Origin: an uncultured Eggerthellaceae bacterium
GTDB lineage: Bacteria > Actinomycetota > Coriobacteriia > Coriobacteriales > Eggerthellaceae
Reading direction: 5' to 3'
Assembly (NCBI GenBank): GCA_910588095.1
Contig: CAJUQH010000009.1
Location: 2,606-66,605 of the forward strand
Length of the DNA: 64,000 nucleotides
This document shows, in pieces, positions 1 through 64,000 of this stretch. The number at the start of each line of letters is the position of its first letter. Position 1 is the first letter of the stretch. The notes beneath the pieces were generated by a model. It was not told where the DNA came from. It made no database searches and worked only from the letters and a program-made list of their open reading frames with translations. A program made the position numbers and the translations under genes.

Positions 1-1101
1 GATGATGGGCTCTTTGCAATCAATCCCTCAACCGTTGTGGTTAGGCTACCGGAAAATGCTGACCAGCATATATGGTCGTTACTAGGGTTAAAAATCCTTC
101 TTGAAGATATAAGCATTGCTACGGCAGCAACCTACGCTGCCAGTTCATCTTTCATCAATGGAGGAGGCGGAGCTCTGTCCGTTTTTCGCCAAGTAGGGCT
201 TGATGCGACAAGCATGACCGCTATTGCAAACGGTTTATCGCAGTGGACGGCATCATGGACGCACGCAACTTCGATATTTGCCGATACTCCCGTTGTGCAC
301 TATTGGCAAGACGATTATTTCTTTGAGGTTAAGGTGTCGAGAGCGCATTATAGCTTTGCTGGTTGGAATGTGAACGGGGCAAAGCTTCCCAACACAACAC
401 CTCTAGTGGCGGGGGCTACTGTTACGGCACTTTGGACGCCATCTGCCTATTCGATTTCTTGTAATTATGGAGGCGGCAGTGTAAGCACGCCCAACAAGAC
501 GAGTTACCACATCGAAACCAGCACGTTCAACCTGATCAATCCGACCAGGCAAGGCTACACCTTCATTGGCTGGTCGGGTACGGGTCTTTCCGGCTCTGCC
601 AACAAGACAGTTACTATCTCGCAGGGCTCGACGGGGAATCGTTCCTATGTGGCTCATTGGGCGCCCGCTTTGTCAGCCGATATACCCGTCGAGGTGGAGG
701 CGCGGGTAGACGTGCTCGGGATGGAAGAACAGGAGCCGGCAGCGGGTTACATCGAGTCGCGTTGCGGCGAGCCGCTTAAGGTGGCCGAGGTGTCCATGGA
801 ACCGCTGACAGGGGCGACCGAGCTGTTCGGCGCAGGCAACGAATCCCAGGTGCAGCTGCAAGCGCTCGCAGGCCAGGGCGCCGTGTGGCAGCCCGGTGGC
901 GCCAACGCGAGCTTCGCGTTCCCGCTGGGGTCTTCCGCGACCGAAGCCGACCCAGCAAAGCTCGCGCCCTTGTGCATGGCGAAGTACGGCGACCGCGTGC
1001 CCGTGAGCTACCGCTTCTCCATCCCGGAGGCGCTGCTCGCGACCTTGACCGAAACCGCCAAGCCAGTCTGCTCGGTGGCCTACACGGTAGCGTTGGCGTG
1101 A
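1..1101 (+). CDS. Secreted repeat surface protein, 5'-truncated by the window edge (Flg_new/Listeria-Bacteroides-type repeat plus family C-terminal domain)
   Basis: The frame of track ORF 37..1101 is stop-free from nt 1. Carries the repeat 'GYTFIGWSGTGLSGSANKTVTISQGSTGNRSYVAHW'. The last ~145 aa (WAPALSADIPVEVEARVDVLG...KPVCSVAYTVALA) closely match the C-termini of 25977..29027 and 45431..48505. Confidence 0.75.
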   Translation, partial: DDGLFAINPSTVVVRLPENADQHIWSLLGLKILLEDISIATAATYAASSSFINGGGGALSVFRQVGLDATSMTAIANGLSQWTASWTHATSIFADTPVVHYWQDDYFFEVKVSRAHYSFAGWNVNGAKLPNTTPLVAGATVTALWTPSAYSISCNYGGGSVSTPNKTSYHIETSTFNLINPTRQGYTFIGWSGTGLSGSANKTVTISQGSTGNRSYVAHWAPALSADIPVEVEARVDVLGMEEQEPAAGYIESRCGEPLKVAEVSMEPLTGATELFGAGNESQVQLQALAGQGAVWQPGGANASFAFPLGSSATEADPAKLAPLCMAKYGDRVPVSYRFSIPEALLATLTETAKPVCSVAYTVALA

Positions 1102-1125
1102 TAACGGCTCCTGAAGGCTTTCACG

Positions 1126-1237
1126 GGTTTGCAAAATACCAAAAATGGGCATCAAAACGGTGTGCAAAGTACGCATTTTATCCCCATTAATGGTTTGCAA
1201 AATACGCAAAATTGTGTGAAAATTGGTTTGCAAAATC
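1126..1237. repeat. Four phased copies of GGT(T/G)TGCAAA(A/G)T at exactly 33-bp spacing (starts 1126, 1159, 1192, 1225), upstream of the DUF4143 ATPase
   Basis: Read directly: ggtttgcaaaata / ggtgtgcaaagta / ggtttgcaaaata / ggtttgcaaaatc. The last copy ends 17 nt before ATG 1254. Confidence 0.8.
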
Positions 1238-1253
1238 CATTATAGGGGTGAAT

Positions 1254-2555
1254 ATGCTACGAAGGAAGGCCGAAAAGGCCCTGGCGGAGTGGAAAGCCTC
1301 CGGAGCGAACGAGGCGGTGCTGGTTACGGGCGCTCGCCAGGTGGGGAAGTCTTATCTGGTAGAGGAGTTTGCCCGGCAAAACTATTCCCATGTGGTGAAG
1401 TTCGACCTGATTGACCAGGCCGATGTCCGCGACGCGATGAATGGCGTTCGCAATGCGCAAGAGCTTTTCATGGTGCTATCTGCCTTTGCGGGAACGCAGT
1501 TCGTTCCTGGCGAGACGGCCGTCATCATCGATGAGATTCAAGAATGCGACCAGGCCATCACTCTTATCAAGTATCTTGTCCAACGCCAAGATTTCGACTA
1601 CCTCCTTTCAGGCTCTCTCTTGGGCGTGGAATTGAATGATGTGCGCTCTGTGCCAGTTGGGTATTTGCGCATAGTGGAGATGTTTCCCCTGGATTTCCAG
1701 GAGTTCTGCTGGGCCAATGGGGTAGGTGAAGATGCATGGCTGGAGATAGAGAAGGCATTCCAGCATAGACGGCCGGTGCAGACAGCCGTGCATGAGCGCT
1801 TTCTCACATTGTTCCATTGGTACCTTGTAGTGGGCGGCATGCCACGGGCGGTAGGCGAATTCGTGAAAACAAGCGACATAGCAGCCGTGAACGCGATCCA
1901 GAAAGACATTCTTGCCCTCTACCGCATCGATATCTCAAAGTACGCTGAACGTGGCAAGAGGCTGGCTATCCGCGAGATATTCGACCAGCTGCCTTCGCAG
2001 CTCGATTCCCAATCGAAGCGCTTTAACTTTTCTGCATTGGCCCCACGGGGAACTTACGAGCGTTATACGACGGATTTCGTCTGGATGGTTGATGCGAGTG
2101 TGGTTATCGTGGTGCGCAACGTAAAGGAGCCAAAACGGCCGCTGCGTCTGATGGAAGATAGGAGCTTCTTCAAGCTATTCATGAACGATGTGGGGTTGCT
2201 GAGCGCAGCTTGCGGAATGGATGCAGTTCGTAGTTTGGTCTCGGATGATTTCGCGGTGGCATATGGCGCCATCTACGAGAACGCTGTGGCGCAGGAGCTT
2301 CACGCACACGGCGTGGGTGGCTTTTTCTTCCGCAATCGCAAGCAAGGTGAGATAGATTTTTTGGTGGGGACGTCCTCGAAGGTTCTGCCAATCGAGGTTA
2401 AATCGGGCAAGGATTATAAACGCCACAATGCGCTGCGTAACGTTCTTGCGGTTCCGAATTATGGCATCGATGAGGGGATCGTCTTGTGCGAGAAGAACCT
2501 GCATGTTGATGGGCAGGTTATCTATTGTCCCGCTTACATGGTGGCGCTCATCTAA
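1254..2555 (+). CDS. AAA+ ATPase of the DUF4143 / COG1373 type, with a PD-(D/E)xK-like C-terminal region
   Basis: Walker A 'GARQVGKS', Walker B 'VIIDEIQ', C-terminal 'GEIDFLV...PIEVKSGKDY'. ATG 1254 is preceded by AGGGGTG; the track ORF opens at TTG 1212. Confidence 0.8.
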   Translation: MLRRKAEKALAEWKASGANEAVLVTGARQVGKSYLVEEFARQNYSHVVKFDLIDQADVRDAMNGVRNAQELFMVLSAFAGTQFVPGETAVIIDEIQECDQAITLIKYLVQRQDFDYLLSGSLLGVELNDVRSVPVGYLRIVEMFPLDFQEFCWANGVGEDAWLEIEKAFQHRRPVQTAVHERFLTLFHWYLVVGGMPRAVGEFVKTSDIAAVNAIQKDILALYRIDISKYAERGKRLAIREIFDQLPSQLDSQSKRFNFSALAPRGTYERYTTDFVWMVDASVVIVVRNVKEPKRPLRLMEDRSFFKLFMNDVGLLSAACGMDAVRSLVSDDFAVAYGAIYENAVAQELHAHGVGGFFFRNRKQGEIDFLVGTSSKVLPIEVKSGKDYKRHNALRNVLAVPNYGIDEGIVLCEKNLHVDGQVIYCPAYMVALI

Positions 2556-2582
2556 TCACGGCAGAGTGTCGGGCTTGCCCCT

Positions 2583-2639
2583 TTGATTGAAGCTGCCAAG
2601 CCCGTCTGCTCGGTGGCTTATACGGTGACGTTGGCGTGA
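2583..2639 (+). pseudogene. Orphan 3' tail (last 18 codons plus stop) of a surface-protein paralogue
   Basis: Translates to LIEAAKPVCSVAYTVTLA*, against ...LTETAKPVCSVAYTVALA* at 1045..1101. No upstream body; it begins 28 nt after the ATPase stop codon. Confidence 0.65.
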
Positions 2640-2658
2640 GCCTTCTACTGCCCATAAG

Positions 2659-2829
2659 CTAGCCCGTCGCATATTCCATGATGCGGCGGGCGGTGTTGCG
2701 GCTGACTTTCGAGACGTCGCCTTTGCCGAGGTAGGCGTAGACGTTCCCCAGGTTGAGACCAAGTGTCTTGCATACGCGGTAAGCCGTCAGTCGCCGGCGC
2801 TCCATGGCATCGAGCGTTGCCTTGCGCAT
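2659..2829 (-). CDS. Small (56 aa) helix-turn-helix DNA-binding protein, divergent from surface-protein locus A
   Basis: MRKATLDAMERRRLTAYRVCKTLGLNLGNVYAYLGKGDVSKVSRNTARRIMEYATG. ATG at 2829. The longer 107-aa track ORF has an implausible N-terminal extension. Confidence 0.5.
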   Translation of the reverse strand: MRKATLDAMERRRLTAYRVCKTLGLNLGNVYAYLGKGDVSKVSRNTARRIMEYATG

Positions 2830-2842
2830 GAGCTCGATGATG

Positions 2843-2852
2843 CCCCCCCCCC
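2843..2852. repeat. C10 (G10 on the - strand) homopolymer
   Basis: Read directly. It sits 13 nt upstream of the HTH ATG on the - strand and directly abuts the TTGCGC -35 of the surface-gene promoter on the + strand. Confidence 0.95.
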
Positions 2853-2882
2853 TTGCGCGTTCGTGCCGAGGCGTGCTAGAGT
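2853..2882 (+). promoter_or_regulatory. Predicted sigma70-type promoter of surface locus A: TTGCGC-N18-TGCTAGAGT (extended -10)
   Basis: The same -35, 18-nt spacer and TGCTAGAGT are found at 44982..45011 upstream of locus C. Confidence 0.5.
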
Positions 2883-2981
2883 TCGTGCCAACCTGAAAGG
2901 GATGCTTATGCGAGGCTCCCGAGTAGGGCGTCTCATCGGGAAAATGGGATTTGCTTTCGAATCGGGAAGGAAGCAACCGCA

Positions 2982-3125
2982 ATGGATAACCTCACGCAGG
3001 CAAGCTGTGCGCTTGCGCGCATCGCGCGCAGGGCGAGCTGCGCCCTCGTATCGGGCCTTCTGGCCGCAAGCCTCGTCCCAGCCCCTGCCTTCGCGCAGAA
3101 TGCTGAGGGGGGGGTAGCCTCCTAA
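2982..3125 (+). other. Detached signal-peptide ORF of surface locus A (47 codons), out of frame with the body
   Basis: MDNLTQASCALARIARRASCALVSGLLAASLVPAPAFAQNAEGGVAS*. RBS GGGAAGGAAG upstream. Runs through the G8 tract and stops at TAA 3123..3125. Confidence 0.75.
3107..3114 (+). repeat. G8 homopolymer at the signal-peptide/mature-protein junction (candidate phase-variation tract)
   Basis: Read directly. The body frame is stop-free from nt 3107 to 6988. Confidence 0.95.
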
Positions 3126-3247
3126 GCCAAAACATATCCGCTGACGGGTCGGATGGCCCTTCAGCTCACGCACAGCCCGGCAATGATGCCGACGTAGACG
3201 GCGCGGGTGCCGTTGCAGCCCAAGCGGCCGACGGTCTCGCAGCGCCG

Positions 3248-6200
3248 GTGCTGGCCGCTTCGATAGCCGTGCCTTACGAAGGGCGCGTGAGCGCCGATAT
3301 GGCGTTGGGGCCAGATGAGTCGGCACCGCTTGCTGTCGGCTCCTTCACCGTCGACGGCCTCTCCTTCCAGGTGCGCGCTGATGGCTCGGCTGAGTTGGTG
3401 GCGGTCAATTCCCCGGCTGACGCTTACCTTGCGCCGGCTCCCTTCAAGATGCCCGGCGGCTCTCCAGTGGTCACGTTGGAAGTGCCCGCTGCGGTGACCT
3501 ACTACGATGTCGAGTACCCAGTGACTGCGCTCGGCGCCCATGCGTTCTACCTATCGGGCGTGCTGCGAGTCGTGCTGCCTGTCTCCATCGCCTCGGTTGA
3601 CGAGCGGGCCTTCCGCTCGTCCGATGTCGCTTGGGTCGATGTCGACCCCCTCAACCTCGCCTATTCCTCTCATGACGGCGTTCTCTACGACGCCGATCTC
3701 GTTAGCCTCCTGCTCATTCCCGGGGGCAGGGGAGGGGCTGTCCGAGTCCCCGACACGGCTACCTCGGTGCCGGCATCTGCGTTCTCGCATTGCGCAGGGG
3801 TCAGCGCCATAGCCGTCGATGAGGGCAGCCCCGCATTCTCCTCCTGGGAAGGACTCCTATACGATGCCGACGGCACGACGCTTTTGCGCGTGCCCGCAGG
3901 CGCAACCGAGGTCACCATCCGCGAGGGCTGCACCTCAATAGCCGCTGGCGCCCTTGAGGCCTGCGCGAAGCTCGAGCGCATCAACGCGCCAGCGAGCGTG
4001 ACTTCGATATCGCCTGATGTGCTTGCTTCTATCCCCACAGTCTCCTTGCCCGTCGCTTCTGCTTTGGATGGCTCACAGTTGGCCACAGAGGATGATGTTC
4101 TGGAGGATGCACACATAGCCCAGACACTTGCATCAGGGCCCGCCGATGGTTCCAGCAGGGCCGATGGGAGCGAGACGGCGTCCAACCCAGAAGCTTTCGA
4201 TGCAGGGCAAGCTCCTTCAGAGACGGCTTCGCCCCAGTCTTCTCGCACTTCTCCTTCCGAAGCCTCCAGCCCTGCCAATGCGCAGCTCGCCTCGCTCGTA
4301 GCGTTGTCTTCCACGGAGGCTGATGCGACGCCTCAGGTTGATGCTGCTTTCATATCGGTGTGGTTGCCAGAAGGGGCGGTTAAAGCGCTATGGGAAACGG
4401 CAGGATTTGCGGTTTCCAAAGAAACGGCAGCCGTGGCTCCCGGTAGTGACTCCCAGGAGGAAGGGCCGACTGCTGCTATCGAGGGGTCAATGGCCTATGC
4501 CGCCCAATACAACCTTACCAGCTATGCCAACGGCACGATGTATATCGGCTCGTGGACATCCTCCGCCTCCCCTTCTGGCTCAATCAACTCTACGCGATCT
4601 GCAGGATCAGGCTATTACTTTCCCGACAAATGGATAGCGTTCAGTGCTTCTAATGCTTGTGTCACCCATTGGAACGATGAATTGCAGCCAGCGCAGCCTT
4701 ATTGGTACACTGGCATCGGGTCGGTGACGGGCGGCGTGAAGTACGCGACGCTCAACGGGGCATCCTTCAGCGGATCGACGTATCTTTCGGGCGCGGCTAC
4801 CTTATGGATGTACAACGAGACTTCGCCTGTCACCATCACATGGAATGCCAGCTGGACAGGGGGCACTGTGTCCCCTGCATCGAGCCGGCCTGCGTTGGGA
4901 AGCACGCTCAACGCTCCGCTCCCCACGAAGACAGGCCATGACTTCACGGGCTGGTATACCGCCTCGACCGGTGGCTCCAAGGTGTGTGGCAGCGCTTCAT
5001 CTGGGGGTACGACGCCAGCAATCCGCAACAGCGCCACCTACTATGCCCGCTTCACGCCCCATACCTACACGGTCACTCTTGATGCTAAGGGGGGTACGGG
5101 TGCTGGCGGCCCGGTCAAGGCGACATACGGCTCGGCGCTTGCAAAGGTGGCAATCCCCCTCAAGGCTGGGGAGGTGTTCGCCGGCTATTACACCGAAGCA
5201 GATGGCGCAGGTACGCGCATCTACGACGAGCAGGGGAATCCTGCGGTCAGCACATGGAGCATCGCCAAGGACACCACCCTGCATGCCCAGTGGACGGCTA
5301 TCGACTTCGATTTGGATTCGGAGCCAAAGGACGAGGACTACGTCGGCTCTTGGAAAGGCGAAAGCCCCGATGTGACCTTAGAGGAGGGTACGGGCGATCA
5401 GGTGATAGCCAATCCCCAGCGTCCGGGCTATGTGTTCATCGGCTGGGTGTCCGACAATGACCCGAACGATAAGGGGCTGGTCTCGTCGGTTGGAGAAGGC
5501 GATGACAAGAAATGGGTCATCGACTCGGATAAGCTGTTGGATTATACGGGAGAGGATGGCCGGGTGCACCTCACCGCTCGCTGGACCTCCGTCATATCGG
5601 TCGACGTGCCGAGCTCCGTCACGTTCTACGCCGACGCGGTCACCCAAGGAAACGAGAGCCGAGAGGGCTTGGCATCGAGCGCCTTCGGCCAGAGCAAGGT
5701 GGCTAGCCAATCCGAGGTCGACCTTCGCATAGTGGGCCTCGAGTCCAAGCAAGTCAAAGGCAACGGCTCGACGAGTCTCGGTGCTTCTGACATACTCAAG
5801 AAGAAGGATGGCGGCACCGTATCCGGCACAGCTGACAAGCTGTTCAGCTTGTACCCGGCAACTGGCGAGCTCAAAGAAGACGACCTCAAGGACCCCGACC
5901 GCACATCTGCCAAGCCAGCCGACGCGGTCGACTTCTCCCTCGATGACATCCTGCTCGAGAAGTCCTTTGCCGCAGACGAGTTCACCATCCCAGCCGGAGA
6001 CACCCTCTCCCTCGGCTACCGCTTGAACCTCCAAGAAACGGGTACCGAGCTCGACTACGACAAGCTCTCCACCCTCAGCGAGGGCGCTTCCGCCTTCATT
6101 GCGAACATCAGCTATTGCTTCGCTGCGGACGCGCTGCCGTCGGACTGGGGCGAGCCGCTCTGGATCGAGAACCCAGACCAATCTACGAACCCAGCTAAGT

Positions 6201-6988
6201 ACCTCTTGCTCAAAGACATCAAGGCAGCCGCTGATGACCTCTCCGCCAACGGAACATCCTCGACCTATTACTCCATGTACAAGAGCATGCTCGACAGCCA
6301 AGTGACGAATAACGGCAACGCGGGGCGAGGTCCTTACTTCCAATTGAAGGTCGGCAACGCTTACATCGACCTGCAGCTTATCGGGATATGCCAAGACACC
6401 AAATCTGCAGGCGGCAAGGCGGGCCTCACGTTCCAGACGAGGGATATCTACGCCTACGGCAGCATCAAGAGCATCGCAGCCGGTGGAGGCGCGTTCAGCA
6501 CCTACATGAACTTCACCAACACCAATGTGGGCGGTTGGGCCTCGTCTGCCATGCACTCTACCCTGATATCCACCTTCTGGAGTACGCTGCCTGTCGAGAC
6601 CCAGGCTGCCATCGTGGGCGTGGACAAGCACCAGCAGCTGCCCTCAGGCACCACGGCCTCCTACTTGCAGAAGACCACGGGTGAGACCGTCTGGCTTCCC
6701 TCCGTGCGTGAGGTCTTCGGGGCGGCTTTCGCCGACTACAACGAATCAGAGGCCTTGACCACCGTAGCTGGCTACGTTCCCTTCCAGTACATGGCCTATC
6801 AGCCCGGCGGCACGTCCACCCCCAACACCCGTGCCATCAAGACCTACAACGGGTCCGCTTGCATTTGGTGGTTGCGTTCGGCTTGTCGGTACAACACCAA
6901 CCTTTTCTGTCTTGTGCACTCGAACGGCGACCGCAATAACATCACTGCGAACAGCACCATTGGGGCGGCCCCCTGCTTCTGCTTATAG
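3248..6988 (+). CDS. Large surface protein body (BspA-type LRR, Flg_new repeats, family beta-rich domain, C-terminal DUF6273-like 'WWLRS' domain). Frameshifted relative to its signal peptide, so the full locus is 2982..6988
   Basis: 1246-aa ORF. LRR_5-like 'YPVTALGAHAFYLSGVLRVVLPVSIASVDERAF...'. Flg_new-like 'GHDFTGWYTASTGG', 'GYVFIGWVS'. C-terminal 'CIWWLRSACRYN'. Confidence 0.8.
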   Translation: MLAASIAVPYEGRVSADMALGPDESAPLAVGSFTVDGLSFQVRADGSAELVAVNSPADAYLAPAPFKMPGGSPVVTLEVPAAVTYYDVEYPVTALGAHAFYLSGVLRVVLPVSIASVDERAFRSSDVAWVDVDPLNLAYSSHDGVLYDADLVSLLLIPGGRGGAVRVPDTATSVPASAFSHCAGVSAIAVDEGSPAFSSWEGLLYDADGTTLLRVPAGATEVTIREGCTSIAAGALEACAKLERINAPASVTSISPDVLASIPTVSLPVASALDGSQLATEDDVLEDAHIAQTLASGPADGSSRADGSETASNPEAFDAGQAPSETASPQSSRTSPSEASSPANAQLASLVALSSTEADATPQVDAAFISVWLPEGAVKALWETAGFAVSKETAAVAPGSDSQEEGPTAAIEGSMAYAAQYNLTSYANGTMYIGSWTSSASPSGSINSTRSAGSGYYFPDKWIAFSASNACVTHWNDELQPAQPYWYTGIGSVTGGVKYATLNGASFSGSTYLSGAATLWMYNETSPVTITWNASWTGGTVSPASSRPALGSTLNAPLPTKTGHDFTGWYTASTGGSKVCGSASSGGTTPAIRNSATYYARFTPHTYTVTLDAKGGTGAGGPVKATYGSALAKVAIPLKAGEVFAGYYTEADGAGTRIYDEQGNPAVSTWSIAKDTTLHAQWTAIDFDLDSEPKDEDYVGSWKGESPDVTLEEGTGDQVIANPQRPGYVFIGWVSDNDPNDKGLVSSVGEGDDKKWVIDSDKLLDYTGEDGRVHLTARWTSVISVDVPSSVTFYADAVTQGNESREGLASSAFGQSKVASQSEVDLRIVGLESKQVKGNGSTSLGASDILKKKDGGTVSGTADKLFSLYPATGELKEDDLKDPDRTSAKPADAVDFSLDDILLEKSFAADEFTIPAGDTLSLGYRLNLQETGTELDYDKLSTLSEGASAFIANISYCFAADALPSDWGEPLWIENPDQSTNPAKYLLLKDIKAAADDLSANGTSSTYYSMYKSMLDSQVTNNGNAGRGPYFQLKVGNAYIDLQLIGICQDTKSAGGKAGLTFQTRDIYAYGSIKSIAAGGGAFSTYMNFTNTNVGGWASSAMHSTLISTFWSTLPVETQAAIVGVDKHQQLPSGTTASYLQKTTGETVWLPSVREVFGAAFADYNESEALTTVAGYVPFQYMAYQPGGTSTPNTRAIKTYNGSACIWWLRSACRYNTNLFCLVHSNGDRNNITANSTIGAAPCFCL

Positions 6989-7281
6989 CTCAAGCGGCGG
7001 GAAAGGCAAGGGCCGAGGCCGTCTCGCGCAGCACTGTGAACAGTACTTTACGTCTGTTTGTGATAAGCGCCACCAGCCATGGGCGCGAGGGTGACTCGTG
7101 ACAGTGCCCCTGCTTCCAGCGAGCGTATATGAAAGCTGAAACGAGCGAACGCAGCGGCCCGCAAGCAGAGCGTGGAGGCTGAGCACCCATGGCTGGTGCC
7201 GCACCCGATAGAAGGTGTCGCGGAACAGTAGGCGTCTTGTGTCCCGCTCAGAATGACGGGGTGGCACCTATATCCCACCAC

Positions 7282-7313
7282 AAAAAAGGACAACGGGGCA
7301 TTTCCCGTTGTCC
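7282..7313 (-). terminator. Rho-independent terminator (- strand)
   Basis: GGACAACGGG/CCCGTTGTCC stem (7288-7297 / 7304-7313), followed on the - strand by TTTTTT (7287-7282). Lies 147 nt downstream of the rubredoxin stop codon. Confidence 0.6.
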
Positions 7314-7459
7314 TTCGGCCTTGCGTTGCGCACCCTGCCCAAGGCAGCCCTGGCCACCTACGCCCCATCGGCGCCCTGGAACAAAGCGCCTACGCACAGC
7401 GCCATGGCCGCATTGCGCGAACGGTGCGGCTTCTCATCGTGATGGCGGAACCTGAACAG

Positions 7460-7624
7460 TCATTCCTCCACCATCGAGAACGCGCTCTTGGGGGCGCCGC
7501 ACTCGGGGCACGTCCAATCGTCAGGCAGCTCCTCGAAGGGGGTGCCGGGATCGATGCCGTTGTCGGGGTCGCCGATGGCGGGGTCGTAGATCCAACCGCA
7601 GATGTCGCATTCGTACTTAGCCAT
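7460..7624 (-). CDS. rd: Rubredoxin
   Basis: [15 protein letters not shown]...[10 protein letters not shown], with two CxxCG knuckles. RBS GAGGAGG upstream. Confidence 0.9.
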
Positions 7625-7978
7625 AAGGTCCTCCTCGGTAGGGGTGCGTGGGGCGCTGCATTCCGAGTTAGCAGAGAAGCAGCGCCAACTGCTGGGGGTT
7701 ATTGTACGCAGGCCGCTCCTGGCTCGATGCCGCACCGCGTCGCCGTTACCGCCCGTTCATCATTCTGTAAGGTGCCGCCGCGCATGCCCTTGCGCCTCGC
7801 CGCCGCGCCTTCGGAAACCGTGGCCGCCTTCTCTATATAATGGGGCTGAGCCGTCGGGCTGCTTGCATATATAAAGAAGCCCTCGCCAAAAGAGGGGCCG
7901 CTCGTCCAAGGCAAGCGAACAACCCGCCCGGCAAAGCTCGCCACCCAGCAGGCCCGCGGAAAGGAAGGAGGACGCGCC

Positions 7979-8890
7979 ATGCTCGAACCGCTCGTGCGGG
8001 AATACCTGGCCTACCTGCGCATCGAGCGCGGCTGCTCGCCCCTTACCAGCGAAGCCTACGGGCGCGACCTGGCCGGCTACGCCGCCTTCCTCGAAGGATG
8101 CGGCATCGCCGAGCCGGCCGGCATCGACCGCGCCGTGCTGGTGGACTACGAGGCATCGCTGGTCGAGCAGGGCTTCGCGCCCACCACGGTGAAGCGCCGC
8201 GTGTCGGTGCTGAAGGGCTTCCACCGCTACCTGGTGCGCGAGGGCTACACCTCCAAGAACCCTGCCGACGCCGTGAGCCTGCCGAAGGTGCCCGAGCGCC
8301 TGCCCGACGTGCTGAGCATCGACGAGGTGGGCCGCATGCTGGACGCTCACATAGACCCCAGCCCCACGGGCCTGCGCGACCGCGCGCTGCTGGAAGTGCT
8401 CTACGGTTGCGGCCTGCGCGTGAGCGAAGCAGCCGGGCTCGACACGGGCGACGTGTTCATGGAGGAAGGCTTCGTGCGCGTGCTGGGCAAGGGCAGCAAA
8501 GAGCGCATCGCCCCCATCGCAGGGAAGGCCGCTGAGTGCCTGAGCGCCTACCTGGCCGAGGCGCGGCCGCCGCTCAGCCGCAAGGCGACCAAGGTGAAGC
8601 CGGCCGATGTGTCGGCCGTGTTCCTGAACGCGCGCGGCGGGCGCCTGACGCGCCAGAGCATCCACGCCATCGTGGCGAAGGCGGGCACCGCCATCGGCCG
8701 CGAGGGCCTGCACCCCCACACGCTGCGCCACTCATTCGCCACGCACATGCTCGAAGGCGGCGCCGACCTGCGCGTCATCCAGGAGATGCTGGGCCATTCC
8801 GACATATCCACCACCCAGATATACACCCACATCGATCGCAGCCACCTGCAAGCGGAATACGTGAGCGCCCACCCCCGCGCCAAGCGATAA
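7979..8890 (+). CDS. xerD: Site-specific tyrosine recombinase, XerC/XerD family
   Basis: 303 aa. 'HPHTLRHSFATHMLEGGADLRVIQEMLGHSDISTTQIYTH' contains the R..HxxR..Y catalytic pattern. XerC cannot be distinguished from XerD by eye. Confidence 0.8.
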   Translation: MLEPLVREYLAYLRIERGCSPLTSEAYGRDLAGYAAFLEGCGIAEPAGIDRAVLVDYEASLVEQGFAPTTVKRRVSVLKGFHRYLVREGYTSKNPADAVSLPKVPERLPDVLSIDEVGRMLDAHIDPSPTGLRDRALLEVLYGCGLRVSEAAGLDTGDVFMEEGFVRVLGKGSKERIAPIAGKAAECLSAYLAEARPPLSRKATKVKPADVSAVFLNARGGRLTRQSIHAIVAKAGTAIGREGLHPHTLRHSFATHMLEGGADLRVIQEMLGHSDISTTQIYTHIDRSHLQAEYVSAHPRAKR

Positions 8891-9167
8891 GGGCTTTGCC
8901 CCTCCCCCTCGGCGAAGCGCCAGCTTCGCGCGTGTCGAACGCCCAAGCGGCAGGGAAGGCCGAAGGCCGCCTCGCACGGCTCCCGCGCCCCCTTCCATCG
9001 CTTCCCGAACGAACCTCTCCGGCGAGCGCCTCGCGGGCGCAGCCCTCGGGCTCGGGCGCAAAAGCCGAGCATATGCCGCCCAGACCACATCCACCCCAAA
9101 ATACCGAACACGCGTTCTCTAACTGGGCATTTGTGGGGCCTTTTTGCGCAAAAGTGGCGCGTTGGTG

Positions 9168-9196
9168 TTGCTGGGTGGGGGAAAGTGGGGTAATAT
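9168..9196 (+). promoter_or_regulatory. Predicted dcw (mraZ) promoter: TTGCTG-N17-TAATAT
   Basis: Read directly. AAAGTGG heptamers at 9151..9157 and 9182..9188 bracket the -35. Confidence 0.5.
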
Positions 9197-9238
9197 GCAT
9201 CACGGACACCTTGCTGGAGTTTTGAAACGCACCACATA

Positions 9239-9256
9239 CCAAAACCAAAACCAAAA
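9239..9256. repeat. (CCAAAA)x3 tandem hexamer in the mraZ 5' leader
   Basis: Read directly. Confidence 0.9.
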
Positions 9257-9295
9257 CACTCCAGTGAACGCAGCTTGAGGAAGGGAGTGAATGGC

Positions 9296-9775
9296 GTGGC
9301 TTTGGCGATCACCGAAGTAGAATCTACCGTCGATGCGCCGCAGCGCGCTGTTGATCTCAACGGTGAATTCCACTTCAAAGTGGACGCTAAAGGCCGTGTC
9401 GCCCTTCCCGCAAAATTCCGCAAGGTGCTCTCGAAGGACCTCGTGGTCACCACGGATCCCAAGGCGGAATGCATCTACGTGTTCCAGGTGGATGACTTCA
9501 ACGCATGGGTCGAGCAGCTGTTCGCCGACAAGTTCGACGGCTACAACGCCACCGACCCCGTGCACGTTGCCCTCCGGCGCAAGCTGAAGGCCAGCGCGCG
9601 CGACGTGGAAGTGGACGCCCAGGGCCGCATCATGCTGGCGCCTGAGATTCGCGAGCGGGCCGCCATCGACCGCGAAGTGGCGGTCATCGGCAACACGGGG
9701 CGCTTCGAGATATGGGATGCGAAGCGTTACGAGCAGATGGACGAGGAAGTCGATCTGTCGCTGTTCTACAGCTAG
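9296..9775 (+). CDS. mraZ: Transcriptional regulator MraZ
   Basis: 'DAKGRVALPAKFR' and a second SpoVT/AbrB-like half 'DAQGRIMLAPEIR'. The ORF opens at TTG 9275; GTG 9296 has the best RBS spacing (GGAAGGGAG). Confidence 0.85.
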   Translation: MALAITEVESTVDAPQRAVDLNGEFHFKVDAKGRVALPAKFRKVLSKDLVVTTDPKAECIYVFQVDDFNAWVEQLFADKFDGYNATDPVHVALRRKLKASARDVEVDAQGRIMLAPEIRERAAIDREVAVIGNTGRFEIWDAKRYEQMDEEVDLSLFYS

Positions 9776-9809
9776 GCCGCAGGCCCGGCAGGACGGCTCA
9801 TCGTAAGAC

Positions 9810-10775
9810 GTGAGCGAAGTGACAAGCGAATATCGGCATATTCCGGTCTTGCAGGCCGAGTGCCTCGAACAACTGCAGCTCAAACCTAACTCGACGTTCG
9901 TGGATGCAACACTCGGCTTTGCAGGACATTCTTTTCAAGCGGCCCAACAACTCGGCTTAGACGGGCTGCTCATCGGAATCGATCAGGACACCGAGGCACT
10001 CGCCGCGGCCCAGCGCAAGCTGGCCGCCCTGCCCGAGCCCGGCGGCCCGCGCATCAAGCTGCTGCATGGCAACTTCGGCGCACTGGACGACCTGCTCGTG
10101 GGATGCACCATCCCCGGCATCGACGCCATCTTGTTCGACCTGGGGGTCTCCTCAGTCCAGATCGACACGCCAGAGAGGGGCTTCGCCTTCAAGGAGAAGG
10201 CCCCCTTGGACATGCGCATGGATCCGAGCACACAGACACTAACCGCAGCAGAGGTCGTCAACACCTACAACGCAGCAGACCTCGCTCGGATCATACGCGC
10301 CTATTCCGACGAAAAGTGGGCAAGCAGGATAGCTGACTTCATCGTGAGCGCCCGGCAGGAGCGGCCCTTCGCCACCAGCGATCAGCTGGTAGAGGTGGTG
10401 AAGGCGGCCATACCCGCCTCGGCGCGCCGGGCCGGCGGCCACCCCGCGAAGCGCACGTTCCAAGCGTTGCGCATAGAGGTGAACGCCGAGCTGGACGTGC
10501 TCAGGCGCGGGCTCGACGCGGCCATACGCTGGCTGAACCCCGGCGGCCGCATCGTGGTGATGAGCTATCACTCGCTGGAGGACCGCATCGTGAAAGACGC
10601 CTTCCAGCGCATGTCCGACCGTTGCACCTGCCCGCCGGACCTTCCGGTGTGCACGTGCGGGAAGCAGCCGGTACTCGACTTGGTCACGCGCAAGCCGCTC
10701 ATGGCCAGCCCAGAGGAGGTCGAACGCAACCCTCGCGCCCGCAGCGCCAAGCTGCGCGTGGCGCAGAAGCGCTGA
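9810..10775 (+). CDS. rsmH: 16S rRNA (cytosine1402-N4)-methyltransferase
   Basis: 'DATLGFAGHS', 'DLGVSSVQID', and its position after mraZ. Confidence 0.9.
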   Translation: MSEVTSEYRHIPVLQAECLEQLQLKPNSTFVDATLGFAGHSFQAAQQLGLDGLLIGIDQDTEALAAAQRKLAALPEPGGPRIKLLHGNFGALDDLLVGCTIPGIDAILFDLGVSSVQIDTPERGFAFKEKAPLDMRMDPSTQTLTAAEVVNTYNAADLARIIRAYSDEKWASRIADFIVSARQERPFATSDQLVEVVKAAIPASARRAGGHPAKRTFQALRIEVNAELDVLRRGLDAAIRWLNPGGRIVVMSYHSLEDRIVKDAFQRMSDRCTCPPDLPVCTCGKQPVLDLVTRKPLMASPEEVERNPRARSAKLRVAQKR

Positions 10776-10873
10776 CGGAGGCCGCGCCCTGCGCGCCAGG
10801 CTGCCCGAGGCGCCTTGCAAGATAGAACAGAACGGGCCGACGCACGATAAACGAACCCAGGAAGGCCGCACCT

Positions 10874-11344
10874 ATGTCCGCCGCACCTGCTTTTGACTAC
10901 TCATACTTCCAGCCCGCCCCGGCTTCGATGCCGGCGCCTTCGCGCGGGCTGCGCCCCGATGTGCGCTTCAACGCCAACCCCGACGCGCGGCCGGGCACGA
11001 GTCCGCTCGTGGTGGGCGCCCGCATCGCAGCGGTGGTGCTAGTGCTCATGGCGGCGCTGTGCATGGCGCGGCTGGCCCTCACCTCGGCGACCGTGGCCAC
11101 AGCCATCGAGAACCAGCAGATATCCAACAGCATCGACGCTGCCCGCACCGAGGGCAGCTCGCTCGAGATCAACCAGAGCAAGCTCTCTGCCCCGGCGCGC
11201 ATCAAGGACACCGCCACCGAGATGGGCATGGCGGCGCCGAGCCGCGTCATGATGATCGACCTTTCCGGCGACGTGGTGGTCACCGATCAGGCGGGGAATC
11301 TGTCTTTATCGGGGAGCGTGGCCGCCGTAGCGCAGAACGCCTAG
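10874..11344 (+). CDS. ftsL: FtsL-like cell division membrane protein
   Basis: 156 aa with a single TM (IAAVVLVLMAALCMARL), in the position between rsmH and ftsI. Confidence 0.6.
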   Translation: MSAAPAFDYSYFQPAPASMPAPSRGLRPDVRFNANPDARPGTSPLVVGARIAAVVLVLMAALCMARLALTSATVATAIENQQISNSIDAARTEGSSLEINQSKLSAPARIKDTATEMGMAAPSRVMMIDLSGDVVVTDQAGNLSLSGSVAAVAQNA

Positions 11345-11366
11345 GCGAAGGGGCTACACTGGTCCC

Positions 11367-13130
11367 ATGGCGCAAGGCGACGGCAAAAAGCAAGGCAGCA
11401 ACGTAGGCGGGGCCTTCCGCAAGGCGGCGCAGCCCGTGGTCGATGGCGTGTCGTCGGTGCTCACGTTCGTGGGCGACGGCCGCATCAAGGTGCTGTGCGG
11501 CGTGTTCCTGGCCGTCGCGGCCATCTTCTTGGCGCGCTTGCTGTTCTTGCAGGTGATCATGGCCGACACCTATTCCGCCATGGCCGAGGAGTCGCGCACC
11601 ATTAGCTTCACCACCACGCCGCGCCGCGGCACCATCTACGACCGCAACGGGCTCGTGCTGGCCACGAGCGTGGAGGCCAAGACCATCTACGCCAACCCCG
11701 CCGAGGTGACCGATGCCGACGCGGCGGCCCAGAAGCTGGCCGACATCCTGGGCGGCGAGAAGGAAGACTACAAGAAGAAGCTCACGCTGGACGAGACCAC
11801 CTTCGTCTACCTCAGGCGCCAGGCCGACCTCGAGCTGGCCAATCGCGTCAAGGACCAGCAGATAGACGGCGTGTACTTCATCGACGACACGCGCCGCGAG
11901 TACCCCAACGGCGCCATAGGCGGCCAGGTCATCGGCTTCTGCAACGTCGACGGCGAGGGCATAACCGGCCTCGAGCTGCAATACGACGAGATACTGAAGG
12001 GAACGCCCGGCGTCTACGTGGCCGAGCGCGGCGAGACGGGCACCCCCATCCCCGGCGGCGTGCGCGAGCAGACCCCCGCCCAAGATGGCGAGGACATCGT
12101 GATATCGCTGGACGTGAAGCTGCAGGAGGTGGTGGAGAACCGCCTGAAGGAAGAGGCCGAGCGCCTTTCCACCGAAAGCGGCAGCGCCGTGGTCATGGAC
12201 GGCGCCAACGGCGAGATCTACGCCATCTGCTCGCTGCCCTACATGGATCCCACCAACATGGAGGAGAGTGAGAAGGGCTCTGACCAGGTGGCCGCCATCA
12301 CGCAGGTGATGGAGCCGGGCTCGGTGTTCAAGACGGTCACGGCGCTTTCGGTGCGCGAGCACGACGTGATGAGCACCGAGGACGTGCTGTTCTGCCCCGC
12401 CACGCTGAAGGCGAACGACTACGAGGTGAGCGACGCCCGCGAGCGCGGCGACACCGAATACAGCCTGCGCGAGATCATCGCGAAGTCGTCGAACGTGGGC
12501 ATATCGCTGGCGGCTGAGAAGCTGGGCTTCTCGAACCTGTACGAGGCCATCCTGAAGTACAACCTCACCGAGCGCACGGGCGTGGACTACCCCGGCGAGA
12601 TGGCCGGCTACCTGCAGGACTTCAACAACTGGGGCCGCATCGTGGGCTACAACGTGAGCTTCGGCCAGGGCATATCGGTGACGCCCTTGCAGATGGTGCG
12701 CTTCTACGGCGCGCTGGCCAACGGCGGCATAGAGGTGACGCCGCATTTCCTCATGTACAAGCCGCAGTCCGACGAGCGCCCCGTGTACGCCGTCGAGCGC
12801 GTGTGCTTCGACGAGCAGGCCATGGAAGACACCATATCCATGCTGCGCAGCGTGGTGACCGACGGTACGGGCAAGGCGGCCGACGTGCCGAACTACGAGG
12901 TGGTGGGCAAGACCTCCACGGCCGAGATCGCTTCGTCGGGCACGTACCTGGAAGACACCTACAACCTGTGCTTCGCGGGGTTCATAGCCCATTCGTCGAG
13001 CAAGCTGGTCACGTTCATGTCGGCCAACAACGTGGGCATCGACTCGTCGGTGACCGGCGCGGTGGGCGATATAATGTCGCATATAGTCGAGCAGTACAAC
13101 GTCGTGCAGTACGACGTGGGCCAGCTGTAG
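11367..13130 (+). CDS. ftsI: Penicillin-binding protein 2 / FtsI-type transpeptidase
   Basis: SxxK 'SVFK', SxN 'SSN', KTG-like 'KTS', and an N-terminal TM. Confidence 0.9.
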   Translation: MAQGDGKKQGSNVGGAFRKAAQPVVDGVSSVLTFVGDGRIKVLCGVFLAVAAIFLARLLFLQVIMADTYSAMAEESRTISFTTTPRRGTIYDRNGLVLATSVEAKTIYANPAEVTDADAAAQKLADILGGEKEDYKKKLTLDETTFVYLRRQADLELANRVKDQQIDGVYFIDDTRREYPNGAIGGQVIGFCNVDGEGITGLELQYDEILKGTPGVYVAERGETGTPIPGGVREQTPAQDGEDIVISLDVKLQEVVENRLKEEAERLSTESGSAVVMDGANGEIYAICSLPYMDPTNMEESEKGSDQVAAITQVMEPGSVFKTVTALSVREHDVMSTEDVLFCPATLKANDYEVSDARERGDTEYSLREIIAKSSNVGISLAAEKLGFSNLYEAILKYNLTERTGVDYPGEMAGYLQDFNNWGRIVGYNVSFGQGISVTPLQMVRFYGALANGGIEVTPHFLMYKPQSDERPVYAVERVCFDEQAMEDTISMLRSVVTDGTGKAADVPNYEVVGKTSTAEIASSGTYLEDTYNLCFAGFIAHSSSKLVTFMSANNVGIDSSVTGAVGDIMSHIVEQYNVVQYDVGQL

Positions 13131-13170
13131 CCGAGAAGCCGCGGCGGGCATTCGAGAGGGGCGGGAGCGC

Positions 13171-14646
13171 ATGACCAAGACCTGTGGCGAGCTGTTTGAG
13201 GGCTACGAGGCCACCATACTGGGCGATGCGGCCGAGCCGGTGCGCGGGTTGGCCTATCGCAGCGACTGCGTGGAGCCGGGCGACCTGTTCTTCTGCATCG
13301 TGGGGCTGGTGGCCGACGGCCATACCTTCGCCCAAGACGCCATCGACCACGGCGCCAAGACCCTGGTGGTGGAGCGCGTGCCGCACCTGGCCGATTCCAC
13401 CGACGTGACCGAGGTGGTGGTGGCCGACAGCCGCCGGGCCATGGCCTACGCCTCGGCGCGCTTCTACGACAACCCCTCCGATGCCTTCAAGCTGGTGGGC
13501 ATCACGGGCACCAACGGCAAGACCACCACCACGTACCTGGTGGAGCACATCGCACGGGCGGCGGGCGACCTCACCGGCGTCATAGGCACCGTGGGCGTGC
13601 AGATCGGCGACGAGCGCGTGGCCAGCAGCCACACCACCCCCGAATCGCCTGACCTGCAGGCCATCATGGCGCGCATGCGCGATGCGGGCTGCAACGTGGT
13701 GGCCATGGAGGTGAGCTCGCACGCTCTTGACCTCGAGCGCGTGTGGGGGCTCAGCTTCGCCGTGACGGCGTTCACCAACCTCACCCAGGACCACCTGGAC
13801 TACCACAAGACCTTCGACGCCTACTTCGAGGCCAAGGCGCTGCTGTTCGGCGAGGACTACCCGGCGCGGCGCGTGGTGAGCATCGAGGACGAATGGGGCC
13901 GCAGCCTGGCGCGCCGCTGCGCCGAGGCGGGCGACGAGGTGCTGACCACCGGCTTCTCGCCCGAGGCCGACATCCACCCGTTGGGCGTGGATTACGGCGC
14001 CACCGCCACCACGGTGCAGCTGGCCGTGGGGCCGGCCGGGCGCACGCTGGAGATAACGTACCCCCTGGTGGGGCGCTTCAACGTGGAGAACGTCATGACC
14101 GCCTTCGCCTGCGGGATGCAGCTGGGCATCGAGCCCGACGCCATCGCCGCGGCCCTGGCCGACGTGCCGCCGGTGCCGGGGCGCCTGCAGCGGGTGGGCG
14201 GCGAGGGCGACGTGCCCGTGTACGTTGACTACGCCCACACCCCCGACGCCCTGGAGAAGGCCATCGCCTCGGTGCGTGCGCTGGGGCAGGGGCGCACGCT
14301 GGTGGTGTTCGGCTGCGGCGGCAACCGCGACCGCGGCAAGCGCCCGCTCATGGGCGCGGCGGCGCTGACCGCCGACTACGCCGTGGTGACGAGCGACAAC
14401 CCGCGGGACGAGGCGCCCGAGGCCATCATCGAGGACATCGTGGGCGGCATGGCCGACGAGGGCCGCTACGAGGTGGTGCCCGACCGCCGGGCCGCCATCG
14501 AGCGCGCCATAGCCCTGGCCGGCCCCGGCGATTTCGTGCTCATAGCGGGCAAGGGCCACGAGGACTACCAGGTGCTGAACGGCCAGACCATCCACTTCGA
14601 CGACTGCGAGGTGGCGGCCGAGGCCCTGCGGAAGGCGGCGAGCTGA
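13171..14646 (+). CDS. murE: UDP-N-acetylmuramoyl-L-alanyl-D-glutamate--2,6-diaminopimelate ligase
   Basis: 'GITGTNGKTTTTYL' and the 'DNPR' motif. Confidence 0.9.
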   Translation: MTKTCGELFEGYEATILGDAAEPVRGLAYRSDCVEPGDLFFCIVGLVADGHTFAQDAIDHGAKTLVVERVPHLADSTDVTEVVVADSRRAMAYASARFYDNPSDAFKLVGITGTNGKTTTTYLVEHIARAAGDLTGVIGTVGVQIGDERVASSHTTPESPDLQAIMARMRDAGCNVVAMEVSSHALDLERVWGLSFAVTAFTNLTQDHLDYHKTFDAYFEAKALLFGEDYPARRVVSIEDEWGRSLARRCAEAGDEVLTTGFSPEADIHPLGVDYGATATTVQLAVGPAGRTLEITYPLVGRFNVENVMTAFACGMQLGIEPDAIAAALADVPPVPGRLQRVGGEGDVPVYVDYAHTPDALEKAIASVRALGQGRTLVVFGCGGNRDRGKRPLMGAAALTADYAVVTSDNPRDEAPEAIIEDIVGGMADEGRYEVVPDRRAAIERAIALAGPGDFVLIAGKGHEDYQVLNGQTIHFDDCEVAAEALRKAAS

Positions 14647-14649
14647 CCT

Positions 14650-16173
14650 GTGCTGCTGAACTCAAAGCAGGTATGCGAATACACGGGCGGCCAGTTCCTG
14701 GCGCGGCCCATAGACCCTTCGGCGCTGTTCACGGGCATAAGCTGGGACTCGCGCGACATCCAGCCCGACTGGCTGTACGTGGCGCTGCCCGGCGAGCGGG
14801 CGGACGGCCATGACTTCGTCGTGGCGGCCCTGCGCAAGGGGGCTCGCGGCGCGCTGGTGACCGAAGCGCCCGACGCGGCCTGCATGACGCTGGCCCGCGA
14901 GCTGGGGGCGGCCATCATCGAGGTGCCCAACACCGCCCACGCCCTCACCGACCTGGCGCGCGCCTGGCGCAGCCACCTGAAGTGCACGGTGGTGGGCCTG
15001 ACCGGCTCGACGGGCAAGACCACGACGAAGAACCTGCTGCGCGACGTGCTGGGCGCCCGCTTCTCGGTGGTGGCCACGCGCGCGAACCAGAACAACGAGC
15101 TGGGCGTGCCCAACACGCTGCTGGCGGCCGACCCCTCCACCGAAGTGGTGGTGGTGGAGATGGGCATGCGCGGCGCGGGCCAGATAGCCGAGCTGTGCGC
15201 CATGGTGCGCCCCGATGTGGGCGTGGTCACCAACGTGGGCGAGTCGCACATCGAGCTGCTGGGCAGCCGCGAGGCCATCGCCCGCGCGAAGGGCGAGCTG
15301 TTCGAGGCGCTGCCGGCGGGCACGGGCCGGGCGGTGGTGAACGCCGCCGACCCCATGAGCCTGACCGCTGCGGAAGGGGCCAGCCTGGCCGCCCGCGGCG
15401 TGACCACGGTGCTCTACGACGGCTCGGGCCAGGCCAGCGCCGACGATGCGCCGGTCGCTGCGGCCCTGGGCGCTTCCGAGCACGTGTGGGCCGAGGACGT
15501 GCGGCTCGACGAGGAGGGCCGCCCGTCGTTCACGCTGTGCGCCGTGGGCTTCGACGAGGAGTCGAACGGCCGCACCGCTGCGCAGGAGACGCTGTTCGAC
15601 CGCATACCCGAGCGCTGTCCTTGCACGGTGGGGCTCCAGGGGCTGCATAACGTGGCCAACGCCTGCGCCGCTGCCTCGGTGGCTCGCAGCCTGGGCATGC
15701 CGCTGCCCCAGATAGCCGCCGCCTTGGCCGAGGCGCTGCCCGAGAGCGGCCGCCAGGAGGTGCTGCGCGCGCGCAATGGCGCCACGGTTGTCAACGACGC
15801 CTACAACGCCAACCCTGATTCCATGCGGGCCTCACTGGCCACGTTCTGCGCTCGCCAGGTGCGCGGGGCGCGCTACGCGGTGCTGGGCGACATGGGCGAG
15901 CTGGGCAGCTATGCCGACGCCTGCCATCGGGCCGTGGGAGCCTACGCCGCCTCTTGCGGGCTCGATTGGCTCGTATGCGTGGGCGAGCTGGCGGCGCTCA
16001 TCGCCGAAGGGGCGCGCCAAGGGGGCTTCCCCCACGATAGAATACTGTCGGCGCAGACAGTCGCCGACGTGCTGGAGATCCTGGATGCGCGTTTGGAGCC
16101 CGACGATGCGGTGCTGGTGAAGGCATCGCACTTCATGGGCCTGACGCGCGTGGTCGAGGGGTTGGTCAACTGA
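14650..16173 (+). CDS. murF: UDP-N-acetylmuramoyl-tripeptide--D-alanyl-D-alanine ligase
   Basis: 'GLTGSTGKTTTKNL' and dcw position. Confidence 0.9.
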   Translation: MLLNSKQVCEYTGGQFLARPIDPSALFTGISWDSRDIQPDWLYVALPGERADGHDFVVAALRKGARGALVTEAPDAACMTLARELGAAIIEVPNTAHALTDLARAWRSHLKCTVVGLTGSTGKTTTKNLLRDVLGARFSVVATRANQNNELGVPNTLLAADPSTEVVVVEMGMRGAGQIAELCAMVRPDVGVVTNVGESHIELLGSREAIARAKGELFEALPAGTGRAVVNAADPMSLTAAEGASLAARGVTTVLYDGSGQASADDAPVAAALGASEHVWAEDVRLDEEGRPSFTLCAVGFDEESNGRTAAQETLFDRIPERCPCTVGLQGLHNVANACAAASVARSLGMPLPQIAAALAEALPESGRQEVLRARNGATVVNDAYNANPDSMRASLATFCARQVRGARYAVLGDMGELGSYADACHRAVGAYAASCGLDWLVCVGELAALIAEGARQGGFPHDRILSAQTVADVLEILDARLEPDDAVLVKASHFMGLTRVVEGLVN

Positions 16174-16174
16174 T

Positions 16175-17221
16175 ATGTTCGCAGGTTTCGCCCAATATCC
16201 CACCTTCTTGGTGTTCTTGGCGGTGTTGCTCTCGCTCGTGCTGACGGTGGCGCTCATGCCCCCGTTCATCAAGCTGCTGCGCCGCGCTCAGATAGGCCAG
16301 CAGGTTCGCGATGACGGCCCTCAGACCCACCTGGTCAAGCAGGGCACGCCCACCATGGGCGGCGTGGTCATGCTGCTGGCGGTGGCCATCACGGCGCTGC
16401 TCGTGGGCGTGCCGGTGCCCGAGACGTACCTTCTGCTGGCGGCCATCGTGCTCACCGGGGCGCTCGGGTTGTTCGACGACGTGTCCAAGGTGGCGCACGA
16501 GCGCTCGCTGGGGCTGACCCCCAAGGCCAAGCTGGTAGGCCAGACGCTCATCGCCGGCGCCTTCGTGCTGGTGGCGGTGAACGTGCTGGGCGTGCCGCCC
16601 ACGGTGGAGATCCCCTTCGTCTACACCTTCGACCTGGGCGTGCTCACCACGGTGCTGCCCATAGGCGACGGCTTCAGCATCCCGTGGCTGTACTTGGTGT
16701 TCTGCCTGGTGTTGCTGGTGGGCCTGTGCAACGCGGTGAACCTCACCGATGGCCTGGACGGCCTGGCGGCGGGCACGGTCATGATAGTCATGGTGGTCAT
16801 GGCGGCCATCGCCTACCGCTCCGATGCCATCGAGCCCGCCATCATCGCGGCGGCCATCGCCGGCGCCTGCATCGGCTTTTTGTGGTTCAACTCGTTCCCG
16901 GCTGACATATTCATGGGCGACACCGGCTCGCTGGCCTTGGGCATGGCGCTCGGGTGCCTGGCAGTGCTGACCAAGACCGAGTTCGTGGTCATCATCATAG
17001 GCGGCCTGTTCGTGGCCGAGGCGCTCTCGGTCATGCTGCAGGTGTTCTACTACAAGCGCACCAAGAAGCGCATATTCCTCATGGCCCCGTTGCACCATCA
17101 CTTCGAGAAGAAGGGCTGGAGCGAGACGAAGGTGGTCGTGCGGTTCTGGATCATATCGGGCATGCTGGCGTCTCTGGGCTTCGTGCTGTACTTCGCCGAG
17201 TCCATGGCAGCCGTGGCCTAG
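16175..17221 (+). CDS. mraY: Phospho-N-acetylmuramoyl-pentapeptide transferase
   Basis: 'NAVNLTDGLDGLA', polytopic membrane protein. Confidence 0.9.
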   Translation: MFAGFAQYPTFLVFLAVLLSLVLTVALMPPFIKLLRRAQIGQQVRDDGPQTHLVKQGTPTMGGVVMLLAVAITALLVGVPVPETYLLLAAIVLTGALGLFDDVSKVAHERSLGLTPKAKLVGQTLIAGAFVLVAVNVLGVPPTVEIPFVYTFDLGVLTTVLPIGDGFSIPWLYLVFCLVLLVGLCNAVNLTDGLDGLAAGTVMIVMVVMAAIAYRSDAIEPAIIAAAIAGACIGFLWFNSFPADIFMGDTGSLALGMALGCLAVLTKTEFVVIIIGGLFVAEALSVMLQVFYYKRTKKRIFLMAPLHHHFEKKGWSETKVVVRFWIISGMLASLGFVLYFAESMAAVA

Positions 17222-17242
17222 GGGAAAGGGAAGGGGGCGCCC

Positions 17243-18772
17243 ATGGACCGGCCTGACGGCACGGCATACCTGGCTGATCGCAAGCTCGCACCGCGCTCCC
17301 TGGGGCGCGTGCTGGTCTTAGGGCTGGGCAAGAGCGGGAGGGCCTGCGTGGAATACCTGCGCGCGCTGCTGGGCACCCGCGTGGAGGCGCTGGCTGTGGC
17401 CGCCGGCGCGTCGACCCCCGAGGCGCAGGCGTGGGCCGAAGGGCAGGCGTGCGAGGGCCTGCGCGTGGCCTTCGATCATGAGGACATAGAGGGCAGCTAC
17501 GACCTGTGCATAGCCAGCCCGGGCATATCGGAGCGGTCGGCCTTCTACCGCAGCGCGGCGGCCCACAGCGCCGAGGTGGTGAGCGAGGTGGAGTTCGCCT
17601 GGCGCGAGAGCGCGGCCGATGCGGTGTGGGTGGCCATCACCGGCACCAACGGCAAGACCACCACCACGGCCCTGACCGCCCACTTGCTGAAGGAGGCAGG
17701 GTTCGCGGCGGACGCCGTGGGCAACATCGGCGACTGCTGCATCGAGGCGGTGGCGGCAGGGCGCACCCAGGTGTACGTGGCCGAGGTGTCGTCGTACCAG
17801 CTGGCTTCCACGCGGCGCTTCGCGCCCCAGGCGGCGGTGATGCTCAACATAACCCCCGACCACCTGAGCTGGCACGGCAGCCATGAGGCCTACGTGGCCG
17901 CCAAGCAGAAGCTGCTGGCCAACCTGGGCAGCGTGCCGGGCGCGGTGGCGGTGCTCGATGCGGTGGACGGCACCGTGCGGGGCATGGTGCGCGCGCTGAA
18001 GGCGCTGCCTGATGCCGAGCGCGGCTTCGCCTACGTGCCCGTGGGGGCGAAGGGAGGCATCGGATGTGACATGCGGGCGATGTGCGGCAGCGCGAACGCG
18101 GCGTTCCTCGACGAGGAGGCGCCGGACGGCGGCATGCTGCACGTGGCCTTGGGCGGCTGCGACCATGCGCTGGTGAGCGCGGCCGATCTGGCCATCAAGG
18201 GGGCCCACAACGTGGGCAACGCCCTGGCGGCCGCTGCGGCGGCGTTGGCCGTGGGCGCGTCTCCCGATGCCGTGCGCGCGGGCCTGCGCAGCTTCGCGGC
18301 GCTCGAGCATCGCATCGAGCCGGCGGGAGCCGTGGGCGGCGTGGAATGCTACAACGACTCCAAGGCCACCAACGTCGACGCGGTGCTGGTGGCCCTGCGC
18401 GCCTTCGTGCCGCGCAAGCCCATCGTGCTGCTGGGCGGCCGCGACAAGGGCACCGATTTGGCGCCGCTCGTGGCGGCGTGCGAGGCCGACGCAGCGGCGG
18501 TGGTGCTGTTCGGCGAATCCCATGACCGCTTCTCCGAGGCGTTCTGCGGCACGTCGCCTTGCGCCTGCGGGGCCTGCCCCCCCATCCTGCACGCCGCGCA
18601 TCTGGCCGACGCCCTCGACGCGGCCCTGGGCATCGCGGCCCCTGGCGACGTGGTGCTGCTCTCGCCTGCGTGCGCCTCGTTCGACGAGTTCTCCAGCTTC
18701 GAGGAGCGTGGCTGCGCCTTCAAGGCCCTCGTGGCCGAGCGCGCAGCCTCTGCCCCCGGGAAGCGGGCCTGA
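17243..18772 (+). CDS. murD: UDP-N-acetylmuramoylalanine--D-glutamate ligase
   Basis: 'ITGTNGKTTTTAL' and dcw position. Confidence 0.9.
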   Translation: MDRPDGTAYLADRKLAPRSLGRVLVLGLGKSGRACVEYLRALLGTRVEALAVAAGASTPEAQAWAEGQACEGLRVAFDHEDIEGSYDLCIASPGISERSAFYRSAAAHSAEVVSEVEFAWRESAADAVWVAITGTNGKTTTTALTAHLLKEAGFAADAVGNIGDCCIEAVAAGRTQVYVAEVSSYQLASTRRFAPQAAVMLNITPDHLSWHGSHEAYVAAKQKLLANLGSVPGAVAVLDAVDGTVRGMVRALKALPDAERGFAYVPVGAKGGIGCDMRAMCGSANAAFLDEEAPDGGMLHVALGGCDHALVSAADLAIKGAHNVGNALAAAAAALAVGASPDAVRAGLRSFAALEHRIEPAGAVGGVECYNDSKATNVDAVLVALRAFVPRKPIVLLGGRDKGTDLAPLVAACEADAAAVVLFGESHDRFSEAFCGTSPCACGACPPILHAAHLADALDAALGIAAPGDVVLLSPACASFDEFSSFEERGCAFKALVAERAASAPGKRA

Positions 18773-18775
18773 GCC

Positions 18776-19963
18776 ATGGCCCGCATGCATCACGCATCCT
18801 CTGCCTCGAGCACGCAGCTGCCCCGCATGGCCCTCATCCTGGCCGTGCTGGCGCTGCTGCTCATCGGCCTGGTCATGGTGTATTCGGCCAGCTCGGTGAA
18901 CGCCCTTTCCGAGGGCGGCTCGGCCATGGGCGGCTTCGTCAGCCAGGTGGTCTACGCGGTGCTGGGCATCGCGGCGGCCTTCGTGGTGTGGCAGATCATC
19001 CCGTACCACGCCTGGGTGGGCCGGTTCGTGTGGGTGGTGTGGGGCGTGTCCATGGGGCTGCTCGTGCTCACCGCCATCATGGGCTCCACCGGCTACGGCG
19101 CCCAGCGCTGGCTCGAACTGGGCCCAGTGCGCTTCCAGCCTTCGGAGTTCGTCAAGATCGCCCTTGTGCTGGTGGCCGTGCGCGTGTTCTTCGACATCCG
19201 CGGCGGCACGGCCGAGGCCCGCATGTCGGTCATCCGCGTGCTGCTGTTCATCGTGGTACCGCTGTTCTTCCTGTACCAGACCCAGTCCGACCTGGGCACC
19301 ACCCTCATCTGCATCGTGGGCATATTGGCGGTCATGTGGCTGGGCGGCGTGAAGCCCTACATCCTCATAACCGTGGTGGTGCTCGGCGTGGCGTTCATGG
19401 TGTTCGCCGTGTTCGGCACCGGCTACCGCAGCGGGCGCTTGGTGTACCTCGACCCCTGGAACGACGGCCAGGGCGGCTACGGCACCGGCTACAACATCAT
19501 CCGGTCGTATTACGCCTTCGCCGAGGGCGGGCTGTTCGGCGTGGGGCTGGGCAACTCGCACGAGAAGTACCAGTACCTGTTCGCCTCTGACTCCGACTTC
19601 ATCTTCGCCGTGGTGGGCGAGGAGCTGGGGCTCGTGGGGGCCCTCACGGTCATAATCCTGTTCCTGGTGATGCTCGTTGCAGGGCTGCGCATATCCAGCA
19701 TGTGCCCGGATGCCATGGGCAGCGTCATCGCCGGCGCCTTCACCACCATGCTGGTGTTCCAGGCGTTCCTCAACATCGGGTGCACCATCGGGGTGTTCCC
19801 CACCACGGGCAAGCCGCTGCCCTTCATATCGTCGGGCGGCTCGTCGATGATCGCCAGCTTGGCTATGGTCGGCTTCATCCTATCGGTTTCCAAGGGCGAC
19901 GACCCGGCTACGCGGCGCGGCAACCTGCGCGCGGTGCGCGTGGGCGCGGGGCCGCGGCCCTAA
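18776..19963 (+). CDS. ftsW: SEDS-family peptidoglycan glycosyltransferase FtsW
   Basis: 'PSEFVKI', 'GKPLPFISSGGSSM'. Confidence 0.9.
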   Translation: MARMHHASSASSTQLPRMALILAVLALLLIGLVMVYSASSVNALSEGGSAMGGFVSQVVYAVLGIAAAFVVWQIIPYHAWVGRFVWVVWGVSMGLLVLTAIMGSTGYGAQRWLELGPVRFQPSEFVKIALVLVAVRVFFDIRGGTAEARMSVIRVLLFIVVPLFFLYQTQSDLGTTLICIVGILAVMWLGGVKPYILITVVVLGVAFMVFAVFGTGYRSGRLVYLDPWNDGQGGYGTGYNIIRSYYAFAEGGLFGVGLGNSHEKYQYLFASDSDFIFAVVGEELGLVGALTVIILFLVMLVAGLRISSMCPDAMGSVIAGAFTTMLVFQAFLNIGCTIGVFPTTGKPLPFISSGGSSMIASLAMVGFILSVSKGDDPATRRGNLRAVRVGAGPRP

Positions 19964-19980
19964 AGGCGGAAGGAGCGGGA

Positions 19981-21096
19981 ATGGTCGTGGTTCTTTCGGG
20001 CGGCGGGACGGCGGGGCACATCAACCCCGCGCTGGCCCTGGCCGAGGAGCTTCAGGCGCGCGGCGCCGAGGTGCATTTCGCCGGCACGCCTGCGGGGCTC
20101 GAGGCGCGGCTCGTGCCCGAAGCGGGCATAGCGTACCAGGCGTTCGAGGCCAGCGGGTTCGACCGCAAGCACCCGCTTTCGCTGTTCAAGGGCATCGCCA
20201 AGATAGAGCGCAGCGCCCATAAGGCGAAGAAGTGGTTCTGCCAGATAGACCCTGACGTTGTGGTGGGCTTCGGCGGGTACGTGTCGATACCCGTGGCCCA
20301 TGCGGCCGAGTCGATGGGAATACCGGTGGTGGTGCACGAGCAGAACTCCGTCATGGGCCTGGCCAACAAGTACCTGGCGAAGAAGGCCACGGCCATCTGT
20401 CTCACCTACGGGCATGCCGCCTGCGCGCTGGACAAGGCCGCGGCCGGCCGGGTGGAGCTCACCGGCAACCCGGTGCGCCGCCAGGTGCTCGAGGCCACGC
20501 GGGCCCAGGGGCGCGAGCTGCTGGGCGTGCCCGACGACGCCGAGCTGCTGGTGGTGTTCGGCGGCAGCCTGGGCGCGCGCCACATCAACGAGGCGGTGGC
20601 AGGGCTGAAGGGCGAGCTGTTGGCGCGGCCGAACCTGCACGTGCTGCATGTGACCGGCCCCAAGGAGCTCGACCAGGTGACCGAGGCGCTGGCGCTGACC
20701 GCTGACGAGGCCCAGCGCTGGCACGTGATGGGCTATTTGGACCAGATGGGCGCGGCGCTGGCGGCGGCCGATGCCGTGGTGTCGCGGGCGGGAGCCACGT
20801 CGTTGGCCGAGATATCGGCCCGGGCGGTGCCGGCGCTGCTGGTGCCCTTCCCCCATGCCACCGAAGACCACCAGACCACCAACGCGCGCGCCTACGTGGA
20901 GGACGGCTGCGCGACCATGCTGGCCGACGCCGAGCTGACCGGGCCTGACGGCGCGCCTTCCGCGGCCTTCCGCGAGCGCGTGCTGGCGCTGGTGGACGAC
21001 GCCGACGCCCGTGCGGCCATGGCCGAGGCGGCTCGCGCCCAGAAGGCCAGCCACGCCGCCGAGAACTTGGCGGATGTTGTGTGCAGGGTGGCCTGA
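19981..21096 (+). CDS. murG: Undecaprenyldiphospho-muramoylpentapeptide beta-N-acetylglucosaminyltransferase
   Basis: 'MVVVLSGGGTAGHINPALALAEEL'. ATG 19981 follows GGAAGGAG; the track ORF opens earlier, at 19702. Confidence 0.9.
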   Translation: MVVVLSGGGTAGHINPALALAEELQARGAEVHFAGTPAGLEARLVPEAGIAYQAFEASGFDRKHPLSLFKGIAKIERSAHKAKKWFCQIDPDVVVGFGGYVSIPVAHAAESMGIPVVVHEQNSVMGLANKYLAKKATAICLTYGHAACALDKAAAGRVELTGNPVRRQVLEATRAQGRELLGVPDDAELLVVFGGSLGARHINEAVAGLKGELLARPNLHVLHVTGPKELDQVTEALALTADEAQRWHVMGYLDQMGAALAAADAVVSRAGATSLAEISARAVPALLVPFPHATEDHQTTNARAYVEDGCATMLADAELTGPDGAPSAAFRERVLALVDDADARAAMAEAARAQKASHAAENLADVVCRVA

Positions 21097-21189
21097 CCCG
21101 GCGGCTTCTCGTTTACAATAGGTTCCGATGATGCGCGCGAGGGCCTGGCCTGCTGCGCGCCTGCAACTGCAACGGAAACGCACAACGAA

Positions 21190-22608
21190 ATGGGAGCATC
21201 CATGGATCCTCGCACCCTACACTTCATCGGCATAGGCGGCGTGGGCATGAGCGGCATCGCTCGCGTGGCCCATGACCAGGGCTTCACCGTGAGCGGGTCC
21301 GACCTGCGCGAGAGCCGCTACACCAAGCAGCTGGCCGACGAGGGCATAACGGTGTTCATCGGCCAGGATGCGTCCCACGTGCCGGAGGGCGACCCCATCG
21401 TGGTGGTGTCCACGGCCATCTTGGACAACAACCCCGAGCTCGTGGAGGCGAAGCGCCGCGGCCTGACCATCCGCCACCGCGCCGAGGCGCTGGCGGCGCT
21501 GGGCAAGGGGCTCAAGACCTTGGGCGTGGCGGGCACCCACGGCAAGACCACTACCAGCTCCATGCTGGCGTCCACCATGGACGCCATGGGCCTCGACCCC
21601 ACGTTCCTGGTGGGCGGCATCGTGCGCGCCTACAGCAGCAACGCCCATTCGGGCAGTGGGGAATGCTACGTGGTGGAGGCTGACGAGTCGGACAAGTCGT
21701 TCACGTTCCTGGACCCGTTCGGCGTCATCGTGACCAACATCGAGGCCGACCACCTGGACCACTACGACGACCTGGCCGAGATATACGCGAAGTTCCGCGA
21801 GTTCATCGCCAGCGTGCCGCCCGAGGGCGTCGTGGTGGTGTGCGGCGACGACGCGAAGCTCGCCGACCTGGCGCGCCAGGCGGCCGTGGCGCCGGTGGTC
21901 ACCTATGGGCTCTCGGAAGGCTGCGACGCGCGCGTGACCGCCTACGAGGCCAAGGGCGCAGGCTCGCGCTTCACGCTGGCGCTGCCCGACGGGCGCGAGG
22001 TGAAAAGCGCCATCAAGCAGAACCCGGGCATCCACAACGTGCAGAACGGCGCGGCGGTGCTCGTGCTGCTGGACGCGCTGGGCTACGACGTGGAGGCTGC
22101 GGCCGAGCAGCTGGCGCAGTTCGCTGGCGTGCGGCGCCGCTTCGACGTGGTGGGCGAGGCCCGGGGCGTCACCGTGGTGGATGACTACGCGCACCATCCC
22201 ACCGAGATAGCTGCCACGCTGCGCGCCGCCAAGGAGCTGGACTTCGGGCGCGTGCACGTGCTGTTCCAGCCGCACCGCTACTCGCGGGCCGGGCTGTTCA
22301 CCGACGTGCTGCACGACGAGTTCGGGCGCGCGTTCGACCAGGCCGACACCGTGACGTTCATGGACGTGTACCCCGCGGGCGAGACGCCCGTTCCCGGCAT
22401 AACGGGCCAGACCTTCCTGAACGTGGTGCTCGACCACGAGGGGCACCCCGCGGCTACCAGCTACGTGCCGCGGCGCATCGACGTGGTGCCGCACCTCATG
22501 GACGTGGCGCGCGAGGGCGACCTGGTCATAACCATGGGTGCCGGCGACGTGACCTCCATCGGGCCGGTGCTGGTCAACGAGCTGGCCCAGCAGGAGGCGG
22601 GCGCCTAG
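21190..22608 (+). CDS. murC: UDP-N-acetylmuramate--L-alanine ligase
   Basis: 'HFIGIGGVGMSGIA', 'GVAGTHGKTTTSSM'. Confidence 0.9.
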   Translation: MGASMDPRTLHFIGIGGVGMSGIARVAHDQGFTVSGSDLRESRYTKQLADEGITVFIGQDASHVPEGDPIVVVSTAILDNNPELVEAKRRGLTIRHRAEALAALGKGLKTLGVAGTHGKTTTSSMLASTMDAMGLDPTFLVGGIVRAYSSNAHSGSGECYVVEADESDKSFTFLDPFGVIVTNIEADHLDHYDDLAEIYAKFREFIASVPPEGVVVVCGDDAKLADLARQAAVAPVVTYGLSEGCDARVTAYEAKGAGSRFTLALPDGREVKSAIKQNPGIHNVQNGAAVLVLLDALGYDVEAAAEQLAQFAGVRRRFDVVGEARGVTVVDDYAHHPTEIAATLRAAKELDFGRVHVLFQPHRYSRAGLFTDVLHDEFGRAFDQADTVTFMDVYPAGETPVPGITGQTFLNVVLDHEGHPAATSYVPRRIDVVPHLMDVAREGDLVITMGAGDVTSIGPVLVNELAQQEAGA

Positions 22609-22610
22609 CC

Positions 22611-23618
22611 ATGGCAGGGCATCAGGCACAGGGCCGGGGCACCGGCCAGGGCAGCGCTGCCCCTTGCGCCGGCCGCAGCAGGGCTGGCCGCGTGGCCGCC
22701 CATGCGGCGCCGTTGGAGGCGCTGCTGGTGGGCAAGGGCTTCGACGGCGACGTGCGTCCGAACGAGCCCATGGCGCGGCACACCACCTACCGCATCGGCG
22801 GGCCAGCGCGCTTCTTCGTGAACGTGCACTCGCTCGGCGCGCTTGGCCAGTTGGTGGGCGTGTGCCAGGCCGAGGGCGTGCCCTGGGTGGTGGTAGGCCG
22901 CGGCTCGAACCTGCTCGTGGCCGACGAGGGCTTCCCCGGCGTGGTGATCACGCTCGGGCGCGACTTCCGCAACCTGCGCATGGACGCCCAAGCTGCCCGT
23001 TGCGTCGCGGGCGCCGGCGCGCTGCTGGCCACCGTGGTGCAGGAGGCGTTCCGGGCGGCGTGCTCGGGGCTTGAGTTCGCAGTGGGCACGCCGGGCACCA
23101 TCGGCGGGGCGCTGCGCATGAACGCCGGCACGCGTGACGAGGGCATCGGCGCGCGGGTGGCCAGCGTGGCAGTGCTCGAGCCGAGCGGCGCCATGGTGCG
23201 CAAGGCCGGGTCGGACATCGAATGGGGCTACCGCACCACGTCCTTCGCGCCCGACGAGACCATCCTCGAATGCGAGCTGGCGCTTGAGCCGGGCGACGCG
23301 CTGGCCATGCAACGGGCCATGGAGTCGAAGATGACGCGGCGCAAGTCCACCCAGCCCTTGGGCAAGCCCAGCTGCGGCAGCGTGTTCCGCAATCCCGAAG
23401 GCGCCAGCGTGGGCGCGCTCATCGACGGGCTGGGGCTCAAGGGTGCCAGCGTGGGCGGCGCGCGCGTGTCCGACGTGCACGCCAACTTCATCGTGAACGA
23501 GGGCGGCGCCACCGCGGCCGACGTGCGGGCGCTCATCGACCTTGTGCGGGGCAAGGTGAGCAAGGCCCATGGCATCGAGCTCGTGCCGGAGGTGAGGTTC
23601 CTTGGCTTCGACGCATAG
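22611..23618 (+). CDS. murB: UDP-N-acetylenolpyruvoylglucosamine reductase
   Basis: 'TYRIGGPARFF', 'GRGSNLLV', 'SCGSVFRNP'. Has a ~50-aa N-terminal extension. Confidence 0.85.
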   Translation: MAGHQAQGRGTGQGSAAPCAGRSRAGRVAAHAAPLEALLVGKGFDGDVRPNEPMARHTTYRIGGPARFFVNVHSLGALGQLVGVCQAEGVPWVVVGRGSNLLVADEGFPGVVITLGRDFRNLRMDAQAARCVAGAGALLATVVQEAFRAACSGLEFAVGTPGTIGGALRMNAGTRDEGIGARVASVAVLEPSGAMVRKAGSDIEWGYRTTSFAPDETILECELALEPGDALAMQRAMESKMTRRKSTQPLGKPSCGSVFRNPEGASVGALIDGLGLKGASVGGARVSDVHANFIVNEGGATAADVRALIDLVRGKVSKAHGIELVPEVRFLGFDA

Positions 23619-24624
23619 GCGCAACCCAGCCGGCGGTCGCAGCCAGGTGCAGCGCGCGGCACGAAGCAACGCCCGGGCGTCGGCACGGGCCCGCAGCAGC
23701 GCCACGGCGCGGCCGAGCTCGCGGTCGCTGCGGGGCGAGCGGCGCAGCGCTTCGCTGGGCAGCGGCGTCGCGGGCGGCCAGGGACGCAACGTCACCTCGG
23801 TACGCCTGGGCGACGTGCAGCGCCAAGCCAAGAGGGACCGCAAACGCCCCGCGCGGCGGCGCACGGCCATCGTGGTGGCTGCGGTGCTGGCCGTGCTGGT
23901 GGCGCTGGCCGTGGGGGTCATCGCGCTCATGCGGGCACCGGTGTTCGTCATAGAGAACCTGGACGTGCAGGGTGCCGACCACCTTACCGGCGACGAGATA
24001 TCGCACCTGGTCAACGTGCCCGAGGGCACGACGCTGCTCAGCGTGGACGCCGACGGCATAGCCAACAGCCTGAAGCGCGACGCCTGGGTGGAGGAAGTGC
24101 AGGTGAACCGCCAGTTCCCCTCGACGCTGCAGGTGGTGGTCACCGAGCGCCAGGTGGGCGCCATCATCGAGGTGCCTACGGGCTCGACCCAGCTCATGCA
24201 GATATGGGCCATGTCCACCGATGGCATGTGGCTCATGCCCATTCCCGCGCGCGATTCCGACGTGGGCAAGAACATCAGCCAGAAGATATACGAGGACGCC
24301 GACTCGGCCATGCGCATCGTGGGGCTGCCTGCGGGCATCAAGCCCGAGATAGGCACCTATTGCACCGACGACGCCGTGAACGACGCGCTGTCCATCGTGG
24401 ACGGCATGACCACCGAGCTGGCCAGCCAGGTGCGCACCGTGTCGGCCGCCGACCCGTCCTCGACCCTCATAACGCTTACCAACGGCGTCGAGATAGCCTT
24501 CGGCGATGCGCAGAACATCCGCGAGAAGGAGCGCATCTGCCTGGAGATACTGAGCAAGAACGAAGGGAAGGTGGCGTACATCAACGTGCGCGTGCCCGAG
24601 CGCCCGACGTATCGGGCGGCTTAG
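23602..24624 (+). CDS. ftsQ: Cell division protein FtsQ/DivIB (POTRA domain)
   Basis: Arg-rich N-terminus, then a TM, then 'VFVIENLDVQGADHLTGDEI...'. The start is uncertain (TTG 23602 or GTG 23647). Confidence 0.8.
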   Translation: MASTHRRNPAGGRSQVQRAARSNARASARARSSATARPSSRSLRGERRSASLGSGVAGGQGRNVTSVRLGDVQRQAKRDRKRPARRRTAIVVAAVLAVLVALAVGVIALMRAPVFVIENLDVQGADHLTGDEISHLVNVPEGTTLLSVDADGIANSLKRDAWVEEVQVNRQFPSTLQVVVTERQVGAIIEVPTGSTQLMQIWAMSTDGMWLMPIPARDSDVGKNISQKIYEDADSAMRIVGLPAGIKPEIGTYCTDDAVNDALSIVDGMTTELASQVRTVSAADPSSTLITLTNGVEIAFGDAQNIREKERICLEILSKNEGKVAYINVRVPERPTYRAA

Positions 24625-24663
24625 GCGGTGCGCCGTGGCGGCGCTTCGAGAAAGGAAAGAACG

Positions 24664-25470
24664 ATGAAGGCACTCATACCTGCGGCAGGGCTCGGCACCC
24701 GGTTCCTGCCCGCCACCAAGGCCGTCCCCAAGGAGATGCTGCTGGTGGTGGACCGTCCCGCCATCCAGTACGTGGTGGAGGAAGGGCTGGCCTCGGCGGC
24801 TGACGAGGTGGTCATCATCAACAGCCCCGAGAAGACCGCCATCGAGGCGCACTTCACGCCCGACCCCGACTTCGTGGCGCTGCTGCGCGAGCGCGGGAAG
24901 GACGCGTACGCCGACGCGGTGGAGTACGTGGGCAACCTGAACGTGAGCTACGTGTACCAGCGCGAGGCCTTGGGGCTCGGGCACGCCGTGCGCTGCGCGG
25001 CCGAGAAGACCGGCGGCGAGCCGTTCTACGTGTTGTTGGGCGACGTGCTGGTGCCGGGCAACCAGATGCTGCCGGCTATGCAGGCCGTGAGCGATGCCCA
25101 CGACGGGGCCAGCGTCATCGCCGTCATGCCCGTGCCCGACGACCAGGTGAGCCGCTTCGGCGTCATCGCCGGGGCCGAGGTGGAGCCGGGCGTGTGGAAG
25201 GTGGACAGTCTGGTGGAGAAGCCGGCGCTGGAGGATGCGCCCTCGAACCTGGCCGTGTTCGGCCGCTACCTGCTCAGCCCGCGGGTGATGGAGCTGCTGG
25301 CCGACGTCGAGCCCGGCGTGGGCGGCGAGATCCAGCTCACCGACGCGCTGGACGCGGTGCTGCGCGAGGAGGAGATGTACGCGCTAGTGGTCGACCCGGC
25401 CGACGGATTCGACACCGGCACCGTCGAGAGCTGGCTCGAGACGAACAACACGCTGTTCGCGCGCCGCTAG
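24664..25470 (+). CDS. galU: UTP--glucose-1-phosphate uridylyltransferase
   Basis: 'MKALIPAAGLGTRFLPATKAVPKEML'. Confidence 0.9.
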   Translation: MKALIPAAGLGTRFLPATKAVPKEMLLVVDRPAIQYVVEEGLASAADEVVIINSPEKTAIEAHFTPDPDFVALLRERGKDAYADAVEYVGNLNVSYVYQREALGLGHAVRCAAEKTGGEPFYVLLGDVLVPGNQMLPAMQAVSDAHDGASVIAVMPVPDDQVSRFGVIAGAEVEPGVWKVDSLVEKPALEDAPSNLAVFGRYLLSPRVMELLADVEPGVGGEIQLTDALDAVLREEEMYALVVDPADGFDTGTVESWLETNNTLFARR

Positions 25471-25492
25471 CGCGATTCTGTAGAGTGGACGC

Positions 25493-25526
25493 AACAGGGG
25501 CCTTTCGGGGCCCCTGTTCTGTTTGC
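25493..25526 (+). terminator. Rho-independent terminator after galU
   Basis: AACAGGGGCC (25493-25502) pairs with GGCCCCTGTT (25509-25518), followed by a CTGTTTG tail. Confidence 0.7.
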
Positions 25527-25700
25527 GAGGTGGCGGTTTCGTAGTGCTCGGCCGCCTTGGGTCGCGTCCTCGGTTTCTTCATGTTGAGTGAGAGTTGCCA
25601 GCTCGTTGGGCCTTTTTCCGGGCGGAATCTGCTGGCAGTATCGTTGGATAACGGCACCTGCCTTGCGCAAAGTCGCGCGGCTTTGATACACTCCAAGGTG

Positions 25701-25740
25701 CTAAACAACGGTCCTCTGCATAGAGGAATCGCAAACAAAC
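25701..25740. repeat. Left arm of an inverted repeat: CTAAACAAC-[18-nt insert with hairpin TCCTCTGCATAGAGGA]-ATCGCAAACAAAC
   Basis: Perfect 13-bp (25728-25740) and 9-bp (25701-25709) matches to the reverse complement of 25840..25864. Confidence 0.85.
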
Positions 25741-25839
25741 GAATATCAGCTTCTTTGAGCAATGGATTCTTCTTTCCATCGAACAAGGTATAAAGAGGGC
25801 ATCTGCCTATCAAGACACCTTGCTTGCTGGAAACATCCA

Positions 25840-25864
25840 GTTTGTTTGCGATCTTGTTGTTTAG
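25840..25864. repeat. Right arm of the inverted repeat: GTTTGTTTGCGAT-ctt-GTTGTTTAG
   Basis: Reverse complement of the left arm. The arms enclose a 99-bp AT-rich core (25741..25839) containing TATAAA (25789-25794). Confidence 0.85.
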
Positions 25865-25976
25865 CGACTGTGGTGGATGCCCTCCTTATCCATCGGTCGC
25901 TGAGCAAGCAACCTGACCATAAGGGTCTCCTCCGCAGTGTGGTAAACGACCGCACCACGGGAAGGAGCCGGTTGCA

Positions 25977-28900
25977 ATGCGAGCACCTGCTGTTTCTTTC
26001 GCACACAAGATCGCTGCTGCCACCCTGGCGGCTTTGCTGACGTTCACCCTCGTGCCTTTCGCCCATGCAGATGGGGAAGGGATTGGGGCCGAGGGGTCCG
26101 AGGGGGCATTCGGCTCAAGGGGTTCCGAAGCGAAGCAAGTACCTTTAGGTGCAACTTCGCTTCAACCCCCATCGGACCCCTCGACTGAGGCTGCTGATCC
26201 TTCCGTCACCCTGAGCGGAACCGCCGAAGGCGGCGAAGTCGAAGGATCCGATACAAAACCACTGACTTTGGCATCGGGGTTGGTCGGCACTCCCTCTAAC
26301 TTCATCAACTCCGACGTTGCCCTCGACAGCGAGCCCGTCATCGGTTCCTTCACGGTCGACGGCCTCACTTTCGCTGTTGCGGAAGGCTCGACCGTAGAGT
26401 TGGTAGGGGTCGCCGGGGCCGAGGGGGCATTCGGCTCAGAGGTTCCAACTTCGCCTCAACCCCCATCGGCCCCGACGCCCGAAGCTGTGAACCTTGTTCT
26501 TCCAGAAACCGTCGCTTACGAGGGCTCGGAATATACCCTCGCCTCCATAGCTCCCTACGCCTTATACCTCTCGGGCGTGACTGACGTCACGTTGCCTGCG
26601 AGCGTATCCGACGTGGACGACCGCGCATTCCGCTCAAGCGATGTGGCGAGCGTCACGGTTGCTGAAGGCAACCCAGCCTATTCCTCTTCCGACGGCGCCT
26701 TGTATGACGCCGACCAACTCAGCCTCTTGCTCATTCCCGAGGGCAAGCAGGGCACTGTCCGCATCCCGAAGACCGCAGAGGTGGCAGAGGCCAGCGTGTT
26801 CTCGCATTGCCCGCTGGCGGATTCCATCTCTGTGGATGCGGGCAGTGCAGCATTCGCCTCGGAGAATGGTCTTTTATACACGTCCGACCTCACGACCCTG
26901 CTCCGTGTACCAGCCGGTGCGACCGAGATAACTATCCGAGAGGGCTGCACGACCATAGCTGCCGGCGCCATGGAAGCTTGTGCTAACCTCACGACCATCA
27001 ACGCACCCGCGACCGTTACTTCAATCAGTCCTGATGTCTTCCACGCGATACCGACTGTGAGTCTGCCGGCTGCTTCTGTCATTCTGAGCGAAGCCGCTGA
27101 AGGCGGCGAAGCCGAAGAGCCCAATGAAAACCAAGCCAGCAAAGTTGGCGACCAACTTACCGCCATGGTCGCTCTGTCCTCGACTGATGATGACCTGTTG
27201 GAGGTTAGACCCTTTGCAATCGAAGTTGAGTTGCCTGAGGGGGTCGACACGGCCGTCTGGCAGCATCGGGAATTTCTTATAAATGAAACCTCTTTTGAAG
27301 ATAATGGACAACCTGTTGAAGCCGCCTTGGAAAGAGAGCTTCAGACATCAGAAACATATGCTGCTGGCACCTATACCCTTATCGTGTACTCGGGTAGCTA
27401 TGGAGGTACCATCAGCGGCTCGGAAGCAGGGTCAGGAAATCCGCTAACAATAACCGGAGTTACGCGCTTCACAGCATACGGGCCAAGTTCTGCTGGAAGG
27501 GGGTCTCTTCAGTATTTAAAAAATGGGTCGCTGTATCAAGTTACCGCAGCGCGGGGCAGCTCTGTTTCTTTGATTGGATGGAACGTAATGGGCGTGGGCT
27601 GGGCTCGGGATTCAGGGGATGTTACGATGCAGTCTCCACAGAATTCCATGGAAGTTACTGTTGCGGCAATTTGGAGTGATTTCACTTATAGGGTGAACTA
27701 TAACCTCAATGGGGGTATCCAAAATTACTGGAATGGGTGGGCCTATCATCCTGGCGAAAGGATAACCTTCGCTACTCCTACTAAGCTGGGTTATGACTTT
27801 GGCGGCTGGTATAACAACGCTGCTCTCTCTGGAAGTCGAATCGAATCAGTGACAAGCGTGGCGGGAGGGTCGCTGTCTCTTTGGGCAAAATGGATCCCCA
27901 AGACTTATCAGTTGAGCTATAGCCTCGACAATGGATCCTGGGTCGGCCCGATTCCCGCAAGAGACACCTACACCATCGAGACGCCTACGTTCGTGCTGCC
28001 GTCTGTGGAGAGGAAAGGCTATGCCTTCTCTGGTTGGTCAGGAACAGGCCTCACCGGTTCTGCCAACAAGACGGTCACCATCGCAAATGGCTCTACCGGT
28101 AATCGCTCCTATACAGCTCACTGGACCCCCAACTCCTATACCGTCCAGTACCGCAACAAAGCAGACACGGCCACTCTGTCTACTGATGCAGGCTTCAAGT
28201 ACGATACGGCAAGAGCTCTTGCAGCCAAGCCGACGAGCGGCGTCAGCGCAGGCTATACCGCAGTGGGCTGGGCAACGGCGAAGGACCAATCGAGCGCGAC
28301 GTATGCGTTTGGCAGCTCTCAGAAGAACCTCGCGACCTCAGGCACGAGGAAGCTCTACCTAGCCGAGAAGGCCAACCCCTACGCCATCGCCTTCGATTCC
28401 CAAGGCGGCCCAGAAGTGCCCTCCATCGGCGCCACCTACGACCAGGACGTGACGCTGCCAGCGCCAGGTGCCCGCAACGGGTACCGGTTCCTAGGATGGA
28501 ACACGAAAGCCGACGGCAGCGGGACGGCCTATCAAGCAGGTGTGGTCCTCGCCAAGCCCAACCTCGCCACGAGCGGCACGGCCACGCTCTTCGCCCAGTG
28601 GGATGCGGTCATATCGGCGGTGGTCCCCCTTGAGGTGCAAGCCCAAGTCGACGTGCTCGGGCTGGAAGCGCCCAAGGAGGCGCAAGGCTGCATCGAGTCG
28701 CGCTGCGGCGAGCCTCTTAAGGTGGCAAGGGTGGACCTCACCCCGCTTGACGGCGCAGCCGAGCTGTTCGGCGAGGGCAACGTATCTGACGTGTTCCTCG
28801 AGGTGCTGGCAGAAGGCAGCACCTCTCCCAACGCCCGCTTCTCCTTGGGCTCTTCCGCAACCGAATCCGACGCATCCAAGCTCCAAGCCTTCACCATGGC

Positions 28901-29027
28901 AAGCTACGGCACGCGGATGCCCATAAGCTACCGGTTCGCCATGCCGTCTGACGTGCAGACCTCGCTTCTCGAGCATGCCGACCCGAAGCCGGTCTGCACG
29001 GTGGCGTATACGGTGGCTTTGGCGTAG
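25977..29027 (+). CDS. Large secreted surface protein, intact (signal peptide, BspA-type LRR, Flg_new repeats, family C-terminal domain)
   Basis: 1016 aa. Signal peptide 'MRAPAVSFAHKIAAATLAALLTFTLVPFAHA'. LRR_5-like 'IAPYALYLSGVTDVTLPASVSDVDDRAF'. Several 'GY.F.GW' Flg_new repeats. C-terminus '...KPVCTVAYTVALA'. Confidence 0.9.
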   Translation: MRAPAVSFAHKIAAATLAALLTFTLVPFAHADGEGIGAEGSEGAFGSRGSEAKQVPLGATSLQPPSDPSTEAADPSVTLSGTAEGGEVEGSDTKPLTLASGLVGTPSNFINSDVALDSEPVIGSFTVDGLTFAVAEGSTVELVGVAGAEGAFGSEVPTSPQPPSAPTPEAVNLVLPETVAYEGSEYTLASIAPYALYLSGVTDVTLPASVSDVDDRAFRSSDVASVTVAEGNPAYSSSDGALYDADQLSLLLIPEGKQGTVRIPKTAEVAEASVFSHCPLADSISVDAGSAAFASENGLLYTSDLTTLLRVPAGATEITIREGCTTIAAGAMEACANLTTINAPATVTSISPDVFHAIPTVSLPAASVILSEAAEGGEAEEPNENQASKVGDQLTAMVALSSTDDDLLEVRPFAIEVELPEGVDTAVWQHREFLINETSFEDNGQPVEAALERELQTSETYAAGTYTLIVYSGSYGGTISGSEAGSGNPLTITGVTRFTAYGPSSAGRGSLQYLKNGSLYQVTAARGSSVSLIGWNVMGVGWARDSGDVTMQSPQNSMEVTVAAIWSDFTYRVNYNLNGGIQNYWNGWAYHPGERITFATPTKLGYDFGGWYNNAALSGSRIESVTSVAGGSLSLWAKWIPKTYQLSYSLDNGSWVGPIPARDTYTIETPTFVLPSVERKGYAFSGWSGTGLTGSANKTVTIANGSTGNRSYTAHWTPNSYTVQYRNKADTATLSTDAGFKYDTARALAAKPTSGVSAGYTAVGWATAKDQSSATYAFGSSQKNLATSGTRKLYLAEKANPYAIAFDSQGGPEVPSIGATYDQDVTLPAPGARNGYRFLGWNTKADGSGTAYQAGVVLAKPNLATSGTATLFAQWDAVISAVVPLEVQAQVDVLGLEAPKEAQGCIESRCGEPLKVARVDLTPLDGAAELFGEGNVSDVFLEVLAEGSTSPNARFSLGSSATESDASKLQAFTMASYGTRMPISYRFAMPSDVQTSLLEHADPKPVCTVAYTVALA

Positions 29028-29096
29028 CTCTCGCAGCGGCTGCTTCGTGCAGGGCGACGGCGTGACGAATCGCGAGTTGGGCGTTGGATAAGAGTC

Positions 29097-29127
29097 GGGC
29101 CGGTGAGAAGGGGAATCTCACCGGCCC
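29097..29127 (+). terminator. Strong hairpin downstream of surface gene B (12-bp perfect stem, no clear T-tract)
   Basis: GGGCCGGTGAGA-aggggaa-TCTCACCGGCCC. Confidence 0.4.
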
Positions 29128-29338
29128 ATAAGGAGGGGATGATGCGGTTCCCTAAGAACCGCTTCTGCTTTATGTAAGCAGGCGATCAAGAGAGAGGAGG
29201 GAGTAAACTCTTGCTCGCTGGTGCTCAGTATAGCGACCACCCTTGAATAACTCATGAACCGGTCATGGTGGAATTGTGAATTTCTGCTCATAACAAAACA
29301 TTTGTTCGCATTATGAATCAGTGCTAACATACGGTTCC

Positions 29339-30661
29339 ATGGACACCCTCTTCACAGAGATCGAGAACGAAGAGCGCCTGAAGGTGGCGCCCCTCGCCGT
29401 GCGCATGCGCCCGCGCAGCCTTGACGAGTTGGTGGGGCAGCAGGCCGCGGTGGGCGAGGGCAGCTGGCTGCGCACCGCCATCGACAACGATTCCCTTAGC
29501 TCGGTCATCCTGTTCGGCCCTGCGGGCACCGGCAAGACCTCGCTCGCCCATATAATCGCCGAGCGCACCGAATCGGAGTTCGTGGAGGTGTCGGCCATCG
29601 GCGGCACCGTGGCCGACTTGCGTCGCGAGATAGACGCGGCTCAGCAACGGCTCCTGGCCAGCGGCCGCACCACCATCCTGTTCGTCGACGAGATACACCG
29701 CTTCAATCGCAGCCAGCAGGACGCGCTGCTCCATGCGGTCGAGAACCGGCTCGTGGTGCTGGTAGGTGCCACTACTGAGAACCCCTTCTTCGAGGTGAAC
29801 AGCGCTCTCATCTCGCGCTCGCGCGTGGTGGAGCTGCACGGCCTTTCCGACGACGACATAGCCGAGCTGGTGGGTAGGGCCGCTGCCGACGAGCGCGGGC
29901 TGGGCGGCCGCTACGTCATCGCCGATGATGCGCGCGAGGCCCTGGTCATGCTGTCGGGGGGCGATGGTCGCGCATCCCTCACCACCTTGGAGCTGGCGGC
30001 GGGTATGGTGGAGCCGGGCACCCCTGAGGCGCCAGCCACCATCACCGAAGCCACGGTGCGTGCCGCCAACCCGCATCGGGCGCTGCCCTACGACAAGAAC
30101 AAGGACATGCACTACGACGTCATATCGGCGTTCATCAAGTCCATGCGCGGCAGCGACCCCGACGCTGCGGTGTACTGGCTCGCCCGCATGATAGACGGCG
30201 GCGAAGACCCGAAGTTCATCGCCCGGCGCATGTACATAGCTGCTTCCGAGGACATCGGCAACGCCGACCCCAACGCGCTTCTGGTGGCTGCTGCCGCCTT
30301 CCGCGCGGCTGAGGTCATCGGCTACCCGGAATGCCGCATCAACCTGGCCCAGGCCGCCATCTACCTGGCGCTGGCCCCCAAGTCCAACGCGGCCGAAGCC
30401 GCCATCGACGCGGCGCTGCAAGAGGTGCGCCATGGCCCGGCCCGCAACGTGCCCGACCACCTGCGCGACCGCCACCGCCCCGGCTCGGAGGACTACGGCA
30501 CCTACAAGTACCCCCATGCCTACCCCGGCGGCTGGGTGGACCAGCGTTACCTTCCCGAAGGGCTCGACCGCGGCTGCTTCTACCAGCCCAGCGAGCGCGG
30601 CTGGGAGGCCTATCGCGTCGATGCGGCCGCTCGTGACCGCGCCGATGCTACCAACGAATAA
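29339..30661 (+). CDS. rarA: Replication-associated recombination protein A (MgsA/RarA AAA+ ATPase)
   Basis: 'GPAGTGKTSLAHII', 'ILFVDEIHRFN', 'HYDVISAFIKSMRGSDPDAAVYWLARM'. Confidence 0.9.
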   Translation: MDTLFTEIENEERLKVAPLAVRMRPRSLDELVGQQAAVGEGSWLRTAIDNDSLSSVILFGPAGTGKTSLAHIIAERTESEFVEVSAIGGTVADLRREIDAAQQRLLASGRTTILFVDEIHRFNRSQQDALLHAVENRLVVLVGATTENPFFEVNSALISRSRVVELHGLSDDDIAELVGRAAADERGLGGRYVIADDAREALVMLSGGDGRASLTTLELAAGMVEPGTPEAPATITEATVRAANPHRALPYDKNKDMHYDVISAFIKSMRGSDPDAAVYWLARMIDGGEDPKFIARRMYIAASEDIGNADPNALLVAAAAFRAAEVIGYPECRINLAQAAIYLALAPKSNAAEAAIDAALQEVRHGPARNVPDHLRDRHRPGSEDYGTYKYPHAYPGGWVDQRYLPEGLDRGCFYQPSERGWEAYRVDAAARDRADATNE

Positions 30662-30801
30662 CGGTTCAATAACCCCTGGGATATGACCCCGGGCGACAGC
30701 GTGCGCTTCGGGCATACTTTCGCTACGAACTCAGCCGGGCCCGGCAAGCGTGGGCGCGGCGTAGTGCTATAGTAACCAGCGGCTGAACAAGGAGGCGCAC
30801 C

Positions 30802-31497
30802 ATGGTCATCGAGGACATCCTTTCCATCATCACGCCCATCGTATTCATCGTCGTCGGCGCGGGCTTGGTGTGGCTCGTCATAGAGCTTGCCCTTACCGTG
30901 CGCAAGGCGCGCGGCACCGTGGATGACGTCAAGAAGCAGCTCGACCCCACCCTGGAGTCGGTGCAGAAGATAACGGCCTCCATCGAGCCCATCGTCACCA
31001 AGGTCGATCCGCTCATGGACCGCGTGTCGCTCACCGTGGACGCTGCGAACCTCGAGATAATGCGCGTCGACCAGATACTCGAGGACGTCTCGCAGATAAC
31101 CGCGACCACCACCAAGACCATGGATGCCGTGGGCAGCATCACCAACGCCCCACTCGACCTGGTCAATTCCGTCACTGACAAGGTACGCTCGAAGTTCAAG
31201 AAGCGCGATGCCAGCAACGTGTCGGTGCAGCTGGGCACCGCCGAGGGCACAGAAGGCTCCAACCAGGGCACCGTGAAGAACTTCGTCGATGCGAGCGTCG
31301 ACATCGCCTCTGCCGCTGTCACCGAGCAGAAGGACAAGATGGCCCAGCACAAGGCCGAGCGCGCTGAGAAGGCCGCCGCCCAGCAGGAGGCCACCGACAA
31401 GATGAACGCGACGGCGGCCACGCTGTCCGACGCCATGTTCGAGAAGGCCGACGAGGACGCTGCCTCCGGCACGCCGGTGCCGGGCGTCGCGAAATAG
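30802..31497 (+). CDS. DUF948-like membrane-anchored coiled-coil protein
   Basis: N-terminal TM 'IITPIVFIVVGAGLVWLVIELAL', followed by repeated helical segments. Confidence 0.55.
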   Translation: MVIEDILSIITPIVFIVVGAGLVWLVIELALTVRKARGTVDDVKKQLDPTLESVQKITASIEPIVTKVDPLMDRVSLTVDAANLEIMRVDQILEDVSQITATTTKTMDAVGSITNAPLDLVNSVTDKVRSKFKKRDASNVSVQLGTAEGTEGSNQGTVKNFVDASVDIASAAVTEQKDKMAQHKAERAEKAAAQQEATDKMNATAATLSDAMFEKADEDAASGTPVPGVAK

Positions 31498-31506
31498 CAG
31501 GCTGCC

Positions 31507-32841
31507 ATGGCTGAGGTGACCGCAACCGCAACGAACGCGAGCCCGGAAGCCCCTGGCAGCAAGCCGGGCTCGGGCTCGTCCAGCAAGCTGCGCAACGCCT
31601 TCATGGGCGTTTGGACCGCCGTGGGCGTCATCCTGCTCACCGGGGTGGCCGTCTACCTGCTCAACATCCTCTCGCTGCCGGTATCCATCCTCATATGGAC
31701 CGCGGTGTTCGTGTTCTGCCTGCGCGGCATGGTGAACAAGCTCGAGCGCCGCGGCGTGAACCGCGTGCTGGGCACCACGCTGGCCTATGTGGCCATGTTC
31801 GTAGTGGTGGGCATCATCGGGTTGCTTCTGTTCTCGCCCATGTTCGGCCTGAACGACCAGTTCCGCTCGCTCATAGAGAGCGTGCCCCATTACGTCGACG
31901 GCATCATGGCCTGGGGCAACGACCTGTATAGCCGCTACTCCAACATCCTGGGCGACGAGCAGCTGAAGCACCTGTTCGACAGCGTGCAGGGCTCGTTCGG
32001 GGAATGGGCCTCGTCGTTGGCCTCCATGAGCGCCAGCGGCTTGGTGAACGTGGGCGCGAGCGCGGCCAACGCCGTGACTGCCGTGGGCTTCGCGCTGGTC
32101 ATCGCGTTCTGGATCCTCATGGCGCTGCCGTCGCTCGGCCGTGAGGTCAAGCGCTTGGCCGGCAGCAAGCATGCTGAGGACCTGGCGTTCCTGCACTTCA
32201 CCTTCACGCGCGTCATGGGCGGCTACATCAAGGGCACGCTCATCCAGTGCCTCATCATCGGCGTGGTGTGCGGCATCCTGTTCACCATCATCGGCGTGCC
32301 CAACGCGGCGGCCATTGGCGGCATCACCGGCGTGCTGAACATCCTGCCCATCATCGGCCCATGGCTCGGCGGCGGCGCAGCGGCTATCATGGCGCTGTTC
32401 GTGAGCCCGTTGTCGGCCATCATCGCGCTGGCGGGCACCATCATCATCCAGCAAGCGGTCTACACGTTCATATCCCCCAAGATAATGGGCGACTCGGTGG
32501 AGATCCATCCGGCGCTCATGATATTCGCCCTCATGTGCGGCAGCGCCATCGGCATGGCCATGAGCGGCATGCTGGGCGCGCTGGTGGGCATGCTGGTGTC
32601 CATCCCTGCGGTGGCGGTGCTCAAGGCCTGTTTCGCCTATTGGTTCGAGAAGCACACGGGCCGCGGCCTCGTAGCGGCTGACGGCGTGTTCTTCCAGGGT
32701 GACCCGGCCAAGACCCACAAGGCGTTCATGGAGATGGAGCACGAAAGCGTTGCGGACGACGTGCCTGCAGATGACGCGCCTGCATCCGATGCGCACGGCA
32801 AGGAGCCCGAGCCTTCATCGAGCAAGAGTTCTGGCAGGTAA
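31507..32841 (+). CDS. AI-2E family transporter (PerM-like permease)
   Basis: 444-aa polytopic protein with a family-typical layout ('...GVLNILPIIGPWLGG...'). Confidence 0.7.
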   Translation: MAEVTATATNASPEAPGSKPGSGSSSKLRNAFMGVWTAVGVILLTGVAVYLLNILSLPVSILIWTAVFVFCLRGMVNKLERRGVNRVLGTTLAYVAMFVVVGIIGLLLFSPMFGLNDQFRSLIESVPHYVDGIMAWGNDLYSRYSNILGDEQLKHLFDSVQGSFGEWASSLASMSASGLVNVGASAANAVTAVGFALVIAFWILMALPSLGREVKRLAGSKHAEDLAFLHFTFTRVMGGYIKGTLIQCLIIGVVCGILFTIIGVPNAAAIGGITGVLNILPIIGPWLGGGAAAIMALFVSPLSAIIALAGTIIIQQAVYTFISPKIMGDSVEIHPALMIFALMCGSAIGMAMSGMLGALVGMLVSIPAVAVLKACFAYWFEKHTGRGLVAADGVFFQGDPAKTHKAFMEMEHESVADDVPADDAPASDAHGKEPEPSSSKSSGR

Positions 32842-32934
32842 CCGCCGCAGAACCGACTATAATAGGGAAAACTTCCGGCGCCCGCCATGGGCGCCTTCGT
32901 CATGCCGTCATCCTACGAAAGGCCGAAGACCGCT

Positions 32935-35571
32935 ATGGAGTACATGACCACTGCCGAGATACGCGAGAAGTACCTGCGTTACTTCGAGGAGAAGGGCTGC
33001 AAGCGCATGCCGTCCAGCTCGCTCATCCCCGACGACCCGTCGTTGCTGCTGACGAGCGCCGGCATGGTGCAGTTCAAGCCCTACTTCCTGCAGCAGAAGC
33101 AGCTCGAGGCCCCCTACATCGGCACGACCACCGTGCAGAAGTGCGTGCGCACCAACGACATCGACATAATCGGCACCACCGGCCGCCATCTGAGCTTCTT
33201 CGAGATGCTGGGCAACTTCAGCTTCGGCGCCTACTTCAAGAAGGAGATGTGCGCCTGGGCCTACGACTTCTCGGTCAACGTGCTGGGCCTGCCGCCCGAG
33301 AAGCTGTACTTCACCGTGTTCGAGGACGACGACGAGACCATCGGGATATGGAAGGACCTGGGCGTTCCCGAGGACCACATCTCGCGCTTGGGCGAGGATG
33401 ACAACTTCTGGCGCGCCGGCCCCACCGGCCCGTGCGGCCCGTGCTCCGAGCTGTACTTCGACCAGGGTCCCGAGTTCGGCTGCGGCAGCCCCGACTGCGC
33501 GCCGGGTTGCGACTGCGACCGCTTCCTCGAGTACTGGAACTGCGTCTTCACCCAGTATGACGGCCAGGAGGACGGCACGCTGGAGCCGCTGCCCAAGAAG
33601 AACATCGACACCGGCATGGGCCTCGAGCGCATCGCGGCCATCATGCAGGGCGTGCAATCCAACTACGAGACCGACGTGCTGCGCAGCTTGGTGGCGGTGG
33701 GCGAGCGCCTGGCCGGCGTCACCTACGGCGACGACCCCGACACCGACCTGAGCCTGCGCATCATGGCCGACCACAGCCGCGCGGTGACGTTCATGATCGC
33801 CGACGGCATCCTGCCCTCGAACGAAGGCCGCGGCTACGTGCTGCGCCGCCTGCTGCGCCGTGCCATCATGAAGGCGCACCTCATCGGCATCGAGGGCCCC
33901 TTCCTCAACGAGTACGTGGACGAGATCGTGCGCCTCATGGGCGACGTCTATCCCGAGATCGTGGAGAACCGCGAGCTGGAGCGCAAGCTCATCTTGGCCG
34001 AGGAGGAGCGCTTCGGCGCCACCCTCAAGACCGGCCAAGCCTACCTGGCCGATGAGCTGGACGCCCTGGAGGGCACCGAGCTTTCCGGCGAGGCGGCCTT
34101 CACGCTGCATGACACCTACGGCTTTCCCGTGGAGATAACGGCCGAGATAGCCGAGGGCCGTGGTTTCACCGTGGACATGGACGGCTTCGCCCGCGCCATG
34201 GAAGCCCAGCGCGAGCGCGCTCGCGCTGCCGGCGCCAAGGACGCGGAAGCTGCCTGGTCGACCTACGGCGGCATCTACGCCGACACGTTGTCAGAGGTGG
34301 GCGCCACTCGCTTCGTGGGCTACGGCTCGCTGGAAGCGGAAGCCACCGTGGCCGCGCTCATCGTGCGCGGCGAGCGCGTGGAGCGCATCGAGGACGGGCA
34401 GCAGGGCGAAGCCGTGCTGGACACGACCCCCTTCTATGCCGAGATGGGCGGCGAGGTGGGCGACACCGGCGAGCTGCTGAACGGCGAGGCGCGCGCCTAC
34501 GTCACCGACACCACCACGCCCGAGGCGGGGCTGTACGTGCATGCCGTCACCGTGGAGGGCGCGCCATTGAGCGTGGGCGACAAGGTGGTCGCGCGCGTGG
34601 CCCGCAACCGCCGCGCCGCCATCGAGCGCAACCACACTGCCACCCATATACTGCACGCCGCGCTGCGCACCGTGCTGGGCGACCACGTGAAGCAGGCTGG
34701 CTCCTACGTGGGGCCCGATCGCCTGCGCTTCGACTTCACCCATTTCGAGGCCATGACGCCCGAGCAGATCGCCGAGGTGGAGCGCGTCGCCAACAACCAG
34801 GTGATGGAGGCGGTGCCCACCACCACCTACACCACGTCGCTCGACGATGCGCGGGCCAAGGGCGTCACGGCGCTGTTCGGCGAGAAGTACGGCGAGGAAG
34901 TGCGCGTGGTGGAAGCTGGCGGCTTCTCGCGCGAGCTGTGCGGCGGCTGCCATGTGTCCAACACGGCCGAGATAGGCTTCGTGAAGATAACGAGCGAGTC
35001 CAGCGTGGGCGCCAACCTGCGCCGCATCGAGGCGGTGACCAGCTACGGCGCGCTGGAGTACATGAACCGCATCGAGGCCGAACTGCGCGAGACGGCAGCC
35101 GAGCTGAAGGTGCCGCTGTTCGATGTGAGCGAGCGCACGGCTGCCAACATCAAGACGCTCAAAGAGGTTCAGCAGGCAGCCAAGCGCGGCAAGGAAGCGG
35201 TCTCCGACGACGGCATCAACAAGCTGCTGGGCCTGGTGGTGCAGGCGCCAGCTGGCTACCCGGTCATCATTGCCGAGGCGCCGGCCCAGCAGTCGGGCGG
35301 CCAGCGCCACCTGTGGGACGTGGTGCGGGCGCGCATGGGCGAGCCGGGCGCCATGGTCATCGCTGGCGAGTCCGACGGCAAGGCCGTGCTCATGGCCGCT
35401 GGCACCGATGAGGCGGTGGCCAAGGGCTTCGACGCGGCGGCGCTGATAAGGGCCATGGGTCCGGCCATCGGCGGCGGTGGCGGCGGCAAGCCCACCATGG
35501 CCCAGGCGGGCGGCAAGAACGCTGCGGGCATCGCCGAGGCGCTGGGCATCGCACGGGACATGCTGCTGTAG
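32935..35571 (+). CDS. alaS: Alanine--tRNA ligase
   Basis: 'AEIREKYLRYFEEKG', 'FEMLGNFSFG', 'HTATHILH', C-terminal 'GGGGGKPTMAQAGG'. Alternative starts are 32887 and 32944. Confidence 0.9.
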   Translation: MEYMTTAEIREKYLRYFEEKGCKRMPSSSLIPDDPSLLLTSAGMVQFKPYFLQQKQLEAPYIGTTTVQKCVRTNDIDIIGTTGRHLSFFEMLGNFSFGAYFKKEMCAWAYDFSVNVLGLPPEKLYFTVFEDDDETIGIWKDLGVPEDHISRLGEDDNFWRAGPTGPCGPCSELYFDQGPEFGCGSPDCAPGCDCDRFLEYWNCVFTQYDGQEDGTLEPLPKKNIDTGMGLERIAAIMQGVQSNYETDVLRSLVAVGERLAGVTYGDDPDTDLSLRIMADHSRAVTFMIADGILPSNEGRGYVLRRLLRRAIMKAHLIGIEGPFLNEYVDEIVRLMGDVYPEIVENRELERKLILAEEERFGATLKTGQAYLADELDALEGTELSGEAAFTLHDTYGFPVEITAEIAEGRGFTVDMDGFARAMEAQRERARAAGAKDAEAAWSTYGGIYADTLSEVGATRFVGYGSLEAEATVAALIVRGERVERIEDGQQGEAVLDTTPFYAEMGGEVGDTGELLNGEARAYVTDTTTPEAGLYVHAVTVEGAPLSVGDKVVARVARNRRAAIERNHTATHILHAALRTVLGDHVKQAGSYVGPDRLRFDFTHFEAMTPEQIAEVERVANNQVMEAVPTTTYTTSLDDARAKGVTALFGEKYGEEVRVVEAGGFSRELCGGCHVSNTAEIGFVKITSESSVGANLRRIEAVTSYGALEYMNRIEAELRETAAELKVPLFDVSERTAANIKTLKEVQQAAKRGKEAVSDDGINKLLGLVVQAPAGYPVIIAEAPAQQSGGQRHLWDVVRARMGEPGAMVIAGESDGKAVLMAAGTDEAVAKGFDAAALIRAMGPAIGGGGGGKPTMAQAGGKNAAGIAEALGIARDMLL

Positions 35572-35603
35572 GGCGACGCGAGCCCTTCCAGTCAAGGCGC
35601 ACC

Positions 35604-36023
35604 ATGCGCATCATGGCGCTCGACATAGGCGAGAAGCGCACGGGCATCGCCATCAGCGACCCGGCCGAGCGCGTCGCCAGCCCGGTGTGCGTGCTGCCCA
35701 CGGCCGAGGTAGTGGCTGGTGCCGCTCCCTTCCGCCGCGTGCTGGATGACTGGGAGCCCGAGCTGCTGGTGTGCGGGCTGCCGCTCACGCTGGCAGGCGA
35801 GGAAGGCCCGCAGGCCGCGCGCATCCGCGAGGCGGCTGTCGCCATAGGCCAAGCGGCGCAGCTCGCCTGCGAATTCTGCGACGAGCGCCTGAGCTCGGCC
35901 GAGGCGAAGCGCATCCTGCGCGAAAAGGGGTATACTGAGAAGACCATGCGCGGCAAAGTGGACATGATAGCCGCCAGTCTCTTCTTGCAGGCGTGGCTCG
36001 ATGGCCGCGCACCACGCACCTGA
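35604..36023 (+). CDS. ruvX: Holliday junction resolvase-like protein RuvX/YqgF
   Basis: 'MRIMALDIGEKRTGIAISD'. Confidence 0.9.
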   Translation: MRIMALDIGEKRTGIAISDPAERVASPVCVLPTAEVVAGAAPFRRVLDDWEPELLVCGLPLTLAGEEGPQAARIREAAVAIGQAAQLACEFCDERLSSAEAKRILREKGYTEKTMRGKVDMIAASLFLQAWLDGRAPRT

Positions 36024-36033
36024 AAGGCATTCC

Positions 36034-37173
36034 ATGGCATTTCGCAACAAACGGGTCACCTATTCCGAGCACCCGACTCGCGCGGCGCGCATCGCCCATG
36101 CCAAGGGCGACTCGCAGTTCCGCAGCTACGACGTGAGCGCTATCCAGCCCAAGAAGAGGCCCTGGGGCAAGATCGCCGTGGCAGCGGTGGCCCTGGTGGC
36201 GGTCATCGTGGCAGCGGTGCTGCTGCTGACCGGCTGCGGCCCGCGTGACGTCGAGGTCATCCCCGCCGGCCAGACGGCCACCATCCAGGTGCAGTCCGGC
36301 GAAGGTGCGCGTGACGTGGCCGATTCGCTGCTGGAGGCGCGGCTCATCCCCAACACCAAGTCGTTCCTCGACGAGGTGGACCGCCAGAAGGCGTCGTCGA
36401 AGCTCATCCCCGGCACGTACCCGTTCGAGGGCGGCATGACGGTCAAGCAGATAGTCGAGGTGCTCACCATCGGCCCCGACTACTTCGCCGACACGCTCAC
36501 CGTGCCCGAGGGCAGCACCCGCAAGGCGGTAGCCCAAGCGGTGGAGCAGGCCACCAACGGCCGCATAACCTCGCAGCAGTTCCTCGATGCCAGCAGTGAT
36601 GCCAACGCCTACGCGGCCGATTACGGCTTCCTCGCCGAGGCGGGCACCGCCAGCTTGGAGGGCTTCCTGTTCCCCAAGACCTACAGCGTGCCCACCGATG
36701 CCACCGCGCAGAAGGTGGTGCGCATGATGCTCGACCAGTTCGCCACCGAGACCGCCGGCATCGACTGGAGCTACCCGCAGAGCCAGGGCCTCAGCCGCTA
36801 CGAGGCGCTCATCCTGGCCTCCATCGTGGAGAAGGAAGGCCTGACCGACAACTACGACCGCGTGGCGTCGGTGTTCTACAACCGCTTGGCCGACAACATG
36901 CCCCTGCAGTCCGACGCCACTACCGCCTACGAGGTGGGCCACGACCCCACGGCCGAAGAGGTGCATGCCGACACGCCTTACGGCACCTACGCCAACTACG
37001 GCCTGCCGCCCACGCCCATCTGCAACCCGGGCCTGGCCACGCTGCAGGCGGTGTGCAAGCCGGCCCAGACCGACTACTATTACTTCTACTTCGTGCCCGA
37101 CGGCAACGGCGGCATGAAGTACTACTTCAGCGAGACCTATGAGGACCACCAGGACGCCATCGCCGCTTCCTAG
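36034..37173 (+). CDS. mltG: Endolytic murein transglycosylase MltG (YceG-like)
   Basis: N-terminal TM, 'TLTVPEGST', 'ASIVEKE', 'YANYGLPPTPICNPG'. The ORF opens at 36001, inside ruvX. Confidence 0.85.
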   Translation: MAFRNKRVTYSEHPTRAARIAHAKGDSQFRSYDVSAIQPKKRPWGKIAVAAVALVAVIVAAVLLLTGCGPRDVEVIPAGQTATIQVQSGEGARDVADSLLEARLIPNTKSFLDEVDRQKASSKLIPGTYPFEGGMTVKQIVEVLTIGPDYFADTLTVPEGSTRKAVAQAVEQATNGRITSQQFLDASSDANAYAADYGFLAEAGTASLEGFLFPKTYSVPTDATAQKVVRMMLDQFATETAGIDWSYPQSQGLSRYEALILASIVEKEGLTDNYDRVASVFYNRLADNMPLQSDATTAYEVGHDPTAEEVHADTPYGTYANYGLPPTPICNPGLATLQAVCKPAQTDYYYFYFVPDGNGGMKYYFSETYEDHQDAIAAS

Positions 37174-37222
37174 CGGCCAGGCGCGCTTGGCACGGGGCGG
37201 CCGGAAGGAGGCCTGAGGCATC

Positions 37223-37792
37223 GTGGCGCTTTTCGAACCCGACCGCTACTTCTCGCGCCTTTCGCACGTGGACATCAACCGCGACCTGCTCGGCTGCGGG
37301 CTCACCCACGTGCTGCTCGACATCGACAACACCATCCTCACGCGCGACACGCACGAGGTCCCGCGTGACGCGGGCCTGTGGCTCGGTCGCGCCCGTACCG
37401 CCGGCATAAGCTTCTGCCTGCTGTCCAACAACTGGCACCACGGCGTCTACGAGCTGGCGGGCCAGCTGGAGCTGCCGTTGGTGGCGAAGGCCATCAAGCC
37501 GCTGCCCCACGGGTTCCTGCGCGCCATGGGCAAGGCGGGCGGCACGCGGAAGGACACGGTGGTCATCGGCGACCAGCTGGTCACCGACGTGCTGGGCGCC
37601 CACTTCCTGGGGCTGCCGGCCTACATGCTGCAGCCGCTGGTGGAGGCCGACCTGCGGCACACGCTCATGCTGCGCCATTTCGAGCGCCTGGTCATGGGCA
37701 GCCGCCTGCCCGAGCCGGCGCCGAGCCCGGCCCAGGCCGAGGGCGTGGTGGCGGCGCAGGTTTCAAGGATGGCTCAGGAGGCGGTGGAATGA
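37223..37792 (+). CDS. YqeG-family HAD-IIIA phosphatase
   Basis: 'VLLDIDNTI', 'KPLPHGF', 'VVIGDQLVTDV'. Confidence 0.75.
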   Translation: MALFEPDRYFSRLSHVDINRDLLGCGLTHVLLDIDNTILTRDTHEVPRDAGLWLGRARTAGISFCLLSNNWHHGVYELAGQLELPLVAKAIKPLPHGFLRAMGKAGGTRKDTVVIGDQLVTDVLGAHFLGLPAYMLQPLVEADLRHTLMLRHFERLVMGSRLPEPAPSPAQAEGVVAAQVSRMAQEAVE

Positions 37793-38814
37793 GCGCGCTG
37801 CGGGAAGGGGCCGCGGAGGCGGCAGGCGCAAACGGGGCTGCGAGAGCTGCGGCTGCCGTGCCCGCCAGTGGGCAGCAGGCCGCAGAAGCGCCCGGCACAT
37901 CGGCCGAGCAGCAGCTCTACGTGCTGGGCCATCCGGTAAGCCACTCCAAGTCGCCCGCCATGTACAACGCGGCTTACGGTCAGCTGGGGCTGCCATGGCG
38001 CTATGGGCTCATGGACTGCCCGACGGCCGACGAGGCCGAGCGCTTCTTGGCTGCGCGCCGGTTCCTCTCCATCAACGTGACGACGCCCTACAAGCCCCTG
38101 GCAGCCGCCGAGGCCGATGCGCTGGCCCCCGAGGCCCAGCTGGCCCGCGGGGCCAACCTGCTGGTGCGCGAAGGCGCCACGCTGGTGGCCCACAACGTGG
38201 ACGGCGCTGGGTGCGTGGGCTACCTGCTGCGCGAGGGCGTGGCCTTCGGCGGGGCGCTGGTGGCGGTGTGCGGCACCGGCCCCACGGCGCTGGCCATCAT
38301 GCACGCGTGCCTGCTGGAAGGCGCGGCGCGGGTGACGCTGCTCGGCCGCGACGCGGCGCGGTCCCAGCAGGTGCTGGCGGGCTACCTGGCCACGGCCGAA
38401 GAGGTCATGCAGGCTGCGGAAGCGCCCGAGGCCGACCGCCTGCGCGCTGCCTACGGCCAGACGCTGCTGGAGGCATCGGCCTACGGCCAAGCAGCCGCGG
38501 CCCTGGCCGAAGCCGACATCATCATCGACGCCACGCCGCTGGGCATGGCGCCTGGCGACCCGGCTCCCTTCGACACGGCGCTGCTGCGCCCCGGGCAGAC
38601 GGTGTTCGACGTGGTGTACGGCCATGGCACCACCGCGCTGGTGGCAGCCGCGCGCCAGGCGGGCGCCCGCGCCTTCGACGGGCGGGGCATGCTGGTGGCC
38701 CAGGCGGTGGCGACGCTGCGGCTCGTGTGCGCGGCGGCCCAGGTGGAATGCGTCGCCCCCTTCGACGAGCTGTTCGCCACCATGGCCCAGGCTGCCGGAT
38801 TCGAGCTGGCCTGA
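37789..38814 (+). CDS. aroE: Shikimate dehydrogenase
   Basis: 'LGHPVSHSKSPAMYNAAY'. ATGA start/stop overlap with the preceding gene; the track ORF opens earlier, at 37378. Confidence 0.85.
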   Translation: MSALREGAAEAAGANGAARAAAAVPASGQQAAEAPGTSAEQQLYVLGHPVSHSKSPAMYNAAYGQLGLPWRYGLMDCPTADEAERFLAARRFLSINVTTPYKPLAAAEADALAPEAQLARGANLLVREGATLVAHNVDGAGCVGYLLREGVAFGGALVAVCGTGPTALAIMHACLLEGAARVTLLGRDAARSQQVLAGYLATAEEVMQAAEAPEADRLRAAYGQTLLEASAYGQAAAALAEADIIIDATPLGMAPGDPAPFDTALLRPGQTVFDVVYGHGTTALVAAARQAGARAFDGRGMLVAQAVATLRLVCAAAQVECVAPFDELFATMAQAAGFELA

Positions 38815-38950
38815 GGCGCTTGAGGCACCGATCCGAGGGGCTTCCGGGCGCTTCCCTTTCCCGTTCCTGTGCGGCCTGCGAAGCCGTTTTCGGTGGCACG
38901 GCGCGCGCTGCTGGCCTAAAATAGCCCCAGAAGAAACAAGGAGCGAACCT

Positions 38951-40120
38951 ATGCAATACATCACCGCTGGCGAGAGCCATGGCCCCTGCCTGACCGCCAT
39001 CGTGTCGGGCGTGCCCGCAGGCGTGCCGCTTTCCGCCGAGCAGATAAACAGCGACCTGGCTCGACGCCAGTCGGGCTACGGCCGCGGAGGCCGGCAGACC
39101 ATCGAGCGCGACCAGGTGCAGGTGACCTCGGGTGTGCGCTTCGGCAAGACGCTCGGCACGCCGGTTACGCTCACGGTAGCCAACCGCGACTGGCAGAACT
39201 GGACCGACCGCATGGCCGTGTTCGGCGAGGCTCCGGCCGACCTGGTGCGCGAGGTGACGCCGCGGCCAGGCCACGCCGATCTGGTGGGCGCGCTCAAGAC
39301 CAATGTCGACGACTGCCGCAACATACTGGAGCGCGCGAGCGCCCGCGAGACCGCGGCGCGCGTGGCGGCGGCCGGCGTGGCGCGCGAGTTCCTGGCCGAG
39401 CTGGGCGTCGAGGTGTATTCCTATGTGACCTCCATCGGCGACGTGCGCCTGCCTGAGGACGACCCCATGGGCAGCGCCGCCGACTACACGCTGCTGGACA
39501 TAGAGACTTCCGAGGTGCGCTGCCCGAGCCCCGCGGCCAGCAAGGCCATGATGGCCGCCATCGACAAGGCCAAGAAGGCAGGCGAGAGCCTGGGCGGCAC
39601 CTTTCGCGTGGTGGCCACGGGCCTGGTGCCGGGCTTGGGCGGCTACGCCAGCGCGGCCGAGCGCCTGACCAGCCAGCTGGGGGCGGCGGTGCTGTCCATA
39701 CCGGCCATCAAGGGCGTCGAGCTGGGCCTTGGCTTCGAGGCGGCTGTGCGGCCGGGCTCGCGCGTGCACGATCCCATCGCGCTGGACGGCGGCGAGTTCG
39801 TGCGCACGAGCAACAACGCCGGCGGCCTGGAAGGCGGCATGACCAACGGCATGCCCCTGGTGGTGACCGCGGCCATGAAGCCCATCCCCACGCTCATGCA
39901 GCCTCTGGGCACCGTTGACCTGGACACGCTCGAGCCCGCCGAGGCATCGCGCGAGCGCAGCGACGTGTGCGCCGTGCCTGCGGCGGCCGTGGTGGCCGAA
40001 GGCGAGGTGGCCTTCGTGCTGGCCAACGCCTACCTGGCGGCCTTCGGCAGCACCTGCCTGGCCGACATCAAGGCCAACCTGCGCCAGTACAAGCAGCGGC
40101 TGCGGGGGTTCGCGCGCTGA
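38951..40120 (+). CDS. aroC: Chorismate synthase
   Basis: 'MQYITAGESHGP...', 'RPGHADL', 'ERSDVCAVPAA'. Confidence 0.9.
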   Translation: MQYITAGESHGPCLTAIVSGVPAGVPLSAEQINSDLARRQSGYGRGGRQTIERDQVQVTSGVRFGKTLGTPVTLTVANRDWQNWTDRMAVFGEAPADLVREVTPRPGHADLVGALKTNVDDCRNILERASARETAARVAAAGVAREFLAELGVEVYSYVTSIGDVRLPEDDPMGSAADYTLLDIETSEVRCPSPAASKAMMAAIDKAKKAGESLGGTFRVVATGLVPGLGGYASAAERLTSQLGAAVLSIPAIKGVELGLGFEAAVRPGSRVHDPIALDGGEFVRTSNNAGGLEGGMTNGMPLVVTAAMKPIPTLMQPLGTVDLDTLEPAEASRERSDVCAVPAAAVVAEGEVAFVLANAYLAAFGSTCLADIKANLRQYKQRLRGFAR

Positions 40121-40665
40121 TGGATCGCTATGAGCTCAAGCGCCCCGTGTTCCTCATCGGCTTCATGGGAGCAGGCAAGACGTCCGTGGCACGACGGCTG
40201 GCCCGCACGTGCGGCATCGCCTCGGTGGACATGGACACCTACCTCGAGCGGAGCGCCGGCCGCTCGGTCAAGGAGATATTCGCCGAAGACGGCGAGGCAG
40301 GCTTCCGCGACATCGAGACCGGCGTGCTGCGCGAGCTGGCTGGCAAGGACGACCCGCTGCTCATATCGTGCGGCGGCGGCATCGTCGAGCGGCCCGAGAA
40401 CCGCGAGCTCATGGTCGAGGCCGGCGTGGTGGTGCACCTGCGCGTGACCGTGGACGAGGCCGAGTCGCGCATATCCAACAAGGAGAGCCGCCCGCTGTTC
40501 GGCGACCTGGAAGCGGCCGAGGCCCTGCGCGAGCGCCGCATGCCGCTCTACGAGCAAGCGGCTGATCACTCCATCGACACAGCTGGCAGATCCATCCCGC
40601 AGATAGCCCATGATGTGCGGCGTCTGCTCGAAGAAGGAGGCGTGCTATGCCCGCTACCCGCGTGA
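40120..40665 (+). CDS. aroK: Shikimate kinase
   Basis: 'FLIGFMGAGKTSVARRLA'. TGATG overlap with aroC. Confidence 0.9.
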   Translation: MDRYELKRPVFLIGFMGAGKTSVARRLARTCGIASVDMDTYLERSAGRSVKEIFAEDGEAGFRDIETGVLRELAGKDDPLLISCGGGIVERPENRELMVEAGVVVHLRVTVDEAESRISNKESRPLFGDLEAAEALRERRMPLYEQAADHSIDTAGRSIPQIAHDVRRLLEEGGVLCPLPA

Positions 40666-41762
40666 GCGTGGCCATCCCTGACGAGTCGCCCTACGACGTG
40701 CGCATAGGCGCCCATGTGCTGGACGAGCTGGGCGAGAGCCTGCGCGCCGTACCCGCCCTGGCTCGCACCCGGCAGCTGCTGGTGCTCACCGACAGCAACG
40801 TGGAGCCGCTGTACCTGGGCCAGGCCCAGCAATCGCTCACGGCGGCGGGCTTCACGGTGGACAGCATAACGGTGCCGGCGGGCGAAGGCTCCAAGTCGCT
40901 GGCGGTGGCCGGCGAGGTGTGGGAGGCCATGGCCCAGCTGGGCCTCGGGCGCGATTGTGCCGTGGTGGCCCTGGGCGGGGGCGTCGTGGGCGACCTGGCC
41001 GGCTTCGCGGGCAGCACCTACATGCGTGGCGTGGCCGTGGTGCAGGCGCCCACCACGCTGCTGGCGATGGTGGACTCGTCGGTGGGGGGCAAGACCGGCG
41101 TGAACCTCGAAGCGGGGAAGAACCTGGTGGGCACGTTCAACCAGCCGGTGTTCGTAGGGGCCTCCACCGCAGCGCTGGCCACGCTGCCGCCCCGCGAGTG
41201 GGCCTGCGGCTGCGCCGAGGTGGCCAAGTCGGCCGTCATCGACGGCGATGGGTTCTTCTTCTGGCTGGTGGACAACGCGGCGGCGCTGGCCGCCCGCGAA
41301 GAAGCCGTGGTCGCCGAGGCCATCGCGCGCTGCGTGGTGTTCAAGGCCGGCGTGGTTGCATCCGACAAGACCGAGAGCCGCGGCGTGCGCGAGTGCTTGA
41401 ACTACGGCCACACGCTGGGCCACGCCATCGAGACGCTGGCTGGCTACGGCACGTTCAGCCACGGTGCCGCCGTCGCCGAGGGCATGCGCTTTGCCGCGCG
41501 GCTGGGCGGGCAGCTGGCGGGCACGCCAGACGAGCTGGTGAAGGCCCAGGACGAGTTGCTGGACGCGCTCGGCTGCCCGGCGCTCGAGTGGCGCGCCCCG
41601 GCGGCGGCCATGCTGGATGCCATGAAGCGCGACAAGAAGGCCCGCAGCGGCGCGGTGCGCTTCGTGCTGCCGCGTGACGTGGGCGATTGGGAAGTGGTGC
41701 CGGTGGACGACGCGGTGCTGCTGGAGGCGCTGGAAGCGTGGGAAGGGGGCACCCTATGTTGA
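40647..41762 (+). CDS. aroB: 3-dehydroquinate synthase
   Basis: 'VGGKTGVNL', 'LNYGHTLGHAIE'. Confidence 0.9.
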   Translation: MPATRVSVAIPDESPYDVRIGAHVLDELGESLRAVPALARTRQLLVLTDSNVEPLYLGQAQQSLTAAGFTVDSITVPAGEGSKSLAVAGEVWEAMAQLGLGRDCAVVALGGGVVGDLAGFAGSTYMRGVAVVQAPTTLLAMVDSSVGGKTGVNLEAGKNLVGTFNQPVFVGASTAALATLPPREWACGCAEVAKSAVIDGDGFFFWLVDNAAALAAREEAVVAEAIARCVVFKAGVVASDKTESRGVRECLNYGHTLGHAIETLAGYGTFSHGAAVAEGMRFAARLGGQLAGTPDELVKAQDELLDALGCPALEWRAPAAAMLDAMKRDKKARSGAVRFVLPRDVGDWEVVPVDDAVLLEALEAWEGGTLC

Positions 41763-42205
41763 GGATGCTGCTGCTGAACGGCCCGAACCTTAACATGCTG
41801 GGCGTGCGCGACCCGGCCATATACGGCACCGATACGCTGGAGGCCATCGAGCAGATGGTGGTCGACCATGGCGCCGAGCGCGGCGTGCAGGTGGACTGCT
41901 TCCAGTCGAACCACGAAGGGGCCCTGGTCGATCGCCTGCACCAGGCGCACGGCCGCTACGACGGCATCGTGTACAACCCCGGCGCCCATACCCACTACTC
42001 CTATGCCCTGCATGACGCCGTCGAATGCATCGACGTGCCGGTGGTGGAGGTGCACATATCCGACATCTCGAAGCGCGAGGAGTTCCGGCGCCACTCGGTC
42101 ATCGCGTCGGCGTGCGTCGCCCAGGTGAAGGGCAAGGGCAAGGCAGGCTACCTCGATGCGCTCGACCTGCTTGTGGACCGGGCGGCGGAAAGCGACGAGG
42201 CGTGA
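41756..42205 (+). CDS. aroQ: Type II 3-dehydroquinate dehydratase
   Basis: 'LLLNGPNLNMLGVRDPAIYG', 'EVHISDISKREEFRRHS'. Confidence 0.9.
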   Translation: MLRMLLLNGPNLNMLGVRDPAIYGTDTLEAIEQMVVDHGAERGVQVDCFQSNHEGALVDRLHQAHGRYDGIVYNPGAHTHYSYALHDAVECIDVPVVEVHISDISKREEFRRHSVIASACVAQVKGKGKAGYLDALDLLVDRAAESDEA

Positions 42206-43407
42206 GCGCAGAAGCGGCCGCTGAGCGGCTCGCCCAGCTGCGGGAGGCCAGCGCGCGCTTGGGCGCGGGGGCCTTCCTCGTGCGCGACACTTCGAACATC
42301 GTGTGGCTGACCGCCTTCGACGACGTGTTCGACGACGAGCCGGCCCATGCTCTGTATGTGTGTCCCCAGCACGCGTGGCTGCATACCGATTCGCGCTACT
42401 CCGGTGCCTGCGAGGCAGCCGCTGTGGGCGGTCCCGTGCAGGTGAGCACGCGCAAGGGAGGCCATGCCGCCTTCGCGGCGCACCAGTGGGCAGGTCGCCC
42501 GGTTCATGCTGCCGATGCGCGGCTGGGCATCGAGGATGCCATCGCGCTTTCCGAGTACCGGGCGCTGCAGCGGGCCTTCGCTGCGGAAGGCGTGGCCCAC
42601 GAGGCGGGACGGCAGGCTGCGAGCACGGCCGATGGCGCTGGTGATGCCGCTGTGGCTTCCGCGGGTCCGACGGCTGACGGCCCGTTCATCGAGACCGATG
42701 GCGTGGTGCTGCGGCTGCGAGCGGTGAAGGATGCCGGCGAGCTGGAGCGCATGCGTGCCGCTCAAGCCATCACCGATGCCGCCTTCGCCCACATCATAGG
42801 GTTCATGGCGCCGGGCATGACCGAACGCCAGGTGCAGCTGGAGCTCGACGACTTCATGCTCAAGCACGGCGCCGACGGGCTCGCGTTCCCGAGCATCGTG
42901 GCCACGGGCCCCAACGGTGCGAACCCCCATGCCATCCCTAGCAGCACGGTGCTGGAAGCAGGCCAGTGCGTCGTGATGGACTTCGGCGCGCGGGCGCGCG
43001 GCTACTGCTCGGACATGACGCGCACTGTGTTCCTGGGTACCCCCGAGGGCGACATGCTGCGGGCGTGGGAGACGCTGCGGCGTGCCAACGAGCAGGTGCA
43101 GGAGAGCATTCGCCCGGGCGTGACGGGGAAAGAATGCCACGAGCTGGCCGAGCGCATCCTGGCCGAAGGCGGCTTTGCGGGCGCTATGGGCCACGGGCTG
43201 GGCCATGGAGTAGGCATCGACATCCACGAGCTGCCGGTGCTCAACCCGCGCAACGACCAGCCGCTTCAGGCAGGCAACGTGGTCACCGTGGAGCCGGGCA
43301 TCTATCTGGCTGATCGCTTCGGCATGAGGCTGGAGGACTGCGGCGTGGTGACCGAGCGCGGCTTCGACCGCTTCACCCAGTCCACCCACGACATGGTGGT
43401 GCTGTAA
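42202..43407 (+). CDS. pepP: M24-family Xaa-Pro aminopeptidase
   Basis: 'VVMDFGARARGYCSDMTRT', 'HGLGHGVGIDIHE', 'VVTVEPGIY'. GTGA overlap with aroQ. Confidence 0.8.
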   Translation: MSAEAAAERLAQLREASARLGAGAFLVRDTSNIVWLTAFDDVFDDEPAHALYVCPQHAWLHTDSRYSGACEAAAVGGPVQVSTRKGGHAAFAAHQWAGRPVHAADARLGIEDAIALSEYRALQRAFAAEGVAHEAGRQAASTADGAGDAAVASAGPTADGPFIETDGVVLRLRAVKDAGELERMRAAQAITDAAFAHIIGFMAPGMTERQVQLELDDFMLKHGADGLAFPSIVATGPNGANPHAIPSSTVLEAGQCVVMDFGARARGYCSDMTRTVFLGTPEGDMLRAWETLRRANEQVQESIRPGVTGKECHELAERILAEGGFAGAMGHGLGHGVGIDIHELPVLNPRNDQPLQAGNVVTVEPGIYLADRFGMRLEDCGVVTERGFDRFTQSTHDMVVL

Positions 43408-43439
43408 GCCGCGCATCGCCCTTGGTGCCCCACTCCCTA

Positions 43440-43454
43440 ACCAGGCAGGTTTGC
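43440..43454. repeat. Left copy of the 15-bp perfect direct repeat ACCAGGCAGGTTTGC
   Basis: Identical 15-mer at 44971..44985. The pair brackets the second DUF4143 ATPase cassette. Confidence 0.9.
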
Positions 43455-43490
43455 TGCAAATCCTATTCCGCGCCCTCTATCAGGCAAAAT

Positions 43491-43578
43491 CACGGAATTA
43501 TACGTTTTTTCGCTCATTTCATCACGAAATTATGTAATATTCCGTGGTTATCACCACGGAATTATGTAAAAATTCGTG
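43491..43578. repeat. Three phased 24-bp (imperfect) palindromes CACGRAAT-N8-ATTYCGTG at 32-bp spacing (starts 43491, 43523, 43555)
   Basis: cacggaattatacgttttttcgct / cacgaaattatgtaatattccgtg / cacggaattatgtaaaaattcgtg. The last ends 19 nt before ATG 43598. Confidence 0.8.
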
Positions 43579-43597
43579 ATATGAGGACTAGGCTACG

Positions 43598-44956
43598 ATG
43601 AAAGGGCTTCCCATGAGAAGGCATATAACTGCGAAGCTCGAAGAGTGGAAGCGCTCGCCGCGGAGGAAGCCGCTGCTGCTTCGGGGAGCTCGGCAAGTAG
43701 GGAAGACCTGGGCTCTCACTGAGTTCGGGCGTGCTTCCTATGAGAACCTGGCTTACTTCAACTTCGACCTCAACGCGGAATACAGGCAGTTCTTTCAGCT
43801 GACCAAAGACCCGCATCGTATCATGGAGAATCTGGCTGCCGCCAGCGCTCAACCTATCTTCCCCGAGAAGACCTTGATCGTGTTCGACGAGGTGCAGGCG
43901 TGTCCCGAGGCCATCGCGTCGCTCAAGTACTTCTGCGAGCAGGCACCGGACTATCACATTGCTTGCGCTGGGTCGCTGCTCGGGGTGGCTCTGTCGCATC
44001 CGGCATCTTTTCCTGTGGGCAAGGTGGACGTGATGGATATGCACCCTATGACCTTCGAGGAGTTCTTGGCTGCAGGCGACGGGGCAATCTTGGCGGCGTA
44101 TCTTAGGGGGGTTGATGCTCTTGAGCCCCTACCTGATGCGTTCTTCAACCCGCTGTTGGAGAAGCTGCGTCTCTACTTCCTGACCGGCGGCATGCCCGAA
44201 GCGGTGCTCGTGTGGCTTGAGACCCGCGATGTGGGGGCGTTGCAAGCCACGCTGAGCAACTTGCTCGACCTTTACGCGCTTGATTTCCAGAAGCACGCGC
44301 CGGAATCGCTTTTCGCGAAGATAGAGCTCGTGTGGCGGTCGATGCCCTCGCAGCTTGCGCGCGAGAACAAGAAGTTCCTCTATAGCTTGGTACGGGAAAG
44401 CGCCCGTGCCCGCGAGTACGAGGATGCTATCGAATGGCTGGTCAAGGCCGAGCTGCTGACCAAGGTGACGCGCTGCGCGAAGCCCGCCCTTCCGCTGAGC
44501 GCCTATGACGAGCCGCAGGCGTTCAAGCTGTACCTGCTCGATGTGGGTCTGCTGCGGCGGTTTTCGTCGTTGGCTCCCTCGGCCATAACGGAGGGCAACC
44601 GCCTGTTCACGGAATTCAAAGGGGCATTGACGGAGAACTTCGTGCTACAGGAGCTGCTGCCTCAGTTCGATGCGCGCCCACGCTACTGGGTTATGGATAA
44701 CCCGCGATACGAAGTGGACTTCATGGTGCAATCGGACAACGACATCGTTCCCATTGAGGTCAAGGCGGGCGAGAACGTGAAGGCGAAAAGCCTACGGAAG
44801 TATCGCGAGAAGTACGAGGCCGCAACGCCGCTGGCGGTGCGCTTCTCGCTGCGCAACCTGACGTGCGAAGGGGGCGTGCTCAATGTGCCGCTTTTCATGG
44901 CTGGCCAAACCGAGCGCTTGCTGCAGCTTGCCAAAGAAGGACCCTGCCGTCGCTAA
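43598..44956 (+). CDS. AAA+ ATPase of the DUF4143 / COG1373 type (second, divergent copy)
   Basis: Walker A 'GARQVGKT', Walker B 'IVFDEVQ', C-terminal 'YEVDFMV...PIEVKAGENVK'. Confidence 0.8.
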   Translation: MKGLPMRRHITAKLEEWKRSPRRKPLLLRGARQVGKTWALTEFGRASYENLAYFNFDLNAEYRQFFQLTKDPHRIMENLAAASAQPIFPEKTLIVFDEVQACPEAIASLKYFCEQAPDYHIACAGSLLGVALSHPASFPVGKVDVMDMHPMTFEEFLAAGDGAILAAYLRGVDALEPLPDAFFNPLLEKLRLYFLTGGMPEAVLVWLETRDVGALQATLSNLLDLYALDFQKHAPESLFAKIELVWRSMPSQLARENKKFLYSLVRESARAREYEDAIEWLVKAELLTKVTRCAKPALPLSAYDEPQAFKLYLLDVGLLRRFSSLAPSAITEGNRLFTEFKGALTENFVLQELLPQFDARPRYWVMDNPRYEVDFMVQSDNDIVPIEVKAGENVKAKSLRKYREKYEAATPLAVRFSLRNLTCEGGVLNVPLFMAGQTERLLQLAKEGPCRR

Positions 44957-44970
44957 GGCTCAGACGCTTG

Positions 44971-44985
44971 ACCAGGCAGGTTTGC
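44971..44985. repeat. Right copy of the 15-bp direct repeat ACCAGGCAGGTTTGC (overlaps the -35 of the locus C promoter)
   Basis: Read directly. Confidence 0.9.
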
Positions 44986-45011
44986 GCTTTCTCTCGAAGG
45001 TGTGCTAGAGT
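44982..45011 (+). promoter_or_regulatory. Predicted promoter of surface locus C: TTGCGC-N18-TGCTAGAGT
   Basis: Same architecture as 2853..2882. Confidence 0.5.
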
Positions 45012-45128
45012 GCGCATCACTTGGCGGCTTCGAGCTTCACCTGTTGCAATGCGAGCGCAGGGGCAGCAAGGACGCTGAGCAAAACGGGAACATACTTTGC
45101 TTTCGCATCGGGAAGGAAGCAAGACGAA

Positions 45129-45257
45129 ATGCGAATCGGTAACGCCTTGCGGCATGCTGCCGCATCATCTTTCGGCATAGCCTTGTCTATCATGTTGGCT
45201 TCAAGCCTGCTGCCCGCTGACGCCTTGGCAGAAGGCGTGGGGGGGGTAGCCCTCTAA
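45129..45257 (+). other. Detached signal-peptide ORF of surface locus C (42 codons), out of frame with the body
   Basis: MRIGNALRHAAASSFGIALSIMLASSLLPADALAEGVGGVAL*. RBS GGGAAGGAAG upstream. Runs through the G8 tract and stops at TAA 45255..45257. Confidence 0.75.
45239..45246 (+). repeat. G8 homopolymer at the signal-peptide/mature-protein junction (candidate phase-variation tract)
   Basis: Read directly. I translated the body frame codon by codon from 45239 to 45431 and found no stop. Confidence 0.95.
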
Positions 45258-45430
45258 GCCAAAGCGAACCAGATCCTGGTTCGGAGGTCCCTTCAGCCTC
45301 TGAAGAAGCTGCGGAAGGCGCCGCTGCGGATGGCGGTGCAGGCGCTGATGCGGAAGGCGGGCCTTCCGTCACCCTGAGCGAAGGGGCCGCAGGCCCCGCA
45401 GTCGAAGAATCCAGTTCAAAACTACAAACC

Positions 45431-48400
45431 TTGGCCTCTGCCCTTGCGGGCAAGCCCGCCGCGTTCGTCAACGCCGATGTCGCCCTCGATGGTGAGCCTA
45501 TTGTGGGCTCCTTCACCGTCGATGGTTTGACCTTCGCGGTCACAGGGGAATCCCACGTCGAGCTCGTCGGGGTTGCCCCTTCCGTCACCTTGAGCGGAGC
45601 TGCCGAAGGCGGCGAAGCCGAAGGGCCCGATGAAGGCCACGCCAGCGAAGCTAGCGTCGCCAACCTCACCCTCCCCGGATCCGTCACCTACTCCGACACT
45701 GACTACGCCCTCGCCTCCATTGGCGCCTACGCGTTCTACCTCTCGGGCGTGGCCGATGTCATGCTGCCCGCAAGCGTGAACGATGTTGATGACCGTGCGT
45801 TCCGCTCGAGCGACGTCGCCAACGTCACCGTCGCCGACGGCAACCCCAGCTTCTCCTCCTACGACGGCGTCCTCTACGACGCCACCCGATCAAGCCTCCT
45901 GCTCATTCCCGGGGGCAGGCAGGGCGCTGTCCGCATCTCCGACAAGGCCGAGGAGGTGGACGCGTCGGCCTTCTCGCATTGTGCTGGCGTGGATTCGATC
46001 TCGGTCGATGCGGGCAGCGCGCACCTCTCCTCCTGGGAAGGACTCCTATACGATGCCGATGGCACGACGCTCCTGCGCGTGCCGGCAGGCGCCACCGACA
46101 TCACCATACGAGAGGGCTGCACGACCATAGCCGCCGGCGCCATGGAGGGCTGCGCGAGCCTTGAGCGCATCAACGCACCATCGACCGTGACCTCCATCAG
46201 CCCGGATGTGTTCCATGCGCTGCCAACAGTGAGCCTGCCAGCCGCCGCTTTTGCAAAGGAGGCAACGCAGCTCACGGCCATGGTTGCCTTGTCCGCTACC
46301 GGGGAGGATTCCCCACGAATAGACCCGAGCACCATTTTCGTCACAGTGCCTTCTGAGGCCAATGCGATGCTATGGCGCAAGGTTGGGCTCGTGCTTGCAT
46401 CAAACGCCTTGGTTGATGCAGATGAGCCAGCTGCCCAATCGCCAGCTCTATTTGGAGCACCGCGTGTTGCCGGCTATGATTCGACTGCGAATTTCAGCAG
46501 TGTTTTGGGTGGTGGAAATGCTCAATGGTCTTTCAATTCCTCTAGTGGCAATCTGACGATTTGCTGCCATGTCATGGGTGGCCGTCCTTCGATCATCGAT
46601 GATCAATTCAAGTACACTGTCGGCTCTGGTGACCGAGTCAATTACTCAGCTGTCCCTTGGTATAGCTTCAAGGATGAGATAAAGAGCATCACATTCATCG
46701 ACTTCGACGCAACGGACACGACGGCATGGTTTGCGGGCTGCCGCAACCTTGAGAGCATAAGGTTCGTTGCGCAGAACACGGCAAAGCCGCCGCTATCGTC
46801 GGTCGTTTCGACATCTCGCATGTTCGAGAGCTGTGGAAAGCTTAAGGCCATTCCCTCGAACTTTACGTTGGAGGCTTCGACGGAGCTCGTGTCGACCAAT
46901 CATATGTTCACCGATTGCGTAAGCTTGTCGGGCAGCATCCCCGCGGGTATGACGCTCACAGCAAGCGGGAAAAAGCTCGTCCAAGTGGCATGCATGTTCG
47001 CCAATTGCGTGAAGCTATCTGGCGAGATTCCTTTTACGCTAGAGAATTATGCTGGCACGGGTTTCGACTATATGTTCGCATCTTGCCGGAAGATAACCAA
47101 CATACCGTCTCGTTTCACGATGCCGTCTGGCGCAACCGTGACATCTGCTTTCAAGGTGACGATGGACGCGGCCGCGATTCGTGCTGGACAAGGCGATGGA
47201 AGCATCGATTTAAACGGCAAGCTGGTGACCACTTATGCGGGAACGAATAGCGTTGTCAAAGGGCTGAACTGGGACCTATGGGAACGGTCGCTTGGAACTC
47301 AGAGATATGAGATTGTGTTCAACACGAACGGGGGAAGCGGGGAATTCTACCAGACAAGGGTGGGCGCCGTTTATGGGTCGCAGCTCCTCTATAGCACTCC
47401 GGTTTACCGTCTGCCCTCTCCCGCGTTGGAGAAGACGGGGTATGGCAATTGCGACGGATGGATTCTCGGCAAAGCCACAGGCGATAAAACCCATGGGCTC
47501 GGCGCGGAGGTCTCTAACCTTACGGCTACGCCGAATGGCACCGTAACGTTCTACGCGCACTATACTCCGAACGACTATGCGATCTCGTTCGATGTCAACG
47601 GAGGCAAGGATGCTCCCAACAACAAGCCGGTCGATGCGACCGCCACATTCGATGCTGCGTTGCCGGCCATCGGCGCCAACAAGCCAGTGCGGGATGGTTA
47701 CGCTTTCAGCGGGTGGTATGACACCAGCGCCGCCACAGGCGGGAACATGTACTACGATGCGGAGAATAGGGCAGTACCGGGGAAGGCTTGGGACAAGGCC
47801 GACAATACGACCCTGTATGCGCGTTGGACGCCCAACAGCTACACCATCGCCTTCGACTCCCAGGGCGGGCCGGAGGTGGCATCCATGCAAGCGACCTATG
47901 ACTCCGATGTGACGCTGCCCCAGCCTGGTGGGCGCGAAGGCTATGCGTTCGGGAGCTGGAATACCGAAGCTGACGGAAGCGGGGCGGCTTATCAAGCCGG
48001 CATCGCTCTTGCGAAGCCCAACTTGACGACAAGCGGCACGGTTCCGCTTTATGCCCAATGGGTCGCGATCGAAGAAGCAGTCGTGCCCCTTGAGGTGACC
48101 GCGCGGGTGGACGTGCTCGGCATCGAGGACCAGACGCCAGCAACGGGCTACATCGAGTCACGCTGCGGCGAGCCGCTGAAGGTGGCCTCTGTTGAGATCA
48201 CCTCGCTGCCTGGCGCGACCGAGCTGTTCGGCGCGGGCAACGAATCCCAAGTGCAGCTTCAAGCGCTCGCAGGGGAAGGCGCCGCATGGCAGCCTGGCGG
48301 TGCCAACGCCAGCTTCTCGTTCCCGCTGGGGGCTTCCGCGACCGAATCGGACGCAGGCAAGCTGGCTGCCCTCACCATGCAAGCCTACGAGGATCGCGTC

Positions 48401-48505
48401 CCGATAAGCTACCGCTTCGCGATACCCGAGGCGCTGCTGTCCAGCCTAGCCGAAACCACCAAGCCTGTCTGCTCGGTGGCCTACACGGTGGCGCTGGTGA
48501 GCTAA
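45431..48505 (+). CDS. Large surface protein body (BspA-type LRR_5, DUF285-type 'MFxxC' repeats, Flg_new repeats, family C-terminal domain). Frameshifted relative to its signal peptide, so the full locus is 45129..48505
   Basis: 1024-aa ORF. 'IGAYAFYLSGVADVMLPASVNDVDDRAF'. 'MFESCGKLKAIPSNF / MFTDCVSLSGSIP / MFANCVKLSGEIP / MFASCRKITNIPSRF'. 'GYAFSGWYD', 'GYAFGSWNT'. C-terminus '...KPVCSVAYTVALVS'. Confidence 0.8.
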   Translation: MASALAGKPAAFVNADVALDGEPIVGSFTVDGLTFAVTGESHVELVGVAPSVTLSGAAEGGEAEGPDEGHASEASVANLTLPGSVTYSDTDYALASIGAYAFYLSGVADVMLPASVNDVDDRAFRSSDVANVTVADGNPSFSSYDGVLYDATRSSLLLIPGGRQGAVRISDKAEEVDASAFSHCAGVDSISVDAGSAHLSSWEGLLYDADGTTLLRVPAGATDITIREGCTTIAAGAMEGCASLERINAPSTVTSISPDVFHALPTVSLPAAAFAKEATQLTAMVALSATGEDSPRIDPSTIFVTVPSEANAMLWRKVGLVLASNALVDADEPAAQSPALFGAPRVAGYDSTANFSSVLGGGNAQWSFNSSSGNLTICCHVMGGRPSIIDDQFKYTVGSGDRVNYSAVPWYSFKDEIKSITFIDFDATDTTAWFAGCRNLESIRFVAQNTAKPPLSSVVSTSRMFESCGKLKAIPSNFTLEASTELVSTNHMFTDCVSLSGSIPAGMTLTASGKKLVQVACMFANCVKLSGEIPFTLENYAGTGFDYMFASCRKITNIPSRFTMPSGATVTSAFKVTMDAAAIRAGQGDGSIDLNGKLVTTYAGTNSVVKGLNWDLWERSLGTQRYEIVFNTNGGSGEFYQTRVGAVYGSQLLYSTPVYRLPSPALEKTGYGNCDGWILGKATGDKTHGLGAEVSNLTATPNGTVTFYAHYTPNDYAISFDVNGGKDAPNNKPVDATATFDAALPAIGANKPVRDGYAFSGWYDTSAATGGNMYYDAENRAVPGKAWDKADNTTLYARWTPNSYTIAFDSQGGPEVASMQATYDSDVTLPQPGGREGYAFGSWNTEADGSGAAYQAGIALAKPNLTTSGTVPLYAQWVAIEEAVVPLEVTARVDVLGIEDQTPATGYIESRCGEPLKVASVEITSLPGATELFGAGNESQVQLQALAGEGAAWQPGGANASFSFPLGASATESDAGKLAALTMQAYEDRVPISYRFAIPEALLSSLAETTKPVCSVAYTVALVS

Positions 48506-48512
48506 AATCGCT

Positions 48513-50084
48513 TTAGCGCAGGCTCACGCCCAGGAAGTCCACGCCGTCGGTGGTGAGCGGCTCGAACCCGCGCAGGTCGCTGGCGCGCCAGGTGGTGCCG
48601 GCATCGAGGAACGCCACCGGCCACAGCGGCGCCTGCTCGGCGATGATGGCGAAGCACTCCTCCCACAGCTTGCGCTGCGCGCTCTCGTCGGCAGCCTCGC
48701 GCGCCTGTCGCATGAGCGATCGCGCCTCATCGGCTGCTTCGCCGCTCCAGCGGCCCAGCCGCTCGGGCGCCACCTCGCCGCCGTAGCGCCAGGTGAGTAT
48801 CAAGTCCACGTCGAAGCCCAGCAGGGTGGGGTCGTCGAAGCACAGCGCCACGTCGAAATCCGACACGCTGCCGGCCAGGGTGCCGGGCTGCTCGCTCACC
48901 GTGGCCTTGACGCCCGCTTGCACCCAGTCGGCGCAGATGCGGTCGGCCAGCGGCCGCAGGCTCTCGTCTTGCAGGTCGAGCGCCACCGAAAGGTCTTGGG
49001 CGCCAGCCTTCTCCAGCAGCTGCCGCGCGCGCTCGGGGTCGTGGCTGTAGGCTGCCTCGGCCCGCATGTAGCCGGTGTGGGTGATGGGCAGCACGCCGGT
49101 GGGCACGGTGGCTCGGCCGCCGAGCACCTCGCTCACGGCCAGGTCGTAGTCGATGGCGTACAGCAGCGCCTGGCGCACCCGCACGTCGTCGAAGGGGGCC
49201 TTGGCGCAGTCGAACAGCACATAGGGCGATGCGAACCCGGGCACGTACTCGGTGGTCAGTCCCTCTTGGCCCACGCCCTCGCCGTCGGCAGGCATCACAT
49301 CATCGGCCACCAGCACCTCGCCTGCGGCGGCAGCGCCCAGCCGCGCCGCGCCTTCCGCCATGAAGCGCCACTCCATGGCCGAGCAGGTGGGCGGCTCGCT
49401 GCCATTGTAGTAGCCGTTGGGCAGGAACGCCATGCGGCCCTCCTCGGCCGAGAGCTCGCTTAGCAGCCAGGGACCCGTGCCCGCACCGGCCGCTGCCGCG
49501 CCCTCGGCTCCTTCGCTGGGCGGCAGCGTCACCGGCACTAGGGCCAGGCGCTCGCGCAGCAGCAAGGGCAGGGGGTAGGCCAGCGTCACGCGCACCGTGG
49601 TGTCGTCCATGGCGGCGACGGACTTGATGGGCGCCAGCAGCACGCCATAGGTGGCGTTGCTGGAGCGCAGCCGCTCGAACGCGGCGGCCACGGCCTCGGC
49701 TGTGACGGGCGCGCCGTTGCCGAACGCCGCATCGGCGCGCAGGGCCACGTCGTACACGGTGGGCGACACCTGCGTCGGCGCGCCGGCAGCCAGGCCCTCC
49801 ACGGGCTTGAAGCTGTGGGGGTCGATGTCGTAGAGCCCCTGGGCCGTGTGCCGCAGCAGCGAGAGCGCGCCGGGCGTGATGGTCCCTTCGGGCGGCAGGG
49901 CGGGCAGGGGGTAGGGAAGCGCGGCCGAAAGGCTGGTGGGCGCTGCGGGTTCGGCGGGGCCTTCTGCAGCTTGGCCGGCGCATCCAGCGATCCCAGTAGC
50001 GGCCAGCAGCGCGCCTGCGCCGGCGGCTGCCGCCACGAACTGCCGGCGGGTAAGCGGAATGGGCTGTGCCTCGTGCTTTTCCAT
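48513..50084 (-). CDS. Family-5-like ABC transporter substrate-binding lipoprotein with a Tat signal; orphan, with no adjacent permease or ATPase genes
   Basis: 'MEKHEAQPIPLTRRQFVAAAAGAGALLAATGIAGCAG' combines a twin-arginine motif and a lipobox. Size and composition are typical of peptide/nickel SBPs. The track ORF opens further upstream, at 50258. Confidence 0.6.
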   Translation of the reverse strand: MEKHEAQPIPLTRRQFVAAAAGAGALLAATGIAGCAGQAAEGPAEPAAPTSLSAALPYPLPALPPEGTITPGALSLLRHTAQGLYDIDPHSFKPVEGLAAGAPTQVSPTVYDVALRADAAFGNGAPVTAEAVAAAFERLRSSNATYGVLLAPIKSVAAMDDTTVRVTLAYPLPLLLRERLALVPVTLPPSEGAEGAAAAGAGTGPWLLSELSAEEGRMAFLPNGYYNGSEPPTCSAMEWRFMAEGAARLGAAAAGEVLVADDVMPADGEGVGQEGLTTEYVPGFASPYVLFDCAKAPFDDVRVRQALLYAIDYDLAVSEVLGGRATVPTGVLPITHTGYMRAEAAYSHDPERARQLLEKAGAQDLSVALDLQDESLRPLADRICADWVQAGVKATVSEQPGTLAGSVSDFDVALCFDDPTLLGFDVDLILTWRYGGEVAPERLGRWSGEAADEARSLMRQAREAADESAQRKLWEECFAIIAEQAPLWPVAFLDAGTTWRASDLRGFEPLTTDGVDFLGVSLR

Positions 50085-50337
50085 GGGGGCTATTCTACCG
50101 CAACGGGCTGCCATTGGCCGTCGACCGCTCGGCCCCCCATATGCCGCCGTTCGCTTGGGGCGGCTCGCCGGGCCCTTCCCACTTACCGAGCCGCACGGCC
50201 CGCGCCCTTGCCGCGGCCCCGGCAGCGCGGCGGCTCGGGGCAGCGCGGCTGGTATCATGCCAAGTGTTCTTTAGTCTTATATCTCATGAGTCTTTAAAGG
50301 GCATCCCCATGGCATTTGACCAGAAAGAGAGGAAGGT

Positions 50338-50913
50338 ATGTCCCAGCTGATTGAGATCCGTTGGCACGCTCGTGCCGGCCAGGGCGCTGTGACCGCCGCC
50401 AAGCTGGTGGCCGACACCGCGCTGATGGACGGCGCTTACGTCCAGGCCATGCCCGAGTACGGCCCCGAGCGCACCGGTGCCCCCCTGAAGGCGTACACGC
50501 GCGTATGCTCCGAGCCCATCGAGGTGCACAACAACATCACCAACCCTGGCATCGTGGTCGTGCTCGACGACACGCTGCTCGACACGGTGGATGTGGCCGA
50601 GGGCATCGCCGATGATGGCGTGGTCATCCTGAACACCGAGCTGTCGGCGCCCGAGGCCCGCGCCAAGCTGGGCGTGGCCGACACCGTGAAGGTGGCCGTG
50701 GTGGACGCTTCCGGCATCGCGCTGGACACCATCAAGCGCGACATCCCCAACACCCCCATCGTGGGCGCGCTGTCCAAGGTGACCGGCGTCGTGCCCGTGG
50801 ACCAGGTGAAGGAGCGCCTGCGCATCACGTTCGGCAAGAAGTTCTCCCAAGAGATGATCGACGCCAACCTTTCCTCCGTCGACCGCGCTTACGAAGAGGT
50901 GGTGTGCGCATGA
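50338..50913 (+). CDS. porC: 2-oxoacid (pyruvate-type):ferredoxin oxidoreductase, gamma subunit
   Basis: 'RWHARAGQGAVTAAKLVA...MPEYGPERTGAP'. Confidence 0.85.
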   Translation: MSQLIEIRWHARAGQGAVTAAKLVADTALMDGAYVQAMPEYGPERTGAPLKAYTRVCSEPIEVHNNITNPGIVVVLDDTLLDTVDVAEGIADDGVVILNTELSAPEARAKLGVADTVKVAVVDASGIALDTIKRDIPNTPIVGALSKVTGVVPVDQVKERLRITFGKKFSQEMIDANLSSVDRAYEEVVCA

Positions 50914-51224
50914 AGATGACCGAGATCGAGCAGTTCGACAGCTGGGCCCCCGAGCAGATCCCCGAGGGCTTCGTGTGCGAGGCCGGCACGTCCGAGCTCT
51001 ACATCACCGGCGGCTGGCGCTCCATGCGCCCCGTGTGGGACCAGGACAAGTGCACGAGCTGCATGCTGTGCTGGATCGCCTGCCCCGATTCGTCCATCCA
51101 GGTGTCCGACGGCGCCATGGTGGGCATCGACTACGACCACTGCAAGGGCTGCGGCGTGTGCGTGCACGAGTGCCGCTTCGGCGCCCTTGAGCTCATCCGC
51201 GAAGACGAAGCAGAGGAGGCGTAA
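50910..51224 (+). CDS. porD: 2-oxoacid:ferredoxin oxidoreductase, delta (2x[4Fe-4S]) subunit
   Basis: 'CTSCMLCWIACP' and 'CKGCGVCVHEC'. ATGA overlap with the gamma subunit. Confidence 0.85.
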   Translation: MKMTEIEQFDSWAPEQIPEGFVCEAGTSELYITGGWRSMRPVWDQDKCTSCMLCWIACPDSSIQVSDGAMVGIDYDHCKGCGVCVHECRFGALELIREDEAEEA

Positions 51225-51229
51225 GGGTT

Positions 51230-52405
51230 ATGAGCAACAAGGCCTTTTCCGCTACCGGCAACCAGATGATCGCCGAGGCCATGCGCCAGGTCGACCCTGA
51301 CGTCATGGCGGCGTACCCCATCACCCCGCAGACCACCATCGTCGAGAACTACGCCAAGTACGTGGCCAACGGCCAGGTGCACACCGAGTTCGTCACGGTG
51401 GAGAGCGAGCATTCGGCCCTTTCCGCCTGCATCGGCGCCTCGGCCGCCGGCGCTCGCGTGGCCACGGCCACCGCATCGCAGGGCCTGGCCCTCATGTGGG
51501 AGGAGCTCTACATCGCCGCCGGCATGCGCACCCCCATCGTCATGGCCAACGCCAACCGCGCGCTTTCGGCCCCCATCAACATCCACGGCGACCACTCCGA
51601 CGTCATGGGCGCCCGCGACACCGGCTGGATCATCCTGTTCGCCGAGACGGCGCAGGAAGCCTACGACAACACGGTCATCTCGTTCAAGATAGCCGAGGAC
51701 TCCCAGGTGCTGCTGCCCGTGATGACCACGCTCGATGGCTTCATCACCAGCCACGCCATGGAGCGCTGCGAGATGGAGGAAGACGCCACGGTGCAGCAGT
51801 TCGTGGGCGACTACCATCCCAAGTACGCGCTGCTCGACACCGACGAGCCCGTGGCCCACGGCATGTTCGCCAACGGCGACTCCTACATGAAGACGCGCCT
51901 GGCCACCCGCAACGCCAACATGGGCTCGCTGCCCATCATCGAGAAGTACGGCAAGGCCTGGGCTGACGTGACCGGCCGCCCCTACGACCTGGTCGACTGC
52001 TACGAGACCGACGATGCCGACTACATCGTGGTGGTGCTGGGCTCGGCCGCCGGCAACGTGCGCCACATCGCGCGCCAGCTGCGCGCCGAGGGCAAGAAGG
52101 TGGGCGTCGTACGCCCCCGCGTGTACCGCCCGTTCCCCGAGGAGCAGATCGTCGAGGCGTGCAAGGGCGCCAAGGCCGTGGCCGTGCTCGACCGCTCCGA
52201 TTCGCTGGGCGCCACCCACGCGCCGCTGGGCGCCGACGTCATGAGCGCCTTCTACGCCGCGGGCCTGAGCATTCCCGCGAAGAACTACGTGTACGGCCTC
52301 GGCGGCGCCGATGTGACCAACGTGGTGGTGCAGGGTGTGTTCGACGACCTCGAGAAGGTGGCCGACGGCACGCTGGACTGCGACCTGCGCTACATCGGCA
52401 TCTAA
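51230..52405 (+). CDS. porA: 2-oxoacid:ferredoxin oxidoreductase, alpha subunit
   Basis: 391 aa. 'AAYPITPQTTIVE', and its position in the gamma-delta-alpha-beta operon. Confidence 0.85.
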   Translation: MSNKAFSATGNQMIAEAMRQVDPDVMAAYPITPQTTIVENYAKYVANGQVHTEFVTVESEHSALSACIGASAAGARVATATASQGLALMWEELYIAAGMRTPIVMANANRALSAPINIHGDHSDVMGARDTGWIILFAETAQEAYDNTVISFKIAEDSQVLLPVMTTLDGFITSHAMERCEMEEDATVQQFVGDYHPKYALLDTDEPVAHGMFANGDSYMKTRLATRNANMGSLPIIEKYGKAWADVTGRPYDLVDCYETDDADYIVVVLGSAAGNVRHIARQLRAEGKKVGVVRPRVYRPFPEEQIVEACKGAKAVAVLDRSDSLGATHAPLGADVMSAFYAAGLSIPAKNYVYGLGGADVTNVVVQGVFDDLEKVADGTLDCDLRYIGI

Positions 52406-52427
52406 GGCATGAGGAAGGAAACGAGCA

Positions 52428-53375
52428 ATGGCTAACATCAAAGAACTGTCTCGCCGCCCCGAATGCCTGGCCCCGGGCCATCGCCTCTGCGGCGGCTGCG
52501 GCGCATCCATGGCGGTGCGCCAGGTGCTGATGGGCGTGCCCGAGGACGCAGTGCCCGTGGTGGGCTGCGCCACCGGCTGCCTTGAGGTGTCGACGACCAT
52601 CTACCCCTACGACGCATGGAACGTGCCGTTCATCCACAACGCGTTCGAGAACTCGGCCGCGACGGTGTCGGGCGTCGAGGCGGCCTTCAAGGGCCTGCAG
52701 CGCGCCGGCAAGATACCGGCCGACAAGAAGGTGAAGTTCGTGGCCTTCGGCGGCGACGGCGGCACCTACGACATCGGCCTGCAGTCGCTGTCGGGCGCCA
52801 TGGAGCGCGGCCACGACATGGTGTACGTGTGCTACGACAACGGCGCCTACATGAACACCGGCATCCAGCGCTCGTCGGCCACGCCGAAGGGCTCGTGGGC
52901 CACGACGGCCGAGGTCGGCAAGGACCAGCAGGGCAAGACCCAGCGCCGCAAGGATCTGGCCTCCATCATCGCCGCTCACGGCGTGCCCTACGTGGGGCAG
53001 TCCACCGTAGGCCACTGGAAGGACCTGGTGTCCAAGGCCGAGAAGGCATTCGCTGCGGACGGCCCGGCATTCCTGAACGTGCTCGCGCCGTGCCCGCGCG
53101 GCTGGCGCATCGGCTCCGACGAGACCATGCTCATTTCGCGCCTGGCGGTGGACACCAAGTTCTGGCCGCTGTTCGAGGTCGAGAACGGCAAGTGGACGCT
53201 CACGCCGGTCAAGGAGAAGAACCTCAAGCCGCTCGAGGACTTCCTGAAGCCCCAGGGCCGCTTCAAGCACCTGTTGAAGCCGGAGAACGCCGAGCTGCTG
53301 CAGGAGCTGAAGGACGACGTCGAGGACTACTGGAAGTACCTCGAGGGCCGCGTGGAGGGCTCGAAGGACCTGTAG
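52428..53375 (+). CDS. porB: 2-oxoacid:ferredoxin oxidoreductase, beta (TPP-binding) subunit
   Basis: 'CGGCGASMAV', 'FGGDGGTYDIGLQSLS', 'YDNGAYMNTGIQRS'. Confidence 0.85.
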   Translation: MANIKELSRRPECLAPGHRLCGGCGASMAVRQVLMGVPEDAVPVVGCATGCLEVSTTIYPYDAWNVPFIHNAFENSAATVSGVEAAFKGLQRAGKIPADKKVKFVAFGGDGGTYDIGLQSLSGAMERGHDMVYVCYDNGAYMNTGIQRSSATPKGSWATTAEVGKDQQGKTQRRKDLASIIAAHGVPYVGQSTVGHWKDLVSKAEKAFAADGPAFLNVLAPCPRGWRIGSDETMLISRLAVDTKFWPLFEVENGKWTLTPVKEKNLKPLEDFLKPQGRFKHLLKPENAELLQELKDDVEDYWKYLEGRVEGSKDL

Positions 53376-53523
53376 GGCCAAAAGCCCGCAGGCCTCAGGC
53401 GAGGCATGCCCAGCACGCCACCTTCGCGTTCCAAGCGCACTTATCTCGTGGCACGAAGGCCACTCGAGTGCGCTTCCACGCGAATCTGACGCACTGGCTG
53501 CACCTTCATATAGGCGAGCAAGC

Positions 53524-53560
53524 AAAGGGAGGGCCTTGCCCCTCCCTTTCGTCGTTTTTG
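53524..53560 (+). terminator. Rho-independent terminator after porB
   Basis: AAAGGGAGGG (53524-53533) pairs with CCCTCCCTTT (53540-53549), followed by TTTTT (53555-53559). Confidence 0.8.
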
Positions 53561-53574
53561 GGCAAGATTCACCG

Positions 53575-53603
53575 TTGACGCAGGCAAGTGCTGACCATAT
53601 ACT
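53575..53603 (+). promoter_or_regulatory. Predicted rplM-rpsI promoter: TTGACG-N17-TATACT
   Basis: Read directly. Leaves a ~210-nt leader before GTG 53819. Confidence 0.55.
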
Positions 53604-53818
53604 TGAAAAGTTCGCTTTCAAAAGCCCCGTAAACGCAGAGCGGGTCGAAGGCGCGCGCACGATGGGGAGTCCAGAACCCGGTCGAGCGCGTCGAGCGCGG
53701 CGTAGGAAACCGCGCGGGCTTTCGCCATCTGCACTTTTGAAAACAAACCGGTGCGCATCGGGCGCCCCGCAAGGGCACGCTTCAACCCGGGTGCCGCACA
53801 CCATAGGAGGAAGTAAGA

Positions 53819-54253
53819 GTGAAGACGTATTACGCAAAGCCGCAGGAGGTGGAGCGCGAGTGGGTCCTGATCGACGCTGAGGATCAGGTGCTCGGCCGCG
53901 TGGCCACCAAGGCAGCCACCATCTTGAAGGGCAAGCACAAGCCGCAGTACACCCCGCACGTCGACACGGGCGACTTCGTTGTCGTCGTGAATGCCGACAA
54001 GATCCGCGTGACCGGCGCCAAGACCACCGACAAGGTGTATTCCCGCCACAGCGGTTTCCCGGGCGGCCTCAAGCAGGAGACCTTCGAGGAGGCCATGGCC
54101 AAGCACCCCGAGCGCGTCATCGAGCACGCGGTGAAGGGCATGCTGCCCAAGAACACGCTCGGCCGCGCCATGGGCAAGAAGCTGAAGGTGTATGCCGGCC
54201 CCGACCATCCGCATACCGCACAGAATCCGCGCAAGATCGAGATGGAGGGTTAA
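53819..54253 (+). CDS. rplM: 50S ribosomal protein L13
   Basis: '[42 protein letters not shown]'. Confidence 0.95.
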
Positions 54254-54255
54254 TC

Positions 54256-54648
54256 ATGGCAGGTGAAGCTCTGTATTACGGCACCGGCCGCCGCAAGAAC
54301 GCCGTGGCGCGCGTGCGCCTGGTGCCCGGCACCGGCAAGGTGACCGTCAACGGCCGCGAGGGCGTCGACTACTTCGGCCGCGAGTCGCTGGTCGACTACG
54401 CCAAGGCCCCGTTCAAGGTGACCGACACCATGGGCCATTTCGACGTGCTGGCCAACATCAAGGGCGGCGGCATCTCGGGTCAGGCCGGCGCGCTGCGCCA
54501 TGGCATCTCCCGTGCGCTGCTCGAGGCTGGCGATTACCGCGCCGAGCTGAAGAAGGCCGGTTTCCTGACGCGCGACTCCCGTATGGTCGAGCGCAAGAAG
54601 TACGGCCTGAAGAAGGCCCGCAAGCGCCCGCAGTTCTCCAAGCGCTAA
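54256..54648 (+). CDS. rpsI: 30S ribosomal protein S9
   Basis: '[19 protein letters not shown]...[12 protein letters not shown]'. Confidence 0.95.
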
Positions 54649-54684
54649 GGCCCAGCCCTCACAGCGTTGCAGGTTCTGCGACCG

Positions 54685-54720
54685 AGCCCCCTGGCTTCAC
54701 TGCCGGGGGGCTTTTTCGTT
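54685..54720 (+). terminator. Rho-independent terminator after rpsI
   Basis: AGCCCCCTGGC-ttcact-GCCGGGGGGCT, followed by TTTTCGTT. Confidence 0.75.
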
Positions 54721-54888
54721 GCGCGGGATTCGCGGCTCTGCCTTCGGCGGCCACCTGCGGCTTCGCAGGATGTGCGCGCTCTATAGATAGAGCGCCTAAT
54801 CGGGGAAAGCCCGCGCGCAACGGGCGGCCTTTCGGTTAATATGGGAAGGATGGAACGCAAGGCGCGAAGCTTGGAGGAGATTCCCCTT

Positions 54889-55605
54889 ATGGCTGATGGA
54901 TACAAGTATGACCGCGTGCTGCTGAAGCTGTCGGGCGAGGCCCTGGCTGGCGACCAGGGCTACGGCATCGACCCGAAGGTGGTCGACCGCCTTTCCGAGG
55001 AGATAGCCGAGATCGTGCGCGACGGCGTGCAGCTGGCCGTGGTGGTGGGCGGCGGCAACATCTTCCGCGGGCTCGCCGGCTCGGCCGAGGGCATGGACCG
55101 CGCCCAGGCCGACTACATCGGCATGCTGGCCACGGTGATGAACGCCCTGGCCCTGCAGGATTCCTTCGAGCGCCACGGGGTGTTCAGCCGCGTGCAGAGC
55201 GCCATCAACATGCAAGAGGTGTCCGAGCCCTACATCCGCCGCCGCGCCCTGCGCCACCTGGAGAAGGGCCGCGTGGTCATCCTGGCTGCGGGCACGGGCA
55301 ACCCCTACTTCACCACCGACACCACCGCTGCGCTGCGCGCCTGCGAGCTGGACGTGGACTGCCTCATGAAGGCCACCAAGGTCGACGGCGTCTATGACAG
55401 CGACCCGGCCAAGAACCCCGAGGCGAAGCGCTTCGATCGCATCACCTACATGGACGTGCTCAACCGCGGGCTGAACGTCATGGATGCCACGGCCACCTCG
55501 CTGTGCATGGACAACGACGTGCCCATGATAGTGTTCGACCTGACCAAGCAGGGCAACATCCAGGCGGCGCTGAAAGGCGCCGACGTCGGCACGGTGGTGG
55601 AGTAG
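54889..55605 (+). CDS. pyrH: UMP kinase
   Basis: '[13 protein letters not shown]', '[10 protein letters not shown]'. ATG 54889 follows GGAGGAGA. Confidence 0.9.
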
Positions 55606-55662
55606 CCGCGCCGCAACGACCGCACGATTAGAGGAACCTGAAAGAGGAGGAGGGCGCAAGCC

Positions 55663-56226
55663 ATGGCAGAGGTAGACGAGATCCTGACGAAGGCGGAAGG
55701 CCGCATGGGCAAGGCGCTCGAGGCGCTGCATGACAACTTCACCGGCGTGCGCACCGGCCGCGCGACGCCCATGGTGCTCGACCGCATCAAGGTTGACTAC
55801 TACGGCACCCCCACCCCCATCAACCAGATGGCGGGCGTGAAGACCCCCGATGCCCACATGCTGGTCATCGAGCCGTGGGACAAGTCGGTGCTGGGCGCCA
55901 TCGAGAAGGCCATCCTCGAGAGCGACCTGGGCGTGACCCCCAACAACGACGGCGCCGTGCTGCGCCTGCCGTTCCCCCAGCTTACCGAGGAGCGCCGTCG
56001 CGAGCTGGTGAAGCAGTGCAAGGCTTACGCCGAGGAGGCCCGCGTGGCCGTGCGCAACGCGCGCCGCGACGCCAACGACGCCATCGGCAAGGCGCAGAAG
56101 AACGACGGCCTGCCTGAGGACGAGGCCAAGCGCGCCGAGGAAGCCGTGCAGAAGCTTACCGACAAGTTCGTGAAGGACGTCGAGGAAGCCACCAAGAAGA
56201 AGGAAGCGGAAGTGATGGAGATCTAG
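55663..56226 (+). CDS. frr: Ribosome recycling factor
   Basis: 187 aa. '...VRTGRATPMVLDRIKVDYYGTPTPINQMA...'. Confidence 0.95.
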   Translation: MAEVDEILTKAEGRMGKALEALHDNFTGVRTGRATPMVLDRIKVDYYGTPTPINQMAGVKTPDAHMLVIEPWDKSVLGAIEKAILESDLGVTPNNDGAVLRLPFPQLTEERRRELVKQCKAYAEEARVAVRNARRDANDAIGKAQKNDGLPEDEAKRAEEAVQKLTDKFVKDVEEATKKKEAEVMEI

Positions 56227-56281
56227 GCTTTCCCGCGAAGCGGGGAAGCCTCGCTTCGACGAGCTTCGCCTATGGTGGTAA

Positions 56282-57064
56282 ATGAACAAGCCCCTCGACT
56301 ACATATTCCCCGATGTGCCGGCCGACATCGATTTGTCGGCCTTGCGCGCCGATGCCATCCCGCAGCACATCGCCATCATCATGGATGGCAACGGCCGCTG
56401 GGCCAAGAAGCGGGCGCTCAACCGCCTGCGCGGCCACAAGGCGGGCATCGAGGCGGTGCGGGAGGCTATCCGCTGCGCGTCTGACCTGGGCGTGCGCTAC
56501 CTGACCATCTACTCGTTCTCCACCGAGAACTGGAAGCGCCCCGAAGACGAGGTCGTGGGGCTCATGGACCTGTTCGCCAAGACCATGCTGGCCGAAGTGG
56601 ACGAGCTGCACGACGAGCACGTGCGCGTGATGACCATCGGCGACCTTTCGCCCTTGCCGCCCGAGACGCGCGCGGCGTTCGACGAGGCGTGGGAGAAGAC
56701 GCGCCGCAACGACGGCATGACGCTGGTGGTGGCGCTCAACTACGGCGGCCGGCAAGAGCTCTTGCACGCTGCCCAGGAATGCGTGCGGCGCTGCATGCTG
56801 CGCGCCGAGGCCGGCGGCGGGGCGCCCGAGGTGACCGAGGACCTGCTGGAGCAAGGCCTGTTCACCTACGGCATACCCGACCCGGAGGTCATCGTGCGCA
56901 CGAGCGGCGAGATGCGCCTCTCGAACTTCCTTCTGTGGCAGGCGGCCTATGCCGAGTTCGTCTCGTCGCCGGTGCTGTGGCCCGACTTCGACCGCTACGA
57001 GCTGCTGCGCTGCCTGCTGGAGTACCAGCGGCGCGACCGCCGGTTCGGCGGGGTAGGCGCATGA
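56282..57064 (+). CDS. uppS: Isoprenyl transferase (undecaprenyl-diphosphate synthase)
   Basis: 'HIAIIMDGNGRWA', 'RTSGEMRLSNFLLWQ'. Confidence 0.9.
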   Translation: MNKPLDYIFPDVPADIDLSALRADAIPQHIAIIMDGNGRWAKKRALNRLRGHKAGIEAVREAIRCASDLGVRYLTIYSFSTENWKRPEDEVVGLMDLFAKTMLAEVDELHDEHVRVMTIGDLSPLPPETRAAFDEAWEKTRRNDGMTLVVALNYGGRQELLHAAQECVRRCMLRAEAGGGAPEVTEDLLEQGLFTYGIPDPEVIVRTSGEMRLSNFLLWQAAYAEFVSSPVLWPDFDRYELLRCLLEYQRRDRRFGGVGA

Positions 57065-58179
57065 CGGCCGGCGGCCAGCTGACCGAGAAGCAGCGCGCCG
57101 CCCGGGCGCGCCTGCGCGAGCGCACCGACGAGCTGTGCCGCCAGGCCGATGGGCACCCGTGCCGCCCCACCACGCGCGACCTGGTGCTCGAGGAGGAGCT
57201 GGACGTGGTGCTCGACGCCGTGCCAGCCGGCCCCCCATGGCACTACGACATGACGCCGAGCGAGCAGGCGAAGCGCCAGCAGAAGCGCGACCGCCGCGCC
57301 CAGACCAAGGAGAAGGTCAAGGAGAAGGCGCTCGACAAGGCCCCTGAGAAGCTGAAGAACCCCACGAGCCTTCAGGTGCGCTTCCGCACGGGCGTGGTGT
57401 ACACCGCGGTCACCGTGCTGTCGGTGCTGGCCGGAGGCCTGCCCATGCTGGTCATGCTCATGGTGGTGGCCGGCATCTGCGCGGGCGAGTTCTACTACAT
57501 GCTGCGCCAAGACGCCAAGCTGCCCAACGAGATGCTGGGCATCATCGCGGCGGTGCTCTACCTGCCCGCCGTGTACTTCTTCGGGGCCATGGGGGCGCTG
57601 GCAGTGAGCCTGGCGTTGCTGCTGGCGCTGCTGGTGTGGTACGTGTTCTGGCTGCGCAGCCGCATCCCCGATGTGTGCGAGAGCTTCTTCGGCGCATCGT
57701 ACACGGGCCTGCTGCTGTGCGGGCTGGTGGTCATCCAGCAGGCGCTTCCGTACCCGTGGGGCAGCATCGTGGTGCTGCTGCTGTTCCTGAGCGTGTGGGC
57801 CAACGACTCGTTCGCCTACCTGGTGGGCAGCAAGTTCGGCAAGCACAAGCTGGCGCCGCGCACGAGCCCCAAGAAGAGCTGGGAGGGCTTCCTGGCGGGC
57901 ATCGTGGGTTCGGCGGCGTTCTGGGTGGCCATCGCGTTCGTGCCGGGGGTGCAGCTGCCGGTGTGGCTGGCGGTGCTGTTCGGCGTGGTGTGCGCCCTGG
58001 CTGAGGTGCTGGGCGACCTGGTGGAGAGCCGCATCAAGCGCAATTCCGGCTTCAAGGACTCGGGCACCATCATGCCGGGCCACGGGGGGCTGCTCGACCG
58101 TTGCGATTCGCTGTTCCTGGCGTCGGCGGTGGCGGCCATCCTGCTGGTGGGCTTCGGCTGCATACCCTCGGTGCTGTAG
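57061..58179 (+). CDS. cdsA: Phosphatidate cytidylyltransferase
   Basis: 'SPKKSWEG', 'PGHGGLLDRCDS'. ATGA overlap with uppS; has a long hydrophilic N-terminus. Confidence 0.85.
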   Translation: MTAGGQLTEKQRAARARLRERTDELCRQADGHPCRPTTRDLVLEEELDVVLDAVPAGPPWHYDMTPSEQAKRQQKRDRRAQTKEKVKEKALDKAPEKLKNPTSLQVRFRTGVVYTAVTVLSVLAGGLPMLVMLMVVAGICAGEFYYMLRQDAKLPNEMLGIIAAVLYLPAVYFFGAMGALAVSLALLLALLVWYVFWLRSRIPDVCESFFGASYTGLLLCGLVVIQQALPYPWGSIVVLLLFLSVWANDSFAYLVGSKFGKHKLAPRTSPKKSWEGFLAGIVGSAAFWVAIAFVPGVQLPVWLAVLFGVVCALAEVLGDLVESRIKRNSGFKDSGTIMPGHGGLLDRCDSLFLASAVAAILLVGFGCIPSVL

Positions 58180-58235
58180 CAGTGCAGCCGCGCCCGCTTC
58201 GCCGGGGGCGCGGGCATGCGGAAAGGTTGGCAGAT

Positions 58236-59486
58236 ATGGGCACGCGCAAGCGCATCGTGGTGTTGGGCTCCACCGGCTCCATCGGAAGGCAGACCCTCGA
58301 CGTGGTGTGCCAGCACTCGGACAAGCTGGAAGTGGTGGCCTTGGCGGCCCATGGCAGCGTGGACGCGCTGCTGGCCCAGGCGCGGGCGTTCGGCGTGCGG
58401 CACGTGGCGCTGGGCGACCCGGCTGCGGCGGCGAGCCCTTCCTTCGAGGCGCTCGAGCGCACGGTGTTCGACGGGCCGCCGACGGGCGATGTGGTGATGC
58501 CCGAGGCGCCGGGTGGCGGGGGCACGGAGCCTTCGGTTGGCCTGGGGCCTGAGGCGGTGGCGGCCCTGGCTGCGCTGCCCGAGGCCGATATCGTGGTGAA
58601 CGCCCTGGTGGGTGCCGCGGGCATGCGGGCCAGCTACGACACGCTGCGGGCCGGCAAGGTGCTGGCGCTGGCCAACAAGGAGTCGCTGGTGGTGGCGGGC
58701 GACCTGATCATGCCGCTGGCGCGGCAGCTGGACGCGGCGGCGGGACGCCAGCACGCGCTCATGCCCATCGATTCCGAGCACGGCGCCATCTACCAGTGCC
58801 TGCTGGGGGAAGATGCGCGCGAGGTCGCGCGGCTGTGGGTGACCGCTTCCGGCGGCCCCTTTCGCGGGCGCACTGCCGACGAGCTGCGCGGCATAGCGCC
58901 CGAGCAGGCCCTGGCGCACCCTACCTGGAACATGGGCGCCAAGATAACCATCGACTCATCCACGCTCATGAACAAGGGACTCGAGGTCATCGAGGCGCAT
59001 CACCTGTTCACGATGGATTATGGCCGCATCGAGGTGGTGGTGCAGCCCCAGAGCGCCATCCATTCCATGGTGGAGTTCGCCGACGGCAGCGTGAAGGCGC
59101 ACCTGGGCACCACCGACATGCGCATTCCCATCCAGTTCGCGCTGAGCTACCCCGAGCGCTGGGACGCGCCGGTGGAGCCGCTCGACTTCCGCACGCTGGG
59201 CACGTTGGAGTTCGCGGCGCCCGACATCGACACGTTCCGCTGCCTGGCGCTGGCGCGTTACGCGGGGGAATGCGGCGGCACGCTGCCGTGCGCCATGAAT
59301 GCGGCCAACGAGGTGGCCGTAGCGGCGTTCTTGGCTGGGCGCGGGAGCTACCTGGGCATCGCGGGCACGGTCGAGGCGGTCATGGAGGCGCACGAGCGCG
59401 AAGGCGTCCAGGAGGTAACGAGCCTTGAACAACTGGAGGCTGTGGACGCGTGGGCGCGCCGGTTCGCGGAGAATCATCTGATGTGA
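58236..59486 (+). CDS. dxr: 1-deoxy-D-xylulose 5-phosphate reductoisomerase
   Basis: 'VLGSTGSIGRQTLDV', 'LANKESLV', 'NMGAKITIDSSTLMNKGLEVIEAH'. Confidence 0.9.
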   Translation: MGTRKRIVVLGSTGSIGRQTLDVVCQHSDKLEVVALAAHGSVDALLAQARAFGVRHVALGDPAAAASPSFEALERTVFDGPPTGDVVMPEAPGGGGTEPSVGLGPEAVAALAALPEADIVVNALVGAAGMRASYDTLRAGKVLALANKESLVVAGDLIMPLARQLDAAAGRQHALMPIDSEHGAIYQCLLGEDAREVARLWVTASGGPFRGRTADELRGIAPEQALAHPTWNMGAKITIDSSTLMNKGLEVIEAHHLFTMDYGRIEVVVQPQSAIHSMVEFADGSVKAHLGTTDMRIPIQFALSYPERWDAPVEPLDFRTLGTLEFAAPDIDTFRCLALARYAGECGGTLPCAMNAANEVAVAAFLAGRGSYLGIAGTVEAVMEAHEREGVQEVTSLEQLEAVDAWARRFAENHLM

Positions 59487-59636
59487 CGTGCGAGGCGCTG
59501 GCGCGGGGCGTCGGCCTGGGCGGCCGGGCGCTATGCGGGCGGCTTCGTGCGGGCGCGTGATGTGTCGTGCGGCTTGTGCGCGTAATGGCGTGCGCGGCTG
59601 CGCGGCGCGTTGTGGAGACGAGAGGAAGGCCTTGAG

Positions 59637-59894
59637 ATGGCATACTTGAGCAACCTGACCCTGTATTACAAGCCCACCTGCCCCTTCTGCATCAAGGTGC
59701 TGGATTACATGGAGCAGCAGGACATCGCCTGCGAGATGCGCGATACGCTGCAGCCGGGCGTGCGCGGCGAACTGGTGGCGATCGGGGGCAAGGGCCAGGT
59801 GCCGTGCCTGATCATCGACGGGGCGCCGCTGTACGAGTCGGACGACATCATCGCGTACCTGCATGGCCTGGTGGCTGCTGACGAGCTGGGCTAG
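59637..59894 (+). CDS. Glutaredoxin-like (thioredoxin-fold) protein
   Basis: 85 aa. 'LYYKPTCPFCIKV' with a CPFC active site, and 'GKGQVPCLIIDG'. Confidence 0.75.
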   Translation: MAYLSNLTLYYKPTCPFCIKVLDYMEQQDIACEMRDTLQPGVRGELVAIGGKGQVPCLIIDGAPLYESDDIIAYLHGLVAADELG

Positions 59895-59909
59895 GGAAGG
59901 GGCGCGGCC

Positions 59910-60377
59910 ATGAAGATAGTGAGCGAGTTCCGCGAGTTCATCGAGCGCGGCAATGTCATGGACATGGCCGTGGGCATCATCGTCGGCGCGGCGTTCACCG
60001 CTATCGTCACGTCGCTGGTGGACAACATCATCACGCCGTTCATCACGCTGGTGACCGGCGGCAACGGCACCGAGGTGAAGGGGCTTTCGATTCCTGTGCC
60101 GGGCACCGAGAACGGCATCGACTTCGGGGCGTTCATTGGGGCGGTCATCAACTTCCTCATCATCGCGTTCGTGGTGTTCCTCATGGTGAAGGCCATGAAC
60201 AAGCTGCGCGACAAGGGCGCGAAGGTGCTCGGCAAGAACGGCGAGGAGCTGCAAGAGAAGGCGCCGGCGTGCCCCTATTGCCTGGAGAACGTGCTGGAGG
60301 GGGCCACGCGCTGCCCGCATTGTGCGGCTGAGCTGCCCGCACCTGCCGCGCCTACCGTGGTGGCGGCTGAGGGATAG
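59910..60377 (+). CDS. mscL: Large-conductance mechanosensitive channel with a C-terminal CxxC...CxxC zinc-ribbon tail
   Basis: 'FREFIERGNVMDMAVGIIVGAAF', and a tail 'CPYCLENVLEGATRCPHCAAEL'. Confidence 0.9.
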   Translation: MKIVSEFREFIERGNVMDMAVGIIVGAAFTAIVTSLVDNIITPFITLVTGGNGTEVKGLSIPVPGTENGIDFGAFIGAVINFLIIAFVVFLMVKAMNKLRDKGAKVLGKNGEELQEKAPACPYCLENVLEGATRCPHCAAELPAPAAPTVVAAEG

Positions 60378-60525
60378 GATTCCCTGCGCCGACGCCTGGC
60401 CTACGAGGAGCGGATGTCGCCTGGGGCCATTCAGGCGGCTCCTTGGCCTTCTCGTGGCCTGTGGGGCGGTCGCTGGGCGAGCTGCCGTTCGAGCTTGCTG
60501 CCGCCCGATTGCTGACGCGTTGCGC

Positions 60526-61107
60526 CTAAGCCTCCTTCTTCGAGCAGAGCAGCAGGATGCCCGAGACTATGTTCACGAAGATGAGCGTGCATACGCCCAG
60601 GGCCACGGTGTTGGGCTTCGTGCCTTTGTAGATGCCCCAGGTGCGCACTGTCATGGGTATCATCCAGGCCAGCGGGATGATGAGCCAGCAGCATCCGGCG
60701 ATGGTGATGAGGTTCAGGATGAAGGCGATGAGCCGCAGCGTGCGGTCGGTGTCGGTCATGGTGTAGACGACCGGAACCGTGGTGCCGGCGGGTGCGGACT
60801 GCTGGACGTTGACGGTCACCGTGGGCTGGGGCGCTTGGGCGGCTGCGGCGGTCGTGGCGGCCTGGGTGGCGTCAGCGGCGGGTTGCGCAGCGGCTGCGGC
60901 GGGCTGGGCGTCAGCGGTTGCGGCATGATGGTCGCTGGCTGGCTGGGCGTTGGCAGCCGTGGTGGGCTGCGCGGCGGCTGCGGCGGTCGTGGCGGCCGGT
61001 TGCCCCTGGGCGGGCGCGTAGTGGTCGGTCCATGCGGCGCCGTCCCAGTAGCGCAGCTTCGTCGTGTCGCCCATCGGGTCCGGATACCAACCTGCTTCTG
61101 CCGCCAT
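60526..61107 (-). CDS. DUF2510-type membrane protein (N-terminal 'GWYPDP...RYWDG..WT' module, A/T/Q-rich linker, C-terminal TM pair)
   Basis: 'MAAEAGWYPDPMGDTTKLRYWDGAAWTDHY'. ATG 61107 follows AAGGAGAGG. Confidence 0.7.
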   Translation of the reverse strand: MAAEAGWYPDPMGDTTKLRYWDGAAWTDHYAPAQGQPAATTAAAAAQPTTAANAQPASDHHAATADAQPAAAAAQPAADATQAATTAAAAQAPQPTVTVNVQQSAPAGTTVPVVYTMTDTDRTLRLIAFILNLITIAGCCWLIIPLAWMIPMTVRTWGIYKGTKPNTVALGVCTLIFVNIVSGILLLCSKKEA

Positions 61108-61562
61108 GAGCCTCTCCTTAAGTCTCAACTTCTCTCTCGCAACCAGTATAGGGCATCACCGGTGGGGGGTTCTGTACTATCGGCGATACATACGCAACGC
61201 GTCATACCAAGAGAGCCTTTGGTGGGCAATATGGTTAATATGTATCGTTTAATCTGCCTTTTCTTGGAATAAGGAGCTGGTTCTTTTGTGCTTAGATGCT
61301 TGAAGATTATGGCATAAGTGCATTCAGGCATGATTCAAGGGTGGTATCACGCTTTGCAATTGCCATGTCCCATAGGGTTGACTTGTGAGAAGCCCAACAT
61401 TCAATCCTGTAACGTATTCAGCAGAGGTAGGGCCACAGCGGAACTCGGGATTGCGTTCTCGTTTGAGAATCAAAGCAGACGAGGAGCTGAGGGGAAAATA
61501 AATCATTTCCGGATTGTCTGCAGATTCATCAGCCCACGCTATTGTTAAAGAAAAAGAGGCTC

Positions 61563-62351
61563 TTAGAAATTCCGAATCCCTTCAAATGCCGCCCCTAATA
61601 TCAATCCCAGCAAGAAAGTAATGATTCCAAACCACCATCGACCATTAAGCAGCTCATAGATACCCTGAGGATGCAAGCCGTAAACTTCTATTAAAGAGCT
61701 AGCGATTTTCAATCGATTCTCGCAAGCCATGCTTATGATATTGGAAATTTCATTCACTTTTCGAAGCGTGGACTGATGAAGCTTGACATATTCTTGTGCA
61801 TCGAATGCAATGGCCTCTCCTTCTCCTGATAGCAATTCTTTGCGACCCATATCGTTTAGCTCTAAGAGTTTTTGCATGCGGGGATGGCCACCTGCGTATC
61901 CTTCTCCGTAACAATCCTTTAGTACCCGAGCGATATCGATGAGTTTGCTATCATCTATCCTGTGGGGAACGCCGTTTAACACTTCGTAGCGATGGTAAAT
62001 CGCAGGGAAACCATAATTGATGTCTCTCATATTCCAATGAACCCATTTGGATTTTGTAGATTTCTGAATAAAGTCCATAAGCTCATCAAGCATGGCCTTT
62101 TCGAGCTCATCGTATTTATCGCTGATTGCGGCAAGCGGCACTCCCTGTTTTTCGGCAATTTTATGAATCGAAAAGGAGTGCGTTTGACCGGAATCAAGCT
62201 CCCTTACAGCAATAGAAGTAATTCGTGGGGTTCTCCCATCATGAATATCATAGAAGCTTTCGCATGAGTAATGGATTACCAGATAATCTCTTGGCGATTC
62301 TTCAATTTCTTTTAAGGTCTTCCTAGCCTGTTTGTGTCTCTTATAACGCAC
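61563..62351 (-). CDS. Uncharacterised 262-aa protein with a C-terminal TM anchor and a DnaQ/DEDD-exonuclease-like motif pattern (hypothesis). Translationally coupled to the upstream ATPase
   Basis: GTG start 2 nt after the ATPase TAG, with GAGGAA RBS. Motifs 'LVIHYSCESF', 'WVHWNMRDINYGF', 'AIAFDAQEYVKLH'. TM 'WWFGIITFLLGLILGAAF'. Lies in the low-GC island. Confidence 0.6.
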   Translation of the reverse strand: MRYKRHKQARKTLKEIEESPRDYLVIHYSCESFYDIHDGRTPRITSIAVRELDSGQTHSFSIHKIAEKQGVPLAAISDKYDELEKAMLDELMDFIQKSTKSKWVHWNMRDINYGFPAIYHRYEVLNGVPHRIDDSKLIDIARVLKDCYGEGYAGGHPRMQKLLELNDMGRKELLSGEGEAIAFDAQEYVKLHQSTLRKVNEISNIISMACENRLKIASSLIEVYGLHPQGIYELLNGRWWFGIITFLLGLILGAAFEGIRNF

Positions 62352-62353
62352 GT

Positions 62354-64000
62354 CTATTCCTCAAAATCTAGCCATTTGTTGGGAATTAGCTTTTCTCCAT
62401 CAGTTTCCCAATGCTCTACTTCATAAATCGACCGAAACTCTCCCCAGATATCTTTGCCTGCGTGCTCAGTGACAATGATTTGGAAATCGAAATCATCTTC
62501 TTTTAGGAATTTATCAAACGAAGCAAAGATTTTTTTAACCGCTGCACGATCCCTGTCTGCTTCTATGTTTTCTGAATCCGCATGTCCAATATTTTCATTT
62601 ATCTCATGTGCGTGTGGAAAATATACTTGGCTCGGCTGATCATAAAAAATGAAGCTCGGAATACTAAGAGGCGAGTTTGCTTGAAGGTATTTTTGCAATG
62701 CTAAAGAGAAGGCTATATGATAAGAAAGCCAGTTTGAGGCGCTTCCAATTTCACTGAGCAGCCTAATTGATCCTTCGTTATCGATAATCTCAAGAGAAAG
62801 ATTTTTGTAATCAAAGACTGTCTTCCAGTCATCATGCTCAACATCCAGACTTTTTAGTCCAAATTTTGTATATGCTGCAATATCTTCAATTGCTTGATGA
62901 AGTTTTTGAGCCGTGTTTGCAGCGCTGAGGAGAGTTTCGAGCTCGTTCTGCCTCTTTAGCAAAGCTTCAATCTTTGATTCCGCTTCAGTATCCCGGAAAA
63001 TGGCTTTAAATTGCTTTAGAGAAGCCCGTAATTCTCCGATGAATCGCTCGATTTCCGATAACGTAAATCGTGTGCTGCTTTGCTCTTCTTCCAACGCTCT
63101 AAGTTCACTTGAAACGGCGTTTAATTCATCGCTGGCTGTTTGAATCTTGCTTAAGAGTGTTTTTCTTTCCTTGTCGAATCCAAGTTTAATTTGAGATGCA
63201 GAAGCTTCACTATTGATTTCGAGGGATAAGGCTTGAAGACTCTCTAGCTCCTTATGGCCCTCACGTAATTGCTGACCGCATATTGGGCACGCCTCTTCTT
63301 CGGATACTCTGTGAAGCAACCATTCTGTTATGCCGATGTAATCTGTTAACGAATCTAGCGTTTCTTCCATTTGATCATAAGACAGCAGTGCTTTATCTAT
63401 TTTCTCTAATCGTCGAATGAGGTCTGCCTTCTCCATCGAGAGATCTGCTTCGATTGAGCTCAACTGAGCGATCTTTTCTGAAGCGGCCCCAGCTTCACTT
63501 ACGGTTTCTAAAATATCGGAATGATTTAATTGGCTGATGCGCTCGATTTCTTTAAGCAAATCATCAAAGTCCTCTGTAAGGTCAGGGTCGAATGTACTAA
63601 CTCCCAATTCGCAAGCTCGTGTAATTTTTCCTTTTGCTGACATCTTCCAGCTTGCCGAAACGTTTTTAAGAGCCTTCACTTCGTTCTGAAGTCTCGCAAG
63701 TCGTTTTTTAACCTCTTCTAGTTCCAACTCATTAACTAAGTCTCGCGAGGTTATGGCTCCGGCAAGATAAGGGAATATGCTCGCAAGTTTTTGTTTATGC
63801 TCCAGTTTATCCAGCTTATAGAACAAAGCTTCAGGGTTTGCGATGATATTTTGCGGTTGATATAAAAAGGCGGCTATATCACGAAATGACGGCCTTTCGG
63901 TTTTCCAGGCCCCTTGGTCAGCTATTGGAAGGTCCGTGAAGCCGAATTGCTGATTAAGAAGGTCTTTTATATTTTCGGAAGTAGTATTTTCAGTAATGAA
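62354..64000 (-). CDS. Rad50/SMC-like ABC ATPase of the DUF3732 type; 5' end (Walker A) lies beyond the window edge
   Basis: The frame is open from nt 64000 (the track ORF starts at TTG 63826). 'FLYQPQNII' (Q-loop-like), long coiled coil with 'CPICG' at 63275..63289, 'SEIGSASNWLSYH' (signature-like), 'FIFYDQPSQVYFP' (Walker B / DQP motif), 'IIVTEHA' (H-loop). Confidence 0.75.
   Translation of the reverse strand, partial: FITENTTSENIKDLLNQQFGFTDLPIADQGAWKTERPSFRDIAAFLYQPQNIIANPEALFYKLDKLEHKQKLASIFPYLAGAITSRDLVNELELEEVKKRLARLQNEVKALKNVSASWKMSAKGKITRACELGVSTFDPDLTEDFDDLLKEIERISQLNHSDILETVSEAGAASEKIAQLSSIEADLSMEKADLIRRLEKIDKALLSYDQMEETLDSLTDYIGITEWLLHRVSEEEACPICGQQLREGHKELESLQALSLEINSEASASQIKLGFDKERKTLLSKIQTASDELNAVSSELRALEEEQSSTRFTLSEIERFIGELRASLKQFKAIFRDTEAESKIEALLKRQNELETLLSAANTAQKLHQAIEDIAAYTKFGLKSLDVEHDDWKTVFDYKNLSLEIIDNEGSIRLLSEIGSASNWLSYHIAFSLALQKYLQANSPLSIPSFIFYDQPSQVYFPHAHEINENIGHADSENIEADRDRAAVKKIFASFDKFLKEDDFDFQIIVTEHAGKDIWGEFRSIYEVEHWETDGEKLIPNKWLDFEE

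Follow-up and report, generated by a model that had tools for sequence, protein, structure and literature searches.

What does the low-GC end of this stretch of chromosome encode: an undescribed variant of the ABC-three-component (ABC-3C) conflict systems, or a known system with an additional gene? The question arose from an earlier note on 64,000 nt of DNA from an uncultured Eggerthellaceae bacterium (the window, hereafter, is this whole stretch), which took a Rad50-like ATPase gene followed by the gene of an uncharacterized membrane protein for a possible new arrangement. Sequence comparisons across the window and its extension lead us to favor, with a probability of roughly 0.85, a defense island that carries a canonical Lamassu operon together with X262, an independent gene whose product is not a subunit of that system.

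The window ends inside a horizontally acquired defense island

G+C content scored in 500-nt windows stayed at 0.64-0.74 up to position 61000, was 0.52 at 61000-61499 and 0.39-0.44 across 61250-64000, which substantiates the drop reported earlier behind the DUF2510 gene and reveals an abrupt step near 61130-61250, where values of about 0.66-0.70 give way to 0.39-0.44. Past this step the minus strand carries two tightly coupled ORFs, the larger of which runs without a stop codon from 62354 to the window edge, as the note had described. We followed the region past nt 64000 on a metagenome contig (L001) that is 100% identical to the window over the last 12 kb. The window end lies inside an 11.8-kb chromosomal defense island of this bacterium, flanked by a nitroreductase gene on one side and the DUF2510 gene on the other. 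Its genes are, in order of transcription, an ApeA-type HEPN gene, an 85-aa ORF, a Type ISP restriction-modification gene (the enzyme being a single polypeptide), lmuA, lmuC, lmuB, and X262. The features at this end of the window are as follows.

60526-61107/61128, minus strand: DUF2510 gene (Pfam DUF2510, 3.9e-13)
61129..61562, no strand: right-hand island junction, non-coding, in which G+C rises from 0.43 to 0.66
61563..62351, minus strand: X262, a 262-aa ORF directly 3' of lmuB
61578..61637, minus strand: C-terminal hydrophobic helix of X262 (residues about 239-258), a predicted tail anchor (Kyte-Doolittle, AF2)
62354..64000, minus strand: 3' end of lmuB, covering residues 110-657 (of 657) and the stop codon, with PADLOC, Pfam, and PDB matches

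The ApeA, Type ISP, and Lamassu genes provide the context for the conflict or defense role that had been proposed, and the low-GC region is a horizontally acquired island of this kind. The DUF2510 gene is the first high-GC core gene beside it, a boundary marker outside the system, and it has the same neighbors in all contigs of this organism. An apparent inversion in contig L098 and apparent variants at the ApeA 5' end may or may not be genuine. A search for the empty site showed that every contig with an identical DUF2510 protein also has the island, with no island-free strain among them. One copy of an 11-nt direct repeat, TGATTCTCAAA, maps to 61462-61472 within the right-hand junction, and the second copy lies at the far island end, 33 nt ahead of the ApeA start. 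With a chance expectation of about 0.06 for such a match, the repeat is weak evidence, and we do not claim att sites. The right-hand junction region (61129..61562) yielded neither an Rfam match nor a terminator-like site, and no tRNA gene was found on contig L104, on which the scan covered the far junction, the island, and the right-hand junction as far as window position ~61282. Integrase, transposase, replication, partition, and phage structural genes are likewise absent from within the island.

The ATPase gene belongs to a short, type II Lamassu operon

Extension of the contig followed by PADLOC and HMM searches identified a Lamassu operon upstream of and within the window. Its ATPase gene, lmuB, is open over 549 codons from 62354 to the window edge, beyond which lie the first 109 codons, Walker A included. 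The window part matched PADLOC LmuB (PDLC03859) at 2.5e-76, and LmuB also matched Pfam DUF3732, the LmuB_C head, at 2.3e-45 (154.8 bits, cut-off 25), in agreement with the proposed identity of the ORF as an ABC-3C ATPase of the DUF3732 type. The full-length protein taken from L001 aligned with PADLOC LmuB at 2.6e-110 (profile positions 1-608 of 611), and the match to solved LmuB, PDB 9hqu_A, reached 6.2e-115 over residues 4-653. All the ABC motifs quoted in the earlier note are present and, together with a zinc hook, align with 9hqu_A.

63842-63868, minus strand: Q-loop region FLYQPQNII, LmuB residues 154-162 (FTFQPQNVV in 9hqu_A)
63275-63289, minus strand: CxxC zinc-hook CPICG at the coiled-coil apex, residues 347-351 (CPMCG in 9hqu_A)
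62729-62755, minus strand: signature-like SEIGSASNW, residues 525-533 (SEIGSGSNW in 9hqu_A)
62615-62656, minus strand: Walker B SFIFYDQPSQVYFP, residues 558-571 (SFLILDQPSQVYFP in 9hqu_A)
62459-62479, minus strand: H-loop region IIVTEHA, residues 617-623 (LIVLDHA in 9hqu_A)

Walker A (Gx4GK[S/T]) reads GDSRTGKS at residues 34-41, outside the window and known from the identical contig. The Walker B core FIFYDQ corresponds to hhhhD[Q], a pattern typical of short Lamassu, for which Walker B has been defined as hhhhD[Q/S/T/E] alongside criteria for Walker A (PMC12663957). The length of 657 aa also falls within the range of short-type proteins (about 600-660 aa, with a short coiled coil). These have zero to two zinc hooks each (PMC12663957), and the Pfam Rad50_zn_hook match of the island protein is weak (0.047). 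We conclude that the product of lmuB is an SMC/Rad50-like ABC ATPase and belongs to a Lamassu system of the short type II.

The remaining subunit genes lie beyond nt 64000, where lmuC sits between lmuA, which it overlaps by 4 nt, and lmuB, ahead of which it ends by 1 nt. LmuC matched Pfam MC3 (1.3e-20, 73.9 bits, cut-off 23.2) and the LmuC chains in PDB (4.4e-11 to 3.6e-8), and no match was obtained with the PADLOC LmuC models. LmuA matched PADLOC LmuA over its full length (3e-38) and solved LmuA, PDB 9nxx_A, over residues 8-396 (2.9e-23); its C-terminal coupling domain was recognized as Pfam CTD7 (29.5 bits, cut-off 27.6), and the score with Pfam Cap4_nuclease was 16 bits, below the 26.2 cut-off. 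At the LmuA N-terminus, D40/D41 and Q54-x-K56 align with DD...QDK of the solved V. cholerae-type protein, K56 being the counterpart of the lysine replaced by alanine in mutant entry 9ny1. On these alignments we classify LmuA as a CTD7 effector with a putative Cap4-like nuclease domain. The middle component and effector expected past the window edge are present there as the MC3 and CTD7 proteins. Indeed, the ABC-3C call and the upstream partners predicted with it were right, because all three proteins match cryo-EM-solved Lamassu subunits (PDB entries 9hqu, 9nxx, 9ny5, and 9uxh).

ABC-3C type II systems are Lamassu/DdmABC, and the domain grammar of V. cholerae DdmABC is Cap4 plus CTD7, MC3, and DUF3732 (10.1101/2025.06.23.660979). 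The island operon shares with them the order lmuA-lmuC-lmuB with abutting or overlapping genes, a LmuA with CTD7 and a putative N-terminal nuclease domain, a LmuC that is an MC3 protein, and a LmuB of about 650 aa with DUF3732 head, hhhhDQ Walker B, and short coiled coil, each of the three proteins being matched in sequence by a solved subunit. It differs from the solved systems by low-to-moderate identity (6e-115 over full-length LmuB, only 1e-15 to 3e-23 for LmuA), by the coupled gene X262 added 3' of lmuB, and by the CxxC hook, which V. cholerae LmuB lacks (PMC12663957). The host differs as well, this cassette of about 40% G+C residing in a high-GC gut actinobacterium. We therefore regard lmuA-lmuC-lmuB as a canonical short, type II Lamassu operon of the ordinary, well-studied kind. 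The suggestion of an undescribed variant, drawn from an ATPase gene "followed, not preceded" by that of a membrane protein, does not hold, the layout being the normal gene order plus one extra gene, and the Lamassu core is not a new variant. The statement that almost no experimental data exist is also outdated, since Lamassu, present in about 15% of genomes, has documented phenotypes with phages and plasmids, and several of its structures have been solved by cryo-EM (PMC12663957). Roughly 3800 Lamassu operons have been catalogued. This part of the island brings little that is new beyond a gut actinobacterial (Eggerthellaceae) example of the DdmABC type, and X262 is the only unexplained part of the low-GC region.

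Homology to complexes solved for Vibrio cholerae and related systems allows a mode of action to be proposed for the operon (PMC12663957). A LmuB dimer with one LmuC would keep one LmuA monomer inactive via CTD7 until the SMC-like sensor meets phage or plasmid DNA ends or replication intermediates, whereupon LmuA would be released and tetramerize, and its Cap4-like PD-(D/E)xK nuclease would degrade DNA and abort the infection. By this analogy, we infer that the island Lamassu would protect against phage or plasmids by abortive DNA degradation.

X262 is predicted to be a tail-anchored protein with a DEDD-exonuclease-like fold

Only 2 nt separate the lmuB stop from the GTG start of X262, and GAGGA lies 8 nt ahead of this GTG; a Shine-Dalgarno sequence sits inside the lmuB 3' end. 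Neither a promoter- nor a terminator-like site was found at the junction, and X262 is predicted to be translationally coupled to lmuB. The coupled, uncharacterized membrane protein of the earlier note is real in its 2-nt coupling and in belonging to an uncharacterized family, but it is not polytopic. A single hydrophobic helix at the C-terminus follows a soluble domain of about 235 aa, for which a cytoplasmic location is predicted. The highest-scoring Kyte-Doolittle 19-mer (2.07) covers residues 241-259, the AF2 model (pLDDT 87.4, pTM 0.81) places the helix at 239-260, and a hydrophobic C-terminus is retained throughout the family alignment.

Sequence searches against Pfam, NCBIfam, PADLOC, and PDB gave no assignment for X262: nothing rose above noise in Pfam and NCBIfam, where DNA_pol_B_exo1 of Pfam was a weak match, no family of PADLOC-DB 2.0.0 was hit at E up to 1, and a profile of 40 homologues returned noise from PDB sequences (E 0.3-0.5). 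The modeled fold is RNase H-like/DEDD-exonuclease-like, with a predicted beta1-3/alpha/beta4/alpha/beta5 core. Foldseek matched it to polB exonuclease domains, 3'hExo, DnaQ, and ERI2 (probabilities of 0.96-1.0, TM-scores of 0.4-0.58 normalized by target length) and to the MAEL domain of Maelstrom (probability within 0.97-1.0), at E-values against PDB of only 2e-3. Among viral proteins, YprB/RNase H-like exonucleases were matched with E-values down to 2.7e-5. The predicted fold is that of the DEDD (DnaQ-like) 3'-5' exonucleases and the MAEL domain, which, unlike X262, have no C-terminal membrane anchor. However, the four DEDD acidic residues are not conserved, the expected Asp/Glu positions staying below 90% in 133 diverse family members. 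The ExoI position reads S29-C30-E31, with Ser29 in place of the first Asp, and neither E31 nor D110 is retained in the wider family. The residues conserved at 90% or more are H27, Y28, E84, H105, W106, R121, Y152, N166, E179, S194, and K198, and the putative active site (H27, Y28, E84, H105, R121, and others) fits no known catalytic set. X262 may, like MAEL, keep the modeled fold with a different site.

The X262 family occupies the positions of exclusion and defense genes

Homologues of X262 numbered 3224. Clustering of the family at 90% identity leaves over 3000 clusters, a reduction to 50% identity leaves 1221 representatives, and the family spans phyla with about 50% identity across them. 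It has no Pfam or NCBIfam model. X262 residues 1-255 matched positions 2-252 of 262 in phrog_8766 (2.6e-81), a family of unknown function in PHROGs. We found no literature on phrog_8766, WP_000248334, or FIG01118056, and a preprint on genes embedded in defense systems held nothing resembling X262. Unlike the prophage members of phrog_8766, the gene described here is chromosomal, lies in a defense island, and is joined to a Lamassu operon. Elsewhere, the immediate upstream neighbors include at least 12 Xre-type HTH genes as well as glmS, resolvases, and integrases, with single examples of pAgo, Shedu, DRT, type I and type IV restriction, and AbiEii. Family members also mark the ends of integrative and Tn7-like elements, being located between glmS and tnsABC in Bacilli and in an int/Xre/X arrangement adjoining guaA in gut Clostridia, and on plasmid pAW63 the gene directly follows an HTH gene. 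In streptococcal prophages it belongs to the lysogeny module (e.g., Javan528 gene 0007, also 262 aa), between integrase/repressor and early genes and in the lysogenic direction of transcription.

The same prophage position and orientation are those of genes for lactococcal Sie2009 and S. thermophilus Ltp, small membrane-associated superinfection-exclusion proteins. These proteins are exposed on the outside, in contrast to the predicted cytoplasmic location of the X262 soluble domain, and no kinship in sequence or fold is to be expected. Lysogeny modules, element ends, and sites beside varied defense genes are the positions of exclusion and defense genes, and this context together with the topology suggests that X262 would be a gene in its own right, carried by mobile elements or protecting the host, with a role in exclusion or defense at the inner face of the membrane. 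More specifically, and only tentatively, X262 could represent an undescribed class of mobile-element and defense-island proteins, tail-anchored, of DEDD fold, and with a new His/Glu/Arg-based site, that exclude incoming phage, plasmid, or conjugative DNA at the inner membrane face, either alone or, in Eggerthellaceae, as an add-on to Lamassu. The settings in which it would work alone are prophages, Tn7-like elements, and integrative elements. In a confident model, this large, unannotated family joins an altered exonuclease fold to a membrane anchor, and it could prove to be a new single-gene entry in the defense catalogue.

We think it unlikely that X262 is instead a toxin paired with an Xre regulator in an addiction or abortive-infection module for stabilizing mobile elements, left in this island as an orphan under lmuB read-through. 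It matches no toxin family, no HTH gene occurs in this or the other Eggerthellaceae islands, and about 65 of 79 loci have none immediately upstream. Such a pair is suggested by 14 loci of gut Clostridia with an Xre-type HTH gene ending 0-2 nt ahead of X262, by 12 of the 79 upstream neighbors that match the PADLOC "control protein" model, by a HigBA directly upstream in one locus (L012), and by the presence of the family at integrative-element ends and in prophage lysogeny modules.

X262 adjoins Lamassu in Eggerthellaceae

Among 80 species-representative loci of the X262 family, a single one, L016, has LmuB within 10 kb, and it also belongs to Eggerthellaceae. The occurrence of the family on an ISP-Lamassu-X block is confined to Eggerthellaceae, where four islands (L001, L016, L114, and L116) keep the 2-nt spacing between lmuB and X262. 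These occupy at least two chromosomal sites and hold three Lamassu alleles that are only 33-56% identical. Across them, LmuA, LmuC, and LmuB share this 33-56% identity, as against 76-87% for X262. The Eggerthellaceae isolate Parvibacter caecicola also has the block, with 98% identity in LmuB. Since the 2-nt spacing survives across diverged alleles, X262 and Lamassu may be functionally linked in this lineage. In L016, however, homology at the nucleotide level sets in again some 170 nt ahead of the lmuB stop, so that the junction there was inherited and not independently selected.

Conserved adjacency in these islands, its persistence through Lamassu divergence, and the layout of the junction (2-nt gap, Shine-Dalgarno sequence within lmuB, no promoter- or terminator-like site) are what would be expected if X262 were a genuine fourth component, making this Lamassu an undescribed variant, in which it would serve as an accessory nuclease tethered to the membrane or as an anchor localizing or augmenting LmuACB. 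Against this stand the 79 of 80 loci devoid of LmuB, the inherited junction of L016, and two LmuB relatives outside this lineage (55% and 42% identity) that have no X262 after lmuB. Similarly, the 13 plasmid records with X262 did not overlap with the LmuB-carrying plasmid records (30 of 52, among the matches listed); the plasmid search with LmuB returned, among the matches listed, relatives at 32.5% identity or less. Solved Lamassu complexes are, furthermore, already complete and active as A1B2C1 (PMC12663957; 10.1101/2025.06.23.660979). A fourth component hence appears quite improbable, X262 is most likely not a Lamassu subunit, and the idea of a general Lamassu partner fails for a family that is almost entirely found without Lamassu. 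A metagenome scan with the LmuB alignment returned two loci and was uninformative on the gene after lmuB, because one is cut at the contig end and the other is distant.

A housekeeping role for the ATPase, as an SMC/Rad50/SbcC-like protein for repair or partition in a prophage or conjugative element, to which the descent of Lamassu from SbcCD/Rad50-Mre11 (PMC12663957) and weak matches to Rad50 hook fragments and an archaeal SMC-related model might point, is effectively refuted by matches at 1e-11 to 1e-115 to models and structures specific for LmuB, LmuC, and LmuA and by a context of defense, with ApeA and a Type ISP restriction-modification enzyme as neighbors and no mobile-element or phage structural genes in the island. 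Neither outcome that the earlier note would have taken as refutation, a failed HMM placement or a housekeeping context, was observed.

Taking X262 as an independent gene, we envisage that in the Eggerthellaceae lineage it became transcriptionally fused to the 3' end of lmuB and would since travel in the ISP-Lamassu-X block. In L114 and L116 a DUF3800 gene lies 3' of X262; a degraded copy sought in the window junction was not found. With three deeply diverged Lamassu alleles between the same flanks, the Type ISP restriction-modification gene and X262, these islands offer a natural case of cassette turnover or rapid divergence within a fixed defense scaffold.

A canonical Lamassu operon at the low-GC window end

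Base composition in 500-nt windows bore out the abrupt G+C drop that an earlier note had placed after the DUF2510 gene, with values of 0.64-0.74 up to 61000, 0.52 in 61000-61499 and 0.39-0.44 for everything from 61250 onwards. Milder dips, to 0.55-0.57 compared with roughly 0.66-0.72 in the background, were evident at 1-2000, 26001-28000 and 46001-48000. Contig L001 is 100% identical to window positions 52001-64000 and adds 8351 nt past the window, with its genes on one strand throughout.

Features of the window end and of contig L001
60526-61107/61128, minus strand: DUF2510 gene (Pfam, 3.9e-13)
430 nt: non-coding stretch between the DUF2510 gene and X262
61563-62351, minus strand: X262, 262-aa ORF
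62354, open at nt 64000, minus strand: large ORF, part of lmuB, 549 codons
L001:1315-6315, about 1.7-6.7 kb past nt 64000: single-polypeptide Type ISP restriction-modification enzyme (ISP), 1666 aa, with Mrr nuclease, helicase-like ATPase and methyltransferase (PADLOC, E = 0)
Order on L001: ApeA-type HEPN gene, 85-aa ORF, 1666-aa ISP, 407-aa LmuA, 162-aa LmuC, 657-aa LmuB, X262

The large ORF, in which every motif cited in the earlier note was located, lies 2 nt from X262 and matched Pfam DUF3732 (2.3e-45; presently labelled LmuB_C) and PADLOC LmuB (2.5e-76). The latter match covers profile positions 110-608 of 611, and therefore ~109 N-terminal residues lie beyond the window edge. Full-length LmuB from L001 matched PADLOC LmuB over its entire length (2.6e-110) and, among PDB sequences, 9hqu_A over residues 4-653 (6e-115); its 657-aa length, Walker B FIFYDQ and single CxxC hook place it in the 'short Lamassu' class. 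The proposed assignment to the DUF3732 ABC ATPases of ABC-3C systems was thus right, and the partners expected past nt 64000 are present there on L001. LmuC matched Pfam MC3 (1.3e-20) and PDB chains named LmuC or Lamassu C (4.4e-11), whilst LmuA matched PADLOC LmuA (3e-38), Pfam CTD7 over threshold and, at full length, 9nxx_A (2.9e-23) and 9hqu_C (1.3e-15), its K56 aligning with the lysine that is alanine in mutant entry 9ny1. In one MAG (GCA_948769675.1; L002:8026-10011), a single-nucleotide indel cuts lmuB into two ORFs, so that the gene is a pseudogene there unless the assembly is at fault.

With a putative Cap4 domain in LmuA, the domain grammar (Cap4 + CTD7 / MC3 / DUF3732) is exactly that of Vibrio cholerae DdmABC, in a study that equates type II Lamassu with ABC-3C (10.1101/2025.06.23.660979). 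The reading as an uncharacterised or new variant did not hold: the system is a canonical Lamassu, of an experimentally well understood kind, and some form of Lamassu is carried by about 15% of all prokaryotic genomes (PMC12663957). In known systems, the sensor of dsDNA ends and phage replication origins is an LmuB2-LmuC-LmuA complex, and released LmuA tetramerises, turning its Cap4 nuclease active (PMC12663957; 10.1101/2025.06.23.660979). If this mechanism is carried over by homology, the complex encoded here would likewise sense dsDNA ends and phage replication origins, and LmuA release would lead to a tetramer with active Cap4 nuclease. The sole unexplained element is the coupled X262, and the interest lies in its family rather than in Lamassu.

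A mosaic defence island

The longer contig L104 spans both borders of an island of about 11.8 kb, in the order high-GC nitroreductase gene, ApeA, ISP, LmuACB, X262, DUF2510. ISP is directly upstream of lmuA, its stop overlapping the lmuA start. Island G+C is uneven (0.38-0.63, with ISP intermediate), which indicates a mosaic. Neither integrase nor transposase was found in its gene content on L104, a scan of L104 (reaching window position ~61282) detected no tRNA, and Rfam gave no match at the island junction. An 11-nt direct repeat, TGATTCTCAAA, brackets the island at window 61462-61472, 90 nt past the X262 stop, and at L104:9958-9968, 33 nt ahead of the ApeA start; with about 0.06 such matches expected by chance, it is too weak to be taken as an att site.

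Samples differ in the length of the Ala/Thr/Gln/Pro-rich linker that the DUF2510 gene encodes (window about 60863-60972), which has 135 nt fewer in L004 and 36 nt more in L002. ApeA calls also differ between samples at the 5' end (465, 403, 372, 359 and 341 aa in L001-L008; 341 aa in the window-identical contig), and in one contig (L103:1-183) the sequence ahead of ApeA codon 36 is unrelated. In one metagenome contig (L098:8700-8800, corresponding to L104:10287 and L104:20354, window about 62326), everything between ApeA codon ~96 and X262 codon 9 is inverted, and the junction has just a 6-nt microhomology (CTAGGA). Either a real illegitimate inversion has disrupted ApeA and X262, or the contig is an assembly chimera.

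X262 has a predicted exonuclease-like fold

X262 is a real gene, as evidenced by 3224 homologues at E <= 1e-3 (90% clusters; 1221 representatives at 50% identity), with ~50% identity across Bacillota, Bacteroidota, Cyanobacteriota, Pseudomonadota and other phyla. Many metagenome and MAG contigs, L001 among them, encode this very protein. It has no model in Pfam, NCBIfam or PADLOC, matches the function-unknown family phrog_8766 (2.6e-81), and its family was nowhere mentioned in the literature searched.

A confident AlphaFold2 model on 40 homologues (pLDDT 87.4, pTM 0.81) combines an RNase H-like core with a helical region and ends in a hydrophobic helix (residues 239-260); this helix and the hydrophilic N-terminus together predict a tail anchor and a cytoplasmic domain. 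Foldseek related the core to DEDD exonucleases (family B polymerase exonuclease domains, 3'hExo, DnaQ, ERI2), and also to the MAEL domain and viral YprB-like or RNase H-like exonucleases. However, conservation in the family does not extend to the acidic DEDD residues, so X262 has the exonuclease fold but lacks the defining catalytic set; conserved instead are H27, Y28, E84, H105, W106, R121, Y152, N166, E179, S194 and K198.

X262 relatives reside in diverse mobile elements

The distribution of the family speaks against a general link to Lamassu, since LmuB, LmuA and LmuC accompany it only in L016, another Eggerthellaceae MAG, among 80 species-representative loci, and the lmuB relatives in L123 (55% identity) and L124 (42%, ISP also present) are not followed by X262. 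The immediate upstream neighbour is an Xre-type HTH gene in at least 12 of 79 loci, often 0-2 nt before X262; others are glmS, resolvases, integrases and IS110 transposases and, in single cases, pAgo, type I and type IV restriction, Shedu SduA, DRT reverse transcriptase, AbiEii, PglX and PDC-S50. Gut Clostridia (e.g. L015, L018-L020, L024-L026, L030, L037, L043) share a conserved end-module next to guaA; the defence cargo upstream of it varies, and in L015 includes type I R-M as well as McrBC.

guaA end-module
minus strand: tyrosine integrase
minus strand: ~110-aa ORF
plus strand: Xre-type HTH gene, ~170 aa
plus strand: X262, starting 0-2 nt past the HTH gene

In Bacilli, the gene is flanked by glmS on one side and the tnsABC genes of Tn7-like elements on the other; in Neobacillus, Thermaerobacillus and Sutcliffiella (L034, L058, L087) it sits 11-15 nt ahead of tnsA-tnsB-tnsC and is thus the first gene at the glmS-proximal transposon end. 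It also occupies the lysogeny module of Streptococcus prophages (n=17), on the integrase/repressor strand, and follows an HTH gene on conjugative plasmid pAW63.

Judging from this context, X262 probably protects host or element by exclusion or defence, and would target nucleic acid at the inner membrane face. Such a role fits its location in lysogeny/maintenance control regions and at element ends, the frequent Xre or 'control protein' partner, and the repeated adjacency to unrelated defence genes. The main alternative is an Xre-controlled toxin or addiction factor.

A probable single attachment of X262 to lmuB in Eggerthellaceae

An ISP-LmuACB-X block is common to four Eggerthellaceae islands: that of the window, L016, L114 (Parvibacter caecicola) and L116, the last at another chromosomal site. 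The 2-nt lmuB-X262 spacing is kept in all four, and identities between islands (ISP 82-87%, X262 76-87%) are far above those of LmuA, LmuC and LmuB (33-56% between three alleles). In L016, nucleotide homology picks up again ~170 nt before the lmuB stop, hence the lmuB-X262 junction was inherited; between the fixed flanks, the body of Lamassu has been replaced or has diverged fast. These features speak for a lineage-specific link, but we deem it unlikely that X262 is a functional add-on to Lamassu in Eggerthellaceae. Our conclusion is that X262 is mobile in its own right and was joined to lmuB on a single occasion in this lineage.

In two of these islands (L114:10393-11070 and L116:10974-11648), the gene after X262 encodes a ~225-aa DUF3800 protein; the window holds no DUF3800 remnant. 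ISP and Lamassu co-occur in five separate contexts (L001, L016, L114, L116 and, without X262, L124) and may be a preferred pair in these gut bacteria.
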